Shown here: piece by piece, positions 1 to 56,090 of the stretch
Layout: every line of letters begins with the position of its first letter
Position numbering within the stretch: position 1 is the stretch's first letter
Origin: a virus
Lineage: Duplodnaviria; Caudoviricetes
Strand: one strand, 5' to 3'
IMG/VR virus record: IMGVR_UViG_3300020045_019291
Coordinates: 1 to 56,090 of that record
DNA: 56,090 bases
Notes under the pieces: generated by a model
What the model was told of the DNA's origin: nothing
The model's database searches: none
What the model saw: only the letters and a program-made list of their open reading frames with translations
Made by a program: the position numbers and the translations under genes

Positions 1-2
1 AC

Positions 3-206
3 TTACTTGCCATAGCGGTTTTTGCGATGATACTATTCATTGCCAACCTATTTAAAACGGAGCCTAAAATTACGCTCGAAATACAGTCAACCATCCGAAG
101 CGGAAAGATAACAATGCTTACTAATCAACGGAATTTGCTGTTAAGTGAAATATCGTATAAACAAGCAAAGAATTCAATGGCAATTGACTCACTAAAAAAT
201 AATTAA
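3..206 (+). CDS. 3' part of a membrane protein truncated by the window edge (possibly holin/lysis accessory)
   Basis: Open frame from the window start, LLAIAVFAMILFIANLF...IDSLKNN*, with a hydrophobic segment; stops 2 nt before the endolysin ATG. Confidence 0.5.
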   Translation, partial: LLAIAVFAMILFIANLFKTEPKITLEIQSTIRSGKITMLTNQRNLLLSEISYKQAKNSMAIDSLKNN

Positions 207-208
207 TT

Positions 209-622
209 ATGGCAAATTTTGAAATTGCAGACAAACTTACCAGAAGATCCGAAGGCGGTTATACTGGCGACCAAGATGACAATGGTAACTGGACAGGCGG
301 AAAAAAAGGCGTCGGCGTGTTGATTGGAACTAATTACGGGATTAGCGCTCCTGTATTGATGGCTTATTTAGGGATAGTCCCAACTATTTTGGAAATGAAA
401 AACTTGTCAAAAGAAACCGTTGAGAAAATTTACATAAAAAATTATTGGAACCCTATTAGAGGTGATGAAATCCAAAATCAGGATATAGCTAATGATATTT
501 ACGATATGTCCGTAAACGCAGGTGTTGGCACTTCCATAATTCTAGCTAAAAGAGCCAGAAACATCAAAGAAACGAGTAAAATGGATGATCAATTTTTAAA
601 AATTCTAAATCAAGAAGTATGA
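209..622 (+). CDS. Endolysin, glycoside hydrolase family 108 lysozyme
   Basis: N-terminal EGGY..D..D.G motif, GTNYGIS, IY...YW, D.SVNAG typical of GH108. Confidence 0.85.
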   Translation: MANFEIADKLTRRSEGGYTGDQDDNGNWTGGKKGVGVLIGTNYGISAPVLMAYLGIVPTILEMKNLSKETVEKIYIKNYWNPIRGDEIQNQDIANDIYDMSVNAGVGTSIILAKRARNIKETSKMDDQFLKILNQEV

Positions 623-951
623 AAAATTTAGCAATGTTGTTATTCTTTTTTTTGGTGAGTTGTACGCCAAAAAGCAAAGTTATAGACTCTAAACCTAGCG
701 ATTATGTGATTTGTGATTCTTTACACAATACTCCAGAAAAAATATTTATTACTGATACCATATCAGTATCAAATGAAATATTTGAACATAAATACGATAG
801 TCTATTGAGAGTTGTAAAGAAAAAAAACGATAGTCTATTTATTGAGCGATACAAAATAGAAAGAATTAAATATTATAATAAAATCGTTCAAAAAAACAAA
901 AAGCAATTGAAGTTCTTGTCAGGCTGGATCAATCGGGTAGTCAAAAACTAA
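619..951 (+). CDS. Lipoprotein, possible o-spanin-like lysis protein
   Basis: Signal peptide with lipobox-like LVSC; overlaps endolysin stop (ATGA). Confidence 0.5.
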   Translation: MKNLAMLLFFFLVSCTPKSKVIDSKPSDYVICDSLHNTPEKIFITDTISVSNEIFEHKYDSLLRVVKKKNDSLFIERYKIERIKYYNKIVQKNKKQLKFLSGWINRVVKN

Positions 952-1041
952 TTTAAAAATATCTATTATGAAAAATCAAAACACTATTCACGTCCTGATC
1001 TGGATTTTCGCTTTCGCGATGGGATTCTTAAACCGATAATT

Positions 1042-1770
1042 ATGACACAAATAAACTTGTTGCCCGTAAAAGAATGGCTTTTCAAGAACTGGGCGATTGT
1101 CGCCTTGGTGATTGTATCGTTCCTGTATTTCAAGTCCTGCGAGGGAAGCAGGGAACTGGAATCTTCCTTGTCCGCCTCCAAAGTAAAAGAGGACAGCTAC
1201 AAGGCAATTGCCAAAACCAATGAAGACGCCGCAGTGTTTTACCGCACACAGGCCAACAAAAGAAAGACCAAAATTGCCGTTCTAGAAAAAGAAGTGGTTG
1301 CATTGAAAACCTCGAAAATAGCCGTAGACAAAAAGACTGCCGAAAATATCAAGAAGGTACAAAGTTTTACTTCGCAGGAAATAAAAAAATATTACGTCAA
1401 TGAGTTTAAATATTTGGACATCCCGATAGTTGCTGCAGGATTAGTTCACAGCGATTCGTTGAACAAAATGATAATAACGGTTATCGAAAAAGGAAAAGGA
1501 TCCGAAGAAAAACTGGTCTTGACCGAGAAAGCCTTGGCAAAATCGGAAGTAGCCAATGCCGAGCTGAAACAGGCCAACGGCGAACTGGAAAAAAGCAACG
1601 ATTCCTTTTCGGAAGCCAACGACAACCTGAAGAAAGCAAATGAGGAAGCGGACAAGGCGGTCAAGATCGTCGAAAAATCATTCCGCAAGGAAAGGAACAA
1701 GAAAACATTTTGGCAAGCGACAACGGCAGCCGTGATAATAGGAGCCAGTTATTTGTTGATCGTGAAATAA
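1042..1770 (+). CDS. Membrane-anchored coiled-coil protein, possible spanin
   Basis: N-terminal TM helix, long coiled coil, C-terminal hydrophobic tail; located in lysis cluster. Confidence 0.5.
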   Translation: MTQINLLPVKEWLFKNWAIVALVIVSFLYFKSCEGSRELESSLSASKVKEDSYKAIAKTNEDAAVFYRTQANKRKTKIAVLEKEVVALKTSKIAVDKKTAENIKKVQSFTSQEIKKYYVNEFKYLDIPIVAAGLVHSDSLNKMIITVIEKGKGSEEKLVLTEKALAKSEVANAELKQANGELEKSNDSFSEANDNLKKANEEADKAVKIVEKSFRKERNKKTFWQATTAAVIIGASYLLIVK

Positions 1771-1783
1771 CCGTGTTTAATTT

Positions 1784-1809
1784 AGTATAAATTATTGTTA
1801 TCAATAGTA
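1784..1809. promoter_or_regulatory. Copy of recurrent 26-bp intergenic motif upstream of the terminase operon
   Basis: AGTATAAATTATTGTTATCAATAGTA; similar copies at 6827, 7984, 13667, 21635, 37754, 46288. Confidence 0.6.
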
Positions 1810-1823
1810 ATAAAAAAAGCGAA

Positions 1824-2198
1824 ATGGACGAAAATAAAGAAAGACTACAGGAAAGCCGCAAGAAAGCAATTCCAGGATTGGTGGAAAAATACCAAAAATT
1901 GGTCGATGATACTTTCGATGCAGTTACCAAACCGCTTCCTACTTTTTCGGACAGGGAAAACAAGGACGGAGAAATAACCGCGACAGCCGAGCAGCAGCTT
2001 TTTATGTTTATCGACATCAGGAACAAAGCCTTGGACAATGCCAACAATATGCTGCTAAAAATAAACCAGCTAGAAATAGAATTACACGCTCCGGAATTGT
2101 TCGAAAGCGATATGAAGGCAAAAGAAGCCGAAGATAACAACACGCCAGAACCCGTAAAAAGAAGCTGGACCAAAAAGAAAGCCGAAGAAAATAAATGA
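1824..2198 (+). CDS. Probable terminase small subunit
   Basis: Small helical protein overlapping the terL start (ATGA); positional inference. Confidence 0.55.
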   Translation: MDENKERLQESRKKAIPGLVEKYQKLVDDTFDAVTKPLPTFSDRENKDGEITATAEQQLFMFIDIRNKALDNANNMLLKINQLEIELHAPELFESDMKAKEAEDNNTPEPVKRSWTKKKAEENK

Positions 2199-4414
2199 TA
2201 TTTTATCTAGGACATAAAGCAGAAGAAGTCATCGTTGACACTAAAACCAGACTGGCGCGAAACAAAGCCAAGTCGTGGAAGTACGGCTATGACGAAACCA
2301 TTGACGTGATCATCATTTCGAAAGACGGAACTCTTGGAGAAATTTATTACATCAACGGACTGCATATTGGATTCCCTGAAAAACCGGAGCACAAACAAAT
2401 AATCAATTGGGACAAGACCGCCGCCAACCAAATGTGGCATCGAGAACCGATAAAAGAAGGATTGACCGAAGAGAATCAATTCAATCAAAAATACGAAAGT
2501 TATATTGAAGAAGAATTTAGAAGAAGAGAAGAAGGCGTATGGATTTACATAAACGGAATCCCTGTTTACATAACTGGACTATACTATATGTTTCTTCAAT
2601 GGATGGAACAAGAAGAAGGTTTTCCAAACTTTAGAATTATTCAAAACGAATTGATGCTTTATTGGGAAGCTTGCAAGGCAGACGAACGCAGTTACGGCAT
2701 TTGTTATGTGAAAAACAGGCGTTTTGGATGGTCCGCTTTGTGCTTGGCAGAAATGCTTAATGCAGGAACGGTTGTCGAAAACAAAAAAATTGGATTAATA
2801 TCAAAAACAGGGGATGATGCCCAAGAGCTTTTTGACAGAATGGTATATTCATTCAAGACAATGCCCTTCTTTTTTATGCCAATTTGGGATGGAACCACTA
2901 CTCCTAAAAAAGAATTGTCTTTTTCTGAACCTACCAAAAAGCGCAAAGCAGGAGAAAAAATAAAAACCAAAGATACAGATGACGGTTTAAATACAAAAAT
3001 CAAATGGCACGCAACCGTCTTGAACAAAATGGATGGTGGTAAAATATTTAGATCTGCAATCGACGAGTGTGGTAAGTTCCCGAAAGACGTTCCATTTACA
3101 AGATATTGGTCAATTGTAAAAACATCACATCGTCTTGGAAGAAGAATTGTTGGAAAAGCAATGACTGGCTCAACAGTAAACGCAATGAAAGATGGTGGAG
3201 CAGAATTCAAGAAAGTTTACGATAAAAGCGATCCATTAGAAAGAACAGAAAACAACCAAACACCTTCAGGTTTATACAGGATTTTCATTGCTGCAAAATT
3301 TTGTCAAGAAGGTTTTTTTGATGTTTTTGGATTTTCGATAGTTGATGATCCAAAAGTAAAAACAAAAACCGACTTAGGAGATTATACAGAAATTGGAGCC
3401 GCAAGATATTTAAAACAAGAATCAAATGCCTTAAAAGACGATCCGGAAGAATTTAACGAGCAGTTAAGACAATTTCCTGACACAGACAGGGATGCCTTTC
3501 GCGACGAAGCCACGGACTGTTCCTTCAACTTGATGAAGATCAACGAGCAAATTGACCACAACGAATTCGAGGCCAAGCCGGACGACGTGGAAAGAGGGAA
3601 TCTTTCTTGGGCAAACGGAATACAGGATACCACCGTGCAATGGAACGAAAATCCTTTGGGAAGATTCTGGATTGCCAAAGGTTGCCACCCAACGGAAGAT
3701 TTCCGCAACAAGAAAGAAAAGAAAATGATCAACGGCGTTTTGGCTTGGGCGCCAACCGCTTTGCACATTGGTTGTTTTGGAGTCGATCCCTACAACAGGA
3801 GCAAAACCGTGGACAGCCGAGGTTCGAAAGGATCCGCGCACTTGTCCACCAAAACAAATACCAGCGCATTGCCCAACGAGGCTTTCATCGTGGAATACAT
3901 TGACCGTCCCGCCACGGTGGAATTGTTTTTCGAGGATATGCTAATGATGATGGTTTATTATTCAATGCCGATGCTTTGCGAATTGTCCAACGAGAAGTTC
4001 CTGACGATGATCAAGGATCGTGGATATCGCCATTTTTCAATGAACAATCCATTAAAAAACTGGTCGGAACTTAGCCATACCGAACAATTATACGGTGGGA
4101 TTCCACCACAAGATGCCAAAGTGGGCGCACAACAATTTTTTGCGGTCGAAACCTATATCGAAGATCGTGTAGGCGTGGCAAGGGAAAGCGGCAACAGGCT
4201 ACAGGGCGAAATGGGATTTATGCCCTTTACCCGAACCTTGATGCAATGGAAAGACGTTGACCCCAACCAAAGAACCAAGTTTGATGCCTATATCAGTTCC
4301 TCTTTATCCCTATTAGGAAACCAGAAACTGGAAATAAAAATGAAGGCAAAAGAAGTCCGAAAAATACCATTCACCATATACAACAACAGCGGTAACACAT
4401 CAGTCAAAAAATGA
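2195..4414 (+). CDS. terL: Terminase large subunit
   Basis: Walker A-like KNRRFGWS, Walker B IDECGK, GSTVN coupling motif, nuclease motif GVDPY; followed by portal-sized gene. Confidence 0.9.
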   Translation: MIFYLGHKAEEVIVDTKTRLARNKAKSWKYGYDETIDVIIISKDGTLGEIYYINGLHIGFPEKPEHKQIINWDKTAANQMWHREPIKEGLTEENQFNQKYESYIEEEFRRREEGVWIYINGIPVYITGLYYMFLQWMEQEEGFPNFRIIQNELMLYWEACKADERSYGICYVKNRRFGWSALCLAEMLNAGTVVENKKIGLISKTGDDAQELFDRMVYSFKTMPFFFMPIWDGTTTPKKELSFSEPTKKRKAGEKIKTKDTDDGLNTKIKWHATVLNKMDGGKIFRSAIDECGKFPKDVPFTRYWSIVKTSHRLGRRIVGKAMTGSTVNAMKDGGAEFKKVYDKSDPLERTENNQTPSGLYRIFIAAKFCQEGFFDVFGFSIVDDPKVKTKTDLGDYTEIGAARYLKQESNALKDDPEEFNEQLRQFPDTDRDAFRDEATDCSFNLMKINEQIDHNEFEAKPDDVERGNLSWANGIQDTTVQWNENPLGRFWIAKGCHPTEDFRNKKEKKMINGVLAWAPTALHIGCFGVDPYNRSKTVDSRGSKGSAHLSTKTNTSALPNEAFIVEYIDRPATVELFFEDMLMMMVYYSMPMLCELSNEKFLTMIKDRGYRHFSMNNPLKNWSELSHTEQLYGGIPPQDAKVGAQQFFAVETYIEDRVGVARESGNRLQGEMGFMPFTRTLMQWKDVDPNQRTKFDAYISSSLSLLGNQKLEIKMKAKEVRKIPFTIYNNSGNTSVKK

Positions 4415-6828
4415 GCACAGAAACAAAAAAAATCTACGGATTGCCAGATCCCCTGGCTCCAGATGCAGTAAAAAAATCTCCCGAATACGGATTGAAAATT
4501 GCCAAGATCATCGAGCAGGAATGGTTTGGCGGCGGGATGATTTCGGCCACCTGCGATTTTATGACCAGACGACAATGGATCATCGACAAGCGGTTGTTCG
4601 TTCGTGGCGAAGGGGATTCCCAGACCGAAAAAGACCTGATTTCCAGAAACGAGGGGGATTTGGATTACAACAATCTGGACTGGACACAACTTAATTTTGC
4701 CCAAACGCCCTGCAACATCGTGGCCAACGGCATTCGTGACGAGAACTACACGCTTGACATTCGCGCCGTGGATGCCATTTCGGTGCAGTTGCGACAAAGC
4801 ACGATGGAAAACCACCGCAAGAACATGTATGCCAAACCGATGCTAGACAAGGCCAATGAATTGTTGGGAATCGATTTGCGCCCAAAAGGTTTCGTGCCGG
4901 AAGACGAGGAAGAATTGGCATTGAAAATGGAGCTGGACGAAAAGCCGGACATCGAGATTGCCGAAGAAATACTGATTGATTTCGTCAAAAGAACCAATGA
5001 ATGGACCTATACCGAGCAGGAAAAAAACAAGGACTTGGTACACATAGGACTTGCCGCCGCGAGGGTTTACACAGACAAGAACGACGGCGTGAAAGTGGAC
5101 TTCATCGATCCTGAAAACTACGGACACAGTTACGTAAAGAACAACAATTTCAGCGACGCCTATTACCATTTCGTGGTTGACACCATCACCATAAACGACA
5201 TCAAGCGCGAAAGCGATCTTGAAGACTCGAAACTAAGGGACATTGCTGCAAAATACAGCGGCGTGAATTCCGCTTATTCCGGAAACGATTTCAAGACCTG
5301 CGAAATAAACTCCATCCTGAATATGAAGATCGACGTGATGCGTTTTGCCTTCAAGTCTTCTAAAACCACCGTTTACAAAAAGACCTTGAACAAAAAAGGA
5401 CAGGTGACAAAAGTATCGAAACGCGACGAGAGTTTTGATCCTCCGGGAGAAATGGCAAACTTGAAAGCCTCGAAAACATTGGACACCTGGTACGAAGGAA
5501 ACTACATCGTGGGATCCAACGAGATTTACGGCTACCAGGAATGCGAAAATCTGGTTCGCGACGAAATGAACAAGGTAAAATCGCCTTTCGTGGTTCGCGC
5601 CACCGACATCTACAAAAACAAACTCAAATCATTTTTGGGCGACATCCAGCCGGTTTGCCGCGAGTTGCAAAGAGAACACCTGAAATTGCAACAATTGATT
5701 CTGGAATTGAAACCAGACTTGACAGAAATCGATTTGGACAGCCTTGCCGTTCTGGAAGGAGCCAAAGGCGATGCCAAGAAGGAAAACTGGAAAACAGCCT
5801 TGAATTTATTGAACGTGAAAGGGGTTGTTTTCAAGGAACGCATCGACATGGGCGAAATGGGAATGAAGGAAGGTTCCGCCGCCAGACCGATAGGCAATAG
5901 CCAAGGAAGCGCGATTACCCCGATCCTGAATTCTTGGGCGCATTATGCCAACCAATTGTACAGAATCACGGGAATAACACCTGCCAATGACGGAACTTTG
6001 TCGCAAGATGCCTTGTTGGGCGTGAACGAAATGGCGAAACTGGCAGGAAACACCGCCACGAAACACATCGTTGATGCCGCCGTGGATTTCAACAAACGCG
6101 TGTGCGAAGTGATTTCGTCCAGAATTCACGGAATTTTCAAGTACGACGACAACGGACGCCTGAAAAAAATGTACGAGAACGCCGTGGGCAAACACAATCT
6201 GGACGCCTTGAAGGCCTTGTCAGACAGGAGCCTCCACGAATTTGGTTTCACAGTGGAAATGGTACCGACCCAACAACAAATGGCGAATTTCGAAAGGGAT
6301 TTGGGCATTGCCCTGCAAGAAGGAACCATCGACGTGGAAGACAAGATCCAGGCGGAGAACATTGCCAAGAACAACATCAAGTCGGCATATCGCTACCTGA
6401 AATACCGCAGGAGAAAACGCATCAAACAGCGTATGGAGGAACAATCGATTATGGCGCAAGAAAAGAGCCAGAACGACATTGCCTCGGCACAGGCGGCAGC
6501 GCAATCCAAGGTGAAGGCGTACGGCTTGCAGAAACAAATCGACATTGATTATGAATTGAAGCTTTCGCAAATCCGTTTGGGCGAAAAACAGGCGATGCAG
6601 CAAATCGAGGCACCGGAAAAAGAGCAGGAATTCAAGCAGGATGTTTATATCGAGAGTATGAAGGTGCAAACGACGATGGACCTGAACAAATACAAGGAGG
6701 ATGCCAAAGATCTTCGTTTGGACAGGCAGTCTTCGCAGAATTCGCAGATGATCGACCAGAGGAAGAAAGATTCAGGCCCGATAGATTTCGAGAATCCATT
6801 TGAATTTGATTCTCTGTTTGAAAATTAG
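4411..6828 (+). CDS. Portal protein
   Basis: 805 aa directly after terL, NLDW motif and C-terminal coiled coil as in Bacteroidota podovirus/crAss-like portals. Confidence 0.8.
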   Translation: MSTETKKIYGLPDPLAPDAVKKSPEYGLKIAKIIEQEWFGGGMISATCDFMTRRQWIIDKRLFVRGEGDSQTEKDLISRNEGDLDYNNLDWTQLNFAQTPCNIVANGIRDENYTLDIRAVDAISVQLRQSTMENHRKNMYAKPMLDKANELLGIDLRPKGFVPEDEEELALKMELDEKPDIEIAEEILIDFVKRTNEWTYTEQEKNKDLVHIGLAAARVYTDKNDGVKVDFIDPENYGHSYVKNNNFSDAYYHFVVDTITINDIKRESDLEDSKLRDIAAKYSGVNSAYSGNDFKTCEINSILNMKIDVMRFAFKSSKTTVYKKTLNKKGQVTKVSKRDESFDPPGEMANLKASKTLDTWYEGNYIVGSNEIYGYQECENLVRDEMNKVKSPFVVRATDIYKNKLKSFLGDIQPVCRELQREHLKLQQLILELKPDLTEIDLDSLAVLEGAKGDAKKENWKTALNLLNVKGVVFKERIDMGEMGMKEGSAARPIGNSQGSAITPILNSWAHYANQLYRITGITPANDGTLSQDALLGVNEMAKLAGNTATKHIVDAAVDFNKRVCEVISSRIHGIFKYDDNGRLKKMYENAVGKHNLDALKALSDRSLHEFGFTVEMVPTQQQMANFERDLGIALQEGTIDVEDKIQAENIAKNNIKSAYRYLKYRRRKRIKQRMEEQSIMAQEKSQNDIASAQAAAQSKVKAYGLQKQIDIDYELKLSQIRLGEKQAMQQIEAPEKEQEFKQDVYIESMKVQTTMDLNKYKEDAKDLRLDRQSSQNSQMIDQRKKDSGPIDFENPFEFDSLFEN

Positions 6829-6871
6829 TATAAATAATTTGTACCAGTAATATAAAAATTGATTATGTTTG
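6827..6871 (+). promoter_or_regulatory. Recurrent motif plus Bacteroidota -7 promoter element
   Basis: AGTATAAATAATTTGTACCAGTAATA at 6827-6852; TATGTTTG at 6864-6871. Confidence 0.5.
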
Positions 6872-6904
6872 TATTCAATTAATTTTTAACCAAACTTAAA
6901 AACA

Positions 6905-7276
6905 ATGAAAAAATTACTATTGTTATCGTTGAGTTTATGCCTTCTATTTTCTGTCACGGCACAATCCAGTGTCCAGAACCTCAAAATTGAAAAGCACAAA
7001 ACAGAAAAAGTGTCGTTTGAAGCCGTAGTCGTTTCAACAGTGGGAGTGTCAACTTCTAAAATCGAGGGGTTTTCCTCCAATGTATTTGTCCAGCGACAAT
7101 GTAGTAATTTTGCAAAAGAAGCGAGTTTTGCTTTTGCCAATCTGGAAACACAATCCTTTAATTACAGTCGGTATTGGTGCCGGAATTATGAACATTCCAA
7201 TTCGATATACAACAATACTTCCATCAAAAAAGACCAGCCGGCAGAATCGGAATCAGAAGAAGATATTCCCGTCTAA
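6905..7276 (+). CDS. Hypothetical exported protein (moron-like)
   Basis: Signal peptide MKKLLLLSLSLCLLFSVTA; own promoter-like element and terminator. Confidence 0.55.
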   Translation: MKKLLLLSLSLCLLFSVTAQSSVQNLKIEKHKTEKVSFEAVVVSTVGVSTSKIEGFSSNVFVQRQCSNFAKEASFAFANLETQSFNYSRYWCRNYEHSNSIYNNTSIKKDQPAESESEEDIPV

Positions 7277-7297
7277 AGACAAAACAGCATATATATT

Positions 7298-7332
7298 AAA
7301 AGCACTGAACTTAAAATTCAGTGCTTTTTTTT
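7298..7332. terminator. Bidirectional intrinsic terminator
   Basis: AAAAGCACTGAA-loop-TTCAGTGCTTTT with T tract, between convergent genes. Confidence 0.8.
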
Positions 7333-7334
7333 GT

Positions 7335-7961
7335 TTAATAACTAGACAACAAACAATTGAAAACGTGGTTTCCCAATGATGGATGAACGCAGTTTCTTAA
7401 AATTTGAACAGGACAATGATTATTGCCGTAATAGATGTTTTCGTCGTAATGAATTCCAAGCCAATCCATCATTGTTTTTTTTTGTCCAATAGTCGCCAAA
7501 TTCATCATTCCTTTTGGAGATTTTGGCAAATCATCCATTGGCGTAATATCAAAGTTTGACCAGAATAAATGACGACCCATTTTTGTTGGATTTCCGTAAG
7601 GCTCATAATATGGAACTACATTTTCTACAAACCACTTCCCTTTGAAATAAGTATTTAAAAATATTATTTCTTCAAACAATTTGCCATCTACAAAACGAAC
7701 CATATTATGACGGGTTGCGCGATTCATCTTCGAATGAGTTTGGCACATTATACCACTTGCAATTACATCATAATCCTTATAGTTTTCCAATAGGAATTGG
7801 TGCGCATCAGCAATTATAACCTTTTGATTTGGCTTCCTCTTTTGCAGAACTGCGGCTATTTTTGGATTTAGTTCTATGTGGGTAATTTCGAAAACACTTT
7901 CATCCAATAATTCAGTAGTGCCTCCAAGTCCTGCGTACAGGTGTAGTAATTTGTATTTCAT
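7335..7961 (-). CDS. DNA cytosine-C5 methyltransferase-like protein
   Basis: Motif I LHLYAGLGG, motif IV-like SGIMCQTHS, motif VI FVENV, RH.FWSNF, C-terminal RNCV; ATG at 7961 preferred over the longer start in the ORF track. Confidence 0.75.
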   Translation of the reverse strand: MKYKLLHLYAGLGGTTELLDESVFEITHIELNPKIAAVLQKRKPNQKVIIADAHQFLLENYKDYDVIASGIMCQTHSKMNRATRHNMVRFVDGKLFEEIIFLNTYFKGKWFVENVVPYYEPYGNPTKMGRHLFWSNFDITPMDDLPKSPKGMMNLATIGQKKTMMDWLGIHYDENIYYGNNHCPVQILRNCVHPSLGNHVFNCLLSSY

Positions 7962-7979
7962 ATCTGGATTTATTTTTAT

Positions 7980-8114
7980 CAAAAGTATAAATAATTGATA
8001 CTAATAGTATGTGTTTTTCGATACTATTTACCTATCGTTTTGTATTTAAGTATCAATTATAATTATTATTAGTACTAATTATTTGTATTTGATAAATATT
8101 ATTTATTACATTTG
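7980..8114. promoter_or_regulatory. Divergent promoter region (MTase leftward, scaffold/capsid rightward)
   Basis: Minus-strand TACTTTTG at 7980-7987; motif copy 7984-8009; inverted motif copy ~8068-8090; plus-strand TTTG (8082) ... TACATTTG (8107-8114). Confidence 0.65.
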
Positions 8115-8141
8115 TCATACCTATAACGAAAATCTATCAAA

Positions 8142-9203
8142 ATGGTTACTGAAGGAACTGAAAACGGTCAAGAAGAAGGAAACAACGAAGGCGCGCAAGC
8201 TGCCGTAATTACCAATGAAGGAACTGCCGCAGGGGAAGGAAATGCCGCCGCCGAACAAGCAGCAATCCCGACCGAACCGTCCGAAGAATCAGTCATAAAA
8301 TATTTCGCCTCCAAAGGCAGGTCCGTCGAGAAATTGGACGATTTGTTTGTGGAAAAAGTCAAAGAGGTTAATCCATACGAAAACACCTCCGACGAACTGA
8401 AACAAATTTTGGCTTACCAGAAAGAAACAGGCCGAGGCGTAAAAGATTACTTCAAGTTGCAGGAAAACATCGATGACAGACCCTTGGTTGATTTGGCGCT
8501 TGAAAAAGTACGCAACGAAGTGGGAGGAACATTCTCTCCCGAAGACCTGACCGCTTATTTGGAAGATGCTTTGGCAATCGACTTGTCGGGCGACTTGACT
8601 CCAACGGAAACGGTGAAGTTGACAAAATTCGTCAAGGATTACAAGGAGCAATTGAAAGCCGACCAGGAGAAATACAAGACTCCGGTGGCAAAAGCTCCAG
8701 AAGCCAAGGCAGACACCGTGGAAATGATCACGCTGGCCGATGGACAACAAGTTGCAAAAAGCGTGTTCGAAGCACACGAAAAAACAAGACAAATTTATTT
8801 GAATGACATAAAAGAAGCAGTGAACAGTGTTGCGGCATCTTCCATTAAAATTGAGTTTGACAATAACGGGGTTAAAGAGGAACTGACCTACAGTTATGAT
8901 TACGATGCAAACGACCACCAGAATATGGTAGCCATTGCAGAGGATCTGGACCAGACAGTCACCAAACTTTTTAGAACCGAAAAAGGGTTCAACCATCAAG
9001 ACTTTATTGAAAGCACTTGGTTTTTGGACCGAACAAACCGGGAAAAATGGGCCGCAGCACTCGTGAACAAAGCAAGAGCAGAAGCCATAACAGAATTAAC
9101 GAAAGCGGAAAACAACGTGAACTTCAACAGGGACGGAATGCCAAAACAAGCAGGCAATCCGAATGTGAGGATAGTTCCAATCAAAGAATTACTCAACCGT
9201 TAA
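8142..9203 (+). CDS. Probable capsid scaffolding protein
   Basis: Acidic low-complexity N-terminus, helical, immediately upstream of the MCP. Confidence 0.65.
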   Translation: MVTEGTENGQEEGNNEGAQAAVITNEGTAAGEGNAAAEQAAIPTEPSEESVIKYFASKGRSVEKLDDLFVEKVKEVNPYENTSDELKQILAYQKETGRGVKDYFKLQENIDDRPLVDLALEKVRNEVGGTFSPEDLTAYLEDALAIDLSGDLTPTETVKLTKFVKDYKEQLKADQEKYKTPVAKAPEAKADTVEMITLADGQQVAKSVFEAHEKTRQIYLNDIKEAVNSVAASSIKIEFDNNGVKEELTYSYDYDANDHQNMVAIAEDLDQTVTKLFRTEKGFNHQDFIESTWFLDRTNREKWAAALVNKARAEAITELTKAENNVNFNRDGMPKQAGNPNVRIVPIKELLNR

Positions 9204-9215
9204 AACCTAGAAATT

Positions 9216-10571
9216 ATGGCTTTCGATTTAAAAACCAACAACCTTACCGGCGCTGCAGTCATTGACCAACCAGGTGGGGTATTAGCGACAGACGCTAACT
9301 TTATCACCCTTTACGATTACGCAATGCAATACCAACCGGAATTAATTCCAGAGTTGCATTATGCCAACGGAAAAGGAAGTATTACAGGAGTTCTTGCTTT
9401 AATGGCAGGTGAAAAAACCTATGCTTCGGACGTAGTTCAGCATATGGAAATGAACCGTTTGATGAACAAGCTTAAAAACGTAACTGTAGTAGGGGATATT
9501 TTCACTTCTGCAACCGACCACAATTTGAGACCCAACATGGTTATCAAAATTTCGGATGGCGTAAAAGAAGTTCAGGCTTATGTAGAATCAATCACTTCAA
9601 GCAAAATCTTTGTTGCCTTGAATGATAAAGAAGGAGCTTACGGCTTTGCTGGCGCAGTGGATATTGTTGCAGATTTTGCCAACAGATGGGACAAAGGAAC
9701 TAAATCTTTCGTGAAAGGAAGAACCTGGAATCCTAAAAAATTCGAGAATTTTACCCACATCACCAAAGAGCGTTACGACGTGAATGAAAGTGACATGGCA
9801 CACAACATTTGGTTGGACACTCCAGACGGACCAAGATGGTGTAACACGGAATTGGAAAGAACCAATACGTTGTTTGACAATTTAATTGAGTTGACCCAAT
9901 TTTTCCACGAAAGAGCTGCTGATGGATCTGATTCTGCAGTTGCCGGATATGCACAAGGTATGAATGGTGTAATTCCAATCGTAGAGAAATACGGTAACAT
10001 TTCGAACAGCTATATTGATTCATTGGCCGCTTTACAAGCTATTGCCAAAAGAATCAAGTTGCAAACCGATTGTACCGAGTACACTTTCTTCTGTGACCAC
10101 GACCAAATGAATAATTTCAACGCAATTTGCGCTGGCGTGAATGCTGCCTTCTTGAACGGAGCAACTTACGGTTCATTCCCTAATGGAAAAGAAATGGCTT
10201 TGGCCTTGGATTTCGTTTCTATTTTCGTGAGTGGCATCACTTTCCACTTTACTGCCTGGAAATTGCTTAACGACCCTACATTGATGTCAGGCGGCAAGTT
10301 TGATACTACCGGTATCGCTTACTTCGGATTGCCAATGGGTAAACAAACCGTTCTTAATATGGAAGGTGGAAAAGAAAGCAAACCATACTTGTCAATCTAC
10401 AATAGAGTGAAAGGCAACGTGAACAGAAAAAGAAAAGCAACCATTTTCGGACTTGGTGGAACTCCACAAGAAGACGACAAAATGACTATGCTTCTTTTGA
10501 ACGAAAGTACTACACAAGTAGTTGGACCCAACGCTTTCTTCGTAGGAAGAAGAGGAGTTGTTTACGCATAA
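9216..10571 (+). CDS. Major capsid protein
   Basis: 451 aa after scaffold, followed by strong terminator; synteny with Bacteroidota podovirus head modules. Confidence 0.75.
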   Translation: MAFDLKTNNLTGAAVIDQPGGVLATDANFITLYDYAMQYQPELIPELHYANGKGSITGVLALMAGEKTYASDVVQHMEMNRLMNKLKNVTVVGDIFTSATDHNLRPNMVIKISDGVKEVQAYVESITSSKIFVALNDKEGAYGFAGAVDIVADFANRWDKGTKSFVKGRTWNPKKFENFTHITKERYDVNESDMAHNIWLDTPDGPRWCNTELERTNTLFDNLIELTQFFHERAADGSDSAVAGYAQGMNGVIPIVEKYGNISNSYIDSLAALQAIAKRIKLQTDCTEYTFFCDHDQMNNFNAICAGVNAAFLNGATYGSFPNGKEMALALDFVSIFVSGITFHFTAWKLLNDPTLMSGGKFDTTGIAYFGLPMGKQTVLNMEGGKESKPYLSIYNRVKGNVNRKRKATIFGLGGTPQEDDKMTMLLLNESTTQVVGPNAFFVGRRGVVYA

Positions 10572-10581
10572 ACAGTAACCT

Positions 10582-10619
10582 AAAAAGCAGGGAGTTTACA
10601 AAATTCCCTGCTTTTTTTT
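10582..10619 (+). terminator. Intrinsic terminator after MCP
   Basis: AAAAAGCAGGGA-loop-TCCCTGCTTTTTTTT. Confidence 0.85.
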
Positions 10620-10632
10620 AATATTTAACAAA

Positions 10633-11697
10633 ATGGGAAAACAAATTGAATTTAGATTAACAGAAAAAAGAACTCCAGCATCGTGGACATTAAGTGGAGG
10701 GTATGCAGTAAAACCGGGAGTTGGAAGTAAACTAATAAACTATTACCCTGGTTCAGACAGTTATTTTGTAGAAGACCAAAAATCTGACGTGAAAGCAAAA
10801 GAGGTTGAGTTTTTCTACAATGATGTTCTTTCCGATCCAGCTACATCTATATTCGTGGATGAAGACAACAAATGTTTGATTGGCTATTTGAAAGCGCATA
10901 CTTTCTTTAATGCGCATTATTATATCCACAACGAAGACCAATTGGCAGAAAACAAACTGGCAGATTACGACAAAATAGAAAAAGCATTCTCGTTGATCAA
11001 GGAAAATGAAGATTTGAAAGTACAGGCTATGGCTTTGGCTATTTTCAAGGAAGAAGCTTTTGGATGGTCCGCCACCAAATGCAAGGCGGAGTTGAAAGAA
11101 AAAGCGACCCGCAACCCAGACGTGATCATCAACGCCATCGAGTCGGAAAAATATGAAAGCAGATATTTGTCGGCTTTGGCATTTTATGCCGGAATCGTGA
11201 AGGAAGACCAATTGAAAGGTGCCGTTATATGGAATGACGAAGACGCAGGAGTTGTTTTGCGCATCGCCAAAGGAGAAAACGGAATCACGAAATTAGGAGA
11301 ATTGTTGTCCACAGTTTCGGATGAAAGCACTCTTGTATTGCAGGAAATCGGGATTCGATTGAACAAGAACACTCCCGTGGAAAACTTGAAGGTGATTGGA
11401 GCCAACACCGTTACCGGAAAAACCGAAGACCAGATCAAGGAAGAGGCAATTGCCGAATTCAAGGCGAGTCTTGCACCCGTGAAAACGGAAGCGGAAATTC
11501 GCGCCGAGATACTGGCTGAAATGGCGGGTGGAGCACCGGATGTCGTGGTAGTTGACAAAAAAGAAGTAATTGCTTTTGACGCCACAAATTTGGAGCAGGT
11601 TCAGGCAAAGTACAAGGAAGTTACCGGAAAAAATATGCCGGTAAATATGAAGAACAACATTGACTGGCTAAATGCCGAGATTAATAAAGGAATTTAA
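10633..11697 (+). CDS. Hypothetical head-associated protein
   Basis: 354 aa ORF downstream of the MCP; positional inference only. Confidence 0.55.
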   Translation: MGKQIEFRLTEKRTPASWTLSGGYAVKPGVGSKLINYYPGSDSYFVEDQKSDVKAKEVEFFYNDVLSDPATSIFVDEDNKCLIGYLKAHTFFNAHYYIHNEDQLAENKLADYDKIEKAFSLIKENEDLKVQAMALAIFKEEAFGWSATKCKAELKEKATRNPDVIINAIESEKYESRYLSALAFYAGIVKEDQLKGAVIWNDEDAGVVLRIAKGENGITKLGELLSTVSDESTLVLQEIGIRLNKNTPVENLKVIGANTVTGKTEDQIKEEAIAEFKASLAPVKTEAEIRAEILAEMAGGAPDVVVVDKKEVIAFDATNLEQVQAKYKEVTGKNMPVNMKNNIDWLNAEINKGI

Positions 11698-11735
11698 AAA
11701 ACCATTTTCGTTTGGTTCTGACTTTCCCAGTCACG

Positions 11736-11763
11736 AAGAAGCCCCGCACTTGCGGGGCTTCTT
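11736..11763. terminator. Terminator hairpin between convergent genes
   Basis: Perfect 13-bp inverted repeat AAGAAGCCCCGCA/TGCGGGGCTTCTT. Confidence 0.75.
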
Positions 11764-11767
11764 TAGT

Positions 11768-12193
11768 TTAATCTTCATCTTCTTCCGTGAAATCGGAAAG
11801 ATTGAATTTCCAGTTGTTAATAAATCCTTCCGCGTCCACTTTCATAATAATGTAGTCACCGTAACCGCTTTCTTCCGGACACAATGTTGCTGGAACATAT
11901 CCTTCCAAGTGAATTACTTTTTCGTCGTTTTCGTCCAAAAGGTAATAATCGCCGTCATCGCAGACTTTGTAATGAATATCCGCGGTTTTCCCAAGATCCC
12001 AGTTTATAATCTTGCCGGTTTCAATGTCGATAACCGGCAGCCAATCGTCTTCGTCAATGACCCTGCACGGAATCAATTTTCCGTCTACGTCTTCCACTCC
12101 GTCCACGGTTGCGTCTTCCCAATATCTTACTCCGGCCCTTACGTGCAAAGTCTTGATTTCGACTTCCACTTCTTTTTTGATTTTTACTTTCAT
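11768..12193 (-). CDS. Hypothetical acidic phage protein
   Basis: ATG-started ORF with VRYWED, HYKVCD and GYGDYI motifs; part of an inverted block. Confidence 0.7.
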   Translation of the reverse strand: MKVKIKKEVEVEIKTLHVRAGVRYWEDATVDGVEDVDGKLIPCRVIDEDDWLPVIDIETGKIINWDLGKTADIHYKVCDDGDYYLLDENDEKVIHLEGYVPATLCPEESGYGDYIIMKVDAEGFINNWKFNLSDFTEEDED

Positions 12194-12220
12194 TTTATGG
12201 GTTTTATGTATTTATAATAA

Positions 12221-12466
12221 TTATTCTTTTTCCTCGTTGCTTTTGACGATATTTTCTACAATTTTTACCGTGTCATCAACACCTTTTTTGTAGCCTATAT
12301 TTTGATATTGAATGGAATAACAGACTATCGCCAACATTAAAAACAATGTTGCAAACGGTAAATAAGGTTTTTCGAAACTGATGCTGAAAGGCGAGAAATT
12401 GATTTTCGGGCTTCCAGTGTAGGCAATGAATAAAAATGCCAGTAATAAAAAAAATGTTGTTTTCAT
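12221..12466 (-). CDS. Hypothetical membrane protein
   Basis: Two hydrophobic segments; ATG MKTTFF at 12466. Confidence 0.6.
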   Translation of the reverse strand: MKTTFFLLLAFLFIAYTGSPKINFSPFSISFEKPYLPFATLFLMLAIVCYSIQYQNIGYKKGVDDTVKIVENIVKSNEEKE

Positions 12467-12480
12467 AATTATAATTTGTT

Positions 12481-12687
12481 TTAAAATGTTTCTTTTTCCT
12501 TGAACAAAGCACAAGCGGAGTCCTTGCATTTTATTTTCAAGAGTCCGTTGTCGGTTCGGTTGGATTTACGGATCCCGCAATACTGGAACACTTTTGAATT
12601 GCATTGGTGCCTTTCTCGGTGTTCGCAATCATTGCAGGTGCTTGTTGGTTTCGGAATATTTTCTTCTATTTCAAACAGCTTTTCCAT
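12481..12687 (-). CDS. Small Cys-rich hypothetical protein
   Basis: CxxC plus further Cys; ATG MEKLF at 12687. Confidence 0.55.
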   Translation of the reverse strand: MEKLFEIEENIPKPTSTCNDCEHRERHQCNSKVFQYCGIRKSNRTDNGLLKIKCKDSACALFKEKETF

Positions 12688-12943
12688 AGGTTCTGGCTTT
12701 AAATTCCGCAAAGGCTTCCATTTTTGGTTCCAGTTCAGGAATATTCATTTTACTTTCTAAAGTAATTTCTGAAATCAGACAAGTAAAATATAAGATAGTA
12801 TGTATGTAGTCTTCCTGGTACTTGTCAAAGTAATTGAATCGACCTTTCTTTTCTGCCGGTATAATTTCTTCTTTTTTTATTATATCCTGTACTTGCATCC
12901 ACTGTAATCCGCATTCTTTAGCTATTTGGTGCGCAGACTTCAT
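12671..12943 (-). CDS. Hypothetical protein, possible HTH DNA-binding
   Basis: N-terminal SAHQIAKECGL...VQDII resembles an HTH. Confidence 0.55.
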   Translation of the reverse strand: MKSAHQIAKECGLQWMQVQDIIKKEEIIPAEKKGRFNYFDKYQEDYIHTILYFTCLISEITLESKMNIPELEPKMEAFAEFKARTYGKAV

Positions 12944-12946
12944 AAA

Positions 12947-13336
12947 TTATTTATATATTGAATCTATTTTTTTGGGATAATAGTCTTGGTATGTATCTCC
13001 AGAAATATAATCCAAATACTCCTTCATTTTATACAGAAAATCAAGCATAAATTGGGTTTTGTCAGTTCTTGGATCTTCCTTTCTTAATCTTGATATATTT
13101 TCAGAAATATCATAATTCAAAACTTGCGCAGAAAGAGCGCAGGACGATTGGTCGTTCGTTTGTTTAACCATAATTTCTTTTGGCACAACATAAACAATGG
13201 TTTTGCCGTGAAACAATATGGTTTGTCCCGTAACAGGATTGATTTTTATCTTGTTGGCAAAAATCACGTCACCGTTAATCTTATATTTCAACAATGGTCT
13301 TTCGTTGAAAAAGAATTTTTTAAATAGGTTTTTCAT
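12947..13336 (-). CDS. Hypothetical protein
   Basis: ATG ORF tightly packed in the inverted operon. Confidence 0.6.
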   Translation of the reverse strand: MKNLFKKFFFNERPLLKYKINGDVIFANKIKINPVTGQTILFHGKTIVYVVPKEIMVKQTNDQSSCALSAQVLNYDISENISRLRKEDPRTDKTQFMLDFLYKMKEYLDYISGDTYQDYYPKKIDSIYK

Positions 13337-13339
13337 TTG

Positions 13340-13687
13340 TTATTTTTTGAATATCATTTTGCCGTTTATGCCATTCCGGAGAACGAAATATTTGTCGGCG
13401 TACAATTGTTTCAGGATCGGGTTCAGTTCGTCGTGCGACAAGCAGGTTTGGAATGCCATATCCGGAATCGAAGTCCCGCAACTCCCGTTGGAATCGGCGT
13501 GTTTCTTGTCGATTGCTTTTTTTACTTTTTCAGTGTCGTCCATACATAAATTAATGCCGTTGCAACTCCAATTATCAGCACCACTTTGCAAAACCTCGTG
13601 AAAAGTTTGAATACCATATCTACCCGTTCGTCGTCGTAATTCATAGCCAATTGATTTATTGTCAAAAATATAAATAATTAGTATCAA
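13340..13687 (-). CDS. Hypothetical protein (start uncertain; possible winged-helix C-terminus)
   Basis: ORF in the inverted operon; the annotated start overlaps the promoter region so the true start is probably downstream. Confidence 0.45.
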   Translation of the reverse strand: MILIIYIFDNKSIGYELRRRTGRYGIQTFHEVLQSGADNWSCNGINLCMDDTEKVKKAIDKKHADSNGSCGTSIPDMAFQTCLSHDELNPILKQLYADKYFVLRNGINGKMIFKK

Positions 13688-13725
13688 TAGTATATATTAT
13701 TGATACTATTAATTTATTACATTTG
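13663..13725. promoter_or_regulatory. Divergent promoter region
   Basis: Minus-strand TATTTTTG at 13663-13670, motif copy 13667-13692, plus-strand TACATTTG at 13718-13725. Confidence 0.65.
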
Positions 13726-13771
13726 TATTTAATATAGTTTTTAACTATCGTTAGTATAAATTATTAGCACT

Positions 13772-14470
13772 ATGATCGACAGGATATATCAAACAGTGAA
13801 GATGTTGGGCAATTCGGAGGTTCGTGGAAACTTCAAGCCAGCCGATTTCGACAAGGCGGCCTACAACGTGATTCTGGAAAAATTCGAGGAATACCCTTTT
13901 GAATTGAACCGAGCGTTGAACAGGCAAAATCGTGGGCTCGTGGGCAACGGACTGGAAAACCTGCCGGACAACATCATCGAGAAGATGCAGCATTTTTCGA
14001 CCGAGGCCGTCTTGGTTTATGATTCCGGAAGTTTCACCGTTCCGGTAGATGCCAGGGACATTGACGCCGTCATCCATTTGGACAAGAACGAAATAGTCTT
14101 AGCAAAGAACACTTCGCAATTCAACCATATCGCCAATTTCAAACACATTACCCCCACCATCGATTGTCCCATTGGACTTCGGTTGGGAAACAAGATAAAG
14201 GTGCTTCCTTCCTCGATTATTACCAGTGTGAAAATGTACTACCTGCGCAATCCACTAATTCCAAAATGGACTTACGTAGTGATCAACGACGTGGAGATAT
14301 TCAATCCGTCGGCGGGAGATTTTCAGGACATCGACATGCATCCGTCGGAAGAAGACGACATCATTTCTAGAATCTGCATCAAGATGGGAATCAACCTGAA
14401 GGAAAATGATTTGCAAGCAGCGGCAGCGAACAGCGAGGCGCAGGAATTTAACCAACAAAACTCGAACTAA
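13772..14470 (+). CDS. Head-tail adaptor / tail ring protein
   Basis: Size and position at the start of the tail module; YLR.P..PKW.Y motif seen in Bacteroidota podovirus ring proteins. Confidence 0.6.
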   Translation: MIDRIYQTVKMLGNSEVRGNFKPADFDKAAYNVILEKFEEYPFELNRALNRQNRGLVGNGLENLPDNIIEKMQHFSTEAVLVYDSGSFTVPVDARDIDAVIHLDKNEIVLAKNTSQFNHIANFKHITPTIDCPIGLRLGNKIKVLPSSIITSVKMYYLRNPLIPKWTYVVINDVEIFNPSAGDFQDIDMHPSEEDDIISRICIKMGINLKENDLQAAAANSEAQEFNQQNSN

Positions 14471-15324
14471 TGGCAATAGAGACACCAGAAGCATATCACG
14501 GCACGGAATCTTCCCACGGAAGCTACCAGTTTGTGCCGTTGAAAGAGGTTATTGACGGATTGCTCACGGAAGCCAAACTGGATCCGGACAATCAACTGAA
14601 AAACACCAACCGCGCCTTGATTTTGTACCACGCCAAAATGGGCATCAAGGAATTGACCAAATCCACCGCCAAGGCCATCTTGAAAATAGAAATGACCGTT
14701 CCCAACAATTCCTGCATCGTTATGCCGCAGGATTACGTGGATTACGTGAGCATTTCGGCCGTAGTTGTAGACAGCAGCGGAAACAGGAAATTGCAGCTCC
14801 TTGACGTGAATACCAATATCAATACCGCCACGGGTTACCTGCAGGACAACAATGCCCAAATCATTTTTGACAACGAAGAAAACATTGTCACCGCCGACGC
14901 TTCGAATGCCTACAACATTCCGTACCACAAATATGATTTTATTTCCTCATTAGGCGGGAATGCCACGCAGGACACCGCCAAATTGAGTGCCTACGGGGAA
15001 TTCACCGTTGACGAAAACAACGGAAAAATTGTGTTCAGTTCCAATCTTATCGACAAGGAAGTCGTGGTCGTGTATGAATCTGACGGACTGCAATGGGAAT
15101 CCTTTGGAGAAGGCGACATAAAAGTCCACAAATATATCGAGCAAGCCTTGAAGGACTGGACGTATTACGCCTGTATCGAAAAAAGGATAACGGTGCCGGC
15201 CAACGAGAAGCACCGCGCCTTGAACCGATACAAAACCACCAAGCACATTGCCAGAAAAAACAGGGCAGGACTGGATCTTAACGAGATTTCAAGACAAATG
15301 AGAACCAAAACCAAACACTTGTAA
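14470..15324 (+). CDS. Tail tubular/ring protein
   Basis: Translationally coupled; MPQDYVDY and Y.SDG motifs; precedes nozzle-sized gene. Confidence 0.6.
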   Translation: MAIETPEAYHGTESSHGSYQFVPLKEVIDGLLTEAKLDPDNQLKNTNRALILYHAKMGIKELTKSTAKAILKIEMTVPNNSCIVMPQDYVDYVSISAVVVDSSGNRKLQLLDVNTNINTATGYLQDNNAQIIFDNEENIVTADASNAYNIPYHKYDFISSLGGNATQDTAKLSAYGEFTVDENNGKIVFSSNLIDKEVVVVYESDGLQWESFGEGDIKVHKYIEQALKDWTYYACIEKRITVPANEKHRALNRYKTTKHIARKNRAGLDLNEISRQMRTKTKHL

Positions 15325-18300
15325 TGGGAAATTATAGAAGAACGTTTCTTGGAGGAAAAATGAACAAGGACCTTGACGAGAGGGTTATTCCTGACGGGGA
15401 ATACCGTCACGCCGAAAACATAGAAATATCCAATTCGGAAGGGTCGGAAGTGGGTTCCGTGCAGAACAGTTTTTCCAACAAAAAAATGACTTCGTTGTCC
15501 TTGGGATCGTTTCCGAACACCTTGGGAAAATACGAATGCGAAACCAGGGACAAGCTCTACTGGTTCGTTAAATCGAACAGCGGTTGCTACTTGATGGAAT
15601 GGGACAACAACAGCCATTCCGTTTCCTACGTGTTGAAAGACACGCGTGTTGGAGAGGCAAGGGTCTTGAATTTGAGCGACACCCACCTGATTACCGGAAT
15701 AGACAAAATCGTCAACGACAACGTGGAAGAAGACATCCTGGTGTGGACGGACAACAATATGGAAATATGTTCCATCAACATCGAACGCGCCAAAAGATAC
15801 GGAGCGAACGGTTTCGATATCGAGGACATCACCTTGATCAAAAAGCCGCCCCGTTTTGCGCCAAAAGCCACCTTGATCTACAACGGCAAGGAAGGCAACA
15901 ACATCGAGGAAAAATTCTTGTTGTTCGCTTACCGTTACCAATATCTGGACAACGAATGGAGCGCGCTTTCGAGCTTCACCAATTACCAGTTCAAGCCAAA
16001 ACCATACAAGATTGACTATTACACCTTGGACAACCTTGGAATGGTCAACGCCTACAATGCCGTGAACATCGGTTTTGACAGCGGCGACAAAAGAGTGAAG
16101 GCGGTACAGATCATCACCAAGGAAAGTAATTCGAATGCCTTGTACATCATCGAGACTTTTGACAAGGACAAGGAAGGATGGAGCGACAATTCTATACAGA
16201 ATTTGCAGTTTTCGAACAACAAAGTATATCGACAATTGCCTTCTTCCGAATTGGGAAGGACATTCGACAATGTTCCCAGAAAAGCCAAGGCATTGACGTT
16301 AATCGACAACAGGCTTGTCGTGGGAAATTACCTTGAAGGCTATAATATTTGCGACTCCAACGGCAAAAAAATAAAACTGGACTACAATGTGTCTTTGAAA
16401 TCTATTCCGTTGAACGACGGCAGTTTTTTTATGAGCGCGATGACACAAGTTTCCGGAAACAATACGGTGACTATTTCAAATTATACCGATCCCGAATTGA
16501 CTTTGTTATTAAAAAAAGGGCACCAGATCACGTTTAGTTTCACAATAGTAAAAACAGCACCAAGCCTTAACACGCTTGTATATGAAGGGAGTTTTCAATA
16601 TGAATTGGATCAGGATTTCACCAACCTTCAGGAGTTATTTTTGCTTCCTGCCTTCGTTTCTTTTACGAATATCATCATCAATGATTTTGCATTGAATTAT
16701 CAGGATCATTTGGCTGCGGGAGAAACCGTGGTGACACCTCCGGCATTGAGCATCTTCACAACGGGACTTAATACGGTTGGCTTCAGCGTGACGCCTTTGA
16801 TCCATACCACGGATCCTGTTACCGTTGACGTGTCGCAGTATTTGTTTTTCCAGTCTTCGACCTATGTTTCCATAATAAGCACCTCGTCTTCCGCTTCCTG
16901 CAAATCCAACAGGGATTACGAGGTGGGAATTGAATATTATGATACCGTGAGCCGCGAAACGGTGACTCTTACCTGCCCCAACAATTCGATTTACATTCCG
17001 AATGAAATGTCGGAATACAAAAACACATTGAGCGTAGAGATCAACAATATACCGCCTTATTTTGCAGACCGGTTTAAATTGGTGGTAAAAACACCTTTTC
17101 TTTCTTTTTACACGATAATAGTCAATAATTTTTATATTGAAGGGGCTTTTGTTTGGGTAAAACTAGAAGGCTCCAATATAGACAAGGTTCACGTGGGGGA
17201 ATATCTGATACTGAAATCGGCTTTGGGAGATATCAAGAACACCATCATCAAGACCAAGATATTAGAAATTGGACAAAAAGCAAAAGACTTTATTTCCACA
17301 ACCGACATAGAGGAACCGGAAGGTGTTTATATGAAGATACGGCCCAATGAATTTGCAATGAAACAGGCAGACAACAAACTGTACCCGAGTTCAGCCATTG
17401 CCAGCAAGCTTACTTTAGATTTTCCAGTTGTATATTTAGATTTGCACACTGTTTACAATGCCACCACTTTATTAAACGAGAAACAAAAACTATCTCCTGG
17501 AAATCAAATATCCTTTAAATTTTTGAGCAAGCGAAACAGGTCAGACGGCTGGTCGAACCTGTTATTTGAGCGTACTTATTCCATTCTAAGAGATTACAAT
17601 AACGTGGGAGAATGGTTTAATGAAGTTATTGGCGCCAATGCGCTAAAAGGAGAAAATGACTGTGATTACGGTGGAAACGTTTCCGTCGTGGTAGGATCGG
17701 TTGTCGATTCCGTAAGCGGCACGACGCCTTACCAATCTTTTACGGCAGATCCGCTTGGAAAAGAATACTTGAAAGTTATTGGACTAGAACACGGAAACAA
17801 CGCCTTGTTAAAACAACTTTCCGGATATATAGATGCCACCGTGACAATACGCATCACCACGGGAGACTACATTTTCGAAACAGAACCCAAGAAGGATATC
17901 GAACAAAACTTGTTTTACAAGACCGAACAAACTTTTGAAGTTATCGACGGAAACCATCATGGCAATACGCAAAACCAAAATGGAATCGCTGTTCCCTGCA
18001 TAATAGATCTGGATTATTTCAACTGTTTTGCCCAAGGCAACGGCGTGGAAAGTTATCAAGTGAAAGACGCTTTCAACAAGCCGTATCTAAACATTGACAA
18101 TAGACCAACTTCTACCATTACAGAAGAATACAAGGAAGTGAGAAGGCTTTCTGATTTGACTTATGCCGAAACTTACGTGGAAAGCACCAACCGAAATGGA
18201 CTGAATGAATTCAACCAGTCAAGGGGAAACATCAAGGAGCTGGACAAAGGCTTTGGAGAAATCACCAAACTTGTGAGCCGTGACAACAACATTGTTGTTT

Positions 18301-19871
18301 TTCAATCAGAGAAATTATCGCAAGTCTTGTATGAAAAGGACGAGATTAGAAATGCGGACGGAACCTTCAGTTTAGTTGCCATAGACAACATATTGGGAAG
18401 ACAGATTCCGTATATGGGACAAAACGGCTGCCAGAATCCGGAAAGCATCGCCGTACTGGACAGGCAAATTTATTATGCCAATACCGGCAACGGCATTTTC
18501 CAACGATTGTCCACCGACGGTGTTGATACTATCGTAGGCGGTATGACCAGCTATTTCAGAAACCTGTTTATCGAAAGACCCAATGCCAGGGTATTGGGAG
18601 GAATAGACCCTTATTTTAGCAAATACGTAACTTCAGTGGACGATGAACCAGTTACCGTGTTGGAATTGCAATGTGGAAATATTATTTCGAAACACGCCAT
18701 CACCATTCCTTTTACCTATCATTTCAAGATAAACGAACTTTTGGGCAACATTGTGCTAGATTACAACATTACGGAAGGAAATGCCACCATACAGGCCTTA
18801 TTTGGCGAAGCAGTCACGGTAGTTTCCAACGTGACGGGAACAGGCGGCCTGATTATTCCAAGAGCGACCTTGGACGAAAACATTGTCGCCGTTACCATTA
18901 CTCCAGTGGGAGGAAATGCCAGTTACGAAATAGCCAACAACTGTCCTACCGGAACGCCGTTGAAGGTAGTTTCAATAGTTCTGGGAGATTCATTGGACGC
19001 CGGCACATCAATAACCAATCGTTTCAAATGGGGAGTCACTCCATATTACGAAACCTTGGACACTTTTACGGAAACTCCGTTGACCCGATTTTTGGAAGAA
19101 ACAGGCGTGGAAGGACAGGGCAAGTTTCCGTTGCGCGGCAGCAGCATAAACCTTCAGTCTTACAGCAGTGCTGGACAAGAGGGGGAATTTAGCATCGACA
19201 AATCCAACCGTCTGGGTTATTTGATTTCGGAAACAGTGTACACAGATACCGATGTCACCACTATTTTATCCTTGGCCACTTTTCCTGCAGTTACGGAAAG
19301 CGTGGAGAACATCAGCAACGTCGTGAACCAAGCCAGTTTTGCTTTTGCCAAAACTACCAATGCCCAGATATTGTACTTGATTTGGGATTACACGGACAGG
19401 AGCATCACGTTAATTGACGACAGTTTCACGGTCAACAATGCAGGTGTTTATATTGCCAACGTCTTGTTTAACGACACCTTTATCGGGACTCCGACAGTTA
19501 CCATAGCCACGCCGCCAATTCACGGAACGGCAACGGTAAATGTTGACAAAACCATTACCTACACGCACGACGGAACAGCAACGCTGGCCGATTCTTACGT
19601 GTACCAAGTGAGCAACGGATTTGACGTTAAAACAGCAACGGTAACAATCACGGTTAATGCCGCTGGTACACCTCCTGAAACAACTTATTCTTTTTATTAT
19701 GAAGGATTTTATGAAGAAGGAGACGAGATACATCCTGATGGAGGAACAATCGTATATCTTGATGCCGACGGATTAACCCAATATTCTTATTTGTTATGGA
19801 CTGGAGAATGCAGGTTGATAACGGCACAATCTATTATTTCGCACGTTGGAGCAGGAACTTGTACTCCTTAA
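15324..19871 (+). CDS. Tail stabilisation (nozzle/muzzle) protein with C-terminal Ig/cadherin-like extension
   Basis: N-terminal F..GKMNKDLDER..P.GEYR.A.N motif, FAYRY, NRLVVGNY.EGY, GNGVES; C-terminal ND...P.HGT...TYT...DSY.Y.V repeat-type domain. Confidence 0.75.
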   Translation: MGNYRRTFLGGKMNKDLDERVIPDGEYRHAENIEISNSEGSEVGSVQNSFSNKKMTSLSLGSFPNTLGKYECETRDKLYWFVKSNSGCYLMEWDNNSHSVSYVLKDTRVGEARVLNLSDTHLITGIDKIVNDNVEEDILVWTDNNMEICSINIERAKRYGANGFDIEDITLIKKPPRFAPKATLIYNGKEGNNIEEKFLLFAYRYQYLDNEWSALSSFTNYQFKPKPYKIDYYTLDNLGMVNAYNAVNIGFDSGDKRVKAVQIITKESNSNALYIIETFDKDKEGWSDNSIQNLQFSNNKVYRQLPSSELGRTFDNVPRKAKALTLIDNRLVVGNYLEGYNICDSNGKKIKLDYNVSLKSIPLNDGSFFMSAMTQVSGNNTVTISNYTDPELTLLLKKGHQITFSFTIVKTAPSLNTLVYEGSFQYELDQDFTNLQELFLLPAFVSFTNIIINDFALNYQDHLAAGETVVTPPALSIFTTGLNTVGFSVTPLIHTTDPVTVDVSQYLFFQSSTYVSIISTSSSASCKSNRDYEVGIEYYDTVSRETVTLTCPNNSIYIPNEMSEYKNTLSVEINNIPPYFADRFKLVVKTPFLSFYTIIVNNFYIEGAFVWVKLEGSNIDKVHVGEYLILKSALGDIKNTIIKTKILEIGQKAKDFISTTDIEEPEGVYMKIRPNEFAMKQADNKLYPSSAIASKLTLDFPVVYLDLHTVYNATTLLNEKQKLSPGNQISFKFLSKRNRSDGWSNLLFERTYSILRDYNNVGEWFNEVIGANALKGENDCDYGGNVSVVVGSVVDSVSGTTPYQSFTADPLGKEYLKVIGLEHGNNALLKQLSGYIDATVTIRITTGDYIFETEPKKDIEQNLFYKTEQTFEVIDGNHHGNTQNQNGIAVPCIIDLDYFNCFAQGNGVESYQVKDAFNKPYLNIDNRPTSTITEEYKEVRRLSDLTYAETYVESTNRNGLNEFNQSRGNIKELDKGFGEITKLVSRDNNIVVFQSEKLSQVLYEKDEIRNADGTFSLVAIDNILGRQIPYMGQNGCQNPESIAVLDRQIYYANTGNGIFQRLSTDGVDTIVGGMTSYFRNLFIERPNARVLGGIDPYFSKYVTSVDDEPVTVLELQCGNIISKHAITIPFTYHFKINELLGNIVLDYNITEGNATIQALFGEAVTVVSNVTGTGGLIIPRATLDENIVAVTITPVGGNASYEIANNCPTGTPLKVVSIVLGDSLDAGTSITNRFKWGVTPYYETLDTFTETPLTRFLEETGVEGQGKFPLRGSSINLQSYSSAGQEGEFSIDKSNRLGYLISETVYTDTDVTTILSLATFPAVTESVENISNVVNQASFAFAKTTNAQILYLIWDYTDRSITLIDDSFTVNNAGVYIANVLFNDTFIGTPTVTIATPPIHGTATVNVDKTITYTHDGTATLADSYVYQVSNGFDVKTATVTITVNAAGTPPETTYSFYYEGFYEEGDEIHPDGGTIVYLDADGLTQYSYLLWTGECRLITAQSIISHVGAGTCTP

Positions 19872-19883
19872 TCACTTAAAAAA

Positions 19884-20627
19884 ATGGCAAAAAAAACAAT
19901 TACATACTCGGAAAACGTTAAAGGCTGGACCTCATTTTTTGGTTACGAGCCGGATATGCTGTGCAAGTTGAATAACCGTTTCTTTTCCATAAAAGACGGA
20001 CAATTGTATATGCATAACGACGAAGACAATCCCGTGATGAATAACTTCTACGGGATTCAGTATTCCTCCAAAATAGACACTGTTTTCAACCAAGACAATC
20101 CGGAAGACAAGATTTTCAAGACAATGGTATTGGAAAGCAACAAGCCTTGGAACGTGGCGGTAAAAACCAATATGGCCAACAGCACCATTAAAAGTACCGA
20201 ATTTAACCAAAGGGAAAGCCGACAGTTTGCTTATTTGCGTAAAAACGAAAACGGAAATGACTTACACGGGAACACGGCGCAAGGAATAGGGGTGATTCAA
20301 AGCGTTTTAGGTCTTAATATTACGTTTTCTACCATTCCAAATTTTGTGAGTATTGGAGACCAGTTATACCAATTAAATGAATCTGTACAAGAACTTATAG
20401 GAACTATAAGCGATAAATCCGGTGGAGTTATTACGGTAAATGCCATAACAACTATCCCAATAGTAGGCTTGTTCAGTTTTTCCAAGAAAAATGCCAGAAT
20501 AGAAGGCGGGGAGATCCGCGGTTATTACCTGCAGGTGGAACTAGAGAACACCGACACCGAGAAAGTAGAATTGTTTGCCATAAACACCAATGCGGTGCAA
20601 TCTTCGATCAACTTAAATGATAAATAA
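19884..20627 (+). CDS. Tail protein resembling the C-terminal part of stabilisation proteins
   Basis: TITYSE..KGWTSFF.Y.P, KIFKT, IRGYY motifs. Confidence 0.6.
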   Translation: MAKKTITYSENVKGWTSFFGYEPDMLCKLNNRFFSIKDGQLYMHNDEDNPVMNNFYGIQYSSKIDTVFNQDNPEDKIFKTMVLESNKPWNVAVKTNMANSTIKSTEFNQRESRQFAYLRKNENGNDLHGNTAQGIGVIQSVLGLNITFSTIPNFVSIGDQLYQLNESVQELIGTISDKSGGVITVNAITTIPIVGLFSFSKKNARIEGGEIRGYYLQVELENTDTEKVELFAINTNAVQSSINLNDK

Positions 20628-21035
20628 ATGGAATTTTCCGTGCGCTTTTTGGTTGAAACCGATTACGAACTGCTTTGCCGATGGTGGAAAGCGTGGCGAT
20701 GGGATGCCCCGCCAAGGGATTTCCTGCCACAAAATGGAACCGGCGGGATAATGGTCGAAAAAGACGGCGTTCCGGTCGTGGCGGGTTTTGTGTATTTCAC
20801 CAACAGCGCAGTTGCCTGGAGCGAATTTATTATTTCCAATTTTGATTTTAAAAACAAAGAAGACCGAAAAGAAGCCATTAAAATATTGATCTTGGAATTG
20901 ACGGAACTGGCAAAATCAAAAGGATGCAAGTATGTTTATACCGTGGTAAAAAACCAGAACTTAAAATTGGCTTATCAGGAAATGGGATTTTCGAATGGAA
21001 GCGTGAAGGTAGATGAAATGGTTATGGTGCTTTAA
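20628..21035 (+). CDS. GNAT-fold acetyltransferase-like virion assembly protein
   Basis: Starts with VR.L...DY, ends AK.KG.KYVY...Y..MGF; position before ejection genes as in T7-like layouts. Confidence 0.55.
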   Translation: MEFSVRFLVETDYELLCRWWKAWRWDAPPRDFLPQNGTGGIMVEKDGVPVVAGFVYFTNSAVAWSEFIISNFDFKNKEDRKEAIKILILELTELAKSKGCKYVYTVVKNQNLKLAYQEMGFSNGSVKVDEMVMVL

Positions 21036-21355
21036 TTTTCTACCGTTTCAATAGTTGTTAATTTTTCCACTAATTTTTGAATGTCGATTTTGTCCAATTC
21101 AGTACATTGGTTCATTAGCGCAACCAATTTAATTAAATTTAATTGGGTAAAAGCAAAACGGTCCAGTCTATAGCAATTGAACGGCACGCATTCTGAAATA
21201 TCGTGTTCAGCAAGTTCCACACCTTTTATTCCGTTTTGTTGAAGTTGTTTGTAAACGTGGGTAACGTGATATTCTTTTTTTTCGACCACCCATTTAGAAC
21301 CAGGTATTTCTGAAGGCTTGTTTTTGGCATCAATGCAAATACAGGGAATTTTCAT
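21032..21355 (-). CDS. Hypothetical protein
   Basis: ATG ORF downstream of the tRNA in an inverted block. Confidence 0.65.
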   Translation of the reverse strand: MKIPCICIDAKNKPSEIPGSKWVVEKKEYHVTHVYKQLQQNGIKGVELAEHDISECVPFNCYRLDRFAFTQLNLIKLVALMNQCTELDKIDIQKLVEKLTTIETVEN

Positions 21356-21378
21356 AAAAATTTGTTTGATTTAAATTA

Positions 21379-21407
21379 AATCGGGCTTGATATTGTCAAG
21401 CCCGATT
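21379..21407 (-). terminator. Hairpin downstream of the tRNA (terminator or processing site)
   Basis: Perfect 12-bp inverted repeat AATCGGGCTTGA/TCAAGCCCGATT. Confidence 0.6.
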
Positions 21408-21546
21408 CTTCTCTCTGGCGGGATTTCATTGCTGCCAAGTTTTGTCGGGTGATTTTGTTAAGCTGTAATTATCTGAAATCACTTAATCGATACATTACCC
21501 TGTTATTCCGTCCGACAAACCCCATTACTTTCCCTTCTTGTGGTTG

Positions 21547-21619
21547 TTGCGAGGGCAGGATTTGAACCTGCGACCTATAGGGTATGAACCTATCGAGCTG
21601 CCAACTGCTCTACCTCACG
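21547..21619 (-). tRNA. tRNA-Met(CAT), initiator-like
   Basis: Cloverleaf: acceptor CGTGAGG/CCTCGCA with C1:A72 mismatch, D stem GAGC/GCTC, anticodon stem ATAGG/CCTAT with loop TTCATAC, T arm GCAGG-TTCAAAT-CCTGC; CCA not directly encoded. Confidence 0.9.
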
Positions 21620-21630
21620 ATTTTGTTTTT

Positions 21631-21693
21631 CAAAAGTATAAATTATTTATATCAATAGTAATAATAATTGATACTTTTTATTTATTACATTTG
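21631..21693. promoter_or_regulatory. Divergent promoter region (tRNA leftward, ejection genes rightward)
   Basis: Minus-strand TACTTTTG at 21631-21638, motif copy 21635-21660, plus-strand TACATTTG at 21686-21693. Confidence 0.65.
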
Positions 21694-21745
21694 TATTTGA
21701 TATAAATAATTTCTATTGTTGGTATTAATTTAAAAAGAAATCATT

Positions 21746-22381
21746 ATGGCAGCAGCAACGGCGACGGCCCTCGTGGGGCTTGGAATAGCAGGTTATCAAG
21801 CCTATTCAGGATCCCAAAACACAAAATCAGCAAAAAACGACATAGCGAATTACAATCGCCAGAATCTGGACAAGTCGAATCCTTACGAGAATATGCAGAT
21901 TTCCACCCTTGGCAGCGACTTGATGAACGAGCAAAACCAAGTCAATTCAGCCAATTCCATCGAGGCGATGCGCAATGCCGGATCTCGTGGTATAGCGTTG
22001 TTGCCCAGCATTACCGCGCAAAACAACAAGGCAAACCAAAACACCAGGGCTTATCTTGACGACCAGATCACCAAAAGAAATTACGCCATAGCCGGAGACA
22101 AAACCGCCATTCGCGGAATGAAGGAAGACCGCGAAAATGCGGACTTGGCTGGATTGGGACAACAATTGCAAACCGGAAGACAGGATATGTGGAGTGGAAT
22201 TCGCGGGGCGGCCAGTTCTGCAATGTATGCCGCCAACAACATTGACTGGAACAGCGACGGAGAAACACAGGCGGAAAAAGATTCTTCTGGTTCTGGAAAC
22301 AGCGGTATGTCGAACGATTCATTTTACAGCAGATATAGACCCAAATACGACAGTATTCTTTCAAACTATAACAAAATTTAA
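21746..22381 (+). CDS. Internal virion / ejection protein (small)
   Basis: Ala/Gly-rich hydrophobic N-terminus, Gln/Asn-rich helical body; first of three ejection-type genes. Confidence 0.6.
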   Translation: MAAATATALVGLGIAGYQAYSGSQNTKSAKNDIANYNRQNLDKSNPYENMQISTLGSDLMNEQNQVNSANSIEAMRNAGSRGIALLPSITAQNNKANQNTRAYLDDQITKRNYAIAGDKTAIRGMKEDRENADLAGLGQQLQTGRQDMWSGIRGAASSAMYAANNIDWNSDGETQAEKDSSGSGNSGMSNDSFYSRYRPKYDSILSNYNKI

Positions 22382-22383
22382 CG

Positions 22384-23919
22384 ATGCCACAACCAGGAAC
22401 CTTTACCGCCTATCGCCAATTAAGACCACTTGAAGGCGACGTTTCGCAAGATATCCAGCAGCAAGAAGAAAATGGTTTTCGTCGTCGCGCCTTGGACCAA
22501 GTGGACCAACGCACGCAAAACGACAAAGCCGACAAGGAATCTCGACGCAAACAAGAGTTGTGGGACAAGCACGTAAAACCATTGTCGAATTACGACACGG
22601 GTTCAAAAACCTTGAACGAAACCCAGGGAAGGCTTATCCTGGAGGCGCAAAAAGAATATGTTCCGTTGATGGGGATATTGAACAACCCGAAAGCTTCCGA
22701 CGAAGACAAACTCAACGCCAGCCTTAAACTGAAAAACATCAACAATTTACCGGAAAACCTTTTGGCAATGACAAAAAGTTTGACCGACAGGGATCTGGCA
22801 TACCAAAAAGGGGTGAAAGAAGGCACTTTGTTTTCCAATCCTGATTACGACACCAATTTCCAGAAAGGTTACGAGAACAAGTTGCTGGCATTGGACGAGA
22901 ACGGAATGCCGATGGTTGCTTTCAAGGACTTGAACGGCGACGGAAAAAACGACTTGGAAACCTATGACCAGATACAGAACGTAGTTCCCAAATACGACAT
23001 CCAGCAGCGTTTTGACCGCGACAAGGAATTGATGGAGGCTTCCACCAAACTGCAACCCGTAGTCAACGGCACGGATAACGGAGTGGTGACAAGAACCGTT
23101 ACGGCAGTTGATCCAACGTTATTGAAAGCATACGTTTCCAATCAATTATTTGAAGCAGACGGCGTGACGCCAACGGCAAAACTAAAATCATTTGCCAGAG
23201 AATCAGGAGTTAAACTTGACGATGCCAAAGGTTTGCAAACCCTTTCGGACAAGTTCGAAAACGATATACGTTTGCGTACCAAAGGCGGAACGGTGGAAAA
23301 AAGAAACTACAACGCCCTGGATGCCCAGAAGGAAGCCAACGACGAAAGGGAAAGACGACTTGCAAGGGCAGACAAAAAGAAAGGAGAACCGCAGGAAGAA
23401 ATGGGACCTAAAAACATTAACCAAGTTGGTTACGTAAAAGGAAATACTCCGGCGAAAGGAAGTGTTCTTAAGAATATGGACGGTGCAAAATCTTATTCCA
23501 TTGAAGGCTCAAATCTGGAGCGTTCCATTGGAAAAAAAGGCGCCTATCAGAGAGTAAACAGCATTTACGTACTTAAAGACGGTAAAACATTGGCCTTGGA
23601 AGTGGATAATATAGACGGAACCAGTACGGATGAAAACGAAGACTATTCAGGAAACGAAAAAACTTCAAAAACTACCAAGATTCTATATCGATCAGACAAA
23701 CACGCCAATGAAATAGGCGACTTTATCAGTAAAAAGAAAAATCCAAAAACAGGAGATTATTATAAAAACATCCCTGAGTTTATGGAAGATGCCTTGAATA
23801 TTCCGCAAAAAAAAGTAGCGAAACAAGAGTCCAACAGCATAAAAGCAGGATATGTAGAAGGTGAGTACAGGTTTAAAGGAGGAAACACGAATGACCCTAA
23901 AAATTGGGAAAAAATTTAA
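22384..23919 (+). CDS. Internal virion / ejection protein (medium)
   Basis: Hydrophilic helical protein ending in YRFKGG...DPKNWEK; synteny. Confidence 0.55.
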   Translation: MPQPGTFTAYRQLRPLEGDVSQDIQQQEENGFRRRALDQVDQRTQNDKADKESRRKQELWDKHVKPLSNYDTGSKTLNETQGRLILEAQKEYVPLMGILNNPKASDEDKLNASLKLKNINNLPENLLAMTKSLTDRDLAYQKGVKEGTLFSNPDYDTNFQKGYENKLLALDENGMPMVAFKDLNGDGKNDLETYDQIQNVVPKYDIQQRFDRDKELMEASTKLQPVVNGTDNGVVTRTVTAVDPTLLKAYVSNQLFEADGVTPTAKLKSFARESGVKLDDAKGLQTLSDKFENDIRLRTKGGTVEKRNYNALDAQKEANDERERRLARADKKKGEPQEEMGPKNINQVGYVKGNTPAKGSVLKNMDGAKSYSIEGSNLERSIGKKGAYQRVNSIYVLKDGKTLALEVDNIDGTSTDENEDYSGNEKTSKTTKILYRSDKHANEIGDFISKKKNPKTGDYYKNIPEFMEDALNIPQKKVAKQESNSIKAGYVEGEYRFKGGNTNDPKNWEKI

Positions 23920-23922
23920 GAT

Positions 23923-26900
23923 ATGCCAGACACGAAAAAACCTTGGGAGAAAAATTATACCGTAGAGAATACTGAATCTCAATCGCAAGATAAAAAGCCT
24001 TGGGAGAAAAACTACGTTTCAGATACTGAAAAAAAAAATTCTGTTGGTACTTCAACTTCTACCATTCCAACGGAAAATACGGAATCGGCACAGAAAACTG
24101 GTTCTTCGGTTTCGAAAAGCAGTAGCGGTTTTCCTGAAATAGACACCAATGGCATAGCCCCTAATTACGAGGATATGAAGCCGGCGGCGGAGAATCCCGT
24201 TGGCAAGGAAAAAAGACTGCGAAAAGAATTGGCTAACACAAAAGTGACTCCAGAGAATATGGAGGCCGTTATGGCTGAAACCGACGCGCTTTCCGCCACG
24301 ATAAAAACCAACCAAAAAGCGAAAGACCAAGCCAAAAGCCAGCGCGTAAAAGAACTGGAAACCTCTTTTTACGACGCCACCAGAAACAACAACGACGATG
24401 CCGTGGCCGAACAAAGGCTGAACGATGCCGTAAACACCAACGGCATTTGGAACAACGTCAAGTCCATTGCCAAAAAAACCTTGAACATCGCAATTGACGG
24501 GGCCGTCAAAGCCACGAACAATGTAGGTTTAAACAACTTCAAAATAAACGATGACCCGTTGGCTGAAGAAAAGCAACTGGTAAAAAAACAAGCCTTGAAA
24601 AACAAGGAAAATATTGGAGAAACCGAAATCAACCAAAGAGCGCAGCAAATATTCAAGGAAAAAGAAAAAGACAACTTATTTCTGGACCGCGCCAATTCCT
24701 TTTTGGACAATATGGATGCGGAGGACAAAAACTTGCTAAAACAGGACAGGTACGACAAGACCGTCCACTTGCAGGAAGATAACCTGAAACGATTAAAATA
24801 CAATGCCGCGCTTCAAACCGTGGCCGAAGACAAAATCAGTGATTACAAAAAAATAGAATCCCAATTAACCAAACTCAAAGAAAACGGGGAGGAATTTCCG
24901 GAAGACCTGTACAGCCAATATACCGCATTGGGTTCCGAAATACAAAAACTAGGTTCCCGTTTAAATAAAAACGAAGAGTACGTCCTGAACAACAAAAAAG
25001 ATTTGGGAACTGCCCAGCAGGAATTTGACCTGTTCAAAAGGGAATACGGCGATTTCAACAACATTATTGGAAACATTGCCGTTGCAGCCGGAGAACTGGG
25101 AACGGGAATCCTTGGAGCCGTGAATTACGCTTCCAGTCTTGACGGTCCGTTGGGACAAGTGAGGGCGATGCGCGGACAGGAAGTCGTTTCCGGACTGAAC
25201 GAAGACCTGAAAAATGCCAGAGAAAATTTGCGTACGCCAGTAGAAAGCATCGAAAGCGCTGAAGGTTTCTTGAACTACACTTCGGACTTGGTTGCCAACC
25301 AGATCCCGAACCTTGTTGCCACTTCCACGGGAATTGGAGGTTTGGCATTTATAGGCGCAACTTCAACCGGACAGAAATATACCAAAATGAATGACGAGGT
25401 TCGTCAAGGAAAAGAAACCTACAGCCCTTTGCAAATGGCGGTTGCGCCGTTATTGTATGGCGGAGCCGAGGTTATTTCGGAAATTCCCACCCTGTCCATC
25501 TTGAAAAAAGGAGGTAGGGTCATTGAATCCATCGCCAGAAACGAAGGGGAATTGATCACGAAAACAGCCAAGCAAAAAGCCCTGGAATTGGCCAAGGATT
25601 ACAGTATTGATATGGGCAAGGAAATGACGGGGGAACAATTTACCAATTTCACCCAGAACTTCAACGACAAATTTGTGTTGGGCAAAAAAGACGTCAACTT
25701 GTTGGACAATACCGGACAGGTTTTCAAGGACACTTTCACGTTGACTTCCATATTGAAAGTGGCACCACATACTTTTGGGGTTATTGCCAAGCCTTTCCAG
25801 TCCAAAACGGATTTGGGGACCCTTGACGAGAATTCCAGAAAAATTATCGAGTTCTCCCGGCAATTGAATACCGAAGGATTGACCGACACGGAAAAAAAGG
25901 TGATTCAAAAACAGATCGACAAAGCCACTGCAGAAAGCTCCAAAATCGTTGCCAACACCATTGGAAAAATAGGCGATATGCCCGGTGAATTGTACGACGA
26001 AGTTGTCACCCTAAACACCAAAGCCGGAGAAATAAAAGCACAAGCCCGGGAAATAAACGACGGTAATTTGCCTAATAAAGAAGCTTTGTTGAAAGGACTT
26101 GGCGAAGACTACAAAGCATTGCAGGAGAAAAGAAACGGAATCATAGAAGGAAATACTACCGTCGTGGATATTTTGCCCTTGAAAGAGCAGGATTTGCTTA
26201 AAAAACAAGCCTTGGAAGACTTAGTTACCGAACTGAATCCGGACGGCAAGAAAAACATCAAGATCACCAACGAGCAGGTTGTGGAGCGCGCCAACGAGAT
26301 TTATGCGGAATCGAAAGCGAATGAAAGCAACAAAACACAGACGAGTCAGCCATCTTCTTCGGAAGAGGCTACTCCGAGTGTTAATGCGAAAATCGAGGGT
26401 AATTCCCCTTTATTGTCTTCTGAAGCCCAAGAAAACGGTTCAAAAGCAGCGGTAAATCTCCCTACAAGTATTAGCGAAGAACAAAAAATGCAATTTGGAG
26501 CAGGATATAAGGATTATAATTTTAAAAAAGAAAATGTTTCTACTGACAAAATTAAAATAACAGAACAACCTTCTTTATCTGAAAGGCAAGAATTAGTAGA
26601 TGATATAAAAAGGAATGGAATAACAGAACCTATAGTTGTTGAATATGATAACGAATCGGATAGTTATTATGTTAAAAACGGAAATCATAGAGCTGCAATT
26701 GCAAAAGAATTAGGGATTAAAGAAGTTCCAACTATTGTTGCGGAATATAAAGAAACTAACAATGAAGCAATATCGCCAACAAATACTCCTGCTGATGGAA
26801 ACATTCAGTCTGGAACTGGAGAAATGGGAGAAAGTGGAATTGCCCAGCAAGAAAGTCCTGTTCAAGAAAGTGTACAAAGTTCCGTTGACGGCGGAAAAAG

Positions 26901-29900
26901 TAAAGGAGATTCTAAACCAATCACCACCAAAAAAGTAAAATCGGTGAAGGACGGTGAATTTGACGTGGACTTTGACGAAAAAGGAAATGTGCTGGCCATC
27001 AGGAGTTCTAAAGACGGCAGGGTGATTTCCAAATTTGTGGAGCGAAAGGTGAAACCCAGCAAACAGAATCCGACGGGCAAAATCCTTTCCAAAAACGCCA
27101 ATTATGCAAAGATTGAAGCGGACGCCAAGGGCGAAACTACCGAGAACGAAAAAAACAATCTAGACAAAGAGGCGCAAAAAATACAGGACGAAAAAATCAG
27201 CAGCTTTGAGCCTGGCGACGAATACGAAATAGCCTTGAAATTTGTGGCCGAGGGAGGAAAGGTGAAATTATCATCTGCCAGAAACGAAACCGGCGAAAAG
27301 AATTCGAAGGCAATGAAATGGGCTTCGGGATTCAACAAAGAATCTGATTTGCCTTCAATCGAGAAGGCGGCGGAATCGTTGATGCCTTATGATTCCAATT
27401 TGGATGAAGGCAAAATAAGAGACTCCCTGATTGAAATATTCACTACCTTTGAGAGTCTGGCTGCCGTAAAAAACCATCTTTTGGAGGTTTACGACGAAAA
27501 CAATGCCAAAAAACAGGATCAGGAACGCCACTCTTTTTTGGGTTCATTGTCCGAGAAAGATTTTGCAATGTACCAAGCCATTCAAGCCGAAGATAATTAT
27601 TTGGCAGAATTATCAGATGCAGAAGTAAAAGAGCATTATAACCAAAAAATTAACGAAAATGAACAAGGACAGCAAGAATACGCAAGATCAGAAACCGCTA
27701 ACCAGAGGCCAGAGGTTATTGCTGGACGTAATGATGGAGCGAAAGAAAAAGGAGGAATCCAAGGAAATCCAGAAGGAGAAAGCCAAGGAGGAAATGACGG
27801 GGGAGGAATAGACACGAAATCCACGCCTGACCAAATACTGGAATGGCTTGAAAATGCCGAAAAAGAACTTGACGCCTTTGGTCTAGAAAACTTGTCCGTG
27901 GGCATTCCGATTGTTGTTGCCAAAGCCGCGATCCAGGCTATGAAAATCGCCGTGAAAGCGGGCAAACTTGCAGGAGAAGTCATTCAGGCCGGATTGGACG
28001 CCGTAAAACAAAGCGATTGGTACAAAAACCTGACGCAAACGGAGCAGGACGACATCGAGAATGATTTTAACGGCAATTTCCTGAACAAGATTTCCAACAT
28101 CAACCCGGAAAATGAGCGCCAAACGGAAAACCTTTTGAACCGCGCCGCTTCGGAAAACATTTCGGAAGACGATGCTTATGCCGAAGTAAAATCCACTTTC
28201 GACAAAGCAAGAACAGAATTGTCCAACAAAAAATCATTCAAGGAATATTCCCGTGACGCCTATCGCAATTTCGTGAAACGCTTTACCGACAGGCAGTATT
28301 TGTCCAAAAGCTTGCTGAACAAGTCTGGAATGAAGGCCGTACAGAACTTGATCATCAATTCCCACGGAGCTTCCGGAAGGGCCAAGATCCATTTTGAGGA
28401 AGCCTACAACGAAATTTACAAAAAACTGACCACGGTGGAACGCCGCACGCTTGACGAAATCATTCAGGCCAAACGTTTTATTGCCATAGACAGCAATCGT
28501 GAAGCCAGAGGACTGGAACCAGTTTCGCACCCTAATTTCATCGACAAGAACAAATCGGAAAAATTTCTTTCGAAACTCGAAAAAGAATTGGGCACCGAAA
28601 AGTACAATGATTTGGCACGCCGTGCCGAGGCTTATTTCAAAACTTACAAAGGATTGCTGAAAGATATGCTAGACAATGGATTGATTTCGAAAGAATCATT
28701 CGATTCAATGAGCGACGTTGATTACCAGCCAAGGGTGTTTTTGCAATTCGTTACCGACTTCAACGGGGATTTGGAAACCACGAAACGCAGCAATAATATG
28801 GACAGCAGCGGCTTAAGTTCTGACCAGATTAAATCAATGAGCGAAGGTGATGCCAGCATCCTTGTCTTGAATTCGGAATGGTTGCTTACCAATTCGTTGT
28901 TGTCCCGTTCCAAGGCGATGGCGATGAACAACATCAACAAACGCTTTATGACCGGAGAATTCCAGAAAGCCCAAGAGCGTTTCAATAAATTGGACCCGAA
29001 AAACCTGAAAGGCGACGATGTTCGTTTTTACAAGTATTTCAAGGAATTGTCTTCGAAGGTGATCGACAATCCATTTATTGGAAAAACCGAAAGCGGAACC
29101 GAAAAATATAAATTCGACAAAACTCCAGCCAATTTTGCCAAGGCTTATTATTATGTTGACGGCCAACGCCACGAATTTTTCCTGGAAAAAGAATTGCACG
29201 AGTCCTGGAACGACAATTTTGAAGGAGTTATTAAATCTAATTACAAGGAATTTATATCGTATGCTTCTGGTGCTGCCTTGGTAAAAGCCATTGCCACCGG
29301 AAACAATCCGGCATTCCCCATCGTGAATACGCCAAGGGATTTCTTGTTTACCATTGCCTTTTCTGCGCAGTACAGCAATATTGTGCCTAAAGCAATGCTA
29401 CAGGTCGCCAAAGACGTTGTCAAATCAATCAAGGAGATCCGCAAGCCGCAAAGCGATGTTTTGAAAAAATACATCGAATACGGCGGCGCAATGGACTTTT
29501 TGAGTTCGCAAGGAACCTTGAAAAAAGAATCCCTGCTTGGACAAGCCATCGACAAATCAGTTTCCGCCAATACGCGTGACGCTGCCAAATCCATATTTTC
29601 GAAAGTTACCTTGCACAAGATTTCTTCTTATAGCGAAATGATGTTTCGTTTGGGTATTTTCCAGCGAAGCATCAAGAACCAATTGGATTCTTTGGGGCTT
29701 AAAGACATTTCGGAAGTGACGGACAAGCAGCAATTGGATGATATTTACAGCGAGGCGGTATCTAATGCCAGAAGCATTCTGGATTTCAACCAAGGCGGAG
29801 TTGTCACCAAGGACTTGGAAGCAGTAATCCCGTATATCAATGTAGCTTTTCAGGGAGGAAGAGTTGCTGCATCGGCATTCGAAAATGATCCCGTTGGCAC

Positions 29901-31092
29901 CACGGTAAGGGTTTTACAACTTTCGACCATTGCTTCGACTATTCCCATCGGGATGTCATTGGCCTTGATTTCGGCAATGAAGAGTGACGACGACAAGGAT
30001 AAATCGTCTTATGAAATTTACTTGCACGCATTGGAAGGTATTTCAAAATACCAAAAAATGAAGTATATGAACATCGTAACGGGAAACAAAAATGACGAAG
30101 GCGAATACCAGGTGATCAAGATTGCCAAGGCACAAGAGCTTTCGCCAGTAATGTCGGTTACGGACGATATTTACAATAATTTCATCAGGAGCATTGCCGG
30201 AAAAGAAAAGAAAAGTATCGGGAGCATTACCCAAGATGCCTTGTTTACCTTCAACAGCACCGTGATGCCGGTGGACTTCAGCAGTCCAGGAGGATTCTTT
30301 ACCCGTACTCCAATGGTAAAAGCAACGTTGTCCTACTTGACTGGTTTTGATTTTTTCAGGGAAGAGCCGCTTTCGATGGATATTGGAAAGGTGCCAAAAC
30401 CGGTGGAAGGGATCACGATGTCGAGCACCGAGGATTTTTACAAGAAACTTGGAGAGAATTACGGTTTGTCGCCGATACGTTCCAAGGCTTTTGTGGAGAG
30501 TTTAATTACCGGACCAAGCACAAACCCATTTGTGGGAATGTTGTACGGTGGTGCCGACGCTGTCACTTCTGACAAGGATATGAAACAGATTGGCAAAGAA
30601 TTATTCAACACGGTTTACAAATCGACCGGAAAAAGGGTAATCAGTTATTCTTCGGACTTCAATCGCCAATTGGCCGCCAAGAAAGATTTGCAAGACAAGA
30701 TTGACACCATCAATATGGAAAAGTACAAGGAAAACGCTAAATTCAACGACTTGACCAAGCAATACATCAGCAAGGAAATATCGAAAGCGGAACTGCATTC
30801 GAAAATAAACGAACTGGATCCGGGTAACAGGAATAAAATGTACGACAAGGTTCAGGACAAAGTACGAATGAAAGATCTTGATGGTGCTATTCTGGACATC
30901 AAATACGAGCAAGGAAACGAGGCCAAGGCCTTGATGATAATGCACTATTATGGGGATATTTTTGATGGATCCAAAGACAGCAAGGGAATCATCAGGCAAA
31001 TGCAACGGGCCAAAGGGATATTGACTCCGGCTACCTTGCAGGAATACAACAAGATCAAGGACCAATTAGGAACAAAAAAAACCTCCAATTAA
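23923..31092 (+). CDS. Large ejection / polyvalent virion protein with ParB/Srx-like domain and LPD38-like C-terminal region
   Basis: 2389 aa; N-terminal KKPWEKNY repeat x2; IKRNGITEPIVV...VKNGNHRAAIAKELG; C-terminal N.PRD, LDFNQGG, IPYINVAFQG motifs. Confidence 0.7.
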   Translation: MPDTKKPWEKNYTVENTESQSQDKKPWEKNYVSDTEKKNSVGTSTSTIPTENTESAQKTGSSVSKSSSGFPEIDTNGIAPNYEDMKPAAENPVGKEKRLRKELANTKVTPENMEAVMAETDALSATIKTNQKAKDQAKSQRVKELETSFYDATRNNNDDAVAEQRLNDAVNTNGIWNNVKSIAKKTLNIAIDGAVKATNNVGLNNFKINDDPLAEEKQLVKKQALKNKENIGETEINQRAQQIFKEKEKDNLFLDRANSFLDNMDAEDKNLLKQDRYDKTVHLQEDNLKRLKYNAALQTVAEDKISDYKKIESQLTKLKENGEEFPEDLYSQYTALGSEIQKLGSRLNKNEEYVLNNKKDLGTAQQEFDLFKREYGDFNNIIGNIAVAAGELGTGILGAVNYASSLDGPLGQVRAMRGQEVVSGLNEDLKNARENLRTPVESIESAEGFLNYTSDLVANQIPNLVATSTGIGGLAFIGATSTGQKYTKMNDEVRQGKETYSPLQMAVAPLLYGGAEVISEIPTLSILKKGGRVIESIARNEGELITKTAKQKALELAKDYSIDMGKEMTGEQFTNFTQNFNDKFVLGKKDVNLLDNTGQVFKDTFTLTSILKVAPHTFGVIAKPFQSKTDLGTLDENSRKIIEFSRQLNTEGLTDTEKKVIQKQIDKATAESSKIVANTIGKIGDMPGELYDEVVTLNTKAGEIKAQAREINDGNLPNKEALLKGLGEDYKALQEKRNGIIEGNTTVVDILPLKEQDLLKKQALEDLVTELNPDGKKNIKITNEQVVERANEIYAESKANESNKTQTSQPSSSEEATPSVNAKIEGNSPLLSSEAQENGSKAAVNLPTSISEEQKMQFGAGYKDYNFKKENVSTDKIKITEQPSLSERQELVDDIKRNGITEPIVVEYDNESDSYYVKNGNHRAAIAKELGIKEVPTIVAEYKETNNEAISPTNTPADGNIQSGTGEMGESGIAQQESPVQESVQSSVDGGKSKGDSKPITTKKVKSVKDGEFDVDFDEKGNVLAIRSSKDGRVISKFVERKVKPSKQNPTGKILSKNANYAKIEADAKGETTENEKNNLDKEAQKIQDEKISSFEPGDEYEIALKFVAEGGKVKLSSARNETGEKNSKAMKWASGFNKESDLPSIEKAAESLMPYDSNLDEGKIRDSLIEIFTTFESLAAVKNHLLEVYDENNAKKQDQERHSFLGSLSEKDFAMYQAIQAEDNYLAELSDAEVKEHYNQKINENEQGQQEYARSETANQRPEVIAGRNDGAKEKGGIQGNPEGESQGGNDGGGIDTKSTPDQILEWLENAEKELDAFGLENLSVGIPIVVAKAAIQAMKIAVKAGKLAGEVIQAGLDAVKQSDWYKNLTQTEQDDIENDFNGNFLNKISNINPENERQTENLLNRAASENISEDDAYAEVKSTFDKARTELSNKKSFKEYSRDAYRNFVKRFTDRQYLSKSLLNKSGMKAVQNLIINSHGASGRAKIHFEEAYNEIYKKLTTVERRTLDEIIQAKRFIAIDSNREARGLEPVSHPNFIDKNKSEKFLSKLEKELGTEKYNDLARRAEAYFKTYKGLLKDMLDNGLISKESFDSMSDVDYQPRVFLQFVTDFNGDLETTKRSNNMDSSGLSSDQIKSMSEGDASILVLNSEWLLTNSLLSRSKAMAMNNINKRFMTGEFQKAQERFNKLDPKNLKGDDVRFYKYFKELSSKVIDNPFIGKTESGTEKYKFDKTPANFAKAYYYVDGQRHEFFLEKELHESWNDNFEGVIKSNYKEFISYASGAALVKAIATGNNPAFPIVNTPRDFLFTIAFSAQYSNIVPKAMLQVAKDVVKSIKEIRKPQSDVLKKYIEYGGAMDFLSSQGTLKKESLLGQAIDKSVSANTRDAAKSIFSKVTLHKISSYSEMMFRLGIFQRSIKNQLDSLGLKDISEVTDKQQLDDIYSEAVSNARSILDFNQGGVVTKDLEAVIPYINVAFQGGRVAASAFENDPVGTTVRVLQLSTIASTIPIGMSLALISAMKSDDDKDKSSYEIYLHALEGISKYQKMKYMNIVTGNKNDEGEYQVIKIAKAQELSPVMSVTDDIYNNFIRSIAGKEKKSIGSITQDALFTFNSTVMPVDFSSPGGFFTRTPMVKATLSYLTGFDFFREEPLSMDIGKVPKPVEGITMSSTEDFYKKLGENYGLSPIRSKAFVESLITGPSTNPFVGMLYGGADAVTSDKDMKQIGKELFNTVYKSTGKRVISYSSDFNRQLAAKKDLQDKIDTINMEKYKENAKFNDLTKQYISKEISKAELHSKINELDPGNRNKMYDKVQDKVRMKDLDGAILDIKYEQGNEAKALMIMHYYGDIFDGSKDSKGIIRQMQRAKGILTPATLQEYNKIKDQLGTKKTSN

Positions 31093-31102
31093 GGAGGTTT
31101 TT
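31077..31102. terminator. Bidirectional terminator separating late and early arms
   Basis: AAAAACCTCC-AATTAA-GGAGGTTTTT. Confidence 0.8.
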
Positions 31103-31120
31103 GGTTTTTAGAAAAAAAAG

Positions 31121-31291
31121 TTATTGATTTTTGACGTCAGAAACTTGTTTTCTCATTTCGTGGGCAAGGTTTTTTATATCCTGCAATGTTTTTCGCAACC
31201 GTGTTCCTGCAGCCTTGTTTCCTGCTGCAAATTTGGCTCCTTCGTGTTGCGCCGAGTCGTTCAATTCGGCTAGTTTTTTCAAGTTTTCCAT
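31121..31291 (-). CDS. Small Hc1/'histone H1-like' DNA-binding protein (56 aa, absent from the ORF track)
   Basis: MENLKKLAELNDSAQHEGAKFAAGNKAAGTRLRKTLQDIKNLAHEMRKQVSDVKNQ; GNKAAGTR.RK signature. Confidence 0.8.
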   Translation of the reverse strand: MENLKKLAELNDSAQHEGAKFAAGNKAAGTRLRKTLQDIKNLAHEMRKQVSDVKNQ

Positions 31292-31331
31292 AATTTAGAT
31301 TAGAATTTACCTATACATTCAAGGTTTTTGT

Positions 31332-32030
31332 TTATAATTTGTTTTTTACGATTTCTTTTAGTCTTTCAAGTCCGGTAAGTTGAATTCCGTATTCCATAAA
31401 CCATTTTTGAAGTTCTGCGATAGATAAAAAGGGTTTGTTGATGATTATGTATTCTTCGGCTTTTTCTTTGGTGGAAAATTTTAAACAAGCATCCGTAAAA
31501 ACCGTGAATCCAAGTGTGTTTTTATTTAGACTAAAATTTGATTTATTTACAGAATAAATATTTGCGTGGTTTTTAAAATCAGATTCGAAAATATCCACGC
31601 CATCTTCTGTAGTGAATAATGGGTTTTTCTTAATTTTTTTGGCGTATTTTAAAGAACAAGACCTGTTTTCGCCAATAAGAAACATTATATTTTCACTAAT
31701 ATTTATTTCTTTTATTTCAAAGCCTTTATCTCCGTCTAAATCTGTATTATAAACGCTGTCTCGAATAGTAAAGCACTCTCCATCAAAAAGTCTTTTAGCG
31801 GTATGGATTTTCACACTATTGTCTTCAATGAAATGAACGGTTCCTACATAAGAAATAATCTCATACTCCAATTCTTCTATTTTCTCCCAAAATTCAGGGT
31901 AATTTTCAATAGTTTCTTTTTCGAAAATAATTACTTTTTCGCTAACGTACTGTCCAAATTTATCCTCTATAACAACTCCTCCTATTTCAATTGGACACAT
32001 TGGGAAGTCTTTTTTTAATTTGTATTTCAT
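31332..32030 (-). CDS. Hypothetical protein
   Basis: AT-rich ATG ORF with PLFTTEDGVDIF motif. Confidence 0.7.
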   Translation of the reverse strand: MKYKLKKDFPMCPIEIGGVVIEDKFGQYVSEKVIIFEKETIENYPEFWEKIEELEYEIISYVGTVHFIEDNSVKIHTAKRLFDGECFTIRDSVYNTDLDGDKGFEIKEINISENIMFLIGENRSCSLKYAKKIKKNPLFTTEDGVDIFESDFKNHANIYSVNKSNFSLNKNTLGFTVFTDACLKFSTKEKAEEYIIINKPFLSIAELQKWFMEYGIQLTGLERLKEIVKNKL

Positions 32031-32034
32031 TTTG

Positions 32035-32388
32035 TCAGTGTTTTAAAATTTTTCTGCAGATACCTTCCATTGAAGGCTTGTTTTTTTCGTAGGCGTTGTG
32101 CATCGTGATGTGGTTTTGCATATCTTTTATATGGACGCTTGCCACCATTTTGTAATACTCGTCGGCCACGTTGTAAATCACGTTTGTGGCGACTTCTTCT
32201 TTTTCGATGGCGCGATCAAAATGTTTGGTTTCCACTTCGACCAGCTTGCTTATAAAATTGTTCACTAAATTCTTGAAGGCTCCGGTAAAGAAGGATTTCG
32301 ACTTGCTCTCGGACTTGAAATCCGACAGGTAATTGAGCAGGATTTGTGCTATTACCTTGATGTGGGTTAGTTTTTCGTTTGGGTTCAT
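32035..32388 (-). CDS. Hypothetical protein
   Basis: ATG ORF, coupled to neighbours. Confidence 0.65.
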   Translation of the reverse strand: MNPNEKLTHIKVIAQILLNYLSDFKSESKSKSFFTGAFKNLVNNFISKLVEVETKHFDRAIEKEEVATNVIYNVADEYYKMVASVHIKDMQNHITMHNAYEKNKPSMEGICRKILKH

Positions 32389-32693
32389 TTGGGTTCTTTT
32401 TTATCTATTTTCATTGCGCCAATTACATTATTCAAAGCAACTCCCATTTGTTCGTATTGCTGTAATTCCGACAATGCCAATTGAAGATTAGCGATCAATT
32501 GATTAAGCCCATTTGTGCTTAACATTAGCCTTGTTTCGTCCAAAGCTCTTTTTTGCTGAATTTGGTCTTTTGCATTAAAAGAATATTCAGGTTTGTAAGT
32601 CAATAAAACCACTTCAATGGTTGGTTTTAATTCAGCAGTTCCAGTTTCAACTGAAAAACTTAAATTTGTTCGTACTGATGCTAATTGTTTCAT
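32385..32693 (-). CDS. Hypothetical protein
   Basis: ATG MKQLAS at 32693; stop overlaps next ATG. Confidence 0.6.
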   Translation of the reverse strand: MKQLASVRTNLSFSVETGTAELKPTIEVVLLTYKPEYSFNAKDQIQQKRALDETRLMLSTNGLNQLIANLQLALSELQQYEQMGVALNNVIGAMKIDKKEPK

Positions 32694-32700
32694 TATTTCT

Positions 32701-32817
32701 CTAAATTTTTGTAAAAACCCAGATCCAAAAGCCAATGATTAAAATGACTTGTACCAGCAAGATTTTGTTGGCTTTCGGATAGGTTTTGTCAAGGTTATTG
32801 TATTGTTTTCGGTTCAT
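32701..32817 (-). CDS. Small membrane protein
   Basis: MNRKQY...ILLVQVILIIGFWIWVF; fills the gap in the operon. Confidence 0.5.
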   Translation of the reverse strand: MNRKQYNNLDKTYPKANKILLVQVILIIGFWIWVFTKI

Positions 32818-32819
32818 TT

Positions 32820-33428
32820 TTATATTTCTGATTCCCTGATTTCCTTGGCTTCTTGCGCCAGAATTGGCTCGAAGTGTTCCCAGCATTCCGGGCAGTATTT
32901 CTCGCCGCCATCGTCTTCCTCTATTGTTTCGCTGTCAAATTTTTGAGAACATCCTATGCATTCCACAATGTCCGTGTCGGGAAACCAAAAAGACAGTTTT
33001 CCTTTCACGTTTAAAATTGGTTTGTCGTATAAGACGGGATTTGCGAGTACCCAGTTATAGATTGGTTTGAAAATAGCTCCTTCTGATAAATCTGTTTTTT
33101 CAGCCCAGACACTTGGATGATTGATTACACAGTCAACGATGTCAACTTCTCCGATGATGGCAGAAACTAGTAATTTATCGGTTACTACGTCTTTTTGAAG
33201 ATATCTATACAAATTCAATTTTGTATTTTTATCTAGGTTCTTTTCGTGAATGCTTTCCCATTGCTCTTTTGTAAATAAAGAGCCTGTTTTTAATCTATCG
33301 TGCCATTTAGCTGATGCGTGAATATAAATCCTTCCACGAAAATGAGTTTTAAATGACCTATTTTCAATTGGCTTAATTCCTTCAGCTATTAATTGAGCGT
33401 AAGGCTGTTTGATGGATAGTGCTTTCAT
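32820..33428 (-). CDS. ASCH domain protein with C-terminal Zn ribbon
   Basis: MKALSIKQPYA..I..GIK.IENR.F.T.FRG.IYIHAS, VKGKLSFW; CxxC...CPEC tail. Confidence 0.85.
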   Translation of the reverse strand: MKALSIKQPYAQLIAEGIKPIENRSFKTHFRGRIYIHASAKWHDRLKTGSLFTKEQWESIHEKNLDKNTKLNLYRYLQKDVVTDKLLVSAIIGEVDIVDCVINHPSVWAEKTDLSEGAIFKPIYNWVLANPVLYDKPILNVKGKLSFWFPDTDIVECIGCSQKFDSETIEEDDGGEKYCPECWEHFEPILAQEAKEIRESEI

Positions 33429-33437
33429 TTTTCTTGG

Positions 33438-33656
33438 TTATTTAATTCTGGTTACGTTTCCCTCGATTGTCTTGAATTGCTTTTCCGGCAATAGTTTTTT
33501 TGCGGAAGCAAATGCGACCGAAAAAGTCCTGTCCACGAAATAATCATCATCGCCCCAGACTTCCTTGATAAAGGTTTTTTTGGAGAAACTTTGGGCCAGT
33601 TTCAGGGATTGCAGTTTCTCGGCTACTTTTTGCGGGTATGTTTTTTTTCTGGGCAT
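33438..33656 (-). CDS. Hypothetical basic protein
   Basis: ATG ORF tightly packed in the operon. Confidence 0.6.
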   Translation of the reverse strand: MPRKKTYPQKVAEKLQSLKLAQSFSKKTFIKEVWGDDDYFVDRTFSVAFASAKKLLPEKQFKTIEGNVTRIK

Positions 33657-33658
33657 AA

Positions 33659-34159
33659 TTATCGGATTAGGGTTTCCATAAATTCATACATTCCAACTTT
33701 CTTTGAATTTTTCCACTGCTCTTTTTTGTTTTGCTCGTACATTTGGGTTAGTTTGTCCCAGTTTTCGGCAAGTTTTCTCCAAGGAGTGGAAAGTTTTGAA
33801 AGTTCCAAAATCCGTGATTTCCATTCAGGTACCGCTTCCAACAGTTTGTAGCATCGTGAAAAATCGTCTGGATCATAAGGATGGTTTACGTCAAATTGTT
33901 TTACATCCATAAAAAAACTCCACATTGTTTTAGAACTCTGTCCAATATGTCCATTGGCAATCCACCACAATGATTTTGCTTCAACGTCTTTAGATTGGTC
34001 CGCTTTTGGCTCCGTCCAAGTAGGTTTGCAGTCTTTGTGCAAATCATCGAAGGACTTCATTTTCTTTGTCATTTCAGTGACGGGAATAGGCATTTTTAAG
34101 GCAAATTCTCCGCCGCAATTGAGACAAAATAATTTTTGATTTCTGATTGTTGTTGACAT
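33659..34159 (-). CDS. Conserved-type phage hypothetical protein
   Basis: CxxC N-terminus, G.SS.T and PYDPDDFSRC motifs. Confidence 0.7.
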   Translation of the reverse strand: MSTTIRNQKLFCLNCGGEFALKMPIPVTEMTKKMKSFDDLHKDCKPTWTEPKADQSKDVEAKSLWWIANGHIGQSSKTMWSFFMDVKQFDVNHPYDPDDFSRCYKLLEAVPEWKSRILELSKLSTPWRKLAENWDKLTQMYEQNKKEQWKNSKKVGMYEFMETLIR

Positions 34160-34161
34160 AA

Positions 34162-34461
34162 TTATTTCTCTTTTTGAATGTAATCCAATCTATCCCATTC
34201 AGCTGCAAGTAGAGTAGCTGCAATAATCAATCGGTCTTTATAGTTTCTTAAGCATAAGTTTTTAAACCATTCTGCATCCCAATTTTTAGGAAACCAAGTG
34301 TTTTGCCTTAAATCTTCTAATGTTAGTAATGTCGCAGCTTGAACAAGTTGTCTTTCATTATACCATTCAGGATGTTTAGCGTGATGTTCTGCCGTAAATC
34401 CGTGTTTTAATATTTGTTTTTCATTTCGCTCGATGGCGATTAATTCTGCTCCTGTATTCAT
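34162..34461 (-). CDS. Phage hypothetical protein
   Basis: IA.ER..Q...GFT.EH and AA.LLAAE.DRL motifs common in phage ORFs. Confidence 0.7.
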   Translation of the reverse strand: MNTGAELIAIERNEKQILKHGFTAEHHAKHPEWYNERQLVQAATLLTLEDLRQNTWFPKNWDAEWFKNLCLRNYKDRLIIAATLLAAEWDRLDYIQKEK

Positions 34462-34718
34462 AATCCTAATCTTTTTTTAGCGTTTTCAAAATTTGTATTT
34501 TCAATTTTTGAGTCTTCCGGATAGTAAGTCGCCCTTGCTTTAAAATCCGTGTAACATTCTGGACAATAGCATTGGTTTAAAACCGCTATATAATTATGTT
34601 TAAAGGAGGCCTTGTTGCAATCATCACATATTCCAAGGCCTCCAAAGGCTTTATTTACTTCTGAAAGGGAAATTTCTATAACTTTAAACCCTTTCTCGTT
34701 TTCGATTACCTTAGCCAT
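34458..34718 (-). CDS. Small Zn-binding hypothetical protein
   Basis: GLGICDDCN...YIAVLNQCYCPEC; ATG MAKVIE at 34718. Confidence 0.65.
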   Translation of the reverse strand: MAKVIENEKGFKVIEISLSEVNKAFGGLGICDDCNKASFKHNYIAVLNQCYCPECYTDFKARATYYPEDSKIENTNFENAKKRLGL

Positions 34719-35785
34719 TACTTCACTTCCTTGTTGAAATAGCACAAATAATAATACATCTGTTTTTCCTCGTCCCAGCCTTTTTCGATGAACTTTTCGG
34801 CGCTTTCGGGATTTACGAAATCCAGCTTGATGGTCATTCCGGTGTCGAGATTGATGACGTTCTTGATCTTGCGTCGGGCATCGGTGACGGCGGTGTTTGA
34901 AATTGGGAAGGTGGAAACGTCCTCGATGCTGTATTTCTCGCCTTTGTCCACTTTGAAGCTTTTGAATTCGGCGATCAGGTCTGGATTGTCGATTACTTCA
35001 TTCAGGAATGCGGATTCCTCGAATTGGTCATTTTTGGCGAAGTGGTTCATCGTTCGGTTCATAAACATCACTTCTTCTTTTTTGTCTTCGGCGGGAAATA
35101 CCACTTCGGATGCAAAATCCTGGGCGAATTTCAGGTATTTTTTGGTCAGGAAATTTTCGTCGTGGAACGCATCTACCGAAAGGAAGTGTTCCAGCCAATA
35201 ACGGGCATCGTATCTATTGCTGTCCACGGTTAAAATCTTGTATCCTTCCTCTTTTTTGTAGTTGAAAATAATACAACCCTTGTCCAGTTTCTCGAGTGAA
35301 ATTCCTTGTTCGAGTTTTACGTCAAGATTGCTTTTGTCGATTTGTTGTTCTTCCTGAACCTTGATGTAGTCGTGCAGCATTTCGCTTTTGAATATCCCGA
35401 TGGCATCAACCACGGTATTGTCGATGGAAACTCCTGTCAAGTAGGCCACGTAAACTTCGCCGTTCTTGATGTGCGGGTGGTTTGATTGCTCGAAAAGATG
35501 CCCAGCTATCAATCTGGAAATGGAATGTGTTTTTCCAGGTGAATCAAAAATATCGGAAGCCCATCGGAACATATCATTGAATTCCAAATCTACTTCGTGG
35601 GCGAATTGGAAATAGTTTTCTTCTTTTTCGCGGAAGGGCTTGAAGAAAAATTCCTTGATTAATGGCGTGATTTCGTCGGACAAACGATATGGTGCGTCCG
35701 ACAAGAAAATAGGCTCGTTGCGGCTTTTGTTTCCCACTTTGTGGATTGACAAGCTCTCGATTTGCGTGTTGAATAAGTTTAGCAT
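34718..35785 (-). CDS. Nucleoid-associated protein (NA37/YejK-like), host-type
   Basis: IHKVGNK, HP.IK.GE.YV, GIFKSE, KLDKGC, YW...FL motifs; ATG MLNLFN at 35785. Confidence 0.85.
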   Translation of the reverse strand: MLNLFNTQIESLSIHKVGNKSRNEPIFLSDAPYRLSDEITPLIKEFFFKPFREKEENYFQFAHEVDLEFNDMFRWASDIFDSPGKTHSISRLIAGHLFEQSNHPHIKNGEVYVAYLTGVSIDNTVVDAIGIFKSEMLHDYIKVQEEQQIDKSNLDVKLEQGISLEKLDKGCIIFNYKKEEGYKILTVDSNRYDARYWLEHFLSVDAFHDENFLTKKYLKFAQDFASEVVFPAEDKKEEVMFMNRTMNHFAKNDQFEESAFLNEVIDNPDLIAEFKSFKVDKGEKYSIEDVSTFPISNTAVTDARRKIKNVINLDTGMTIKLDFVNPESAEKFIEKGWDEEKQMYYYLCYFNKEVK

Positions 35786-35836
35786 AATTTTTTTTTGTTT
35801 TTTGTTTTTGTGATTTCCCAATCGGTTATTAATTAT

Positions 35837-36691
35837 TTAAAATATTTTTTCAATTTTTTGTAAAATTTGGCTTTCGAAGTATTCTGCCAAGATGTTTTTC
35901 TTTGCTCGGATGATGATTTTTGAGGAATATCCGGCTACGATTTCTTCGAGGTCTATTTTTATCTGGTACCTTTCCGTTTTGCTGGAAGATGTTTTCTGGC
36001 TGGTTTCCCTTTCGAGTTGTTGTTTTGCTTTTTGCAGGTGTTTTTGGTAATATTCCAGTATTTTTGGATTGGAGTTGTTTTTTATCTTCCCTTTTTCGAT
36101 CAGGAAATCAAAAATATATTCGCTTGGATCCTCGATTGTTTTTATCGATTTATACTGTTCGTAGGCTCTATTTACACCATTTTGGACCATCGTTTCCTTC
36201 TGGCTTTCGGTTATCGCTTCCAGTTTCAAGGCGTCGGAGGTAATGTCGTGGTGTTGTTTTATGTTTTGTTTCCACGCTTTGTATTTTTTTAGGATCTTGG
36301 CAATGTAATCAGCGTTGAAAAGCTGGAAATGCTCGGTTTTGTCCTCGAAGCTGCCGTATCTTTCTAGTTCGAAGGCTTTGTACAGTTCCTCGATGGTCAG
36401 TTCTCCGTAAGTGGAGAAAATCATTTTCAGGATGTCTTGGCCAATAATGAAATCAATTTCGTTCTTGATTCCGGAAAGAGTGCCTATTTTTATGAGCATA
36501 AGCCCGATCAGTGTCTTGATGTCCGGCTCGGTGGTTCTTTCCTTTATTTTTTTGTTGTCCAGGTTTGATTTCAGAAACTGCACCGATCCAACGCTGCATT
36601 TTTGTTCTATCAAGGCAATGGAATCGCTTGCCCTCATTTCTTGCTGGAGTTGCAGTTCTTGTTTGTCTACTCTGTAGTGATTGTCTTCCAT
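35837..36691 (-). CDS. Hypothetical replication-associated protein
   Basis: Follows the putative initiator; LT.EE...AF motif; positional inference. Confidence 0.55.
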   Translation of the reverse strand: MEDNHYRVDKQELQLQQEMRASDSIALIEQKCSVGSVQFLKSNLDNKKIKERTTEPDIKTLIGLMLIKIGTLSGIKNEIDFIIGQDILKMIFSTYGELTIEELYKAFELERYGSFEDKTEHFQLFNADYIAKILKKYKAWKQNIKQHHDITSDALKLEAITESQKETMVQNGVNRAYEQYKSIKTIEDPSEYIFDFLIEKGKIKNNSNPKILEYYQKHLQKAKQQLERETSQKTSSSKTERYQIKIDLEEIVAGYSSKIIIRAKKNILAEYFESQILQKIEKIF

Positions 36692-36696
36692 TGGGT

Positions 36697-37371
36697 TTAT
36701 CTAAATGCGTTTAAACTGTTTTTTATTGCCGTTCCGGTCATTCTTCCGGCTATTGGTTTTTCTTTTTCGGCAGAAATTTTTTCTTTTTTCAACCAATTTT
36801 TAGCTGTTAGAAAAAGAGATTTGTATTGGGTGTTTCTTTTGTAATTTTCAATTTTGTCAAAAACTTCGTCAATGAGTTCTTTTGGAAATTCCGAATTCAA
36901 TTTTTCAAAATCTTCGAATGAAATTTTTAAATGTGCAAATTCTCTATAAATGTTAATAGGTTTATTTGTTATTAGGTTATCTTGTTTATCTATACTACTA
37001 TTGCTTTGTCCATTGGATTGTGTTTGCTTTGCCGTATGGGTTATGATTGCTTTGTCCAGTGCTTTGCCGTTTTTTGGCAAGGCAATTCCAAGGCTAATGA
37101 TGTTCGCTGAATATTGATTTACCGATTTTTGCACCAAAACAAAAAATCCCCATTCGCATAATTCATTAAAATATTTGATATAAGTTTGATGCTTTTTTAT
37201 ACCAATGGCGTCCATCGTCATTTGTGTTGGAAAACCAAATTTCTTTTTCCAGCCTAGGCGATTGCAATGTTCAATTGCGAAAAAAAAGATGGCGCTATGG
37301 TTTGGACTTATTTTTTCTGGATTTTCAAAACAGAAATCAAACCACGCTCTTGATAATTCATAGCTGTTCAT
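36697..37371 (-). CDS. Putative replication initiator (winged-HTH N-terminus)
   Basis: N.LGWK..F, HTH-like N-terminus, low-complexity linker, C-terminal YKS...TAKNW. Confidence 0.6.
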   Translation of the reverse strand: MNSYELSRAWFDFCFENPEKISPNHSAIFFFAIEHCNRLGWKKKFGFPTQMTMDAIGIKKHQTYIKYFNELCEWGFFVLVQKSVNQYSANIISLGIALPKNGKALDKAIITHTAKQTQSNGQSNSSIDKQDNLITNKPINIYREFAHLKISFEDFEKLNSEFPKELIDEVFDKIENYKRNTQYKSLFLTAKNWLKKEKISAEKEKPIAGRMTGTAIKNSLNAFR

Positions 37372-37637
37372 TGGTTGATTTTGTTATAAATGGCAATCGC
37401 TTTTTCGATGTGTATTTCTTCCAGATGATGTTCCATAAACCGGATAGTCCGGCCAAATTTGTTGGTGGATTTTCGCGGTTTTGGGTCTAAAACTAATCCG
37501 TGACGTAAAACCAATTCGGAAATTCGGGTGCGGAAACCGGATAGTCGTGGATAATCTTCGATGGATACCTTGCCGTTTTTTATAAGCGTCAACAAGACTT
37601 CCTGGCTGTTGTTTGTGGGTTGTGGTAATTGTGCCAT
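37368..37637 (-). CDS. Small HTH-like protein
   Basis: EVLL.L...G......GFRTRISEL pattern; ATG MAQLP at 37637. Confidence 0.55.
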   Translation of the reverse strand: MAQLPQPTNNSQEVLLTLIKNGKVSIEDYPRLSGFRTRISELVLRHGLVLDPKPRKSTNKFGRTIRFMEHHLEEIHIEKAIAIYNKINQ

Positions 37638-37751
37638 ATAGTAAAAGATAAATCCCAATCAATTTGCCAGTATTGTGGAAAGTGGCGCATCGATTAGGAT
37701 TTGGGTTATCTTTTTTTAGCCCGACATATTGCTTTCCACGTCAATACGTTG

Positions 37752-37779
37752 CAAATATAAATAATTTATATCATTAGTA
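37752..37779 (-). promoter_or_regulatory. Promoter of the replication operon overlapped by the recurrent motif
   Basis: Minus-strand TATATTTG at 37752-37759; motif copy 37754-37779. Confidence 0.6.
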
Positions 37780-37799
37780 TGTAAAATAACTACTAAATT

Positions 37800-37973
37800 T
37801 TACAAAAAATTTTCGTTTATGAAGATTATTTCTTCATTGTTGAATTTTCCTTTTCCAATTATTTTTACGGCCCCGTTTATTGAGGTGAACTTTATTTCGA
37901 TTCCGTAATCCCGGAACAGGAAAAAAGTGTTTTCGTCGCGCAAGGCGGGAACTATAAAGAAATTGGTTTCCAT
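37800..37973 (-). CDS. Small hypothetical protein (57 aa, absent from the ORF track)
   Basis: METNFFIVPALRDENTFFLF...NENFL*, begins 3 nt after the ssb stop. Confidence 0.4.
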   Translation of the reverse strand: METNFFIVPALRDENTFFLFRDYGIEIKFTSINGAVKIIGKGKFNNEEIIFINENFL

Positions 37974-37976
37974 TTT

Positions 37977-38381
37977 TTAAAACGGTAAATCGTCCGGTTC
38001 TTCCTCTTTCGGTGGCTGGTTTTGCGTTGGAGGTGTTGTAGGAGCTTGTCTGGCCTGTTGTGGCGACGCTGTTTTGTCCTTGGTGGAAGAGTAGAGTTTT
38101 ATTTCGCGCACGAAACATTTCAGGTTGGCTTTCGTGGAGCCGTCTCCGGCTTGGTATACTTCGATGTCTGGTTTTCCCAATACACCGATCAAGCTGCCTT
38201 TTGTGAGCCAAGGCGCTATTGCCGCATTGTTTGTGAAATAAGCGCATTTGTACCAGGTGGTGACGTTTTCGTTTTTTACTTTTTCGGTGACGGCAAGCGA
38301 AAAATTGATCACTTGTGTTGTTCCGAGGTCTTTTACTTCAGCGTCGTTTCCGATGTGTCCTACCAGTGTGAGTTGTTGCAT
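37977..38381 (-). CDS. ssb: Single-stranded DNA-binding protein
   Basis: LVGHIGNDAE, FSLAVTE, TTWY.C, L.KGS.I.V.G; acidic tail DDLPF. Confidence 0.95.
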   Translation of the reverse strand: MQQLTLVGHIGNDAEVKDLGTTQVINFSLAVTEKVKNENVTTWYKCAYFTNNAAIAPWLTKGSLIGVLGKPDIEVYQAGDGSTKANLKCFVREIKLYSSTKDKTASPQQARQAPTTPPTQNQPPKEEEPDDLPF

Positions 38382-38407
38382 TTTTGTTGAGTTTTAAAGG
38401 TTTTTAA

Positions 38408-39211
38408 TTATATTGGCAATGCCATTTTTGATAAAACGTTTGTGCTAACGTGGGTATAAATTTCCGTCGTTTTGCTACTGGAATGCCCTAAATGTTTCTG
38501 AATTATTCTTAAATCGGTTCCAGCTTCTAATAATGCCGTAGCATTACTATGTCGTAATAGATGAAAGTGATAACCTTTTCCAAGATATTTCTTAACGATC
38601 TGGTTGCAGCTTGTGTGTGAATATTGTAAATCGAATTGACCATTGAATAGAAACTCCTTTGGTTTGTAATCTGTAAAGTAAATTCGTAAAATAGAAAGAA
38701 TCTTTTCTGATAATCCCACAATTCGGTCTTTACGACCTTTACTTTGGCGAATGGTAATAATCATTCGTTTGCTGTCAATGTCTGCTATTTTTAGGTTACA
38801 AACTTCGCTCACTCGCATTCCTGTGGAATACGCCAAAGCTATAATTGCTTTATGTTTTGAGTTTTCAATTTTAGAAATACAATCCAATAAAAATTCCTTC
38901 TCGATAATTTGAGGAAGTTTCCTCTCGGATCTTGGATATTCAATATGTTTGAATTTTAACGGTTGTTTTCCGGTGAGTCTATAAAACAACTTCACGGCAG
39001 AAATTCGATGTTTTCTGCCGTTGATTGAGTTTGCCAATAGCAGCCATTGCTTGATTTGTTTTTCTGAAATTTCAGAAGGCTTGGTTGCTACTTTATTGAA
39101 ATACTCCAAAAACAATTTCACCTGACTTGAATAGTTAGAAATGGTGTTTTCGGAATAGTTTTTCAGTTTTAAATCTTCGGAATACAATTCCACATACTTT
39201 CCGATGTTCAT
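38408..39211 (-). CDS. Integron-integrase-related tyrosine recombinase (no IntI-specific insertion)
   Basis: N-terminal YS.NT..NY SAM-like domain; catalytic R (GMRVSE), K (SKGRKDR), H-x-x-R (HLLRHS), LGH, Y (TTEIYTHV); 267 aa. Confidence 0.9.
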   Translation of the reverse strand: MNIGKYVELYSEDLKLKNYSENTISNYSSQVKLFLEYFNKVATKPSEISEKQIKQWLLLANSINGRKHRISAVKLFYRLTGKQPLKFKHIEYPRSERKLPQIIEKEFLLDCISKIENSKHKAIIALAYSTGMRVSEVCNLKIADIDSKRMIITIRQSKGRKDRIVGLSEKILSILRIYFTDYKPKEFLFNGQFDLQYSHTSCNQIVKKYLGKGYHFHLLRHSNATALLEAGTDLRIIQKHLGHSSSKTTEIYTHVSTNVLSKMALPI

Positions 39212-39235
39212 AGCTTTAGGTGTTAAGTTTGTTGG

Positions 39236-39270
39236 TGTTTACAGATGGCTTTTACAAATAGTAGTTATCA
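39236..39270 (+). other. attI-like primary recombination site
   Basis: First GTTA core (39264-39267), 53 bp upstream of the recombinase ATG, with no hairpin to its left; preceded by TTTACAGAT/TTTACAAAT direct repeat. Confidence 0.65.
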
Positions 39271-39474
39271 CTCAGCTTGAGCGAAACCGTCAAGAACTTC
39301 GGTAATTGAATCTCGAATTTGTTTTAATTCTCTATAATTTAAGTCAATATAAGAATCACTATCTTGTGTTTCCATTTGCATTTGACTACAATCTTTTTGA
39401 ATTCTTATTGTGAATTCTCCATTATTATCATTTCCATTAATTTCAATGTAATTAGCTGTTTTTTTAATTTCCAT
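39268..39474 (-). CDS. Cassette 1 gene, hypothetical (68 aa)
   Basis: ATG MEIKK at 39474; stop codon lies in the GTTATCA core. Confidence 0.7.
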   Translation of the reverse strand: MEIKKTANYIEINGNDNNGEFTIRIQKDCSQMQMETQDSDSYIDLNYRELKQIRDSITEVLDGFAQAE

Positions 39475-39499
39475 TTTGTTTGATTTTAAAAAGCCGAAG

Positions 39500-39632
39500 T
39501 GATAACACACGTTAACCACTATTTAGGCATTTGGTTTAATTTAATTATTTTCTTGTACTTGTTTTTATTTTGCTCAACCGAAACATAAGGCTTTCTTAAT
39601 CCTAAACATTGGTTAGCGTGGGAACGTTAGGC
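39500..39632 (+). repeat. attC-like site 1 (133 bp)
   Basis: TAACA-CACGTTAACCACTATTTAGG...CCTAAACATTGGTTAGCGTG-GGAAC-GTTA. Confidence 0.85.
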
Positions 39633-40265
39633 GATATGTCGAGAGCTACAGCGAGAAGCGACATTTATCAGCCATTTAGCAAAATCAGGAGGCGTTGCTT
39701 CACGTTCTTGTTGTGTTACTCTAGGTTTCCATCCCAAATCCCCTTTTCGATGTCCGCTAGTTATTACGAATTCAACTAATTCAAATCTTAAAGGAATTGA
39801 TGGTAAATCTGATATTTTACACCCACATATATAAAGCAATGTCTTTTTTTCTGCCTTATGTCCCCACCAATGCTGATTGACACATATTGTAAATCCTCCA
39901 TATTCATCCACTTCTCTTCCTATAGGTAAATTCATTTCTTTCCAAAGTTTAGAAGCTCTTGGATGCTCAAGAACGCCCCCAAACTTTCTAATTTGATTAA
40001 TTGACCAAATAGCTAATTCTCTTTCACCTTCTCTAGGTTTTGCCATATGCGATAATTGCCCCCAAGCTCTACAAGGAGGATGCGCTATGATTGGATTTTT
40101 TCCATTAAACTTCCTTGCATCTCTTTTTATATCCCAACAATCAACACCTAAAGTTTTATAAATTGAATTTTCACGAACAAAAAGTGCAGAAACAAAAGAC
40201 ACATCGCCTAACAAATGATTGTCGCTATTGCCAGACTGGTCTTTAATTTGAAATTCGGTTTGCAT
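39627..40265 (-). CDS. Cassette 2 gene, cytosine methyltransferase-like protein
   Basis: IIAHPPCRAWG (PC motif IV-like), VLEHP (motif VI-like), Q.WWGH.A.K.T.LY, R..TP..FA; start codon inside attC2, stop is the TTA of the GTTA core. Confidence 0.7.
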   Translation of the reverse strand: MQTEFQIKDQSGNSDNHLLGDVSFVSALFVRENSIYKTLGVDCWDIKRDARKFNGKNPIIAHPPCRAWGQLSHMAKPREGERELAIWSINQIRKFGGVLEHPRASKLWKEMNLPIGREVDEYGGFTICVNQHWWGHKAEKKTLLYICGCKISDLPSIPLRFELVEFVITSGHRKGDLGWKPRVTQQEREATPPDFAKWLINVASRCSSRHIA

Positions 40266-40336
40266 CTTTATGATTTGTGTTTAATTTAATTACTTGGTTT
40301 ATTTTTTGGCAACAGCGACAATCTTTTCCGTTATCG
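40206..40336 (+). repeat. attC-like site 2 (131 bp)
   Basis: TAACAAAT-GATTGTCGCTATTGCCA...TGGCAACAGCGACAATC-TTTTCC-GTTA. Confidence 0.85.
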
Positions 40337-40363
40337 TTCAGCTTGGTTGGAACGGCTAAAGGA

Positions 40364-40576
40364 TTACTTATGATATTTTGATTTTGGTAATTCAAATAAT
40401 TTTCCATTTCTGTCATATAGATTAGAAAAGTTTTCGTGTTGTGGTTGCATTTTATAAACTATCGGTTCCGGTAAAAAAGGTCTCATTCTACGTTGTCTAA
40501 TTTCTTCAAGCCTTTCTTTTTCTAATTCTTGCAATCGCATAACCATTGCATAGATTCTTAATTTTTGTACTGACAT
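40364..40576 (-). CDS. Cassette 3 gene, hypothetical (70 aa)
   Basis: Single ATG ORF between GTTA 40330 and TAAC 40603. Confidence 0.7.
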   Translation of the reverse strand: MSVQKLRIYAMVMRLQELEKERLEEIRQRRMRPFLPEPIVYKMQPQHENFSNLYDRNGKLFELPKSKYHK

Positions 40577-40599
40577 ATTTTGAAAATAAAAAGCCGAAA

Positions 40600-40738
40600 C
40601 GATAACAAATGATATAAGAGATTTTCGGCTTGGTTTATAAATTTAATTTTTGGGTTTGTACTTTTTTACTTTGGTCTTGAACTGAAAGTTTCGGGATTTA
40701 TCCTGCCGAAAATCCTCTCATATCATCGACCGTTAGTG
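40600..40738 (+). repeat. attC-like site 3 (139 bp)
   Basis: TAACAA-ATGATATAAGAGATTTTCGGC...GCCGAAAATCCTCTCATATCAT-CGACC-GTTA. Confidence 0.85.
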
Positions 40739-40749
40739 GCAACCGTCTG

Positions 40750-41115
40750 CTATTCAGTATAAATATTACTTTTAATTTCAAAACTTCCATCATAATCTTT
40801 ATAAAGTTCTGATAAAAAATAAAAAACACTTTGATTTTCGTCAATACAAATAAAAGCAAGAAGTAATTCATCCCATTTTATAACCCAATCGTTCAATTCT
40901 ATATCTCCTTCATAAATTTCATTTTTATTTTTGTCTAATAATCCAGTAAATCTATTGAAAGAAACAACTTTCCATTGTTTGTCAATTCCAAATCTGATAA
41001 GTCCGTTTTTTTCACTTAACAAAGGAATTATAAAAGTATCAATATCTCCTTTTTTATAAGTTCCCCATTTTTCAACTATTAATTCTAATCTGAATCTATA
41101 TTTTATTTCTTTCAT
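40750..41115 (-). CDS. Cassette 4 gene, YopX-family protein
   Basis: MKEIKYR...FTGLLDKNKNEIYEGDI...EI.SNIY. Confidence 0.8.
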   Translation of the reverse strand: MKEIKYRFRLELIVEKWGTYKKGDIDTFIIPLLSEKNGLIRFGIDKQWKVVSFNRFTGLLDKNKNEIYEGDIELNDWVIKWDELLLAFICIDENQSVFYFLSELYKDYDGSFEIKSNIYTE

Positions 41116-41140
41116 AATTGTTAATTTTTACGTGGTATGC

Positions 41141-41275
41141 CACTAACACTTGCTAAACAAGATTCGGGCATTTGTGATTTATTTAAAGTCATTTTTGTAC
41201 TTGGTTTTATGGTTTTTTAATTAGAGGTTCAGGCTTTTCTAATCCCGAACCTCGTTTAGCAAGAGAACGTTAGCA
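41141..41275 (+). repeat. attC-like site 4 (135 bp)
   Basis: TAACA-CTTGCTAAACAAGATTCGGG...CCCGAACCTCGTTTAGCAAG-AGAAC-GTTA. Confidence 0.85.
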
Positions 41276-41276
41276 C

Positions 41277-41558
41277 TCATTTTAAGAACTCGTAGTCACC
41301 ATTGGCGTTTTTCTTAAAAATTGTAATATAACCTTCTGATATTTTGTATAATTTAAAAAACGATAATACTTTTTGCCACCATTTAACTTTTATATATGGG
41401 TCAAATCCAGCAAGAAATCTTCCGTTTTCGTTAGCAACAAACATAACTTTCGTTTTTTCTTCATCAATCCACACGTAATCACCTTTTATAGGTTTGCGAG
41501 AAAAACGAGTGCTAACATACGCTTGTAGCAAGAGGATTTTAGTCTTTAATTTAAACAT
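41277..41558 (-). CDS. Cassette 5 gene, hypothetical (93 aa)
   Basis: ATG lies inside the attC5 loop and the ORF reads through the left arm. Confidence 0.65.
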   Translation of the reverse strand: MFKLKTKILLLQAYVSTRFSRKPIKGDYVWIDEEKTKVMFVANENGRFLAGFDPYIKVKWWQKVLSFFKLYKISEGYITIFKKNANGDYEFLK

Positions 41559-41640
41559 AGTTTTGTACTTTTAAGATTAGTCATTAATTTAATTTGCAGG
41601 ATTTATCTTTTCCTCCTGCTACAAGCGTCAGCCGTTAGCA
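41510..41640 (+). repeat. attC-like site 5 (131 bp)
   Basis: TAACAT-ACGCTTGTAGCAAGAGGA...TCCTCCTGCTACAAGCGT-CAGCC-GTTA. Confidence 0.85.
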
Positions 41641-41654
41641 TCAATGCTACGAAA

Positions 41655-42155
41655 CTACTTATGAAGAACTCCTCCAGTTAATTCACATATAAATTTTAAT
41701 AGTTTTTCCATTTCTGGATTTCTACTTGCGTAAGACAAATAATCTTGTGGTTGACTTAAATTATGTTTGTTGTCTTTAATGTGTTGCAAACACGCTTTTT
41801 CAGTTAAAAATGAATTTTCCAAACGTTCTTCGTAATCATAATTTACTTTACGGTATCCAGCACTTTCCATTTCGCTTTCACGTTCCCAATTAGACATTTC
41901 TTTAATAGCTTTTTTAGTCAAATCTCCATCACGGTAATCATAAATAGCTTGAATGATTTCCTCTTGTGTTTCAATTAAACTTCCGTCATAGTTCCAAGCA
42001 ACAATTCCGTTGCCTTCTGGAACAGCAATTTGATGTTTAGTTTGTACTTGAAAGAAATAAGGCATTGCAGTTCCTCTATGGCTTTGAGTGTTTATTTCTT
42101 TTGACAAATCCATTAAGAAATTATAAGTTTCGTCATTTACTTGAATTGTTTTCAT
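41655..42155 (-). CDS. Cassette 6 gene, phage hypothetical protein (166 aa)
   Basis: ATG MKTIQV at 42155; TQ..R.TA.P.F and FLT.K.C..HI..N motifs of phage hypothetical proteins. Confidence 0.75.
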   Translation of the reverse strand: MKTIQVNDETYNFLMDLSKEINTQSHRGTAMPYFFQVQTKHQIAVPEGNGIVAWNYDGSLIETQEEIIQAIYDYRDGDLTKKAIKEMSNWERESEMESAGYRKVNYDYEERLENSFLTEKACLQHIKDNKHNLSQPQDYLSYASRNPEMEKLLKFICELTGGVLHK

Positions 42156-42185
42156 AAGATGTTTTAGTTTTAATAACCGCACTAA

Positions 42186-42318
42186 TGCTAACACAGGTTT
42201 GCAAAAATGGCAAGTTCAGGTTTAATTTAAAGTTGTTTTTGTGTCTTTGTGGCTTGGTCTTAAACCAAATTTTTAGGCTTGCTTTTTTGCCACTTCTGCA
42301 AGCCTGATAACGTTATGC
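42186..42318 (+). repeat. attC-like site 6 (133 bp)
   Basis: TAACA-CAGGTTTGCAAAAATGGCAA...TTGCCACTTCTGCAAGCCTG-ATAAC-GTTA. Confidence 0.85.
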
Positions 42319-42337
42319 CTAATACTACTATTTAGGA

Positions 42338-42589
42338 TTAAAGACAACCTCTATTTTTTAATTCAGATATAATTGCCGTTTTTTCATCACTATCTTTTTG
42401 TTTCTGAATATAATTATAACACCATTGAAACATATCATTTGATTCGTTTTTGGGTGTGTTTCCGGCTAGTTCTTTAGGGATATAAATAGTTTTAAATATC
42501 TCTTTTTTACAGTTTGTTAAATTTTCACAATAAACTATTTCTGATTTTCCGTTTTCGTGTTTTTCAACTTTACAATTACAATCTTTCAT
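42338..42589 (-). CDS. Cassette 7 gene, hypothetical (83 aa)
   Basis: Single ATG ORF between GTTA 42312 and TAAC 42636. Confidence 0.7.
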   Translation of the reverse strand: MKDCNCKVEKHENGKSEIVYCENLTNCKKEIFKTIYIPKELAGNTPKNESNDMFQWCYNYIQKQKDSDEKTAIISELKNRGCL

Positions 42590-42632
42590 TTTGTTTTTAT
42601 TTATTATTAATTATTTACTTTTGCCGTACTAG

Positions 42633-42712
42633 GCATAACAGCGGCTACATTTCAGCAGCCGAAATCGTGTTGGTACATAGGCTGCCGAAACTGTAGCCGC
42701 AAAACGTTACAC
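42633..42712 (+). repeat. attC-like site 7 (80 bp, short loop)
   Basis: TAACA-GCGGCTACATTTCAGCAGCC...GGCTGCCGAAACTGTAGCCGC-AAAAC-GTTA. Confidence 0.85.
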
Positions 42713-42738
42713 AATAAACTGGATAAAAAAACTCTATT

Positions 42739-44835
42739 TTAAGGCTTGAAATAAGCCTGAAACCTTACCAATTCTGGATATTCCGGGGAGCGAATCAATC
42801 CGTCTCCGGCACCCGCCAATTGTTCCGCACCGCCTTCGTCCAGCACCACTTTTGAATCAATTTCTTTTGGAACACGGAAACAGATTTGGACAGGGAAGTT
42901 TGCTTTTGCGTCTCCGGTTATTACTTTCACGGAAGCCCTTTGGGTTGCGGCCACGATTCTGAAACCAACGGATCGACCTTTTTGAAGCAGGATTCTAAGG
43001 TTTTCTTCCAGCGTGTTTTTGGTGCCGGTTTTTTGAAGTTTCATTTTTGGCACCAAGGTGTCTCCAAACATTCCTTTCATTTTTTGTTGGCCCACTTCCA
43101 CCATTTCCATAATGTCCAATTCCTTGCCTTTTCGTCCTTGGGATTGGGCGTCGGCAAATTCGTCGAAAATTATTAGTGTTTTTTCGTTGCTTCCGGCTTT
43201 CACGCGCTCATTCATTTCGATAACCAATTCTTCCAAGGCCACTTCGATGTCTTCTATTTCGCTGAAAATGTTGACTCCTTTTAGTCCCATTCTGCAAAAC
43301 TCGAATTTTGGATCAAGGATAAAAATATGTTTGACTCCGGCCAGTTTTGCGAATTCGATAATGGTTTTTAATTCCACCGATTTTCCAGAGCCAGTGGCAC
43401 CACAAACCAAGGCGTGGGGAGTGGAATGGTTGTTCAGGTCCCAATGGATGATTTTCTCGAAATTATCTCGGCCAATAGGTATTTTCATATCTACCAAGTC
43501 TTTTTTGGTGAACAAAAGGTCTTTTTCCCTTTTTTTGGAAAGTTCCACGGCTAGATATGCCTTGCCTTCATAAACCACCAAATCTTTGGAAATCCTAACA
43601 TTGGAAACATTCAAGGCGCTTGCCAAATCTAGTTTATGCGACTGAATGGAAGCGATTTTTACGCCTCCGGAAACTGCCAACAAATAAGTGTTGCTGGAAT
43701 AGCCGTCGAACTTGTGTTCTACTTTGACGGGAGCACCAAAGGTTCTAAGAACGTGCTCGATTTTTTCTTCTGGACTCATATTTTTGTTGCTTAAATCGTA
43801 TTGGATGAATTGGGAGGCATTTTCTTGAAACTGCTTGATTACTTTTGGATTGATGGAGCCAATAGAGGCGTCGCGTATTTTTTTCAAACGTCGGGAAACC
43901 AATTCTCGTTTTGACTCGTCCACGTTGAAATCTTCGACTTCGGCAATCAGGGTTTTTGCCCAAAATTCATAAATTTCGGCACTGTCTACCAGATTATCAG
44001 AATCATTGATCATATAGACGTAATCTGGATCGTTTACGGCTTCAAGCATACGTTTTAACGGCTCGTAAAGTAGAGCTTCGTATAACCTGCGATTATCTTT
44101 ATCCAATTCTATTCTAAAGCAGTTTAATTGGCTTGATTTGTCTCGGTTTTCGGAATATTTGTTCTCGACAAACCAGACTTCATCCACGGCAATTCCTGTT
44201 TTGCTTTCGTAGCAATTAACATAGGTTATCGCTTGGCGACCAATGAAAAGTTTCATTTCCTCCTCGCTAGAAAAAGAGTTTTTCGACTTGTGATCGATAA
44301 CCGCCACTTTTCCAGATTTTAGTTTGACGACTAAATCTATCTTGAAATTGCAGGGAAGCGGGATTTCGACGCCGTTGATCGTCACATATTCGGATCCAAA
44401 AACTTCCACGTCCAAGATTTCTTCAATTTGGTCGGTGTAAATACCAACTTCCTTGATAAAAAATTTGAGCAATGCGGTTGCGGTTTTGCAAGCTTTTATT
44501 TTGCACTCGGCAATGGAGGGGGTCGTTTTTTGAACCTTCCATTTATTAGCCGGTGTTTCGTCGATGGTGTCGAATGCCACGGCTTCCAAATCTGCCAAAT
44601 CAAGGGTGTTTCCTTCCTTCAGCGATTGAAAATAAAATTGAAGGGCATTGTGGTAAGCGGTTCCGGCCACGGTAGTTGACGAATTTTTGATGGTGTAGCC
44701 GTAAATGCTGGTCATTTCGAAAGCTTTTTCGTTTCTGGAAAACTCGGCAACTTTTGAAAAGCTCCAACTGTTTACCAAGAATTGGCTTTTTACATTTTCC
44801 AATTCTTCTTCGGTCATTAATTTGTAGGCGCTCAT
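42739..44835 (-). CDS. PD-(D/E)xK nuclease fused to FtsK/SpoIIIE-type ATPase
   Basis: N-half WSFS, GTAYH, KIDLV...VIDHKS, Q...Y (RecB-like); C-half PHALVCGATGSGKS, IIFDEFAD, GRSVG....ATQR, AEQL.G.GDG. Confidence 0.85.
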   Translation of the reverse strand: MSAYKLMTEEELENVKSQFLVNSWSFSKVAEFSRNEKAFEMTSIYGYTIKNSSTTVAGTAYHNALQFYFQSLKEGNTLDLADLEAVAFDTIDETPANKWKVQKTTPSIAECKIKACKTATALLKFFIKEVGIYTDQIEEILDVEVFGSEYVTINGVEIPLPCNFKIDLVVKLKSGKVAVIDHKSKNSFSSEEEMKLFIGRQAITYVNCYESKTGIAVDEVWFVENKYSENRDKSSQLNCFRIELDKDNRRLYEALLYEPLKRMLEAVNDPDYVYMINDSDNLVDSAEIYEFWAKTLIAEVEDFNVDESKRELVSRRLKKIRDASIGSINPKVIKQFQENASQFIQYDLSNKNMSPEEKIEHVLRTFGAPVKVEHKFDGYSSNTYLLAVSGGVKIASIQSHKLDLASALNVSNVRISKDLVVYEGKAYLAVELSKKREKDLLFTKKDLVDMKIPIGRDNFEKIIHWDLNNHSTPHALVCGATGSGKSVELKTIIEFAKLAGVKHIFILDPKFEFCRMGLKGVNIFSEIEDIEVALEELVIEMNERVKAGSNEKTLIIFDEFADAQSQGRKGKELDIMEMVEVGQQKMKGMFGDTLVPKMKLQKTGTKNTLEENLRILLQKGRSVGFRIVAATQRASVKVITGDAKANFPVQICFRVPKEIDSKVVLDEGGAEQLAGAGDGLIRSPEYPELVRFQAYFKP

Positions 44836-45779
44836 TATGGCAAGTCTACTTTATTGGCGGCTGCCGGAGTTTTTGAAGACAATTCCCTTTTCTTGTCTTC
44901 GAAAACGGTGTAGGTATCGGTGTCTTCTTCCGGGATTTCGGTTTTCAGTTTTTCAAGGGCTTCCAATGTTTTGGCTTGGTTGATCCTGATAAGCAGTTTG
45001 GCGGAATCTACTTTTTCTTCTTTCTTCTTCCCGTCCACTTTTTTGGCCCTGAAAATCAATTCGGCTGTGGAGTCTCCGTCTTTTATTGATTGGGCAAAAC
45101 CGATAAGTGTTACCAGGTCATCACTTGTAATATTGGACGTGGTTGGTTTTCCAAGCGTTTCCAAAACTTCCTGTTCCGTTACCCCATAAGTGTTTTTGAA
45201 CCCTTCCAAAACGGTATTTCTTTTTTTGATGAATTTGGTTTCATCCGATATGTCTCCAGTAATGAGTTGTTTTGCAGATTTTGCCACTTTGTCAACGACG
45301 GCTTTTGGAATGACTTTCAGGATCGCGTTTCGCAAAGAAATAGAATTGGCAGCATTACCAGTAACGGTGATCATATCGTCGTTCATTCGCCCTGTTCTGG
45401 TCATTATGGATCGTTTTACCTCTACTTTGATGGCTATGTTTTTTTCCAAGTCAAAACAAACGGCTTGCGAAGTGAGGCTTTTGTTATCTATTGAAGATAT
45501 TTTGGCTTCAATACGTAAATTGCCCCAATTTTGGGCCAGAATCAATGCCAAATGGACAGAAGGCCCGGTTATTGTTTTTCCGCCTCTAGGCAAAGCGTAA
45601 CTACAGGAAGAGGCTGTTTCTAAATCCAAAGTTGCCGTGAAGATTGAATCTTCCACTGATTTCTTTAAATCTCTTGGATAAGCTTTTGCTGTTGCAATTT
45701 GGGTATCAATTTGGGCTTTGTCTTGTTGATAAATAAGTTCTGTGCCTACTTGTTCCACGGTTATGATATCTGCTTCCAT
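44835..45779 (-). CDS. Putative single-strand annealing / recombination protein
   Basis: DTQIATAKAYPRD, Y.LPRGGK.I.GPS..LA...WGN, RNAIL.VIP motifs; coupled to the nuclease gene; ATG MEADII at 45779. Function inferred from context. Confidence 0.5.
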   Translation of the reverse strand: MEADIITVEQVGTELIYQQDKAQIDTQIATAKAYPRDLKKSVEDSIFTATLDLETASSCSYALPRGGKTITGPSVHLALILAQNWGNLRIEAKISSIDNKSLTSQAVCFDLEKNIAIKVEVKRSIMTRTGRMNDDMITVTGNAANSISLRNAILKVIPKAVVDKVAKSAKQLITGDISDETKFIKKRNTVLEGFKNTYGVTEQEVLETLGKPTTSNITSDDLVTLIGFAQSIKDGDSTAELIFRAKKVDGKKKEEKVDSAKLLIRINQAKTLEALEKLKTEIPEEDTDTYTVFEDKKRELSSKTPAAANKVDLP

Positions 45780-46027
45780 TGTTTTACTTTTTTGATGTTG
45801 GTTGAATGATGGGTTAGTTTGTATTTGTCGGCAATAATTTCGGCGGTTTCTTTCACGCATTGCTCGTCTGTGAAGTAGAATGTTTTCTTTTCGGTGTCGA
45901 TAAACAGCGTGTCGGCCAATTCGTCTGGCGAAACGCATTCGTCCAATTCTTCAAATCCTTTTTCTAATAATTCAGAAGCTATGTCGTGCAGCTTTTCTGT
46001 GGCAACGTAAAATCGGTTATTGTTCAT
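45761..46027 (-). CDS. Hypothetical protein
   Basis: ATG ORF overlapping both neighbours. Confidence 0.6.
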   Translation of the reverse strand: MNNNRFYVATEKLHDIASELLEKGFEELDECVSPDELADTLFIDTEKKTFYFTDEQCVKETAEIIADKYKLTHHSTNIKKVKQWKQIS

Positions 46028-46286
46028 TTTTTATGTATTTATTGTAATTAGTTTCAGAAATCAGCCAGCTCTTGCCTGTTTTAGCGGCGGCTATCAGCCC
46101 AAGGCGAATGTGCTTTCTGATTGTTTGGGGTTCTCTTTTTGACAAGGCAGCCACTTCGTTGACGGTGTACTGCGTTTCTTCTTCGGGAGGTGGTTTCTTT
46201 TCAGACTTTTTTTTGTCTTGAATTACTACCACTCTTTCGGCAATGGCATCCAGATGTTCATCCGAAAGTTTAAATATTACATCCAT
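46017..46286 (-). CDS. Excisionase-like HTH protein
   Basis: YTVNEVA.L....QTIR.HI..G.I.A.K.GKSWLI (HTH_17-like). Confidence 0.8.
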   Translation of the reverse strand: MDVIFKLSDEHLDAIAERVVVIQDKKKSEKKPPPEEETQYTVNEVAALSKREPQTIRKHIRLGLIAAAKTGKSWLISETNYNKYIKNEQ

Positions 46287-46287
46287 A

Positions 46288-46313
46288 AGTATAAATAATT
46301 TGTATTAATAGTG
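46288..46313. promoter_or_regulatory. Recurrent motif directly upstream of the excisionase-like gene
   Basis: AGTATAAATAATTTGTATTAATAGTG. Confidence 0.55.
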
Positions 46314-46330
46314 TGTTTATTTGTTATTTC

Positions 46331-46522
46331 TTAGGCAAAAAAAATAGCCTCTGGTTCTGTTTCGGTTTTTTGGTTTAATTTCAGTATTTCCTCAAATGAC
46401 ATATAACTAAGATCGTCAACTGGATTAATGGTGTGGTAGGTCTCGATAGAGGTGCAATCCATTGGGATAAAATTATTTACAAACTTCTTGTTAATCATCA
46501 ACATAATATCTAATACTCCCAT
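46331..46522 (-). CDS. Hypothetical protein
   Basis: Short ATG ORF divergent from the repressor. Confidence 0.4.
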   Translation of the reverse strand: MGVLDIMLMINKKFVNNFIPMDCTSIETYHTINPVDDLSYMSFEEILKLNQKTETEPEAIFFA

Positions 46523-46668
46523 AGTGCGCTATTTTTTTAATTACGAAAACAACTACAAACTAATAATCATCTTGTTTTTTAGATATTATAAAACAAAGCT
46601 GTATATTTGTTTATATATGTTTTTGTTACGGCAAATAAAAGATAAAATTTAGACCCTCGCAAATAAAA

Positions 46669-47034
46669 ATGGACAAAATTTCGACCACCAAGAAAAATAT
46701 ATTGAAATATATTGAAAGTCAAGGAATTACTAAGAAGGATTTTTTTCAATCCATAGGAATTAGTGAATCTAATTTTAAAGGAAAAGGGTTGCATAGCGAA
46801 ATAGGAAGCGATAAATTAGTCAAAATATTGACTGCTTATCCAGATATTAACGTTGAATGGCTTTTAACTGGAGAAGGAAATATGTTAAAAAATATAAATA
46901 ATGACTATAAAGATGGAGAGATGTCTTCAGACTTATTAAAAGAACCTGAAAGTTTTTTAAAAAAACGCATTAGATTTTTAGAAATAAGTAATGAATTAAT
47001 GAGTCAAGAAATTGAACGTTTGAGAAAAAAATAA
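46669..47034 (+). CDS. CI-like repressor (HTH, no peptidase domain)
   Basis: YIESQGIT..DF..SIGIS.SNF, YPDINVEWLLTGEG.ML; TATATTTG promoter element at 46602-46609. Confidence 0.8.
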   Translation: MDKISTTKKNILKYIESQGITKKDFFQSIGISESNFKGKGLHSEIGSDKLVKILTAYPDINVEWLLTGEGNMLKNINNDYKDGEMSSDLLKEPESFLKKRIRFLEISNELMSQEIERLRKK

Positions 47035-47228
47035 ATTTTCAAAATTTTTAAGGTGAAAAATAAGTAGATAAATTTAAATTGTAACTGTAGAAAATAGGTC
47101 ATTTTATTAGTTTTAGATTTGTTATCTTTAAAATTAAGCAAACCCTAATATAATTTTTACGGGAAACCTCATTTTGAATTAAAATAAATAACAGAGTGTT
47201 AATTGTCAATTAATTAAAAAAATGCAAT

Positions 47229-47513
47229 ATGAAAAAAATATTTATTTTAATAAATGTATTCCTATTTTCGTGTTCTGGACCAGACGCCACGGCTCCGGTA
47301 ACGAGTACTTATAGCGTAGAACTTACCAATACGTGTCCCAATATAAATAAATCCTCTTATTGCGTCACAAAAGCCGTCCACGACCAAGTGTTAGCCGAAA
47401 TGAACAACAATCCAAACCAAGGGTGTGTTTATACTCAAATCAATACCATTAGCGATGGAGTTAGAAAAGGATATATTTTAAGCGTTGGCGTTGGTTGTAA
47501 TCAATCAAAATAA
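47229..47513 (+). CDS. Small lipoprotein, lysogeny-expressed candidate
   Basis: Signal peptide with LFSC lipobox; four further Cys. Confidence 0.65.
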   Translation: MKKIFILINVFLFSCSGPDATAPVTSTYSVELTNTCPNINKSSYCVTKAVHDQVLAEMNNNPNQGCVYTQINTISDGVRKGYILSVGVGCNQSK

Positions 47514-47609
47514 ATTACTAAAAGCATAATTAAAAAATAGCAGCGTCTAATATTTCTCACGAAATAAAGATGCTGCTATGTGTGTTTTTATATGTTTTTG
47601 TTGTATAGC

Positions 47610-47844
47610 TGTCGTATGGATTGTCGTTTAAAAAACTTAGTATAAAAAACAAAACCCCAGTGTTTACTGGGGTTTGAGAGGTTTTTAAACCTTTAAAAGT
47701 GACCTTGACTGGATTCGTAATTCATACTATTAATATATACAAACAAATAAAAACATATATAATTTATATTGATATGGTATAATTGTTTATATTTGCAGTA
47801 TTAATTATGTGTATTCGATATTTAATGTCGTGTGGATTGTCGTT
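47610..47844. other. attP region: tRNA 3'-end core flanked by arm-type direct repeats
   Basis: Core 47699-47717 reads CGAATCCAGTCAAGGTCAC on the minus strand (T-loop to discriminator of a tRNA); TGTCGTRTGGATTGTCGTT at 47610-47628 and 47826-47844. Confidence 0.75.
47652..47675 (-). terminator. Terminator that would follow the restored tRNA 3' end
   Basis: AAACCCCAGT-GTTT-ACTGGGGTTT with minus-strand T tract. Confidence 0.7.
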
Positions 47845-47914
47845 AAAGTTTTTCGATGCATATAAGTTAAAACGTTTTGGGAAAGGCGTTTTTTAATCAA
47901 ATCAAACGAAAACT

Positions 47915-49210
47915 ATGGCAACCTTAAAACTATTCATTTCGGGCAAGAAAAGCCCGTCGGAAATCAAAGTCAGATATTTGAATGGTCGCGCTATTGATAT
48001 TGTGGCGGGAACCAAATTGTTTATTTTGTCATCTGCCTGGGATGAAAAAAACCAGAAGATTAGAAACGTTATTTCGGTGCCGGATCGCGACAAACTGAAT
48101 TCAAAATTATTGGAATTGAAAAATCATATTTTCAATGCTTCAAATATGGATTTTACCGAGGGGGAAATCTTGAACAGGATTTGGCTGGAAAAATGTATTG
48201 CCAAATATTTCAATCGTCCGTCGAACGAACTTAAAAAAGCACCGGAATACCACAAGATTTACTTGACTGATTTTGCCGAATGGTGGCTTAAATACAAGGC
48301 TCCAAAATTCAAAGTTTCTGCCGAAAAATATATGGACGATACAACTATTCGCCATTATGAAATTTTGAAAAACCTGATCAAGAAATTTGAAGGGAAGGAC
48401 AAAATCAAGTTTTCTTTGATTGACGATGTTTTACTGGACAAGTTCTCGGAATTCTTGACGATTGAAAAATATGCCGAAAAAACAGCTAAGCGAATGATAG
48501 GAAGGTTCAAGTTTTTTTGCGGTCGAGCCGAAGCGGAAAATATCGTCATTAACAAGTCTTATGAGAATCGCGTTTTTGTAAAAAAAGCCGAGATTGAATA
48601 TAAAGAACCTTACTTTGACGAGATTGAAATAAACAAGATTTACAACCACGATTTTAGCCAAAATCAAACTTTGGACGATGTGAGAGACAATTTAATTATT
48701 GGACTTTGGACCGGATTAAGGGTTTCCGACTTTTTGAGCAGGTTGAAAATTGATAATTTCCACGATGATTTTATCGAGGTGCAGACCGAAAAAACAAAAA
48801 CTTTCGTGAGTATTCCAATTCATTGGATGGTTGCTGACATTTTAAAGAAAAGAAATGGTATTTTGCCGTCAAAAATAAGTGATCCAAAATTCAACAAGCA
48901 TATTAAAACGATTGCCAAAATTTTGAAATTTGATCAAATGATGATGGGCGGCGTTTCTACCGTGGATGAAAAGACGGGAATTAAAAGAAAAGTCGTAAAA
49001 TTGTACGAGAAAAACCAGCTCGTAACTAGTCATATTTGCCGCAGAAGTTTTGCGACAAATATATACGGGACTGTGCCAAACACAACTTTAATGGCAATAT
49101 GTGGCTGGGCTAGCGAAGAACAGATGCTTGATTACATCAAGAAAACGAACAGGGAACACGCAGAGACTTTGAAAAAAGTTTGGGATAACAAATACAATAA
49201 AGCAGTTTAA
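47915..49210 (+). CDS. Prophage integrase (Bacteroidota-type tyrosine recombinase with arm-binding and SAM-like domains)
   Basis: TGLRVSD, EKT, SHICRRSFATN, GW, Y.K; 431 aa next to attP; TATATTTG at 47788-47795. Confidence 0.9.
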   Translation: MATLKLFISGKKSPSEIKVRYLNGRAIDIVAGTKLFILSSAWDEKNQKIRNVISVPDRDKLNSKLLELKNHIFNASNMDFTEGEILNRIWLEKCIAKYFNRPSNELKKAPEYHKIYLTDFAEWWLKYKAPKFKVSAEKYMDDTTIRHYEILKNLIKKFEGKDKIKFSLIDDVLLDKFSEFLTIEKYAEKTAKRMIGRFKFFCGRAEAENIVINKSYENRVFVKKAEIEYKEPYFDEIEINKIYNHDFSQNQTLDDVRDNLIIGLWTGLRVSDFLSRLKIDNFHDDFIEVQTEKTKTFVSIPIHWMVADILKKRNGILPSKISDPKFNKHIKTIAKILKFDQMMMGGVSTVDEKTGIKRKVVKLYEKNQLVTSHICRRSFATNIYGTVPNTTLMAICGWASEEQMLDYIKKTNREHAETLKKVWDNKYNKAV

Positions 49211-49242
49211 ATAGGGAAATAACAACCAAAAACATAACGAAA

Positions 49243-49638
49243 ATGGAAACAACATTAATCGACAAACGAATTCCAGACGATGAAATAATCAAACAGCTTT
49301 TGGCTGAATTGCGTTATTCTGGATTAAAATTTTCTGAAAAATTAGGCTATAAAAGTGCCGCGACAATTCACCATATTTTGGCCAAAAGAAATTCTATAAG
49401 CGATGATCTTATAAACAACGTCATCAAGAATTTTCCTGAAGTAAATTATTGGTTCTTAAAAACGGGAAAACTTCCCATTATTCTTGACGAAAAACTATCC
49501 AAAAACCAAATGAATATCCTCGTAGGAAAACAGGAAAGTAAAAACGCTCCTGATTACAGTCTGGAAATGTTTGCCACGATGAAAAACATTGAAGTTATAC
49601 TGGGCAAGATTCTGGAGAATTTGGAAAGTAAAAAATGA
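49243..49638 (+). CDS. Second HTH regulator
   Basis: FSEKLGY....IHHIL, FPEVNYWFLKTG pattern similar to the CI-like protein. Confidence 0.7.
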   Translation: METTLIDKRIPDDEIIKQLLAELRYSGLKFSEKLGYKSAATIHHILAKRNSISDDLINNVIKNFPEVNYWFLKTGKLPIILDEKLSKNQMNILVGKQESKNAPDYSLEMFATMKNIEVILGKILENLESKK

Positions 49639-49640
49639 GT

Positions 49641-49678
49641 ATAAAAAAAGCCTTCCATTTCTGGAAGGCTTTTTTTAT
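49641..49678. terminator. Bidirectional terminator
   Basis: Perfect 17-bp inverted repeat ATAAAAAAAGCCTTCCA/TGGAAGGCTTTTTTTAT. Confidence 0.85.
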
Positions 49679-49680
49679 AT

Positions 49681-50064
49681 CTATGTGAATGGAATAGGAA
49701 GTATATCTTGTGGAAAAATCCATATCCAATAAATATTAAAATCATCAATTAATTGGCTTTTTGCTGGATAATACTCTACTGCTGTAACTTCTTCGCCAAA
49801 TATTTCATTTTTTATTTTTTGAATTTCTGACCAGTGATTTAAAATAGGTGTATTGTTATGTTTTTGAATCATTACACGAATTGCACAACCTTGATTAGTT
49901 AGAGAATTATCATAAATCATTACTGTGTATCTTGTATTTCTAAATGCCCTTGTCATTCCTTTTGGAATAAAAGAAGCTGTTTCTAAATCAATTTCTTTGA
50001 AATTAGTAACTGGGAGTTTAAACATTTTTTGTGCTGCTATTCTCCGTTGTCTATCTGTGCTCAT
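49681..50064 (-). CDS. Conserved-type phage hypothetical protein
   Basis: W.EIQ.IKNE.FG.E..AVEYYP..S.L.D..N motif. Confidence 0.75.
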   Translation of the reverse strand: MSTDRQRRIAAQKMFKLPVTNFKEIDLETASFIPKGMTRAFRNTRYTVMIYDNSLTNQGCAIRVMIQKHNNTPILNHWSEIQKIKNEIFGEEVTAVEYYPAKSQLIDDFNIYWIWIFPQDILPIPFT

Positions 50065-50070
50065 AATTTT

Positions 50071-50289
50071 CTAATTTTCTTGATATTTAATTTCTGAATT
50101 TAAGGCGGCTAGAATTTTCCCCATCATATCAATGGTTATTCCTTTGCGATTGCCTGTTTCGATTTCTCGAATATAGGTGTTCTTTCTATTTCCAAAAACT
50201 TCTTCGGAAATGTCAGGGATAGATTTTCCCAACGCCTGGCGTTTCTCCTTGATAAATTGCGCAAAAATTTCTATTGCTGTTTCTGGCAT
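50071..50289 (-). CDS. XRE-family HTH protein
   Basis: IKEKRQALGKS......YI.EIE.G.R..ITID....I..AL. Confidence 0.8.
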   Translation of the reverse strand: MPETAIEIFAQFIKEKRQALGKSIPDISEEVFGNRKNTYIREIETGNRKGITIDMMGKILAALNSEIKYQEN

Positions 50290-50295
50290 CGTGAT

Positions 50296-50478
50296 TTAGA
50301 TTTTAGAGTTGCAGCGGTTTAAAATTCCGGCTGCAACCTCGATTATTTGCTTGTTTTTGTACACATTCCTGACCGTAACCGCATTGGTTTGAAGCTTGGT
50401 GATCTCGGTGCGCTGGGTGATCCTTAAAAGCTTGTTTAAGGACGTTTTTAAACTGAATTGTTTTATGTATGATTGCAT
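50296..50478 (-). CDS. Hypothetical protein
   Basis: ORF in the early operon, probable ATG MQSYIK; minus-strand TAACTTTG at 50519-50526 upstream. Confidence 0.45.
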   Translation of the reverse strand: MQSYIKQFSLKTSLNKLLRITQRTEITKLQTNAVTVRNVYKNKQIIEVAAGILNRCNSKI

Positions 50479-50572
50479 CTTTTTTGAATTTAGATTAACA
50501 AACCCCGGCAACTATTGCCAAAGTTAATAAAATAACGATTAAAATTATGGACTGTTTTTTGCTCATTTTGGA

Positions 50573-50845
50573 TTAGTTTTTAAGTATTTCTTTAATATTC
50601 AACGGGTAAAAATTGCCTTCGTGCTTGAAGCATTTCTGGCTTTTTATTTTTTCGTCCACAAAATTGCGGGTTTTGATAAGTTCGTCCAGCATTTCTGCCA
50701 TCAAAGCTTTGGCGAGTCCTTCAGATAGTCCTAAAAGTCCAAGTTTTGCCTTTACTATCAAATATACGGTTCTGTCTTTTTGAACAGGTGTAAGGCTTGA
50801 AAAGTACCGCAAGCCTTGTTGTTTCATTGCTATTGAAGTATTCAT
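50573..50845 (-). CDS. Hypothetical protein
   Basis: ATG ORF in the packed early operon. Confidence 0.6.
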   Translation of the reverse strand: MNTSIAMKQQGLRYFSSLTPVQKDRTVYLIVKAKLGLLGLSEGLAKALMAEMLDELIKTRNFVDEKIKSQKCFKHEGNFYPLNIKEILKN

Positions 50846-50848
50846 AAA

Positions 50849-51151
50849 TTACTGGTTTTTGATGTTTTCTAATAATTCCTGTTTTACGTGGCTGGCACTT
50901 CTCCAGTTTGCGGAGAAGTTAACGGGCATATTGCCGTAAATGTCAATCACGTTAAAAAGTATTTCCTTGTTTTTGTTTGCTGCGATCAAAACGATATAAG
51001 GGCCAATTTGAGTAGTATATTCTGGCTCAAATTTTATTTTCCTGTCCTCGTTAAGCATATCCAGCAAATCATTTGCTTTTTTGTCAATGATTTCGTCATA
51101 GTCTGGTTCTACAAAGTCAAATAATCCTAATTGGTTTATAATTGTTTTCAT
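50849..51151 (-). CDS. Hypothetical protein
   Basis: ATG ORF in the packed early operon. Confidence 0.6.
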   Translation of the reverse strand: MKTIINQLGLFDFVEPDYDEIIDKKANDLLDMLNEDRKIKFEPEYTTQIGPYIVLIAANKNKEILFNVIDIYGNMPVNFSANWRSASHVKQELLENIKNQ

Positions 51152-51155
51152 TTGT

Positions 51156-51347
51156 TTACGATATTGGTCTTTCCAGTCCTAACTCAATACCTAAATCAAT
51201 GGCATCGTGCAAATCGTGTTCGCTTTCGATCAAACTTTCGCTGTCATCGTCGAAGAGTTTGTATATCTCCGTTGTTCCTTCCTTGTATAGCTCTTTGGCT
51301 TTGGCAGGGTTTATGATTTCCCAATAAAAATTTTGTGGCTTTTTCAT
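51156..51347 (-). CDS. Hypothetical protein
   Basis: ATG ORF with Y.L.DDDSESLIE motif. Confidence 0.6.
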   Translation of the reverse strand: MKKPQNFYWEIINPAKAKELYKEGTTEIYKLFDDDSESLIESEHDLHDAIDLGIELGLERPIS

Positions 51348-51379
51348 TTTTTTTATACTATTAATAGTTAAAATTTATA

Positions 51380-52996
51380 TTAAAATAACTCTGGGTTTAA
51401 AACGAAAGTTTTTAAAACGATTGGTTTTACCTTCATTTCGTGCGTTGGGCGTGGCTTTGGTTGTGCTGCCGCTTTTTCTTTTTGTCGCTCGGTGCGCTTG
51501 TCTGGTGCTTTCTCGAAAAGCGGATAGCCTTTTAGTTTTGCAACTCTTTGGTTAAACCTTCCCCAAAGTTCACGATCCAAAAATTCAAAATGAATTGTTC
51601 CTTTTTTGAAACATTTTATGTTGAAATAACCCCATTTTGTCCATTGCCCCCATTCTGTTTTTGAATCTTCAATAGTGGCGTTAATTCCTTTGCTTGTTAA
51701 ATTGTCTCTTCGTATTGCTGCTCTTTGATACTCGTCAAAATTATCTTCATAACTGCCGTAACTACCATTATGCAGTACTTTGTATCTGTAGGTAATTTGA
51801 TGTTTCAATGATAATTTATCGTCATAATTATCGCCAGTTACAAAACAAATTGCTTTTACCAAATCTTCCATTCTTTCGAAGTTTCCCCAAGAGCAATCGT
51901 CCACTTGTCCGCTATAACCCACTTTTACCATATCGGGAATGATAAATTTTTGATTCAACAAATAATGGCTATTTGTCTTCCAGCCTTCAACATTAAAACG
52001 GTTGTCGTGGTAATGTTCCGTAACCTTGTCGAACACCTCTAAAATGGCTTTATCCATTGTTTGTTCCTGTGTTTGTACCACATTGGCAAGCATCACGTAA
52101 ATATTGCGCATAGTAAAAGGGATCTCTGTTTTTTCTTCAACAAATTTGTTAATGTCGTCACGCATTCCCCTGGTGGCGTATTTCTGCATATTCATTTTGG
52201 CAAAAATAAATTTCCAGCCGCTTTTTTGCATTTCTTTCTTGAAAGAGGCTCTTTCGATTGGTTTTTTGTCATTGGTAATACTCATACCCATTTGAACCGA
52301 AAAATAGCCTTTTGTCAATTGGTTCATTTTTTCGGCTTCTTCCAGTTGACGATCAAAAATTTTGATACTGGCAACGTATCTATTAACCAAGTCGCGAACA
52401 AAATTATAGCTCATTATTCCTTCCCCGTCCGGCTCTTCTTCCTCGTCCAAGAAAAAACCTTCGAACTCCGTGGAATAGCTGGCGCCGGGTTTTTGTAAAA
52501 TGATCAATCCAATTTCAACGCCTGTTTCACGTTCCGAATTTTCAAAACAATTACCCAAATTTTTGAAGCTGCCGTATAAGTCAATATTGTTTTTTAGTTC
52601 TTTTCGGGCTTGGGTGTGGGTGTTTTTAATTGTATTTGCATTACATAAAGCAATGATTTTGCAGCCAGCCGGGGCAATGGCGAAAGCGTGTGTAATATGC
52701 TTTTCGTCTGCGCTAAATGGTGGATTCATCACAATTAAATCAATGTGCGAAATCGTGGAACTTTCAAGGTTTAAAAAATCAGATTCTAAAAACCTTGCTT
52801 TTTGGCTTGAAATGTGCGCCAAGTCTTCATTTGATTCGCAAAATAAAACCTCTTTAGCTCCGTAAAGGGTCAAATAATCAATTATATTTCCCTTTCCTGC
52901 GGATGGTTCCAAAATGGTTTTATTTTCTATCTCGATGCCTTCCAGCATTTGATAAATCACGTCTTCGGGCGTTGGGTAAAAGTCTGGATTGAACAT
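51380..52996 (-). CDS. Amino-methyltransferase with DUF4942-like C-terminal domain
   Basis: DFYPTP, ILEPSAGKG, IVMNPPF; C-terminal WKTN...K.IIP and YF.IKCFKKGTIH.EF. Confidence 0.85.
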   Translation of the reverse strand: MFNPDFYPTPEDVIYQMLEGIEIENKTILEPSAGKGNIIDYLTLYGAKEVLFCESNEDLAHISSQKARFLESDFLNLESSTISHIDLIVMNPPFSADEKHITHAFAIAPAGCKIIALCNANTIKNTHTQARKELKNNIDLYGSFKNLGNCFENSERETGVEIGLIILQKPGASYSTEFEGFFLDEEEEPDGEGIMSYNFVRDLVNRYVASIKIFDRQLEEAEKMNQLTKGYFSVQMGMSITNDKKPIERASFKKEMQKSGWKFIFAKMNMQKYATRGMRDDINKFVEEKTEIPFTMRNIYVMLANVVQTQEQTMDKAILEVFDKVTEHYHDNRFNVEGWKTNSHYLLNQKFIIPDMVKVGYSGQVDDCSWGNFERMEDLVKAICFVTGDNYDDKLSLKHQITYRYKVLHNGSYGSYEDNFDEYQRAAIRRDNLTSKGINATIEDSKTEWGQWTKWGYFNIKCFKKGTIHFEFLDRELWGRFNQRVAKLKGYPLFEKAPDKRTERQKEKAAAQPKPRPTHEMKVKPIVLKTFVLNPELF

Positions 52997-53000
52997 AGGA

Positions 53001-53237
53001 TTAAAATTTAATGCGTTTTTCTTGTGTTGCTAATACTCCAAAGAAATAACAGTTCATTTCTTCGAAAGTCATAAAATTAGTTTTCGTGGAAATTGAATTT
53101 CCCTCTTGTTTTTCTGCAATTGCAAAAGTTTTACCTTTAATTTCATCACTTTTGATAAAAAGATTTTCATTTTTAGTAACCATTTTTAAAAAATTGGTTA
53201 GTGCTTCTTTTTGCTGGGTAAAATTCAATTTTTTCAT
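53001..53237 (-). CDS. Hypothetical protein
   Basis: ATG ORF in the early region. Confidence 0.6.
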   Translation of the reverse strand: MKKLNFTQQKEALTNFLKMVTKNENLFIKSDEIKGKTFAIAEKQEGNSISTKTNFMTFEEMNCYFFGVLATQEKRIKF

Positions 53238-53326
53238 TTTAGATCTGTATTAAGATTGATAAAAAAAATACCGTGAAAACTGCCAAAGAAATAAGGCAGT
53301 TTGTTTGTGTTGGGTTCTTCATAAGG

Positions 53327-53734
53327 TTAGTCTTTGAAAAGTTGACAAATTGCCTTGAATTCAGGTAACGTTAAATCCCTGATGCCTTCAAGCTTTAATT
53401 TAGCTTGTATAGCATCAAAACCGCAGCCGTTTAGGTCTGTGTCAAAAACTTTTATTTGTTTTTGCATTTGCTCTAATTGGTTGGGCGTTGCGTGTTCTTT
53501 GTAGAGTAAAACGGTGGCGTTTGCGCTCTGGGCTAGTGGTGTGTTTAATTTTTCTTTATATTTCAAAGAAATAATTAAATCGCTATCCGAAGGCAAAATT
53601 TGTTCAAATAAACACCATTGCGGGCGGTTGTATCCTTCTACGTCGCATAAGCCATTCATTGTGTCAAAATTTACATTTTGTAAATCATAAATTTTGCCGT
53701 TTGAAATACCAGTATATTTATTTTCAGTTTTCAT
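53327..53734 (-). CDS. Hypothetical protein
   Basis: ATG ORF in the early region. Confidence 0.6.
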   Translation of the reverse strand: MKTENKYTGISNGKIYDLQNVNFDTMNGLCDVEGYNRPQWCLFEQILPSDSDLIISLKYKEKLNTPLAQSANATVLLYKEHATPNQLEQMQKQIKVFDTDLNGCGFDAIQAKLKLEGIRDLTLPEFKAICQLFKD

Positions 53735-53739
53735 TTTAG

Positions 53740-54027
53740 TTAATTTTTAAAATCGTTTCTATCTTCTTCCGTGAAATCTCCCGTTAAAAATCCCATTCCG
53801 TCATCGTCGTGGGTTTTATAATCTGGCTCTTTTAGTCTTTCGCTTAGGAAATCATAAATTTCTGAACTGTCTATGTCGTTATCTTGAAAAGCATCGAAAA
53901 CAAATACTGTGAGAGCGTCGGCAAGCGTTGTTAATGGGTTTTCTTCATCATAATCAGGAAAATCCATAAAAGCATTTTTACATAGTAAATTAGCTCGGTC
54001 TATGATTGTTTTTTCTATTGGGTTCAT
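53740..54027 (-). CDS. Very acidic hypothetical protein (possible DNA mimic)
   Basis: Asp/Glu-rich 95 aa ORF in the early region; function speculative. Confidence 0.55.
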   Translation of the reverse strand: MNPIEKTIIDRANLLCKNAFMDFPDYDEENPLTTLADALTVFVFDAFQDNDIDSSEIYDFLSERLKEPDYKTHDDDGMGFLTGDFTEEDRNDFKN

Positions 54028-54042
54028 TTTGTGAGTTTTTAA

Positions 54043-54300
54043 TTATTCGTAAATGTTTAAAATGCAATACACTTCTACCGCCTTTTTTAGCGTGTTCTCT
54101 GTTGCTTGTGTGCTTTTGTTTTCGGATCTAGAATACATTTTGTTAAAATGCTCTAAGATTTCCGCTACGGGCTCAAAATCGTTTTCTGACTCGTCGCTGA
54201 TTCCTTGACGGAAATCAATTGCTGTTACCTCACTATTTTCGATGTTAAAAAAAATAACTCTATCATTTTCGCTATCTATGATTTTAAAAATATTTTTCAT
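54043..54300 (-). CDS. Hypothetical protein
   Basis: ATG ORF in the early region. Confidence 0.6.
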   Translation of the reverse strand: MKNIFKIIDSENDRVIFFNIENSEVTAIDFRQGISDESENDFEPVAEILEHFNKMYSRSENKSTQATENTLKKAVEVYCILNIYE

Positions 54301-54359
54301 CTTGTAAAGTCAGTTTGAAAACGTGACTAGGTTTATATTGTTGATACTAAAAATTGATA

Positions 54360-55523
54360 CTAATTTGAACCAGATAAAAGTTTTTCAATCTCTGGCAATT
54401 GCTTTTTAGAGAATATCCAGCCAGCACCACAACTTAAATTTGAGTTCCAACGGCCTCCGATTGCTTTTAATTTGTCTTTGATCGGCTTTGTGTCTCCTAT
54501 AACCGCGACGGCTTTTTCGCTGTAGTCAATTATTTGAACCTCGCCAGTCTTAACTTCTACTTTTTCAAAGTTTGCCGCTTCGGTTGGCTCTGGTGTTGCT
54601 GCTTCCGATGTTTCGAATACAAATTTATATGCTTCATCAGGAAAACCGCTAAATCCTTCAATCTCTTCAATCGAAATAACTTTGGCATTAACTGGTATTG
54701 CATTTTTTCTAAAGATGCGATACGGCAAGTATTTAAGCTCCTGCGGTTGATCTAGCCAAAATTTTTCTTTCATATTATCAACGAAAGAATTAAATAACGG
54801 CTCTAACTCTGGGCTGTGCTCTCTGGAAGTTGAAAGATATTTTAAACCTCCGAATACTCTATTAAAATTGTCAGGTGTTGGATCTCTAAAATCTCCCGTC
54901 TCGTCAGTGGAATAAGAAACGAATATATTTGTTTTTGTTTCCACTTCTTCCGCTGTTGGTCCGTCGGTCCAATAAATGTAATAACTAGAATAGTAATCTT
55001 TACGTACTGAAAATTTAACCGCTGGAAATTCTTTTTTCAACGTGGTAACAATATTCTTTTTTGTCGTGTTTTGGTCGTCTCCTGCATTAACAATCAAATG
55101 AGGGTACAACTTAGGAAGATTATTTTTTTCGTCCTTGTCGGCTTGCTCTTTGGCTGCGGCTGCTGTTTTCTCGTTAGCTTCTGCCGTGATTGCTAAACCA
55201 ATATATTTTTCAACCTCCGAGGCTTCAAACGTTTCAAACGTATCAGAATAATATAAACCTATTCCAAATTTTTCGCTTAACGGCTTGCAATACTTATCTA
55301 AAGTTTTAAAACCGTTTCTATAGTTACTCATATAAACAAGTTTATAGCTGCCATATTGATCCGCTTCGCTAATAACGGCTAATTCTGTACCTTCGTGACC
55401 GTAACCAAAATAATATACTTTGCAGTACATTGGAAGGCTTTCGATTGGTTTGATCTCCTGCATTACGCCTTTGGTTCCAAACATACTATATACTTTCCCT
55501 GGTTCAATTGATTGTGTTTTCAT
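54360..55523 (-). CDS. LPD29-like domain early protein
   Basis: LKKEFP.VKFSVR......I.WTDGPT; C-terminal IIDYSEKA.AV.GDTK.IKD.LK.IGGRWN.NL....GWIF. Confidence 0.75.
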   Translation of the reverse strand: MKTQSIEPGKVYSMFGTKGVMQEIKPIESLPMYCKVYYFGYGHEGTELAVISEADQYGSYKLVYMSNYRNGFKTLDKYCKPLSEKFGIGLYYSDTFETFEASEVEKYIGLAITAEANEKTAAAAKEQADKDEKNNLPKLYPHLIVNAGDDQNTTKKNIVTTLKKEFPAVKFSVRKDYYSSYYIYWTDGPTAEEVETKTNIFVSYSTDETGDFRDPTPDNFNRVFGGLKYLSTSREHSPELEPLFNSFVDNMKEKFWLDQPQELKYLPYRIFRKNAIPVNAKVISIEEIEGFSGFPDEAYKFVFETSEAATPEPTEAANFEKVEVKTGEVQIIDYSEKAVAVIGDTKPIKDKLKAIGGRWNSNLSCGAGWIFSKKQLPEIEKLLSGSN

Positions 55524-55568
55524 AATGATAAGTTTTACTATTAATAATAATTTTTGATACTAGATTAA

Positions 55569-55685
55569 TTAAACGACTGGCGAGAAGTAAACAACAAGCG
55601 CAACCACCACCACCACAAATACTACAAATAAAATCTCGTTTCTTTTTTCGCTAGATTGTACAATTGACAAAATAAATGCTTTCAT
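55569..55685 (-). CDS. Small membrane peptide (38 aa, absent from the ORF track)
   Basis: MKAFILSIVQSSEKRNEILFVVFVVVVVALVVYFSPVV*. Confidence 0.45.
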   Translation of the reverse strand: MKAFILSIVQSSEKRNEILFVVFVVVVVALVVYFSPVV

Positions 55686-55880
55686 AATATATAATGTATA
55701 AAGTTACTGTTTCGCCTATTTTTAGGCAGTCATTAGGCAAAGCACACACTTTGCGACAGTCAGCACCTATATATTTAATAAGTCGCTGGATTTCGGTTTA
55801 TTTAGCCTGAGTAATCACACCCGCAGTTATAGTGTTGTCCACTCGCAGCAACCAGATAAAGTACTTGATTAACTACACTA

Positions 55881-55930
55881 CAAATATAGTGTATAAATAC
55901 TATTAGTATGTATAATTGTTATCACTATTT
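55881..55930 (-). promoter_or_regulatory. Probable early promoter
   Basis: Minus-strand TATATTTG at 55881-55888 with degenerate motif-like AT-rich sequence upstream. Confidence 0.5.
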
Positions 55931-56090
55931 TTACTGCTATAGAAAAATAGAATCACAATCTATATCATCATAGACTAAAACTATCGCTTTAAAACCGCAA
56001 GGATCAACCCAGACAACAAGCATTAACAACCAGCAACACCAAGCACCAGCAACACAAAGAACATCCGTTTAATACCTTCCTTAAAAAAAG

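What the first reader, a model, noticed from the sequence alone, without database searches (positions are those of the whole stretch)
38408..42712. Phage-encoded integron-like gene-cassette system (recombinase + attI-like site + 7 cassettes)
Seen: upstream of a 267-aa tyrosine recombinase lie seven units (39265-39626, 39627-40330, 40331-40732, 40733-41269, 41270-41634, 41635-42312, 42313-42706). Each has exactly one ORF and ends in an imperfect 80-139 bp palindrome that begins TAACA and ends CGTTA. The stems differ in sequence but share geometry, so structure rather than sequence is conserved. Known: AAC...GTT-bounded hairpins alternating with single ORFs beside an integrase that points away from the array is integron architecture; integrons are normally described on bacterial chromosomes and plasmids. 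Inference: this phage carries its own cassette capture/shuffling platform inside its early operon. I am not aware of a characterised system with this combination of phage location, non-IntI recombinase, non-canonical attC and inverted ORFs, but I cannot search the literature.
Basis: partly seen in the sequence, partly recalled or inferred. Interest (0 to 1): 0.96.

Follow-up and report, generated by a model that had tools for sequence, protein, structure and literature searches.

The report
Phage gene-cassette array with own recombinase
A Flavobacterium-type phage carries an integron-like platform, made of a small recombinase, a fixed docking site and seven swappable one-gene cassettes, which looks like a phage's own way to collect and exchange accessory genes such as anti-restriction DNA methylases.

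Summary
Window 39265-42706 is seven units. Each has one minus-strand ORF and one imperfect hairpin site, TAAC...GTTA, 74-133 nt long. Each ends at CG|TTA, next to a 267-aa tyrosine recombinase (38408-39211, minus).

- **Circular permutation:** in 7 of 7 units the bases 5' of TAAC pair with that unit's own start, not with what follows its site.
- **Relatives:** in 80 related viral contigs, 154 such sites lie upstream of the recombinase in the expected orientation; 9 lie downstream. Of 152 cassettes, 119 show the same signature and 141 are unique.
- **Movement:** the same cassette occurs at different array positions, and similarity stops at TAA|C. A conserved attI-like junction precedes the recombinase gene.
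- **Cultured phages:** Muminvirus isolates differ by whole cassettes inserted exactly at CG|TTA.
- **Recombinase:** it is Xer-like, keeps all catalytic residues and lacks the IntI-specific insertion.
- **Host relatives:** 40-46% relatives in Bacteroidota chromosomes sit beside arrays of the same site type, with ORFs in the classical orientation.
- **Cargo:** largely unknown small proteins, plus DNA methyltransferases and one Mom-family protein.

Verdict: a real integron-like cassette system and a new variant of the integron kind. Recombination was not shown directly. I found no description of it in seven literature searches. The nearest report is of attC clusters in virulent phages.

The parts
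38408..39211 (-). 267-aa Xer-like tyrosine recombinase, the candidate cassette integrase
   Evidence: Pfam Phage_integrase at 1.8e-36 plus SAM-like N-terminal domains. NCBIfam hits are all below cut-off: XerA_Arch 187.8 (cut-off 220), XerC 155, XerD 154, integron integrase TIGR02249 139.6 (cut-off 265). Catalytic residues R133, K161, H217, R220, H243, Y252 are conserved in 64 of 64 relatives, K in 62 of 64. The IntI insertion is absent.
39212..39267 (.). attI-like junction; inferred crossover between G39264 and T39265
   Evidence: Read in the gene's direction, TAA|C followed by TACTATATGTA-like sequence is conserved in relatives, with several positions invariant in 55 aligned loci. Everything on the cassette side is unrelated between loci. 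Nucleotide homology to the closest loci starts within 3 nt of this point. Loose ends of metagenome contigs occur at 39264.
39265..39626 (-). Cassette 1: ORF 39268-39519 (83 aa, no family); site 39503-39629
   Evidence: The site is 90.8% identical to a decayed copy in Flavobacterium phage 11b.
39627..40330 (-). Cassette 2: ORF 39627-40265 (212 aa, phrog_12600, function unknown); site 40209-40333; the ORF starts inside the loop
   Evidence: The site is 97% identical to a site in L044 that belongs to a different cassette. A weak lead to C5 DNA-methylase clusters came from the protein atlas.
40331..40732 (-). Cassette 3: ORF 40364-40576 (70 aa, no family); site 40603-40735
   Evidence: A contig of another run starts at 40331.
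40733..41269 (-). Cassette 4: ORF 40750-41115 (121 aa, YopX / phrog_98); site 41144-41272
41270..41634 (-). Cassette 5: ORF 41277-41558 (93 aa, no family); site 41513-41637
   Evidence: Contigs from three studies cover 41266-41637, 41258-41636 and 41268-41637 and run on into unlike sequence.
41635..42312 (-). Cassette 6: ORF 41655-42194 (179 aa, phrog_3205, function unknown); site 42189-42315
   Evidence: The site is 83% identical to sites in cultured Muminvirus phages.
42313..42706 (-). Cassette 7: ORF 42338-42589 (83 aa, no family); short-class site 42636-42709; distal end of the array
   Evidence: (z -4.8). A contig of another run covers exactly 42636-42709.

Best explanation
This is an integron-like cassette platform carried by a temperate Flavobacterium-type phage.

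**Parts.** Each cassette is one gene plus one hairpin site. On the window's plus strand the site reads: TAAC, 1-2 unpaired nt, a 12-bp stem, one A.C mismatch, a 5-6-bp stem, a loop of about 20 or about 70 nt, then the return arm, 4-5 unpaired nt ending in C, and GTTA.

**Inferred reaction.** The 267-aa recombinase next to the array cuts within the conserved CG|TTA core. It excises cassettes as circles (site x site) and inserts them at the attI-like site, 55 nt upstream of its own start codon (site x attI). That reaction would leave exactly the circularly permuted cassette ends seen here.

**Strand.** The reactive form is probably the folded minus strand of the window, the 'bottom' strand by integron convention. 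On that strand the mismatch becomes a G.T wobble.

**Expression and cargo.** In phage arrays the genes read toward the recombinase. They are therefore transcribed with the phage's leftward replication/recombination operon. The cargo is accessory and fast-changing: many DNA methyltransferases, a Mom-family protein, and mostly unknown small proteins. This fits a store of counter-defence and host-takeover genes.

**Shown:** the site architecture with covariation; the permuted cassette ends; the conserved attI junction; the same cassette in different array positions; cassette presence/absence at CG|TTA in cultured phages; linkage and orientation of recombinase and arrays.

**Inferred:** that this enzyme catalyses the exchange; the single-stranded substrate and strand choice; circular intermediates; the biological role of the cargo.
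For: 1. **Permutation in the window:** 7 of 7 units, with 4 of 100000 random assignments as good.
2. **Linkage in relatives:** in 80 IMG/VR loci with recombinases 53-95% identical, there are 154 sites upstream in the expected orientation (4.41 per 10 kb). There are 9 downstream (0.18 per 10 kb) and 9 in the opposite orientation. Of 59 loci with at least 700 nt of upstream sequence, 50 have a site.
3. **Permutation in relatives:** of 152 delimited cassettes, 119 have end complementarity of 3 nt or more beyond GTTA (91 with exactly 6 nt, 23 with 5). The controls are 7.9% for the adjacent flank and 6.3% for random pairs.
4. **attI junction:** a regular expression finds it in 60 of 81 loci. The consensus from 55 has invariant positions on the recombinase side only.
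5. **Turnover:** 141 of 152 cassettes are singletons at 70% identity and coverage, and none of the window's seven is shared. Families F1 and F2 place one cassette next to attI in one phage and inside the array in another, with identity beginning and ending at TAA|C.
6. **Cultured isolates:** Muminvirus genomes with 99.9% identical flanks differ by one 506-nt cassette, two insertions and one replacement. All four events have junctions at CG|TTA.
7. **Other metagenomes:** contigs from runs of four other studies hold single cassettes or single sites that end within 4 nt of the junctions.
8. **Structure conserved, sequence not:** 157 distinct sites show 3-4 Watson-Crick pair types at most stem positions. 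Stem positions 15-19, which were not used for detection, pair in 65-81% of sites.
9. **Strand asymmetry:** the bottom strand folds better in 135 of 161 phage sites (p 4e-20). It also does in 18 of 25 chromosomal sites, where the ORFs lie on the other strand (p 0.006). The asymmetry therefore follows site polarity, not transcription.
10. **Enzyme intact:** the catalytic residues are all present.
11. **A separate integrase:** a second, 431-aa tyrosine recombinase at 47915-49210 can serve lysogeny.
12. **Published assay:** IntI1 recombined the bottom strand of an attC from Polaribacter phage P12002L (PMC9892861, section 3.4 read). I find two cassettes of this type in that genome.
Against: - No recombination product, circle or mixed array was observed. 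The laid runs were contigs, which cannot show rare joints.
- Muminvirus phages, phage 11b and P12002L carry sites and even cassette polymorphisms without any relative of the recombinase. A recombinase acting in trans, from the host or another phage, is therefore sufficient at least there.
- The enzyme lacks the IntI-specific domain that integron integrases need for folded attC sites.
- Of 152 cassettes, 33 lack the end signature. Most are long intervals where a site was probably missed, but I did not check that one by one.
- Of 59 loci with upstream sequence, 9 show no site.
- Fold z-scores in the window are modest for 4 of 7 sites.
- Many of the 80 loci come from one series of samples, so they are not all independent.
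Confidence: 0.8

Rival explanations
1. The array is real, but recombinases acting in trans build and reshuffle it. These would be the host's chromosomal array-linked recombinase or that of a co-infecting phage. On this reading the neighbouring 267-aa enzyme has another task, such as resolving genome dimers or helping integration.
For: Recombinase-less phages (Muminvirus, 11b, P12002L) have sites and cassette polymorphisms. Hosts of this phylum encode relatives next to their own arrays.
Against: - Linkage is tight and oriented: 154 sites upstream versus 9 downstream, and 50 of 59 loci have a site.
- The conserved docking sequence directly abuts the gene, and only attI plus the gene is conserved between otherwise unrelated phage backgrounds.
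- Phage cassettes have the opposite ORF orientation to chromosomal ones (147 of 152 versus 9 of 9). The two pools are therefore not simply shared.
- The window has a separate 431-aa integrase.
Confidence: 0.1
2. The hairpins are regulatory modules like the promoter-stem-loop cassettes (PeSLs) of T4-type phages. Genes would be swapped by homologous recombination between similar intergenic elements, not by a site-specific enzyme.
For: The sites sit 5' of each ORF. Loops are A-rich, with an AAATTAA motif in 35% of sites against 9% in shuffles. Start codons often lie in or just after the site. Some sites are shared between different cassettes at 83-97% identity.
Against: - Breakpoints fall at one fixed dinucleotide step inside a 4-7-nt core, although the stems differ in sequence.
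- The circular permutation of cassette ends is not expected from homologous exchange.
- There is no Bacteroidetes-type -7 promoter motif in the loops: 0% on the sense strand, and 16% against 13% shuffled on the antisense strand.
- The same site type follows ORFs, rather than preceding them, in chromosomal arrays.
Confidence: 0.04
3. The palindromes act only in RNA, as terminators, processing sites or translational regulators of the operon. On this reading the cassette-like pattern is a by-product.
For: The more stable strand is the mRNA-sense strand in the phage. In some cassettes the hairpin presents the start codon in its loop.
Against: In chromosomal arrays the more stable strand is antisense to the ORFs (18 of 25). 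RNA function explains neither the permuted ends, nor the attI junction, nor the insertion polymorphisms. Rfam has no match.
Confidence: 0.02

Closest known systems
Integrons (IntI integrase, attI, attC-bounded cassettes)
   Same: - A tyrosine recombinase lies next to a docking site and an array of one-gene cassettes.
- Each cassette has an imperfect hairpin bounded by ..AAC and GTT...
- The crossover is compatible with G|TT.
- Cassette ends are circularly permuted.
- Stems co-vary and the loop is variable.
- One strand folds better than the other.
- The gene orientation relative to site polarity is the classical one.
   Different: - The recombinase is 267 aa, scores below the integron-integrase model and lacks the IntI insertion.
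- Most sites are about 125 nt.
- ORFs are inverted, so the site lies 5' of the gene.
- The array is read toward the recombinase from an upstream operon rather than from a Pc promoter.
- The carrier is a phage.
- One preprint passage lists Bacteroidota among clades earlier found without integrons.
attC clusters without integrase (CALINs) in virulent phages, Qi et al. 2023 (PMC9892861; abstract and section 3.4 read)
   Same: Polaribacter phage P12002L was reported to hold a CALIN with two methyltransferase cassettes. IntI1 recombined one of its attC sites, on the bottom strand only. I find two cassettes of the present type in that genome: sites 38035-38090 and 38879-38936, with ORFs on the other strand.
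   Different: That paper reports no phage-own recombinase, no attI, no family-wide arrays and no Flavobacterium phages (0 hits for those words). Whether their two sites are the two I found could not be checked, because the coordinates are in supplementary tables that were closed.
Xer recombinases (XerC/XerD, archaeal XerA)
   Same: These are the best sequence and structure relatives. XerA 4a8e aligns end to end at 1.8e-31. The domain plan is the same, without insertion. From memory, not checked here: XerCD integrates the folded single strand of Vibrio phage CTX at dif. That would be a precedent for hairpin substrates without an IntI domain.
   Different: All Xer models score below their cut-offs. 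The gene sits beside a cassette array and a conserved attI, not in a housekeeping context.
PeSL mobile regulatory cassettes of T4-type phages (PMC2839356, PMC4122927; search listing and start of abstracts only)
   Same: Small accessory genes in a phage's variable region are each flanked by a conserved intergenic stem-loop element, and closely related phages differ in gene content.
   Different: As I recall, PeSLs are promoter-terminator motifs thought to act through homologous recombination. Here the stems differ, the breakpoints are fixed, the ends are permuted and a dedicated recombinase is linked.

Membership tests
Integron | Integrase of the IntI family (passes the integron-integrase model) | tested here: not met
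   TIGR02249 scores 139.6 bits against a cut-off of 265. NF011946 scores 90 against 435.
Integron | IntI-specific additional domain (insertion in the catalytic domain) | tested here: not met
   The alignment to IntI4 (2a3v) breaks. Query residues 176-212 (37 aa) stand against chain residues 178-262 (85 aa). XerA aligns without a break.
Integron | attC-type site: imperfect hairpin with inverted ..AAC / GTT.. cores, unpaired spacer and variable loop | tested here: met
   All 7 window sites and 157 distinct sites in relatives share the geometry. Stems co-vary and the spacers are 1-2 nt against 4-5 nt. IntegronFinder and HattCI could not be run.
Integron | Cassette ends circularly permuted around the crossover (the R'' box pairs with the cassette's own first bases) | tested here: met
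   7 of 7 in the window; 119 of 152 in relatives, against 6-8% in controls.
Integron | attI next to the integrase gene, conserved on the integrase side only | tested here: met
   Homology to relatives starts within 3 nt of the crossover.
Integron | Cassette ORFs co-oriented with site polarity and expressed from a Pc promoter at the integrase end | tested here: not met
   In 147 of 152 phage cassettes the ORF is on the opposite strand, with the site 5' of it. No promoter was mapped.
Integron | Integrase-dependent excision as circles and insertion at attI | not testable with these tools
   Only contigs of public runs were available.
Xer (XerC/XerD/XerA) chromosome-dimer resolvases | Passes an equivalog model | tested here: not met
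   XerA_Arch 187.8 against 220; XerC 155.1 against 335; XerD 154.3 against 330. The chromosomal relative L127 does pass XerA_Arch, at 233.6.
PeSL regulatory cassettes | Conserved promoter plus terminator sequence shared by the elements | tested here: not met
   Stems differ in sequence. There is no host-type -7 motif in the loops, and no T-run follows the hairpins.
CALIN (attC cluster without integrase) | No integrase within the cluster's neighbourhood | tested here: not met
   In the window the recombinase abuts the array. The feature is met in the Muminvirus, 11b and P12002L genomes.

The most novel reading that the evidence does not exclude
This window is one member of an unrecognised branch of the integron world. 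The branch would be a Bacteroidota-wide system whose integrases are plain Xer-like enzymes without the IntI domain.

It would have two arms. The chromosomal arm has genes in the classical orientation. The phage arm has cassettes flipped so that they are read from the phage's own operon.

The phage arm would serve as a bank of counter-defence genes (orphan methylases, Mom and many unknowns) traded among Flavobacteriia phages. That is the viral mirror of bacterial integrons that store anti-phage defences. It would also mean that hairpin-site recombination arose, or persists, without the I2 helix thought to be essential.
Probability: 0.6. Interest if true: 0.93.

Novelty: new variant of a known kind. 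Interest (0 to 1): 0.88.

Why it matters
Integrons are known as bacterial gene-capture devices. Recent work shows that they store anti-phage defences. A phage-owned counterpart would change how phage accessory regions are read in three ways.

1. It gives a defined mechanism for the rapid turnover of early accessory genes.
2. Cassette boundaries become a simple handle for mining hundreds of candidate anti-defence genes.
3. It is a natural test of whether the IntI-specific domain is really needed to recombine folded hairpin sites.

It also points to integron-like arrays in Bacteroidota. A preprint passage I read lists this phylum among clades earlier found without integrons, and the standard finder reported none in one Flavobacterium genome.

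The recombinase family is abundant. More than 120 clusters at 83% identity or above were listed, all annotated only as generic recombinase or XerD. The system would therefore be hidden in plain sight.

Tried and rejected
- **Freya phages:** Polaribacter phage Freya genomes differ by up to 4.9 kb beside an integrase 34% identical to the window's. I looked for sites there and found none, so that variation is not explained by this system.
- **Shared synteny:** I expected the SSB and FtsK-like flanks to be conserved in near relatives. They are not: 1 weak SSB hit in 80 loci, and nucleotide homology is limited to attI plus the recombinase. The comparison was anchored on the recombinase instead.
- **Site after the gene:** I found no conserved site after the recombinase stop codon.
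- **Promoter in the loop:** the idea that the loop holds a host-type promoter was not supported.
- **Rfam:** nothing relevant.
- **Sequencing runs:** they held at most 13% of the sampled words of the region. No run held the whole array, so the habitat, the source and the absence of variants cannot be judged from them.
- **One joint:** a contig joint from 38351 to 42739 in run X1 may be a relative without the module or with another one. The letters between are not known, so I draw nothing from it.
- **Shared cargo:** phage cassette proteins had no hits in the chromosomal arrays sampled. The eight hits were to L086, L087 and L146, outside the co-oriented arrays.
- **Not done:** I did not build a covariance model, a tree of the recombinases or a structure model. 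MAFFT cannot be steered to align stems of unlike sequence, and I held too few named outgroups for a sound tree.
- **Closed supplements:** supplementary tables of Qi et al. 2023 (site coordinates) and Nilsson et al. 2020 (methyltransferase table S13) could not be seen. They may bear on the P12002L and Muminvirus statements.
- **Literature:** the searches behind 'not described' are. They cover only the held library.

Full report
**What is in the window.**
The window is a whole IMG/VR virus record of 56,090 nt. It is linear and estimated 77% complete. From about 31 kb to 56 kb most genes read leftward. Within this block lie, in transcription order:
- a 698-aa FtsK/HerA-like protein with a PD-(D/E)XK nuclease domain (42739-44835);
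- seven small ORFs;
- a 267-aa tyrosine recombinase (38408-39211);
- an SSB (37977-38381).

Each contains a TAACA 74-133 nt before it. My scanner asks for TAAC and GTTA 55-200 nt apart with at least 10 of 12 pairs. In the whole window it finds these seven sites on the plus strand and one other on the minus strand. Shuffles gave 0.35 on average. Fold energies alone are unimpressive: z-scores run from -0.5 to -4.8, the long-range stem is in the best fold for 6 of 7, and loops of about 70 nt are costly.

**The signature that decides it.**
In an integron cassette the bases 5' of the first core do not pair with what follows the site. They pair with the first bases of the same cassette, because the cassette was once a circle cut at G|TT. 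The window shows exactly this in 7 of 7 units. The match to the unit's own start is 7-10 of 12 positions, with exact runs of 4-6 nt beyond GTTA. The match to the sequence after the unit's own site is 1-5 of 12. Only 4 of 100000 random assignments did as well. The first unit pairs in this way with the sequence after a GTTA at 39264, which marks the docking site.

**Relatives.**
A scan of IMG/VR with the recombinase gave 80 loci at 53-95% identity.
- Sites of the same kind lie almost only upstream of the gene in the expected orientation. I counted 154 upstream (4.41 per 10 kb), 9 downstream (0.18 per 10 kb) and 9 in the opposite orientation.
- Of 59 loci with at least 700 nt upstream, 50 have a site.
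- Directly before the start codon is a conserved stretch that begins TAA|C followed by TACTATATGTA-like sequence. Several positions are invariant in 55 aligned loci. Everything on the other side of the bar is unrelated between loci.
- Nucleotide homology between the window and its closest relatives covers only this stretch plus the gene. It starts within 3 nt of the inferred crossover and ends at the stop codon.
- The SSB and FtsK-like neighbours are not shared. The recombinase-plus-docking-site module therefore sits in many phage backgrounds.

**Cassettes in relatives.**
Cutting the arrays at the cores gave 152 cassettes with a median of 518 nt.
- 119 show end complementarity of 3 nt or more beyond GTTA: 91 with exactly 6 nt and 23 with 5. 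Controls gave 7.9% for the flank next to the same hairpin and 6.3% for random pairs.
- The 33 failures are mostly long intervals where a site was probably missed.
- Position 7 is a systematic G opposite T on one strand.
- 141 of 152 cassettes are singletons at 70% identity and coverage. None of the window's seven recurs, even in phages whose recombinase is 91-95% identical.
- The few repeated cassettes are telling. One sits next to the docking site in L036, third of seven in L007 and third of four in L044. Another is next to the docking site in L006 and first in L044. Similarity begins and ends at TAA|C, and beyond it lies a different site or the docking site.
- Contigs from public runs of four other studies hold single cassettes or single sites of the window. 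Their ends fall within 4 nt of the junctions. Examples are 41266-41637, 41268-41637 and 41258-41636 for cassette 5; 40331-40607; and 42636-42709 for site 7. Loose ends occur at 39264, 41633, 41637 and 40736.

**Cultured phages.**
Two window sites have 83-91% matches in cultured Flavobacterium phages. Muminvirus mumin6-1 has six or more sites in one orientation, with the genes on the other strand, several of them DNA methyltransferases. Isolates with 99.9% identical flanks differ by whole cassettes:
- mumin6-1 has a 506-nt cassette that mumin6-3 lacks;
- filifjonk9-1 has two insertions, one of three cassettes;
- tooticki6-1 has a replacement.

All four events have junctions at CG|TTA. The empty site reads straight through the shared core. 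These phages and phage 11b have no relative of the recombinase. Their array still begins at a docking-site-like sequence. Their authors report that methyltransferase content differs among these isolates and goes with plating efficiency (PMC7077304, passages only). They mention no palindromes or integrons.

**The site.**
Across 157 distinct sites the plan is as follows:
- TAAC, then 1-2 unpaired nt;
- a 12-bp stem with 3-4 Watson-Crick pair types at most positions;
- at position 13, an A.C or C.A on the window's plus strand in 66% of sites, which is a G.T wobble on the other strand;
- five more pairs, formed in 65-81% of sites although not used for detection;
- a loop;
- 4-5 unpaired nt ending in C (155 of 157), then GTTA.

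There are two size classes, about 70-90 nt (36 sites) and about 115-135 nt (122 sites). The strand that reads TAACG...TGTTA folds better in 135 of 161 phage sites (p 4e-20). Loops are 48% A on that strand. AAATTAA occurs in 35% of loops against 9% in shuffles. No host-type -7 promoter motif is enriched. By the first-start rule, the ORF begins inside the site in 57 of 147 cassettes. The loop therefore probably doubles as the translation start region.

**The enzyme.**
It has both tyrosine-recombinase domains and all catalytic residues: R133, K161, H217, R220, H243 and Y252, conserved in 64 of 64 relatives (K in 62). It is closest to archaeal XerA models and structures, but below every curated cut-off. 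It scores 139.6 against 265 for the integron-integrase model. Against Vibrio IntI4 the alignment breaks where the IntI insertion lies, with 37 residues opposite 85. XerA aligns end to end. More than 120 clusters at 83% identity or above were listed. All are about 267 aa and are named only generic recombinase or XerD. Some lie on Flavobacterium chromosomes of 3.6-3.9 Mb, presumably in prophages. The window has a second, 431-aa tyrosine recombinase at 47915-49210 that can serve lysogeny.

**Chromosomal relatives.**
In bacterial genomes, two loci apart from the close hit L086 reach 64-67% identity (L087, L088). The remainder are 38-46% identical and mostly from Bacteroidota.
- Beside them lie arrays of the same site type, but downstream of the gene and co-oriented with it. 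I counted 34 sites downstream (1.29 per 10 kb) against 1 upstream (0.02 per 10 kb).
- Of 37 loci with at least 2 kb downstream, 15 have a site.
- There the ORFs precede their sites, as in classical integrons (9 of 9).
- Cassette ends are permuted in 10 of 13.
- The same strand again folds better (18 of 25, p 0.006), although it is now antisense to the genes.
- One such enzyme (L127, 347 aa) is 43% identical to the window's. It passes the NCBIfam model named 'site-specific tyrosine recombinase/integron integrase'. It does not pass the integron-integrase model, and it too lacks the insertion.

The strand bias therefore follows recombination polarity, not transcription. This favours a folded DNA strand as substrate. 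In the phage arm the genes have been flipped within the cassettes (147 of 152).

**Cargo.**
Of 147 cassette ORFs (median 106 aa), few match Pfam:
- N6/N4 methylase 5, C5 methylase 3, D12 methylase 2;
- PAPS reductase 3;
- Mom, dATP/dGTP pyrophosphohydrolase, GNAT, HD and YopX, 1 each.

PHROG methyltransferase families lead the list. In the window, three cassettes hit phage families of unknown function and four hit nothing. The 212-aa protein has only a weak lead to C5-methylase clusters.

**What is known.**
Qi et al. 2023 screened 10,705 phage genomes with the standard finders. They reported three complete IntI integrons in temperate phages and 17 integrase-less attC clusters. One cluster is in Polaribacter phage P12002L and has two methylase cassettes. 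IntI1 recombined the bottom strand of one of its sites (abstract and section 3.4 read). In that genome I find two cassettes of the present type and no relative of the recombinase. I could not confirm that they are the same sites. The paper does not mention Flavobacterium, Xer or a phage-own recombinase.

A preprint passage lists Bacteroidota among clades earlier found without integrons. A Flavobacterium genome paper reports that IntegronFinder found none. A survey of tyrosine recombinases notes that the IntI insertion is 'not fully conserved' in its integron-like subgroup. Seven searches of the held library found no description of this system.

**Verdict.**
It is an integron-like cassette platform with a plain Xer-like recombinase, long hairpin sites and flipped genes. 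It is widespread in Flavobacteriia phages and related to unrecognised chromosomal arrays in the host phylum. The mechanism rests on strong comparative evidence. The enzyme's role, the single-stranded substrate and the function of the cargo remain to be shown at the bench.

Noticed in passing
window 47915-49210 (+): A second tyrosine recombinase of 431 aa (Pfam Phage_integrase 29.6 bits, phrog_216). It is probably the lysogeny integrase, which suggests the phage is temperate.
   Followed up: partly
L127 8822-11097; L159 10507-14418; L132; L095; L157; L110: Bacteroidota chromosomes carry arrays of the same roughly 125-nt site type downstream of a 347-aa relative of the recombinase. ORFs are in the classical orientation. 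In L127 a docking-like junction lies about 100 nt after the gene's stop codon. The loops of these sites share a conserved sequence of unknown role.
   Followed up: partly
L083 1674-4018: A recombinase gene cut at residue 154 is followed by four sites in the inverted orientation. This may be an inversion between sites or an assembly chimera.
   Followed up: no
L077 1947-12408: This 76-kb viral contig has sites on both sides of the recombinase: 4 upstream and 3 downstream, all in the same orientation.
   Followed up: no
L154 1953-5347: A contig binned as Nitrospirae has a 44% identical recombinase followed by four short sites of 58-71 nt. The family may therefore reach beyond Bacteroidota, or the contig may be misbinned.
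   Followed up: no
L001 1-4200 versus L002 (Polaribacter phages Freya_10 and Freya_1): Freya isolates differ by up to 4.9 kb of small genes just upstream of an integrase 34% identical to the window's. No TAAC...GTTA hairpins are present there.
   Followed up: partly
window 39520-39600, 40236-40310 and the other site loops: Site loops are A-rich on the mRNA-sense strand and often carry TAAATTAAA just before an ATG. In cassette 2 the ORF starts inside the loop, so one hairpin arm encodes its N-terminus.
   Followed up: partly
window 51380-52996 (-): A 538-aa protein whose N-terminus matches phage DNA methyltransferase families (phrog_32703 and phrog_31814). It lies outside the array.
   Followed up: no
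window 38351 and 42739: One contig of run X1 joins the SSB gene to the FtsK-like gene and skips the recombinase and the whole array. The letters between are not known.
   Followed up: no
L003 4690-5200 (Flavobacterium phage 11b): This is a copy of the window's site 1 whose final core reads CTTA instead of GTTA. It is apparently a decayed site in a phage without the recombinase.
   Followed up: partly

Follow-up and report, generated by a model that had tools for sequence, protein, structure and literature searches.

Layout of the locus

The window is the whole 56,090-nt Caudoviricetes record IMGVR_UViG_3300020045_019291, described as a Flavobacterium-type phage. It carries a tyrosine recombinase gene adjoined by an attI-like site and a series of seven single-gene cassettes, each containing a hairpin site between TAAC and GTTA cores (Table 1). 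Cassette 7 forms the distal end of the array, where three metagenome contigs have loose ends at 42709; another contig has its loose end at the first core, at 39264.

Table 1. Positions of the recombinase, the attI-like site, the cores and the cassettes in the window
Feature	Position	Strand	Content	Perfect own-pair match (bp)	Own-pair reach with one mismatch (positions)	Hairpin ends complementary in the array (bp)
Putative cassette integrase, Xer-like tyrosine recombinase, 267 aa	38408..39211	-	PF00589 (1.8e-36) and SAM-like N-terminal domain
attI-like insertion site	39212..39267	.	52 conserved nt between recombinase ATG and first GTTA core (39264-39267)
GTTA core starts	39264, 39626, 40330, 40732, 41269, 41634, 42312; terminal GTTA 42706
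TAAC core starts	39503, 40209, 40603, 41144, 41513, 42189, 42636
Cassette 1	39265..39626	-	ORF 39268-39519 as listed (probable ATG 39474); hairpin site S1 39497-39629	9	10	4
Cassette 2	39627..40330	-	ORF 39627-40265 (phrog_12600, function unknown, PHROG match 3.4e-64); hairpin site S2 40203-40333	10	15 (14/15)	4
Cassette 3	40331..40732	-	ORF 40364-40576; hairpin site S3 40597-40735	9	10	4
Cassette 4	40733..41269	-	ORF 40750-41115 (YopX-like, PF09643 YopX, 2e-05; phrog_98); hairpin site S4 41138-41272	10	11	5
Cassette 5	41270..41634	-	ORF 41277-41558; hairpin site S5 41507-41637	10	15 (14/15)	7
Cassette 6	41635..42312	-	ORF 41655-42194 (phrog_3205, function unknown, PHROG match 2.7e-20); hairpin site S6 42183-42315	8	10	4
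Cassette 7	42313..42706	-	ORF 42338-42589; short hairpin site S7 42630-42709	10	14 (13/14)	4

The best NCBIfam model for the recombinase is XerA_Arch (187.8 bits, cut-off 220), followed by XerC (155.1 bits) and XerD (154.3 bits), versus 139.6 bits for the integron integrase model TIGR02249, which has a cut-off of 265 and was matched in two stretches. The XerA structures 4a8e and 5hxy align with the protein end to end. A second, larger integrase (phrog_216) is encoded at 47915-49210.

Private repeats and hairpin sites

The initial annotation had claimed that every cassette possesses a private terminal inverted repeat, and all seven pairs were found at their places. Each unit starts with GTTA followed by a private sequence, the reverse complement of which precedes TAAC at the far end. 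The own ends are perfectly complementary over 8-10 bp, as against 4-7 bp in all 49 non-own combinations of GTTA and TAAC; the terminal GTTA pairs with any TAAC end over at most 4 bp. The 38 matched bases in excess of the fixed 4-nt cores exclude chance. When one mismatch was allowed, the extended matches previously described for cassettes 2, 5 and 7 were reproduced, and a reading of the sequence with one bulge allowed pairs about 15 positions in cassettes 1 and 3. Recomputation also returned the 7-bp match reported for the hairpin ends of site 5 as placed in the array.

The comparison set consisted of 80 related viral contigs or loci, with 95 cassettes that have a detected site at either end. 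Among these cassettes, 72 show an own-pair match of 9 bp or more, compared with 8 of 938 random non-own pairings. The match length peaks at exactly 10 bp (55/95), and the private part comprises 6 nt. It is limited by a conserved T (89%) 7 nt before TAAC and by a conserved G (74%) 10 nt after the G of GTTA, in the recombinase orientation. Opposed to each other, these two bases would form a G.T pair, and beyond it A/T-rich pairing would resume.

The spacers of 74-133 nt are imperfect attC-like hairpins with TAAC...GTTA at the base. Their arms are complementary over about 18 pairs across a 60-80-nt loop, and in the six sites compared 15 of the 18 predicted pairs are preserved although both partners have changed. 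The core is separated from the inner arm by 1 nt on one side and by 4-7 nt on the other. The S7 fold reaches -19.3 kcal/mol (z -4.66). On the plus strand, the loops have a conserved motif in common, TTTAATTTAA..TTTGTACTT.

Circularisation in silico, proposed in the initial annotation as a check, gave the expected result. When each site was joined to the start of its own cassette, the summed minimum free energy of the seven sites changed from -121.8 kcal/mol in the array to -163.1 kcal/mol. The energy falls in all seven circles, and in six of them the private stem forms, with a gain of the private 9-10 bp and 3-4 further pairs. Of the two strands, the minus (gene-sense) strand gives the better fold in all seven circle forms. 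The recombination substrate would be folded single-stranded DNA, probably of that strand. The region 38408-42709 is probably a complete integron-like gene-capture platform, composed of the Xer-like recombinase, the attI-like site and seven single-gene cassettes with attC-like sites, with strand exchange in the cores.

Inverted repeats around a segment beside a tyrosine recombinase are also the classical anatomy of invertible elements, in which the private repeats would serve as the crossover sites of a DNA invertase flipping single genes for phase variation. The recombinase has weak matches to tyrosine-type DNA invertase models (NF007370, 46.9 bits), and bacterial relatives of the array hold cassette genes in both orientations. 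Against this, the gene lies on the recombinase strand in all seven cassettes of the window and in 94 of 95 in the 80 viral loci, none is flipped, and the natural variants observed among the Freya phages described below are all insertions or deletions, with no inversions. Moreover, all cassettes have the conserved part of the repeat in common, and an invertase acting on it would therefore scramble the array instead of flipping single genes. Such inversion is highly improbable.

Site boundaries, cassette turnover and natural variants

The window and all 44 related loci examined have an AAC core about 55 nt ahead of the recombinase ATG (mostly TAAC; CAAC in L024). From core to ATG the attI-like region is conserved and includes two TGTAAA-type direct repeats, while the sequence beyond the core is unrelated across the window and the 44 loci. 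Of the 37 loci with a match extending to the recombinase start, 26 lose their homology to the window at the first GTTA (39267-39270). Across the 80 viral loci, sites of one orientation number 148 on the upstream side of the recombinase and 4 on the downstream side. Where over 1.5 kb of upstream sequence is available, 47 of 53 loci have at least one site in it, compared with 2 of 76 loci on the downstream side.

Cassette turnover is high: 152 cassettes formed 147 clusters, and the 80 loci contain none of the window's seven cassette genes. Single cassettes are found in unrelated metagenome contigs with their ends at cores. Cassette 5 with S5, lacking S4, occurs in contigs from three runs of three studies (about 92% identical), where the unit extends from 41258, 41266 or 41268 to 41636 or 41637; contig records 6 and 20 have unlike sequence on both sides of it. 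In contig X1, the match of record 3 starts at 40331 (cassette 3) after 294 unlike letters, and record 8 begins at 41633 (cassette 6). S2 alone is 97% identical in the related locus L043 and is also found alone in record 2 of contig X1. Neither a circular junction nor an empty site was present in the assembled contigs, which counts against the platform described above; the runs contain no more than 13% of the sampled words, however, and assemblies cannot show rare forms.

The cultured Polaribacter phages Freya_1, Freya_5 and Freya_8 differ from Freya_10 by clean cassette blocks of 4942, 3198 and 902 bp, with flanks that are 100% identical over 2179, 3923 and 3021 bp, respectively. The sequence common to the joints is 3, 3 and 4 nt, i.e., (C)AAC, and two of the joints fall at the attI-like site, which lies 50 nt ahead of the integrase ATG. 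This platform is only distantly related, its integrase being 34% identical to the recombinase of the window; its cores are of the CAAC/GTTG type, and the TAAC/GTTA scanner found one weak site only, which tempers the evidence from these phages. The exact cut within the core is bounded to 3 nt, AAC/GTT. Together with the end of homology at the first GTTA, these joints support the earlier placement of the crossover in the GTTA core.

Each hairpin end could instead be a duplex core site for a phage or host Xer-type recombinase, so that genes and spacers would alternate between inverted sites with no folded DNA involved, much like the pdif modules on Acinetobacter plasmids. The Xer-type model scores given above agree with this, relatives of the recombinase at 40-46% identity are encoded on Bacteroidota chromosomes, and a host enzyme could serve the cassettes of phages that have no recombinase. 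Double-stranded modules give no reason for some 18 complementary arm pairs across a long loop, 15 of them doubly changed. The unequal gaps between core and inner arm also mean that the two hairpin ends are not equivalent duplex sites, and the 3-4 nt shared by the Freya partner sites fall short of what a classical exchange with a 6-8-bp overlap needs. This arrangement is therefore judged unlikely.

T4-type phages possess promoter-stem-loop cassettes, which are resembled by a regulatory reading of the junctions. Here, the spacers would be promoters and/or terminators or RNA-processing structures between small early genes, the genes would be swapped by homologous recombination in co-infecting phages, and the recombinase would be a lysogeny integrase or dimer resolvase. 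In line with it, hairpin types are common to unrelated phages without the flanking genes: S1, S2, S6 and S7 types recur in other phages at 83-97% identity, including S1 in Flavobacterium phage 11b (91%) and S6 in mumin-type Flavobacterium phages (83%). The conserved loop motif and arrays lacking any recombinase also fit, and Bartlau et al. (PMC8776804) regard the integrases of Freya, Leef and Ingeline as markers of lysogeny. Exchange within hairpins, however, would not preserve the complementarity of a private 6-nt box on the two sides of each gene, nor would it set TAAC at a constant 55 nt from the start of the recombinase in all 44 loci or produce joints sharing only (C)AAC. The nearly invariant orientation and position of the sites relative to the recombinase also speak against it, and the larger second integrase is available for lysogeny. 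The regulatory reading appears decidedly unlikely.

Recombinase homologues were absent from both the 11b and mumin6-1 records, which nevertheless hold such cassettes. In mumin6-1, a 10-bp own match is seen in 6 of 8 adjacent site pairs, and three annotated methyltransferase genes lie between such sites. In the initial annotation, such flanks without a recombinase, together with a lack of any circle junctions, were to point to a purely RNA-structural role. This holds in part, since the flanks occur in these two phages, and the arrays look like integrase-less arrays (CALIN analogues) rather than elements with an RNA-only role. It follows that the enzyme is not needed for maintenance, which counts against the integron-like platform; a further route of cassette movement might be homologous recombination at similar hairpins.

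Proposed mechanism and comparison with known systems

The neighbouring recombinase, as the probable catalyst, would exchange strands inside the TAAC...GTTA core, somewhere within AAC/GTT. Given a cut inside the core, the outer half of the 3' arm of a site in the array would be that of the next cassette. Only in the excised circle would the own GTTA with its 6 nt meet the own 6 nt with TAAC, producing a 10-bp stem stacked on the inner hairpin. As the box would be paired only in this form, the private inverted repeat would represent the R''/R' box of each cassette, and selection for a paired box in the free circle, which presumably exists, would keep the repeat complementary. Cassettes would be inserted at attI, and attI x attC or attC x attC recombination would release them. 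Since the R box in the array is paired over 4-7 bp only, excision must tolerate a mostly unpaired outer arm, which weighs against the mechanism.

Integron-type cassettes inserted independently had been proposed in the initial annotation. Independent insertion agrees with the circle folding, the homology ending at the first GTTA, the single cassettes elsewhere and the Freya blocks; assignment to the classical integron family is not upheld, considering the Xer-like enzyme and the reversed genes. As in classical, especially sedentary chromosomal, integrons, a tyrosine recombinase gene adjoins an insertion site followed by an array of single-gene cassettes, each with an imperfect hairpin site and AAC/GTT cores. 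The crossover in the core makes the first bases of a cassette complement its own R'', and the cassette pool is huge and almost non-redundant. The attC length ranges from about 57 to 141 nt, and the phage sites fall inside this range. Classical integrons have an R box of 7 bp, whereas here its length is set at 10 bp, of which 4 are conserved and 6 private, and a conserved G.T position follows. Relative to the site, the cassette genes run opposite to those of classical integrons in 7 of 7 cassettes here and 94 of 95 in relatives: the hairpin precedes its gene, and the genes read toward attI and the recombinase, which is co-directional with them. The platform also resides in a phage genome.

The recombinase also differs from integron integrases in scoring below their cut-off and in the segment specific to IntI, which has no counterpart in the alignment to IntI4 (2a3v), where residues 176-212 (37 aa) stand opposite IntI4 178-262 (85 aa). 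This segment is regarded as defining integron integrases, which use it to read extrahelical bases. Recombination of hairpins by an enzyme lacking it is unproven, which counts against the platform as interpreted here.

In CTX-type phages and other elements exploiting XerCD, a folded single-stranded attP integrates the whole phage genome at the chromosomal dif via host enzymes. Similarly, an Xer-family enzyme would here act on a single-stranded-DNA hairpin mimicking a core site with an irregular central region, one strand being exchanged; the difference is that the enzyme is encoded by the phage itself and associated with arrays of numerous distinct hairpins, which bound single genes. The pdif sites around gene modules on Acinetobacter plasmids are 28-bp duplexes and lack a long hairpin. 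Like the phage array, these plasmids have a series of gene modules between inverted Xer-type sites, exchangeable between replicons, whereas the phage sites are covarying hairpins with unequal spacers.

Few integrons were recorded in Bacteroidetes according to the IntegronFinder 2.0 paper (10.1101/2022.02.28.482270). A literature search found no description of a phage-borne integron-like platform with its own Xer-like recombinase. Attachment sites of attC type in phages were described by Qi et al. 2023 (PMC9892861), where IntI1 recombined one Polaribacter phage site in vivo, which does not imply its membership in the present family. No dedicated phage integrase is reported there for these CALIN sites, which were assayed with IntI1. 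The phage CALINs resemble the present arrays in having attC-type hairpins between small genes and methyltransferase cassettes, and were found in virulent phages including a Flavobacteriia (Polaribacter) phage (PMC9892861). In contrast to the P12002L sites as presented there, the array of the window adjoins a Xer-like recombinase and an attI of its own.

Private repeats and attC-like hairpins

Every cassette of the array opens with GTTA and a short stretch, and the reverse complement of that stretch stands just before the TAAC that closes the cassette. The initial annotation took these private terminal inverted repeats as the trace of circular, integron-type intermediates that had recombined within the GTTA core. 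A recount reproduced each of its match lengths, and all seven own pairs were perfectly complementary over 8-10 bp, against only 4-7 bp in the remaining GTTA x TAAC combinations (see the table). Among the viral loci of relatives, own matches of at least 9 bp were found in 72/95 cassettes and in 8/938 non-own controls, the commonest own length being exactly 10 bp. Six private nucleotides are flanked by conserved bases, with a predicted G.T pair on the gene-sense strand. As in integrons, the first cassette bases complement the cassette's own R'' and the crossover falls in the core; three natural events in Freya phages bound it to the AAC/GTT triplet. The R''/R' box of a cassette is its private repeat. 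It is fixed at 10 bp in this phage cassette family, delimits cassettes without a site model and predicts exact circle junctions. The mechanism proposed in the initial annotation was thus upheld, but the assignment to classical integrons was not, since the IntI domain is absent and the layout is reversed.

Features of the array, of its surroundings and of related loci (coordinates are those of the window unless another record is named)
Feature	Location (strand)	GTTA core start	TAAC core start	Own pair, perfect (bp)	Own pair, one mismatch (positions)	Two hairpin ends in linear array (bp)	Loop motif
Cassette 1, hairpin site S1		39264	39503	9	10	4	39530-39580
Cassette 2, S2		39626	40209	10	15	4	40250-40300
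Cassette 3, S3		40330	40603	9	10	4	40640-40680
Cassette 4, S4		40732	41144	10	11	5	41180-41215
Cassette 5, S5		41269	41513	10	15	7	41545-41580
Cassette 6, S6		41634	42189	8	10	4	42225-42260
Cassette 7, S7		42312	42636	10	14	4	
Last GTTA core		42706					
Tyrosine recombinase, 267 aa	38408-39211 (-)						
attI-like site	39212-39267						
Nuclease/ATPase protein, 698 aa	42739-44835 (-)						
Second tyrosine integrase, 431 aa	47915-49210 (+)						
Very long ORF, 2389 aa	23923-31092 (+)						
Rejected eighth site	13165-13277						
mumin6-1 (L002), array without recombinase	2343-8235						
11b (L001), array without recombinase	3099-3759						
Freya_10 (L084), ~60-nt unit	3700-3790						
Bacteroidota locus L161	8800-16400						

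The stretches from TAAC to the next GTTA measure 125-133 nt, S7 with 74 nt being the exception, and each folds as a long imperfect stem with a large loop. Beside the core lies an asymmetric internal loop with 1 unpaired nucleotide on one side and 4-7 on the other. These sites have the make-up of attC: an imperfect palindrome, AAC/GTT cores, L arms, a loop and unpaired bases. Across six sites, 15/18 predicted pairs are kept despite changes on both sides, which argues for selection on pairing and not on sequence. The proposal that circularisation would complete the stem was borne out in silico: when a site was joined to its own cassette start, the private box paired and stacked on the inner stem in 6/7 cases, and the folding energy dropped in all seven (sum -121.8 to -163.1 kcal/mol). 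In 7/7 circle forms the better fold is that of the minus strand, on which the cassette genes read in sense; this is an indirect hint that a single folded strand might be recombined and resolved by replication.

Sites in related records were sought as a TAAC followed by a GTTA at a distance of 50-170 nt, the arms just inside them being complementary. In the 159 sites so selected, the cores are present by construction; beyond them, the adjacent G and T never vary, and positions -7 and +10 are conserved. The lengths, 60-139 nt, fall into two size classes. In pdif modules, the borders are duplex XerC/XerD sites of 28 bp whose central region measures 6 nt. Inspection of S1-S7 showed no obvious site of this kind; core and inner arm are 1 nt apart at one end and 4-7 nt at the other.

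A plus-strand motif is common to the long-hairpin loops, TTTAATTTAA followed after a 5-10 nt gap by TTTGTACTT, and chromosomal sites of Flavobacterium saccharophilum carry a similar TTTTGTATTTGG. The motif may be a promoter, may bind a protein or may belong to the fold itself; compared by eye with the Bacteroidetes -33/-7 promoter consensus, it gave no convincing match in either direction. A further TAAC...GTTA pair within the structural genes was considered as an eighth site and set aside as probably due to chance, its arm complementarity being weak (score 12).

Cassette layout, attI and the recombinase

Each of the seven window ORFs starts on the R'' side of the hairpin that belongs to it and runs in the direction of attI, and 94/95 cassette ORFs of the relatives lie on the recombinase strand. 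The integron arrangement, gene then attC, read from a promoter at attI, is not seen here. The cassette unit is a gene with the hairpin on its start-codon side, as metagenome contigs that carry cassette 5 with S5 demonstrate. The opposite division, in which a hairpin follows its gene and S(n-1) goes with gene n, was rejected because cassette 1 would have no site, the array would have its recombinase at the distal end, and the contigs pair gene 5 with S5, not with S4. The listed ORFs of cassettes 2 and 5 have their ATG inside their own hairpin and run in frame through the R'' box (stretches 40213-40265 and 41517-41558). Their true starts may lie after this box, as the first 23 residues of the cassette 2 ORF fall outside its PHROG match, which starts at residue 24.

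An AAC core, TAAC in most cases, is found about 55 nt ahead of the recombinase ATG in 44/44 loci and in the window. The 52 nt between core and ATG are conserved, including two TGTAAA-type direct repeats, and the sequence on the other side of the core is unrelated; in 26 loci, homology to the window stops at 39267-39270. This fixed distance, the conservation from core to ATG and the unrelated sequence beyond the core identify the conserved stretch as attI, which lies beside the integrase gene at the array head, as in integrons.

The recombinase has an intact catalytic domain and scores under every curated cut-off. The best model is XerA_Arch (187.8 bits, cut-off 220), followed by XerC (155.1, cut-off 335.15), XerD (154.3, cut-off 329.6) and, each matched in two stretches, the integron-integrase model TIGR02249 (139.6, cut-off 265) and NF011946 (90, cut-off 435). 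Judged by sequence, the enzyme is Xer-like and the equivalog of no Xer model. It aligns end to end with the XerA structures 4a8e and 5hxy. Against IntI4 (2a3v), residues 12-175 align with 11-177 and 213-259 with 263-309, leaving 37 aa opposite 85. We take this gap to coincide with the additional IntI-specific domain (I2). A member of the IntI clade would carry I2; the scores under the integron-integrase cut-off and the 37 aa where IntI4 has 85 place the recombinase, on these alignments, outside the IntI family. Nor does it resemble a Xer enzyme that resolves dimers at a single chromosomal dif, being phage-borne and accompanied by arrays of 1-7 or more hairpin sites (47/53 loci). The recombinase would be the catalyst, acting on folded DNA.

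Cassette turnover in phages and Bacteroidota

In IMG/VR, 246 contigs carry a relative of the recombinase, and 80 of these were analysed. Sites of one orientation numbered 148 upstream vs 4 downstream of the gene. At least one site was present upstream in 47/53 loci having more than 1.5 kb there, and downstream in 2/76. The 152 cassettes fell into 147 sequence clusters.

Single parts of the array were matched by contigs of four metagenome runs, which belong to four studies, and these matches end at the cores. The unit of cassette 5 and S5 (41258/41266/41268 to 41636/41637) was found in three of the four runs at ~92% identity, and contig records 6 and 20 carry it between unlike flanks on both sides. 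Matches to cassettes 3 and 6 begin at 40331 and 41633; S1, S2, S6 and S7 were also found alone, and loose contig ends lie at 39264, 40735/40736, 41637 and 42709. No circular junction or empty site was observed in public data; a single run contained at most 13% of the words sampled from 38300-42800, and the four used are assembled contigs, in which rare forms are lost. Contig joints with short sides (18-37 nt) and undefined content between them were excluded from the evidence.

Natural events were found among cultured isolates of Polaribacter phage Freya, whose integrase is 34% identical to the window recombinase. Compared with Freya_10, the difference in Freya_1, Freya_5 and Freya_8 is a block of small genes (4942, 3198 and 902 bp, respectively) between flanks that are 100% identical. 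The letters common at the joints number 3, 3 and 4, that is, (C)AAC. Two joints (Freya_1, Freya_5) lie at an attI-like site 50 nt ahead of the integrase ATG and one lies between internal sites. Recombination of attI x attC and attC x attC would be expected to leave just such differences. With the TAAC/GTTA scanner, Freya_10 yielded a single weak site and Freya_1 no site at all, since Freya cores are mostly CAAC/GTTG; the junctions were therefore read directly. Freya_10 also has a unit of ~60 nt, GTGTTGGTAAAAGGCGGC...GCCGCTTTTTACCAACGTT, resembling a gene-less cassette frame.

The cultured Flavobacterium phages mumin6-1 and 11b have such cassettes, and a recombinase homologue was not found in either. 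In mumin6-1, with nine sites, the own match is 10 bp in 6/8 adjacent pairs, and three cassette genes are annotated as DNA methyltransferase. Different phages share hairpin types without the accompanying genes (83-97% identity), so homologous exchange could contribute to cassette movement.

The best match to the recombinase in bacterial genomes is a Flavobacterium MAG (93%), followed by many Bacteroidota at 40-46%. Near these relatives, sites of the same type number 51 downstream vs 5 upstream of the recombinase, with at least one downstream site in 25/43 loci having more than 1.5 kb there; own repeats measure 9-10 bp in 8/11 consecutive site pairs. The genes of the first two cassettes of Flavobacterium saccharophilum DSM 1811 have opposite orientations. 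The loci L088-L167 (L161, for example) have the recombinase gene turned the other way from that of the phages, with cassette genes in either orientation. Many Bacteroidota contigs end less than ~1 kb past the recombinase, as repeats would cause.

Relation to integrons and the phage genome around the array

The platform appears to function like an integron, yet it lacks two defining traits, the IntI domain and the gene-then-attC layout; it is a complete phage-borne, Xer-like integron analogue of reversed layout. It appears somewhat more probable than the contrary that a Xer-like recombinase without I2 performs integron-type capture and excision of hairpin-bounded cassettes in Bacteroidota phages and, with its gene reversed, in Bacteroidota chromosomes, either as the long-sought pre-I2 stage of the integron or as an independent invention of the same solution. 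Bacteroidota phages would then draw on one vast common stock of exchangeable genes, including methyltransferases.

What defines an integron integrase is an additional domain with which it recognises unpaired bases in the attC hairpin. The origin of this domain together with attC sites is called a chicken-and-egg paradox by Escudero et al. (2016, PMC4792948). Attaching attC-like hairpins, attI and cassette turnover to a plain Xer-like enzyme makes the origin of integrons a question for the bench: does such an enzyme recombine hairpins, and how is the strand chosen? The finding also places integron-like gene capture inside phages of a phylum in which integrons are only rare, according to the IntegronFinder 2.0 preprint (10.1101/2022.02.28.482270), and offers a candidate explanation of how small-gene regions in flavobacterial phages become mosaic.

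Qi et al. (2023, PMC9892861) reported attC clusters without an integrase in phages, a Polaribacter phage among them, and showed recombination by IntI1; section 3.4 of that paper describes no dedicated phage enzyme, whereas the window array has its Xer-like recombinase. The integrases of Freya, Leef and Ingeline are taken as signs of lysogeny by Bartlau et al. (2021, PMC8776804). A literature search, outside which the supplements of Qi 2023 and Bartlau 2021 lay, returned no paper that links attC-like arrays to a Xer-like recombinase, whether in flavobacterial phages or in Bacteroidota.

The window, an IMG/VR virus record of 56,090 bases, is estimated to be 77% complete, and its DNA-level matches are to Flavobacterium phages only. 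Its terminase, portal and virion genes lie on the plus strand, and the array is located within a block of minus-strand genes. For lysogeny, the phage probably uses the second, larger tyrosine integrase (phrog_216, 2.9e-10). Immediately beyond the distal end of the array, a single protein contains both a PD-(D/E)XK nuclease domain (residues 23-212) and an FtsK/HerA-type ATPase, and the structural module contains the very long ORF.

What the first reader, a model, noticed from the sequence alone, without database searches (positions are those of the whole stretch)
39500..42712. Non-canonical attC geometry with a conserved mismatch position and strand bias
Seen: (i) the spacer between core and stem is strongly asymmetric, 1-2 nt left versus 5 nt right in six sites (4 vs 6 in site 2), unlike the roughly symmetric spacer of classical attC; (ii) stems are 17-21 bp; (iii) the 15th base after TAAC is an A opposite C in sites 1, 2, 4, 5, 6 and 7, and site 3 has an extra C at that position; (iv) my manual count of stem mismatches gives 9 A-C versus 2 T-G on the plus strand, so the minus strand folds better through G-T pairs; (v) all eight cores read GTTA-N6-A. 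Known: integrons recombine the folded bottom strand, guided by extrahelical bases. Inference: the minus strand is the substrate, and the bulge plus the +15 G-T pair are the recognition determinants.
Basis: partly seen in the sequence, partly recalled or inferred. Interest (0 to 1): 0.75.

Follow-up and report, generated by a model that had tools for sequence, protein, structure and literature searches.

The report
Integron-like hairpin sites in Flavobacterium phage
The seven hairpin sites are real members of a large, apparently undescribed family of folded-DNA recombination sites that separate swappable gene cassettes in Flavobacterium phages and chromosomes, next to a small Xer-type recombinase rather than a classical integron integrase.

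Summary
Seven sites (39497-42712) have TAAC...GTTA ends, 18-23 bp stems and a 4-nt bulge on one arm only. A G-T wobble sits at a fixed stem position, and the minus strand folds better.

A covariance model finds the same element in about 270 further copies:
- 96 hits in Flavobacterium phage genomes and viral contigs.
- 153 hits upstream of homologues of the window's 267-aa recombinase.
- 38 hits in stretches fetched from two Flavobacterium chromosomes.

Stems covary, and two G-T positions are nearly invariant: 80/86, 141/146 and 38/38 at the stem position.

In chromosomal arrays the folding strand is antisense to the genes, so mRNA G-U pairing does not explain the bias. Four near-identical Muminvirus genomes differ by five cassette gains or swaps. 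All seven junctions lie in or next to the TAAC core of the folding strand. A solo TAAC box sits about 52 nt upstream of the recombinase in 63 of 68 loci.

Best reading (0.6): attC-like single-strand recombination sites of an integron-like system. It is not a canonical integron, because the IntI insertion and the extrahelical bases are absent. Recombination itself is inferred, not shown.

The parts
39497..39635 (-). Element S1 (long hairpin site; cores at plus-strand TAAC 39503-39506 and GTTA 39626-39629)
   Evidence: The covariance model R1 scores it at 122.4 bits and it folds as a hairpin. It is 91% identical to an intergenic stretch of Flavobacterium phage 11b, and that homology ends exactly at 39629.
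40203..40339 (-). Element S2
   Evidence: R1 scores it at 119.4 bits. It is 96.5% identical to an element in viral locus L079, whose flanks differ on both sides. A metagenome contig matches 40208-40333 alone, from core to core.
40597..40741 (-). Element S3 (G bulged at the position of the conserved wobble pair)
   Evidence: R1 scores it at 106.7 bits. The bulged G is seen in the folds.
41138..41278 (-). Element S4
   Evidence: R1 scores it at 130 bits. The minus strand folds at -18.9 kcal/mol against -12.6 for the plus strand.
41507..41643 (-). Element S5
   Evidence: R1 scores it at 125.2 bits. Contigs from three metagenome runs match 41265/41268-41637/41639, that is S5 plus its downstream ORF, and diverge at both TAAC cores.
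42183..42321 (-). Element S6
   Evidence: R1 scores it at 131.6 bits. It is 83% identical to an intergenic element of Muminvirus phages.
42633..42712 (-). Element S7 (short form, 80 nt, without the long conserved loop)
   Evidence: It folds at -21.3 kcal/mol on the minus strand, z -5.2. It was not used to build the model. It has 78-90% identical counterparts in L026, L047 and L079, and a contig matches 42636-42709 alone.
39212..39267 (-). Solo core without a hairpin (sense TAAC at 39267..39264) followed by a conserved box reaching the recombinase start; attI-like
   Evidence: A core lies a median 52 nt upstream of the recombinase in 63 of 68 related loci. Pairwise identity is 0.33 upstream of the core and 0.54 downstream. 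Four contigs start exactly at this TAAC. Homology between the window and the Flavobacterium MAG contig L121 starts at 39268.
38408..39211 (-). 267-aa Xer/XerA-type tyrosine recombinase, candidate cassette recombinase
   Evidence: Pfam Phage_integrase matches at 1.8e-36. NF040815 scores 187.8 bits (cut-off 220). TIGR02249 scores 139.6 bits in 2 stretches (cut-off 265). The nearest solved structures are XerA 4a8e and 5hxy; IntI4 2a3v matches in 2 stretches. Arg, His-x-x-Arg-His and Tyr motifs are visible in the translation (reading them as catalytic residues is recalled knowledge).
39268..39474 (-). Cassette ORF (68 aa), last before the solo core
   Evidence: ORF list. No family hit.
39627..40265 (-). 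Cassette ORF (212 aa if it starts at the ATG in the S2 loop); its stop codon TAA lies in the TAAC core of S1
   Evidence: ORF list. phrog_12600 matches at 3.4e-64 from residue 24 onward.
40364..40576 (-). Cassette ORF (70 aa)
   Evidence: ORF list. Contigs match 40331-40607, from core to core, in two metagenome runs.
40750..41115 (-). Cassette ORF (121 aa), YopX-like
   Evidence: Pfam YopX at 2e-5 and phrog_98.
41277..41558 (-). Cassette ORF (93 aa); its ATG lies in the S5 loop
   Evidence: ORF list and context script.
41655..42194 (-). Cassette ORF (179 aa from GTG; an ATG at 42165 gives 170 aa)
   Evidence: ORF list. phrog_3205 matches at 2.7e-20.
42338..42589 (-). Cassette ORF (83 aa), first of the array
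   Evidence: ORF list. No family hit.

Best explanation
The seven sites belong to a family of roughly 135-nt elements, with short forms of about 60-105 nt. They work as attC-like recombination sites of an integron-like cassette system in Flavobacterium and its phages.

One DNA strand, the window's minus strand, folds as single-stranded DNA into a hairpin with these parts:
- a closing box TAACG/TGTTA that contains a G-T pair;
- a 4-nt bulge on the 5' arm only;
- four base pairs;
- a frequent C.A mismatch;
- a stem of about 13 bp with one invariant G-T wobble;
- a loop of about 75 nt, A-rich on the folding strand, with conserved motifs.

A small XerA-type tyrosine recombinase exchanges strands inside the 5' TAAC of the folded strand. 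It is encoded beside the array in temperate phages and in chromosomes, and presumably acts in trans for phages that lack it. Units of one hairpin plus the following gene(s) are thereby gained, lost and swapped. A hairpin-less TAAC box next to the recombinase gene plays the part of attI.

Shown here: the structure, its covariation, the strand bias, the conserved irregular positions, the position of natural cassette junctions, the solo core, and the linkage to the recombinase.

Inferred: that the recombinase catalyses the exchange, that the substrate is single-stranded, and that the bulge and the wobble pair are what the enzyme reads.
For: 1. Structure under selection.
- In 88 distinct phage copies, 93.3% of cells pair against 64.2% in shuffles (0 of 500 shuffles reach this). 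There are 520 double-change cells against 173, and slid controls give 32-51%.
- The 38 chromosomal copies behave the same way: 94.0% against 71.2%.

2. Strand specificity.
- G-T against A.C in the modelled pairs is 228 vs 12, 425 vs 19 and 128 vs 16. Outside the two invariant columns it is 65 vs 12, 142 vs 19 and 55 vs 16.
- The stem wobble is G-T in 80/86, 141/146 and 38/38 copies. The closing wobble is G-T in 83/86, 142/147 and 35/38.

3. The bias is not an mRNA effect.
- In arrays of F. psychrophilum and F. saccharophilum all elements lie on the strand opposite to the ORFs. In L204 there are 9 elements on '-' and 10 large ORFs on '+' (one 57-aa minus-strand ORF overlaps an element), and 9 of the 10 have Pfam hits.
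- The wobble positions are kept in these copies.

4. Natural junctions.
- Four Muminvirus genomes are 99.8-100% identical in their shared segments, apart from one diverged methyltransferase segment at 81.5%. They differ by 5 insertion or replacement events.
- All 7 junctions lie within or directly beside TAAC(GTT) at the 5' end of the folding strand. One insertion sits at a solo core.
- In 61 pairs of elements at least 85% identical from different loci, homology starts within -3..+4 of TAAC in 35 and within +5..+25 in 13.
- Outer flanks do not covary, as expected if flanks come from different partners.
- Metagenome contigs in four runs match single modules and diverge at the cores (only 32 of 562 pieces were listed).

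5. Platform.
- 80 viral loci hold recombinase homologues at 53-95% identity. Of the best 150 of 153 model hits there, 144 elements lie upstream and co-oriented, 0 upstream and antisense, and 6 downstream.
- 41 of 53 loci with at least 1.5 kb of upstream sequence have an array.
- The solo TAAC box is present in 63 of 68 loci. A related box follows the recombinase gene in two chromosomes.

6. A dedicated enzyme.
- In the two genomes whose arrays were examined, and in G010, there are two longer Xer paralogues plus a third of about 263 aa lying beside the elements. G006 and G009 show a similar set of paralogues.
- The window has a separate 431-aa integrase (47915-49210) that can serve lysogeny.

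7. Precedent.
- A hairpin predicted as attC in a Polaribacter phage CALIN was recombined by IntI1 in E. coli, bottom strand only (Qi et al. 2023, PMC9892861; section 3.4 and searched passages read).
- The intergenic stretch of that phage that I read between methyltransferase genes holds a short hairpin of the same TAACG...TGTTA design. I could not confirm that it is the site the authors tested.
Against: - No experiment shows recombination at these sites or activity of this recombinase.
- Complete or near-complete phage genomes with 3-16 elements have no PF00589 gene in six frames: 11b, filifjonk9-1, G001 and G003. The Muminvirus events are nevertheless recent, so an enzyme in trans or another mechanism must be assumed.
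- In 29 of 61 similar-element pairs, homology also stops at the 3' GTTA core. Contigs carry elements alone or ORFs alone. A single crossover point therefore does not explain every boundary. Re-use of one site type for unrelated genes, as recalled for Vibrio repeats, would explain it, but that is not shown.
- The platform layout differs between phage and chromosome. In phage the array is upstream of the recombinase and everything lies on the folding strand. In chromosomes the array is downstream and genes lie on the other strand.
- Linkage of the recombinase to arrays among related phages may partly be inherited gene order.
- The conserved loop has no role in this model.
- The alignments were fitted to a model built from six window sites, which leans the counts toward the structure.
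Confidence: 0.6

Rival explanations
1. These are double-strand Xer or dif-module-like recombination sites. Each TAAC and GTTA core is part of a duplex site cut by host XerC/D or by the phage Xer-like enzyme. Modules flanked by inverted cores are swapped or inverted, as proposed for pdif modules of Acinetobacter plasmids. Hairpin folding is then secondary.
For: - Both cores act as module boundaries.
- Cores alternate in orientation along the array.
- The enzyme is Xer-type.
- Cassette genes are inverted between phage and chromosome relative to the elements, as inversion between inverted cores would give.
- Phages without a recombinase could use host Xer.
- Most 5' cores read AACGTT, a palindrome.
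- dif modules are documented (search listing and abstract starts only).
Against: - A duplex mechanism does not need 20 covarying base pairs, a strand-specific excess of G-T over A.C, or an invariant wobble.
- No two-armed 11-6-11 site is evident around the cores. Only one conserved arm lies outside each core. I did not search formally for such a site.
- All 7 recent Muminvirus junctions use the same core, the 5' one.
Confidence: 0.15
2. These are RNA-level regulatory cassettes, comparable to the promoter-early stem-loops (PeSL) of T4-type phages or to RNase III processing hairpins of T7 early mRNA. The hairpin folds in the transcript, the loop carries a promoter or translation start, and shuffling is a by-product of recombination between repeats.
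For: - In phages every element is co-oriented with its genes, so the folding strand is the mRNA strand.
- About 40 of the 88 downstream ORFs open at an ATG inside the loop, 45-73 nt before the 3' GTTA. Others start 14-50 nt after the element.
- The loop is conserved.
- Homology blocks often run from TAAC to the next start codon.
- PeSLs mediate modular shuffling and mini-circles in T4-type phages (Arbiol et al. 2010, PMC2839356, abstract read).
Against: - In chromosomal arrays the folding strand is antisense to the genes, yet the structure and wobble positions are kept.
- Sigma-70-like promoters are not enriched in the array (9 found against 15.2 expected), nor are terminators (1 against 1.9).
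- The Bacteroidetes -7 motif TAnnTTTG (recalled from memory) occurs on the sense strand in 0 of 7 elements.
- No Rfam family matches.
- Junctions fall within a 4-8-nt core rather than in the longest shared stretch.
Confidence: 0.1
3. These are selfish intergenic repeats of the MITE or REP type, moved by an unidentified transposase such as an HUH enzyme acting on hairpin DNA. Their presence between genes and the sharp ends reflect insertion, not cassette exchange.
For: - Dozens of copies exist per Flavobacterium genome, many of them single and many at contig ends. G007 has at least 63 hits with only 150 of 3755 candidates scored.
- Identical element types occur between unrelated genes.
- The ends TAAC and GTTA are sharp.
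Against: - Copies within one genome differ in stem sequence but keep pairing, unlike recent transposon copies.
- No transposase is linked to them.
- The units gained or lost in Muminvirus are element plus gene(s), not elements alone.
- A dedicated recombinase and a solo core flank the arrays.
Confidence: 0.1

Closest known systems
Integron attC sites and CALINs, including those reported in phages (Qi et al. 2023, PMC9892861)
   Same: - Imperfect palindromes about 60-140 nt long, with inverted AAC/GTT cores.
- Structure is conserved while sequence varies.
- They lie in arrays between accessory genes.
- One strand folds, and junctions fall in the core at the 5' end of that strand.
- A hairpin-less core sits beside a tyrosine recombinase.
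- Cargo is defence genes in chromosomes and methyltransferases in phages.
   Different: - The recombinase has no IntI-type insertion.
- There are no single extrahelical bases. Instead there is a 4-nt bulge on the arm next to the crossover core, plus fixed G-T and C.A positions. Canonical sites have two extrahelical bases on one side, read by the IntI-specific helix (Larouche and Roy 2011, PMC3053210, passages read).
- The loop is conserved in length and sequence.
- In phages the genes lie on the folding strand.
- The family is not mentioned for Flavobacterium in the main texts of PMC9892861 or PMC9024848.
Vibrio chromosomal integron repeats and integrons as stores of anti-phage defence cassettes
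   Same: A genus-specific, highly similar site type is re-used for unrelated cassettes. Chromosomal arrays carry restriction-modification, reverse-transcriptase, GmrSD and HEPN genes.
   Different: The comparison rests on recalled knowledge and on abstract starts seen in one search listing. The enzyme, the site geometry and the host phylum all differ.
dif (pdif) modules of Acinetobacter plasmids
   Same: A Xer-type enzyme is involved. Modules are bounded by short cores in alternating orientation, and both ends of a module are exchange points.
   Different: pdif sites are 28-bp duplex sites without long covarying hairpins (recalled; only the listing and abstract starts were seen).
PeSL regulatory cassettes of T4-type phages (Arbiol et al. 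2010, PMC2839356)
   Same: Repeated intergenic stem-loop units lie in a hyperplastic phage region, and closely related phages differ by gene gain, loss and replacement at these units.
   Different: PeSLs are a sigma-70 promoter plus a terminator stem-loop that recombine by homology (abstract read). Here no such promoter or terminator is detected, junctions lie in a 4-8-nt core, and the elements also occur antisense to genes in chromosomes.
Folded single-strand attP of CTX-type phages used by XerC/D
   Same: A hairpin of about 150 nt in single-stranded DNA presents a Xer-type site (recalled from memory).
   Different: That site serves to integrate a filamentous phage genome at dif, once per genome. 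It does not form arrays of cassettes. This was not tested here.

Membership tests
Integron attC site | Inverted core sites R'' (RYYYAAC) and R' (GTTRRRY) at the two ends | tested here: inconclusive
   TAAC is kept in 83-87 of 87 copies and GTTA in 83-86 of 86. The three outer bases follow their own consensus, not RYYY/RRRY. They pair no more often than shuffled flanks do.
Integron attC site | Imperfect palindrome whose structure, not sequence, is conserved | tested here: met
   93-94% of cells are paired, with 520 and 184 double changes, far above the shuffled and slid controls.
Integron attC site | [quoted passage not shown] | tested here: not met
   No single-base bulges are conserved. Instead there is a 4-nt bulge on the 5' arm and fixed G-T and C.A positions. 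The canonical feature is taken from PMC3053210.
Integron attC site | Roughly symmetric unpaired central spacer between the R and L boxes | tested here: not met
   There are 4 nt on the 5' side and 0 nt on the 3' side in most copies. The canonical geometry is recalled from memory.
Integron attC site | Crossover within the AAC/GTT triplet of one core only, on the folded strand | tested here: inconclusive
   All 7 recent Muminvirus junctions are compatible with one point inside TAAC of the folding strand. In older comparisons the 3' GTTA is also a boundary in 29 of 61 pairs. No enzyme assay exists.
Integron (complete) | IntI integrase with the IntI-specific additional domain, scoring above the curated cut-off | tested here: not met
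   TIGR02249 scores 139.6 bits for the window enzyme and 198-206 bits for the three chromosomal enzymes tested, against a cut-off of 265, always in 2 stretches. The proteins are 259-269 aa. The best model is NF040815 XerA-type. IntI4 2a3v matches in 2 stretches.
Integron (complete) | attI site next to the integrase gene, where cassettes abut | tested here: inconclusive
   A solo TAAC with a conserved box is present in 63 of 68 loci. The sequence is variable on the cassette side and conserved on the recombinase side. One insertion at a solo core is seen in filifjonk9-1. Function is untested.
PeSL-type promoter/terminator cassette | Strong host-type promoter plus an effective terminator stem-loop | tested here: not met
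   Sigma-70-like sites number 9 against 15.2 expected, and terminator-like sites 1 against 1.9. TAnnTTTG is on the sense strand in 0 of 7 elements. Phage-specific promoters cannot be excluded.
dif / pdif Xer site | 28-bp duplex site of two 11-bp arms around a 6-bp spacer | not tested
   Only the flank consensus was computed. No formal search for two-armed sites was made, and no Flavobacterium dif site was compared.
Described RNA family (Rfam 15) | A match at or near a family's gathering score | tested here: not met
   No family matches the elements, even at E up to 10, in 38000-44000. Only one tRNA is found in the whole window.

The most novel reading that the evidence does not exclude
Flavobacterium and its relatives, together with their phages, share a previously unrecognised integron-like system. 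It is built on a XerA-type recombinase without the IntI insertion and on a non-canonical folded site marked by a bulge and fixed wobble pairs instead of extrahelical bases.

Chromosomal arrays stockpile anti-phage defence cassettes. Phage arrays of the same sites, with the genes flipped onto the folding strand, stockpile counter-defence genes such as orphan methyltransferases. Cassettes could then pass between hosts and phages, and lytic phages without the enzyme could borrow it in trans.
Probability: 0.4. Interest if true: 0.9.

Novelty: new variant of a known kind. Interest (0 to 1): 0.8.

Why it matters
- Integrons are defined by IntI and by attC sites with extrahelical bases, and they are reported as rare in Bacteroidetes. 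IntegronFinder 2.0 names only a Salinibacter integron and never mentions Flavobacteria.
- If this reading is right, a second solution to the same problem exists: a plain Xer-type enzyme reading a differently marked hairpin. It is abundant in a major aquatic genus and in its phages.
- It would explain the hypervariable early regions of Flavobacterium phages, where near-identical isolates differ by whole methyltransferase cassettes.
- It would explain the cassette-like defence islands of their hosts.
- It would give a defined, testable set of recognition features: the bulge, the G-T at a fixed position, the C.A mismatch and T at -7. These bear on how tyrosine recombinases choose a strand.
- It shows that current attC detectors probably miss whole families.

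Tried and rejected
- **Rfam.** No family fits the elements, either at gathering scores over the whole window or at E up to 10 over 38-44 kb.
- **Loop structure.** A mutual-information scan over all column pairs found only the main stem. Local alternative hairpins seen by eye in S3-S6 were not supported by covariation.
- **Promoter or terminator idea.** Sigma-70 and terminator scans and the TAnnTTTG motif gave nothing above chance.
- **Element ahead of the first gene of the leftward operon in Muminvirus.** I dropped this idea. An unannotated open frame on the same strand runs into the element.
- **Linkage of the window's cassette genes to particular elements.** This could not be tested. Only one of seven cassette ORFs has any homologue in the roughly 110 viral loci.
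- **Polaribacter phage P12002L.** Model R1 finds no match, because R1 includes the long loop. By eye its methyltransferase spacer holds a short hairpin of the same design.
- **tRNA genes as attachment sites.** In the 11 recombinase loci without model hits, 10 have no tRNA gene. One (L102) has two tRNA genes downstream of the recombinase.
- **Sequencing runs.** No RNA holder was listed. All four runs laid were contigs, so transcript ends and expression could not be read. Parts of the stretch without cover mean nothing.
- **Supplements.** Supplementary tables of Qi et al. 2023, which list all 17 phage CALINs, could not be opened. They may list Flavobacterium phages.
- **Literature.** I used all 10 literature searches. 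In the listings shown, none describes these elements in Flavobacterium or its phages. The Muminvirus paper (PMC7077304) has no occurrence of palindrom, hairpin, intergenic, promoter or integron. Subscription journals are not covered.
- **Rows left out of counts.** In one search only the best 150 of 153 hits were used. In one search, L002, L023 and L035 (duplicates of other loci) and elements without 400-nt flanks or without both cores were dropped, leaving 186 elements. In one search, elements lacking either core were dropped, leaving 209.

Full report
**What is in the window**

The window is an IMG/VR virus record of 56,090 bases, linear and about 77% complete. Between 39.2 and 42.8 kb, seven small ORFs lie on the minus strand, separated by seven imperfect hairpins:
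- S1 39497-39635
- S2 40203-40339
- S3 40597-40741
- S4 41138-41278
- S5 41507-41643
- S6 42183-42321
- S7 42633-42712 (short form)

The array is bounded on one side by a gene for an FtsK/HerA-like ATPase fused to a PD-(D/E)XK nuclease (42739-44835). On the other side lies a 267-aa tyrosine recombinase (38408-39211), followed by an SSB gene. A generic scan for TAAC...GTTA hairpins finds such sites nowhere else in the window, and shuffles give 0-1.

**Checking the five observations**

All five hold.

- Geometry. Read on the minus strand, each site is TAACG, a bulge of mostly 4 nt, a stem of about 20 bp, a loop of about 75 nt, the return stem, then TGTTA with no or one unpaired base.
- Fixed mismatch. 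The A opposite C at plus-strand position 15 is a G-T wobble on the minus strand in six sites. S3 has a bulged G there.
- Strand bias. I count 18 G-T pairs against 2 C.A and 1 A.G mismatches on the minus strand.
- Stability. With DNA parameters the minus strand is the more stable in S2-S5 and S7. The strands are equal in S1. In S6 the plus strand is lower, but through another fold.
- Cores. All eight GTTA-N6-A cores exist. The bare pattern is not enriched in the window, but the position is conserved in the family (see below).

**A large family**

Two of the sites are 83-91% identical to intergenic DNA of Flavobacterium phages 11b and the Muminvirus group, while the flanking genes are not. I built a covariance model from six window sites (R1). 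It finds:
- 3-4 copies in phage 11b and 14-16 in filifjonk9-1;
- 96 matches in 28 sources;
- 153 matches around homologues of the recombinase;
- 38 matches in fetched stretches of two Flavobacterium chromosomes.

Stems covary strongly. In the phage set 93.3% of cells are paired against 64.2% in shuffles, with 520 double changes against 173 and slid controls at 32-51%. The chromosomal set gives 94.0% against 71.2%.

Two wobble positions are almost invariant:
- the closing G-T: 83/86, 142/147 and 35/38;
- the stem G-T: 80/86, 141/146 and 38/38.

A C.A mismatch at a third fixed position is frequent. Outside the invariant columns, G-T still outnumbers A.C: 65 to 12, 142 to 19 and 55 to 16. The 5' bulge is 4 nt in 63/88, 79/147 and 36/38 copies. 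T stands seven bases before TAAC in 195 of 209 elements, and G stands seven bases after GTTA in 163 of 209. The counts lean somewhat toward the model's structure, because the alignments were fitted to it.

**DNA or RNA?**

In phages every element is co-oriented with its genes, so the folding strand is also the mRNA strand.

The chromosomal copies decide this. In F. psychrophilum (contigs C44, C23 and C45) and F. saccharophilum (C9), arrays of the same elements lie on the strand opposite to the ORFs. Those ORFs are real genes with Pfam domains. The structure and the wobble positions are nevertheless kept. A constraint that follows one DNA strand whichever way the genes run points to folding of single-stranded DNA.

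Other results point the same way:
- No Rfam family matches.
- No sigma-70-type promoter or terminator signal is enriched.
- The recalled Bacteroidetes -7 motif is absent from the sense strand of all seven elements.

**Recombination at the core**

Four Muminvirus genomes are 99.8-100% identical in their shared segments, apart from one diverged methyltransferase segment at 81.5%. They differ by five events in the element-rich region: two insertions or deletions of [element + gene], one of three cassettes, and two replacements of methyltransferase cassettes.

At nucleotide level all seven junctions lie inside or directly beside TAAC(GTT) at the 5' end of the folding strand, and all are compatible with one exchange point within TAAC. 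One insertion sits at a TAAC that has no hairpin behind it.

Further evidence on boundaries:
- Among 61 pairs of elements at least 85% identical from different loci, homology begins within -3..+4 of TAAC in 35 and just inside it in 13. It ends within -4..+3 of GTTA in 29, and 11-30 nt later, at the next start codon, in 18.
- The outer flanks pair no more often than shuffled flanks do.
- Contigs from four public metagenome runs match single modules and run on unlike sequence from the cores. Examples are S2 alone, S7 alone, one ORF from core to core, and S5 plus its ORF. Only 32 of 562 pieces were listed.

Thus the 5' TAAC is the main boundary, and the 3' GTTA is a second one. A strict single-crossover model does not explain the second boundary by itself.

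**The platform**

Homologues of the 267-aa recombinase, at 53-95% identity in 80 viral loci, have elements upstream and co-oriented. Of the best 150 hits, 144 lie there, none is upstream and antisense, and 6 are downstream. Arrays are present in 41 of 53 loci with enough upstream sequence.

About 52 nt before the start codon, 63 of 68 loci carry a solo TAAC followed by a conserved, partly palindromic box. Sequence is unrelated on the cassette side (identity 0.33) and conserved on the recombinase side (0.54). Four contigs begin exactly at that TAAC. In the window this core is at 39264-39267.

The enzyme is of the Xer/XerA type:
- The best model is NF040815. The integron-integrase model matches below its cut-off and in two stretches.
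- The nearest solved structures are XerA, then IntI4 split in two.
- The expected catalytic motifs are visible in the translation.

The window also encodes a 431-aa integrase of the usual phage kind at 47915-49210. The small enzyme is therefore not needed for lysogeny.

In the two Flavobacterium genomes whose arrays were examined, and in G010, two longer Xer paralogues are accompanied by a third of about 263 aa beside the elements; G006 and G009 show a similar set of paralogues. The two full-length chromosomal copies tested reach the NF040815 cut-off, at 222 and 221 bits against 220, and a third, slightly truncated one scores 214. A related box ending in GTTA or GTTG follows its stop codon.

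The layout differs from the phage. In chromosomes the array is downstream of the recombinase and the genes are on the non-folding strand. That is the canonical orientation of integron cassettes.

**Cargo**

One F. psychrophilum array carries the following:
- an AAA_21/RloB pair;
- an AccI restriction enzyme with an Eco57I-type methylase;
- a reverse transcriptase;
- GmrSD;
- a HEPN protein.

The Muminvirus arrays carry up to five DNA methyltransferases. The window's cassettes are small genes of unknown function, plus one YopX-like protein.

**What speaks against the reading**

- Nothing here shows catalysis.
- Complete phage genomes with 3-16 elements lack any tyrosine recombinase in six frames. 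The recent Muminvirus events therefore need an enzyme in trans or another mechanism.
- The second boundary at GTTA, the conserved loop and the two different layouts are unexplained.
- Synteny among related phages inflates the linkage counts.

I therefore put the integron-like single-strand reading at 0.6. The rivals are a duplex Xer/dif-module reading at 0.15, an RNA regulatory-cassette reading at 0.1, and a selfish-repeat reading at 0.1.

**Relation to what is known**

Qi et al. (2023, PMC9892861; section 3.4 and searched passages read) reported 17 clusters of attC sites in phages. One is in Polaribacter phage P12002L, with methyltransferase cassettes, and one of its predicted sites was recombined by IntI1 in E. 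coli on the bottom strand only. A methyltransferase spacer of that phage holds a short hairpin of the same TAACG...TGTTA design, although R1 does not match it. I could not confirm that this hairpin is the site those authors tested.

Their main text never mentions Flavobacterium, and the supplements were closed. The IntegronFinder 2.0 paper names only a Salinibacter integron in Bacteroidetes.

The family fails defining features of canonical attC and integrons: extrahelical bases, a symmetric spacer and the IntI insertion. It works like them in the features I could test. I rate it a new variant of a known kind.

Noticed in passing
window 47915-49210 (+): A second tyrosine recombinase of 431 aa (Phage_int_SAM_5 plus Phage_integrase). 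It is the usual large phage or ICE integrase type and is likely the lysogeny integrase.
   Followed up: partly
window 42739-44835 (-): A 698-aa protein joining a PD-(D/E)XK nuclease domain to an FtsK/HerA-type ATPase. Its gene lies directly at the promoter-proximal end of the cassette array.
   Followed up: no
window 34718-35821 (-) and 37977-38381 (-): A 37-kD nucleoid-associated protein (NA37) gene and an SSB gene lie downstream of the recombinase on the same strand. SSB could bear on hairpin folding of single-stranded DNA.
   Followed up: no
window 21547-21619 (-): One tRNA gene, the only Rfam match in the window.
   Followed up: no
window 23923-31092 (+) and 15324-19871 (+): Very long ORFs of 2389 and 1515 aa. 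The second has a bacterial Ig domain. They are probably structural or tail proteins, and most large ORFs of the left half have no Pfam hit.
   Followed up: no
L002/L039 (Muminvirus filifjonk9-1) and many viral loci: About 40 of 88 downstream ORFs, including annotated methyltransferases, open at an ATG inside the element's loop, so their first 15-24 codons would be encoded by the hairpin's 3' arm. For the window's ORF 39627-40265 the PHROG match starts only at residue 24.
   Followed up: partly
L036 8030-8420 (Muminvirus mumin6-1): An unannotated open frame on the minus strand ends in the TAAC of the element at 8100-8241. The record annotates small plus-strand ORFs there instead.
   Followed up: no
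G007 (F. psychrophilum DSM 3660), many contigs: At least 63 elements were found with only 150 of 3755 candidates scored. Many lie within about 20 bases of contig ends, so the repeats appear to break the assembly.
   Followed up: partly
L204 (G007:C44:1-13899): A chromosomal array whose cassettes are defence genes: AAA_21 plus RloB, AccI endonuclease plus Eco57I-type methylase, a reverse transcriptase, GmrSD and a HEPN protein.
   Followed up: partly
L207 1305-2006 (G007:C14): A single element lies just after a ParE toxin gene with an upstream 79-aa ORF that may encode its antitoxin, and before a DUF4197 gene. It is antisense to both the ParE and DUF4197 genes.
   Followed up: no
window element loops (minus strand), e.g. 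41545-41600: The loop holds a direct repeat of a TTAAAGAC-like motif on either side of an AAGTACAAA motif. It is conserved in phage and chromosomal copies alike, and its role is unknown.
   Followed up: partly
L121 (Flavobacterium MAG contig, 119,844 bases): A close relative of the window phage lies at the end of a long bacterial contig, so it is probably a prophage. DNA homology with the window starts exactly at the solo core (39268) and runs to the structural genes.
   Followed up: partly
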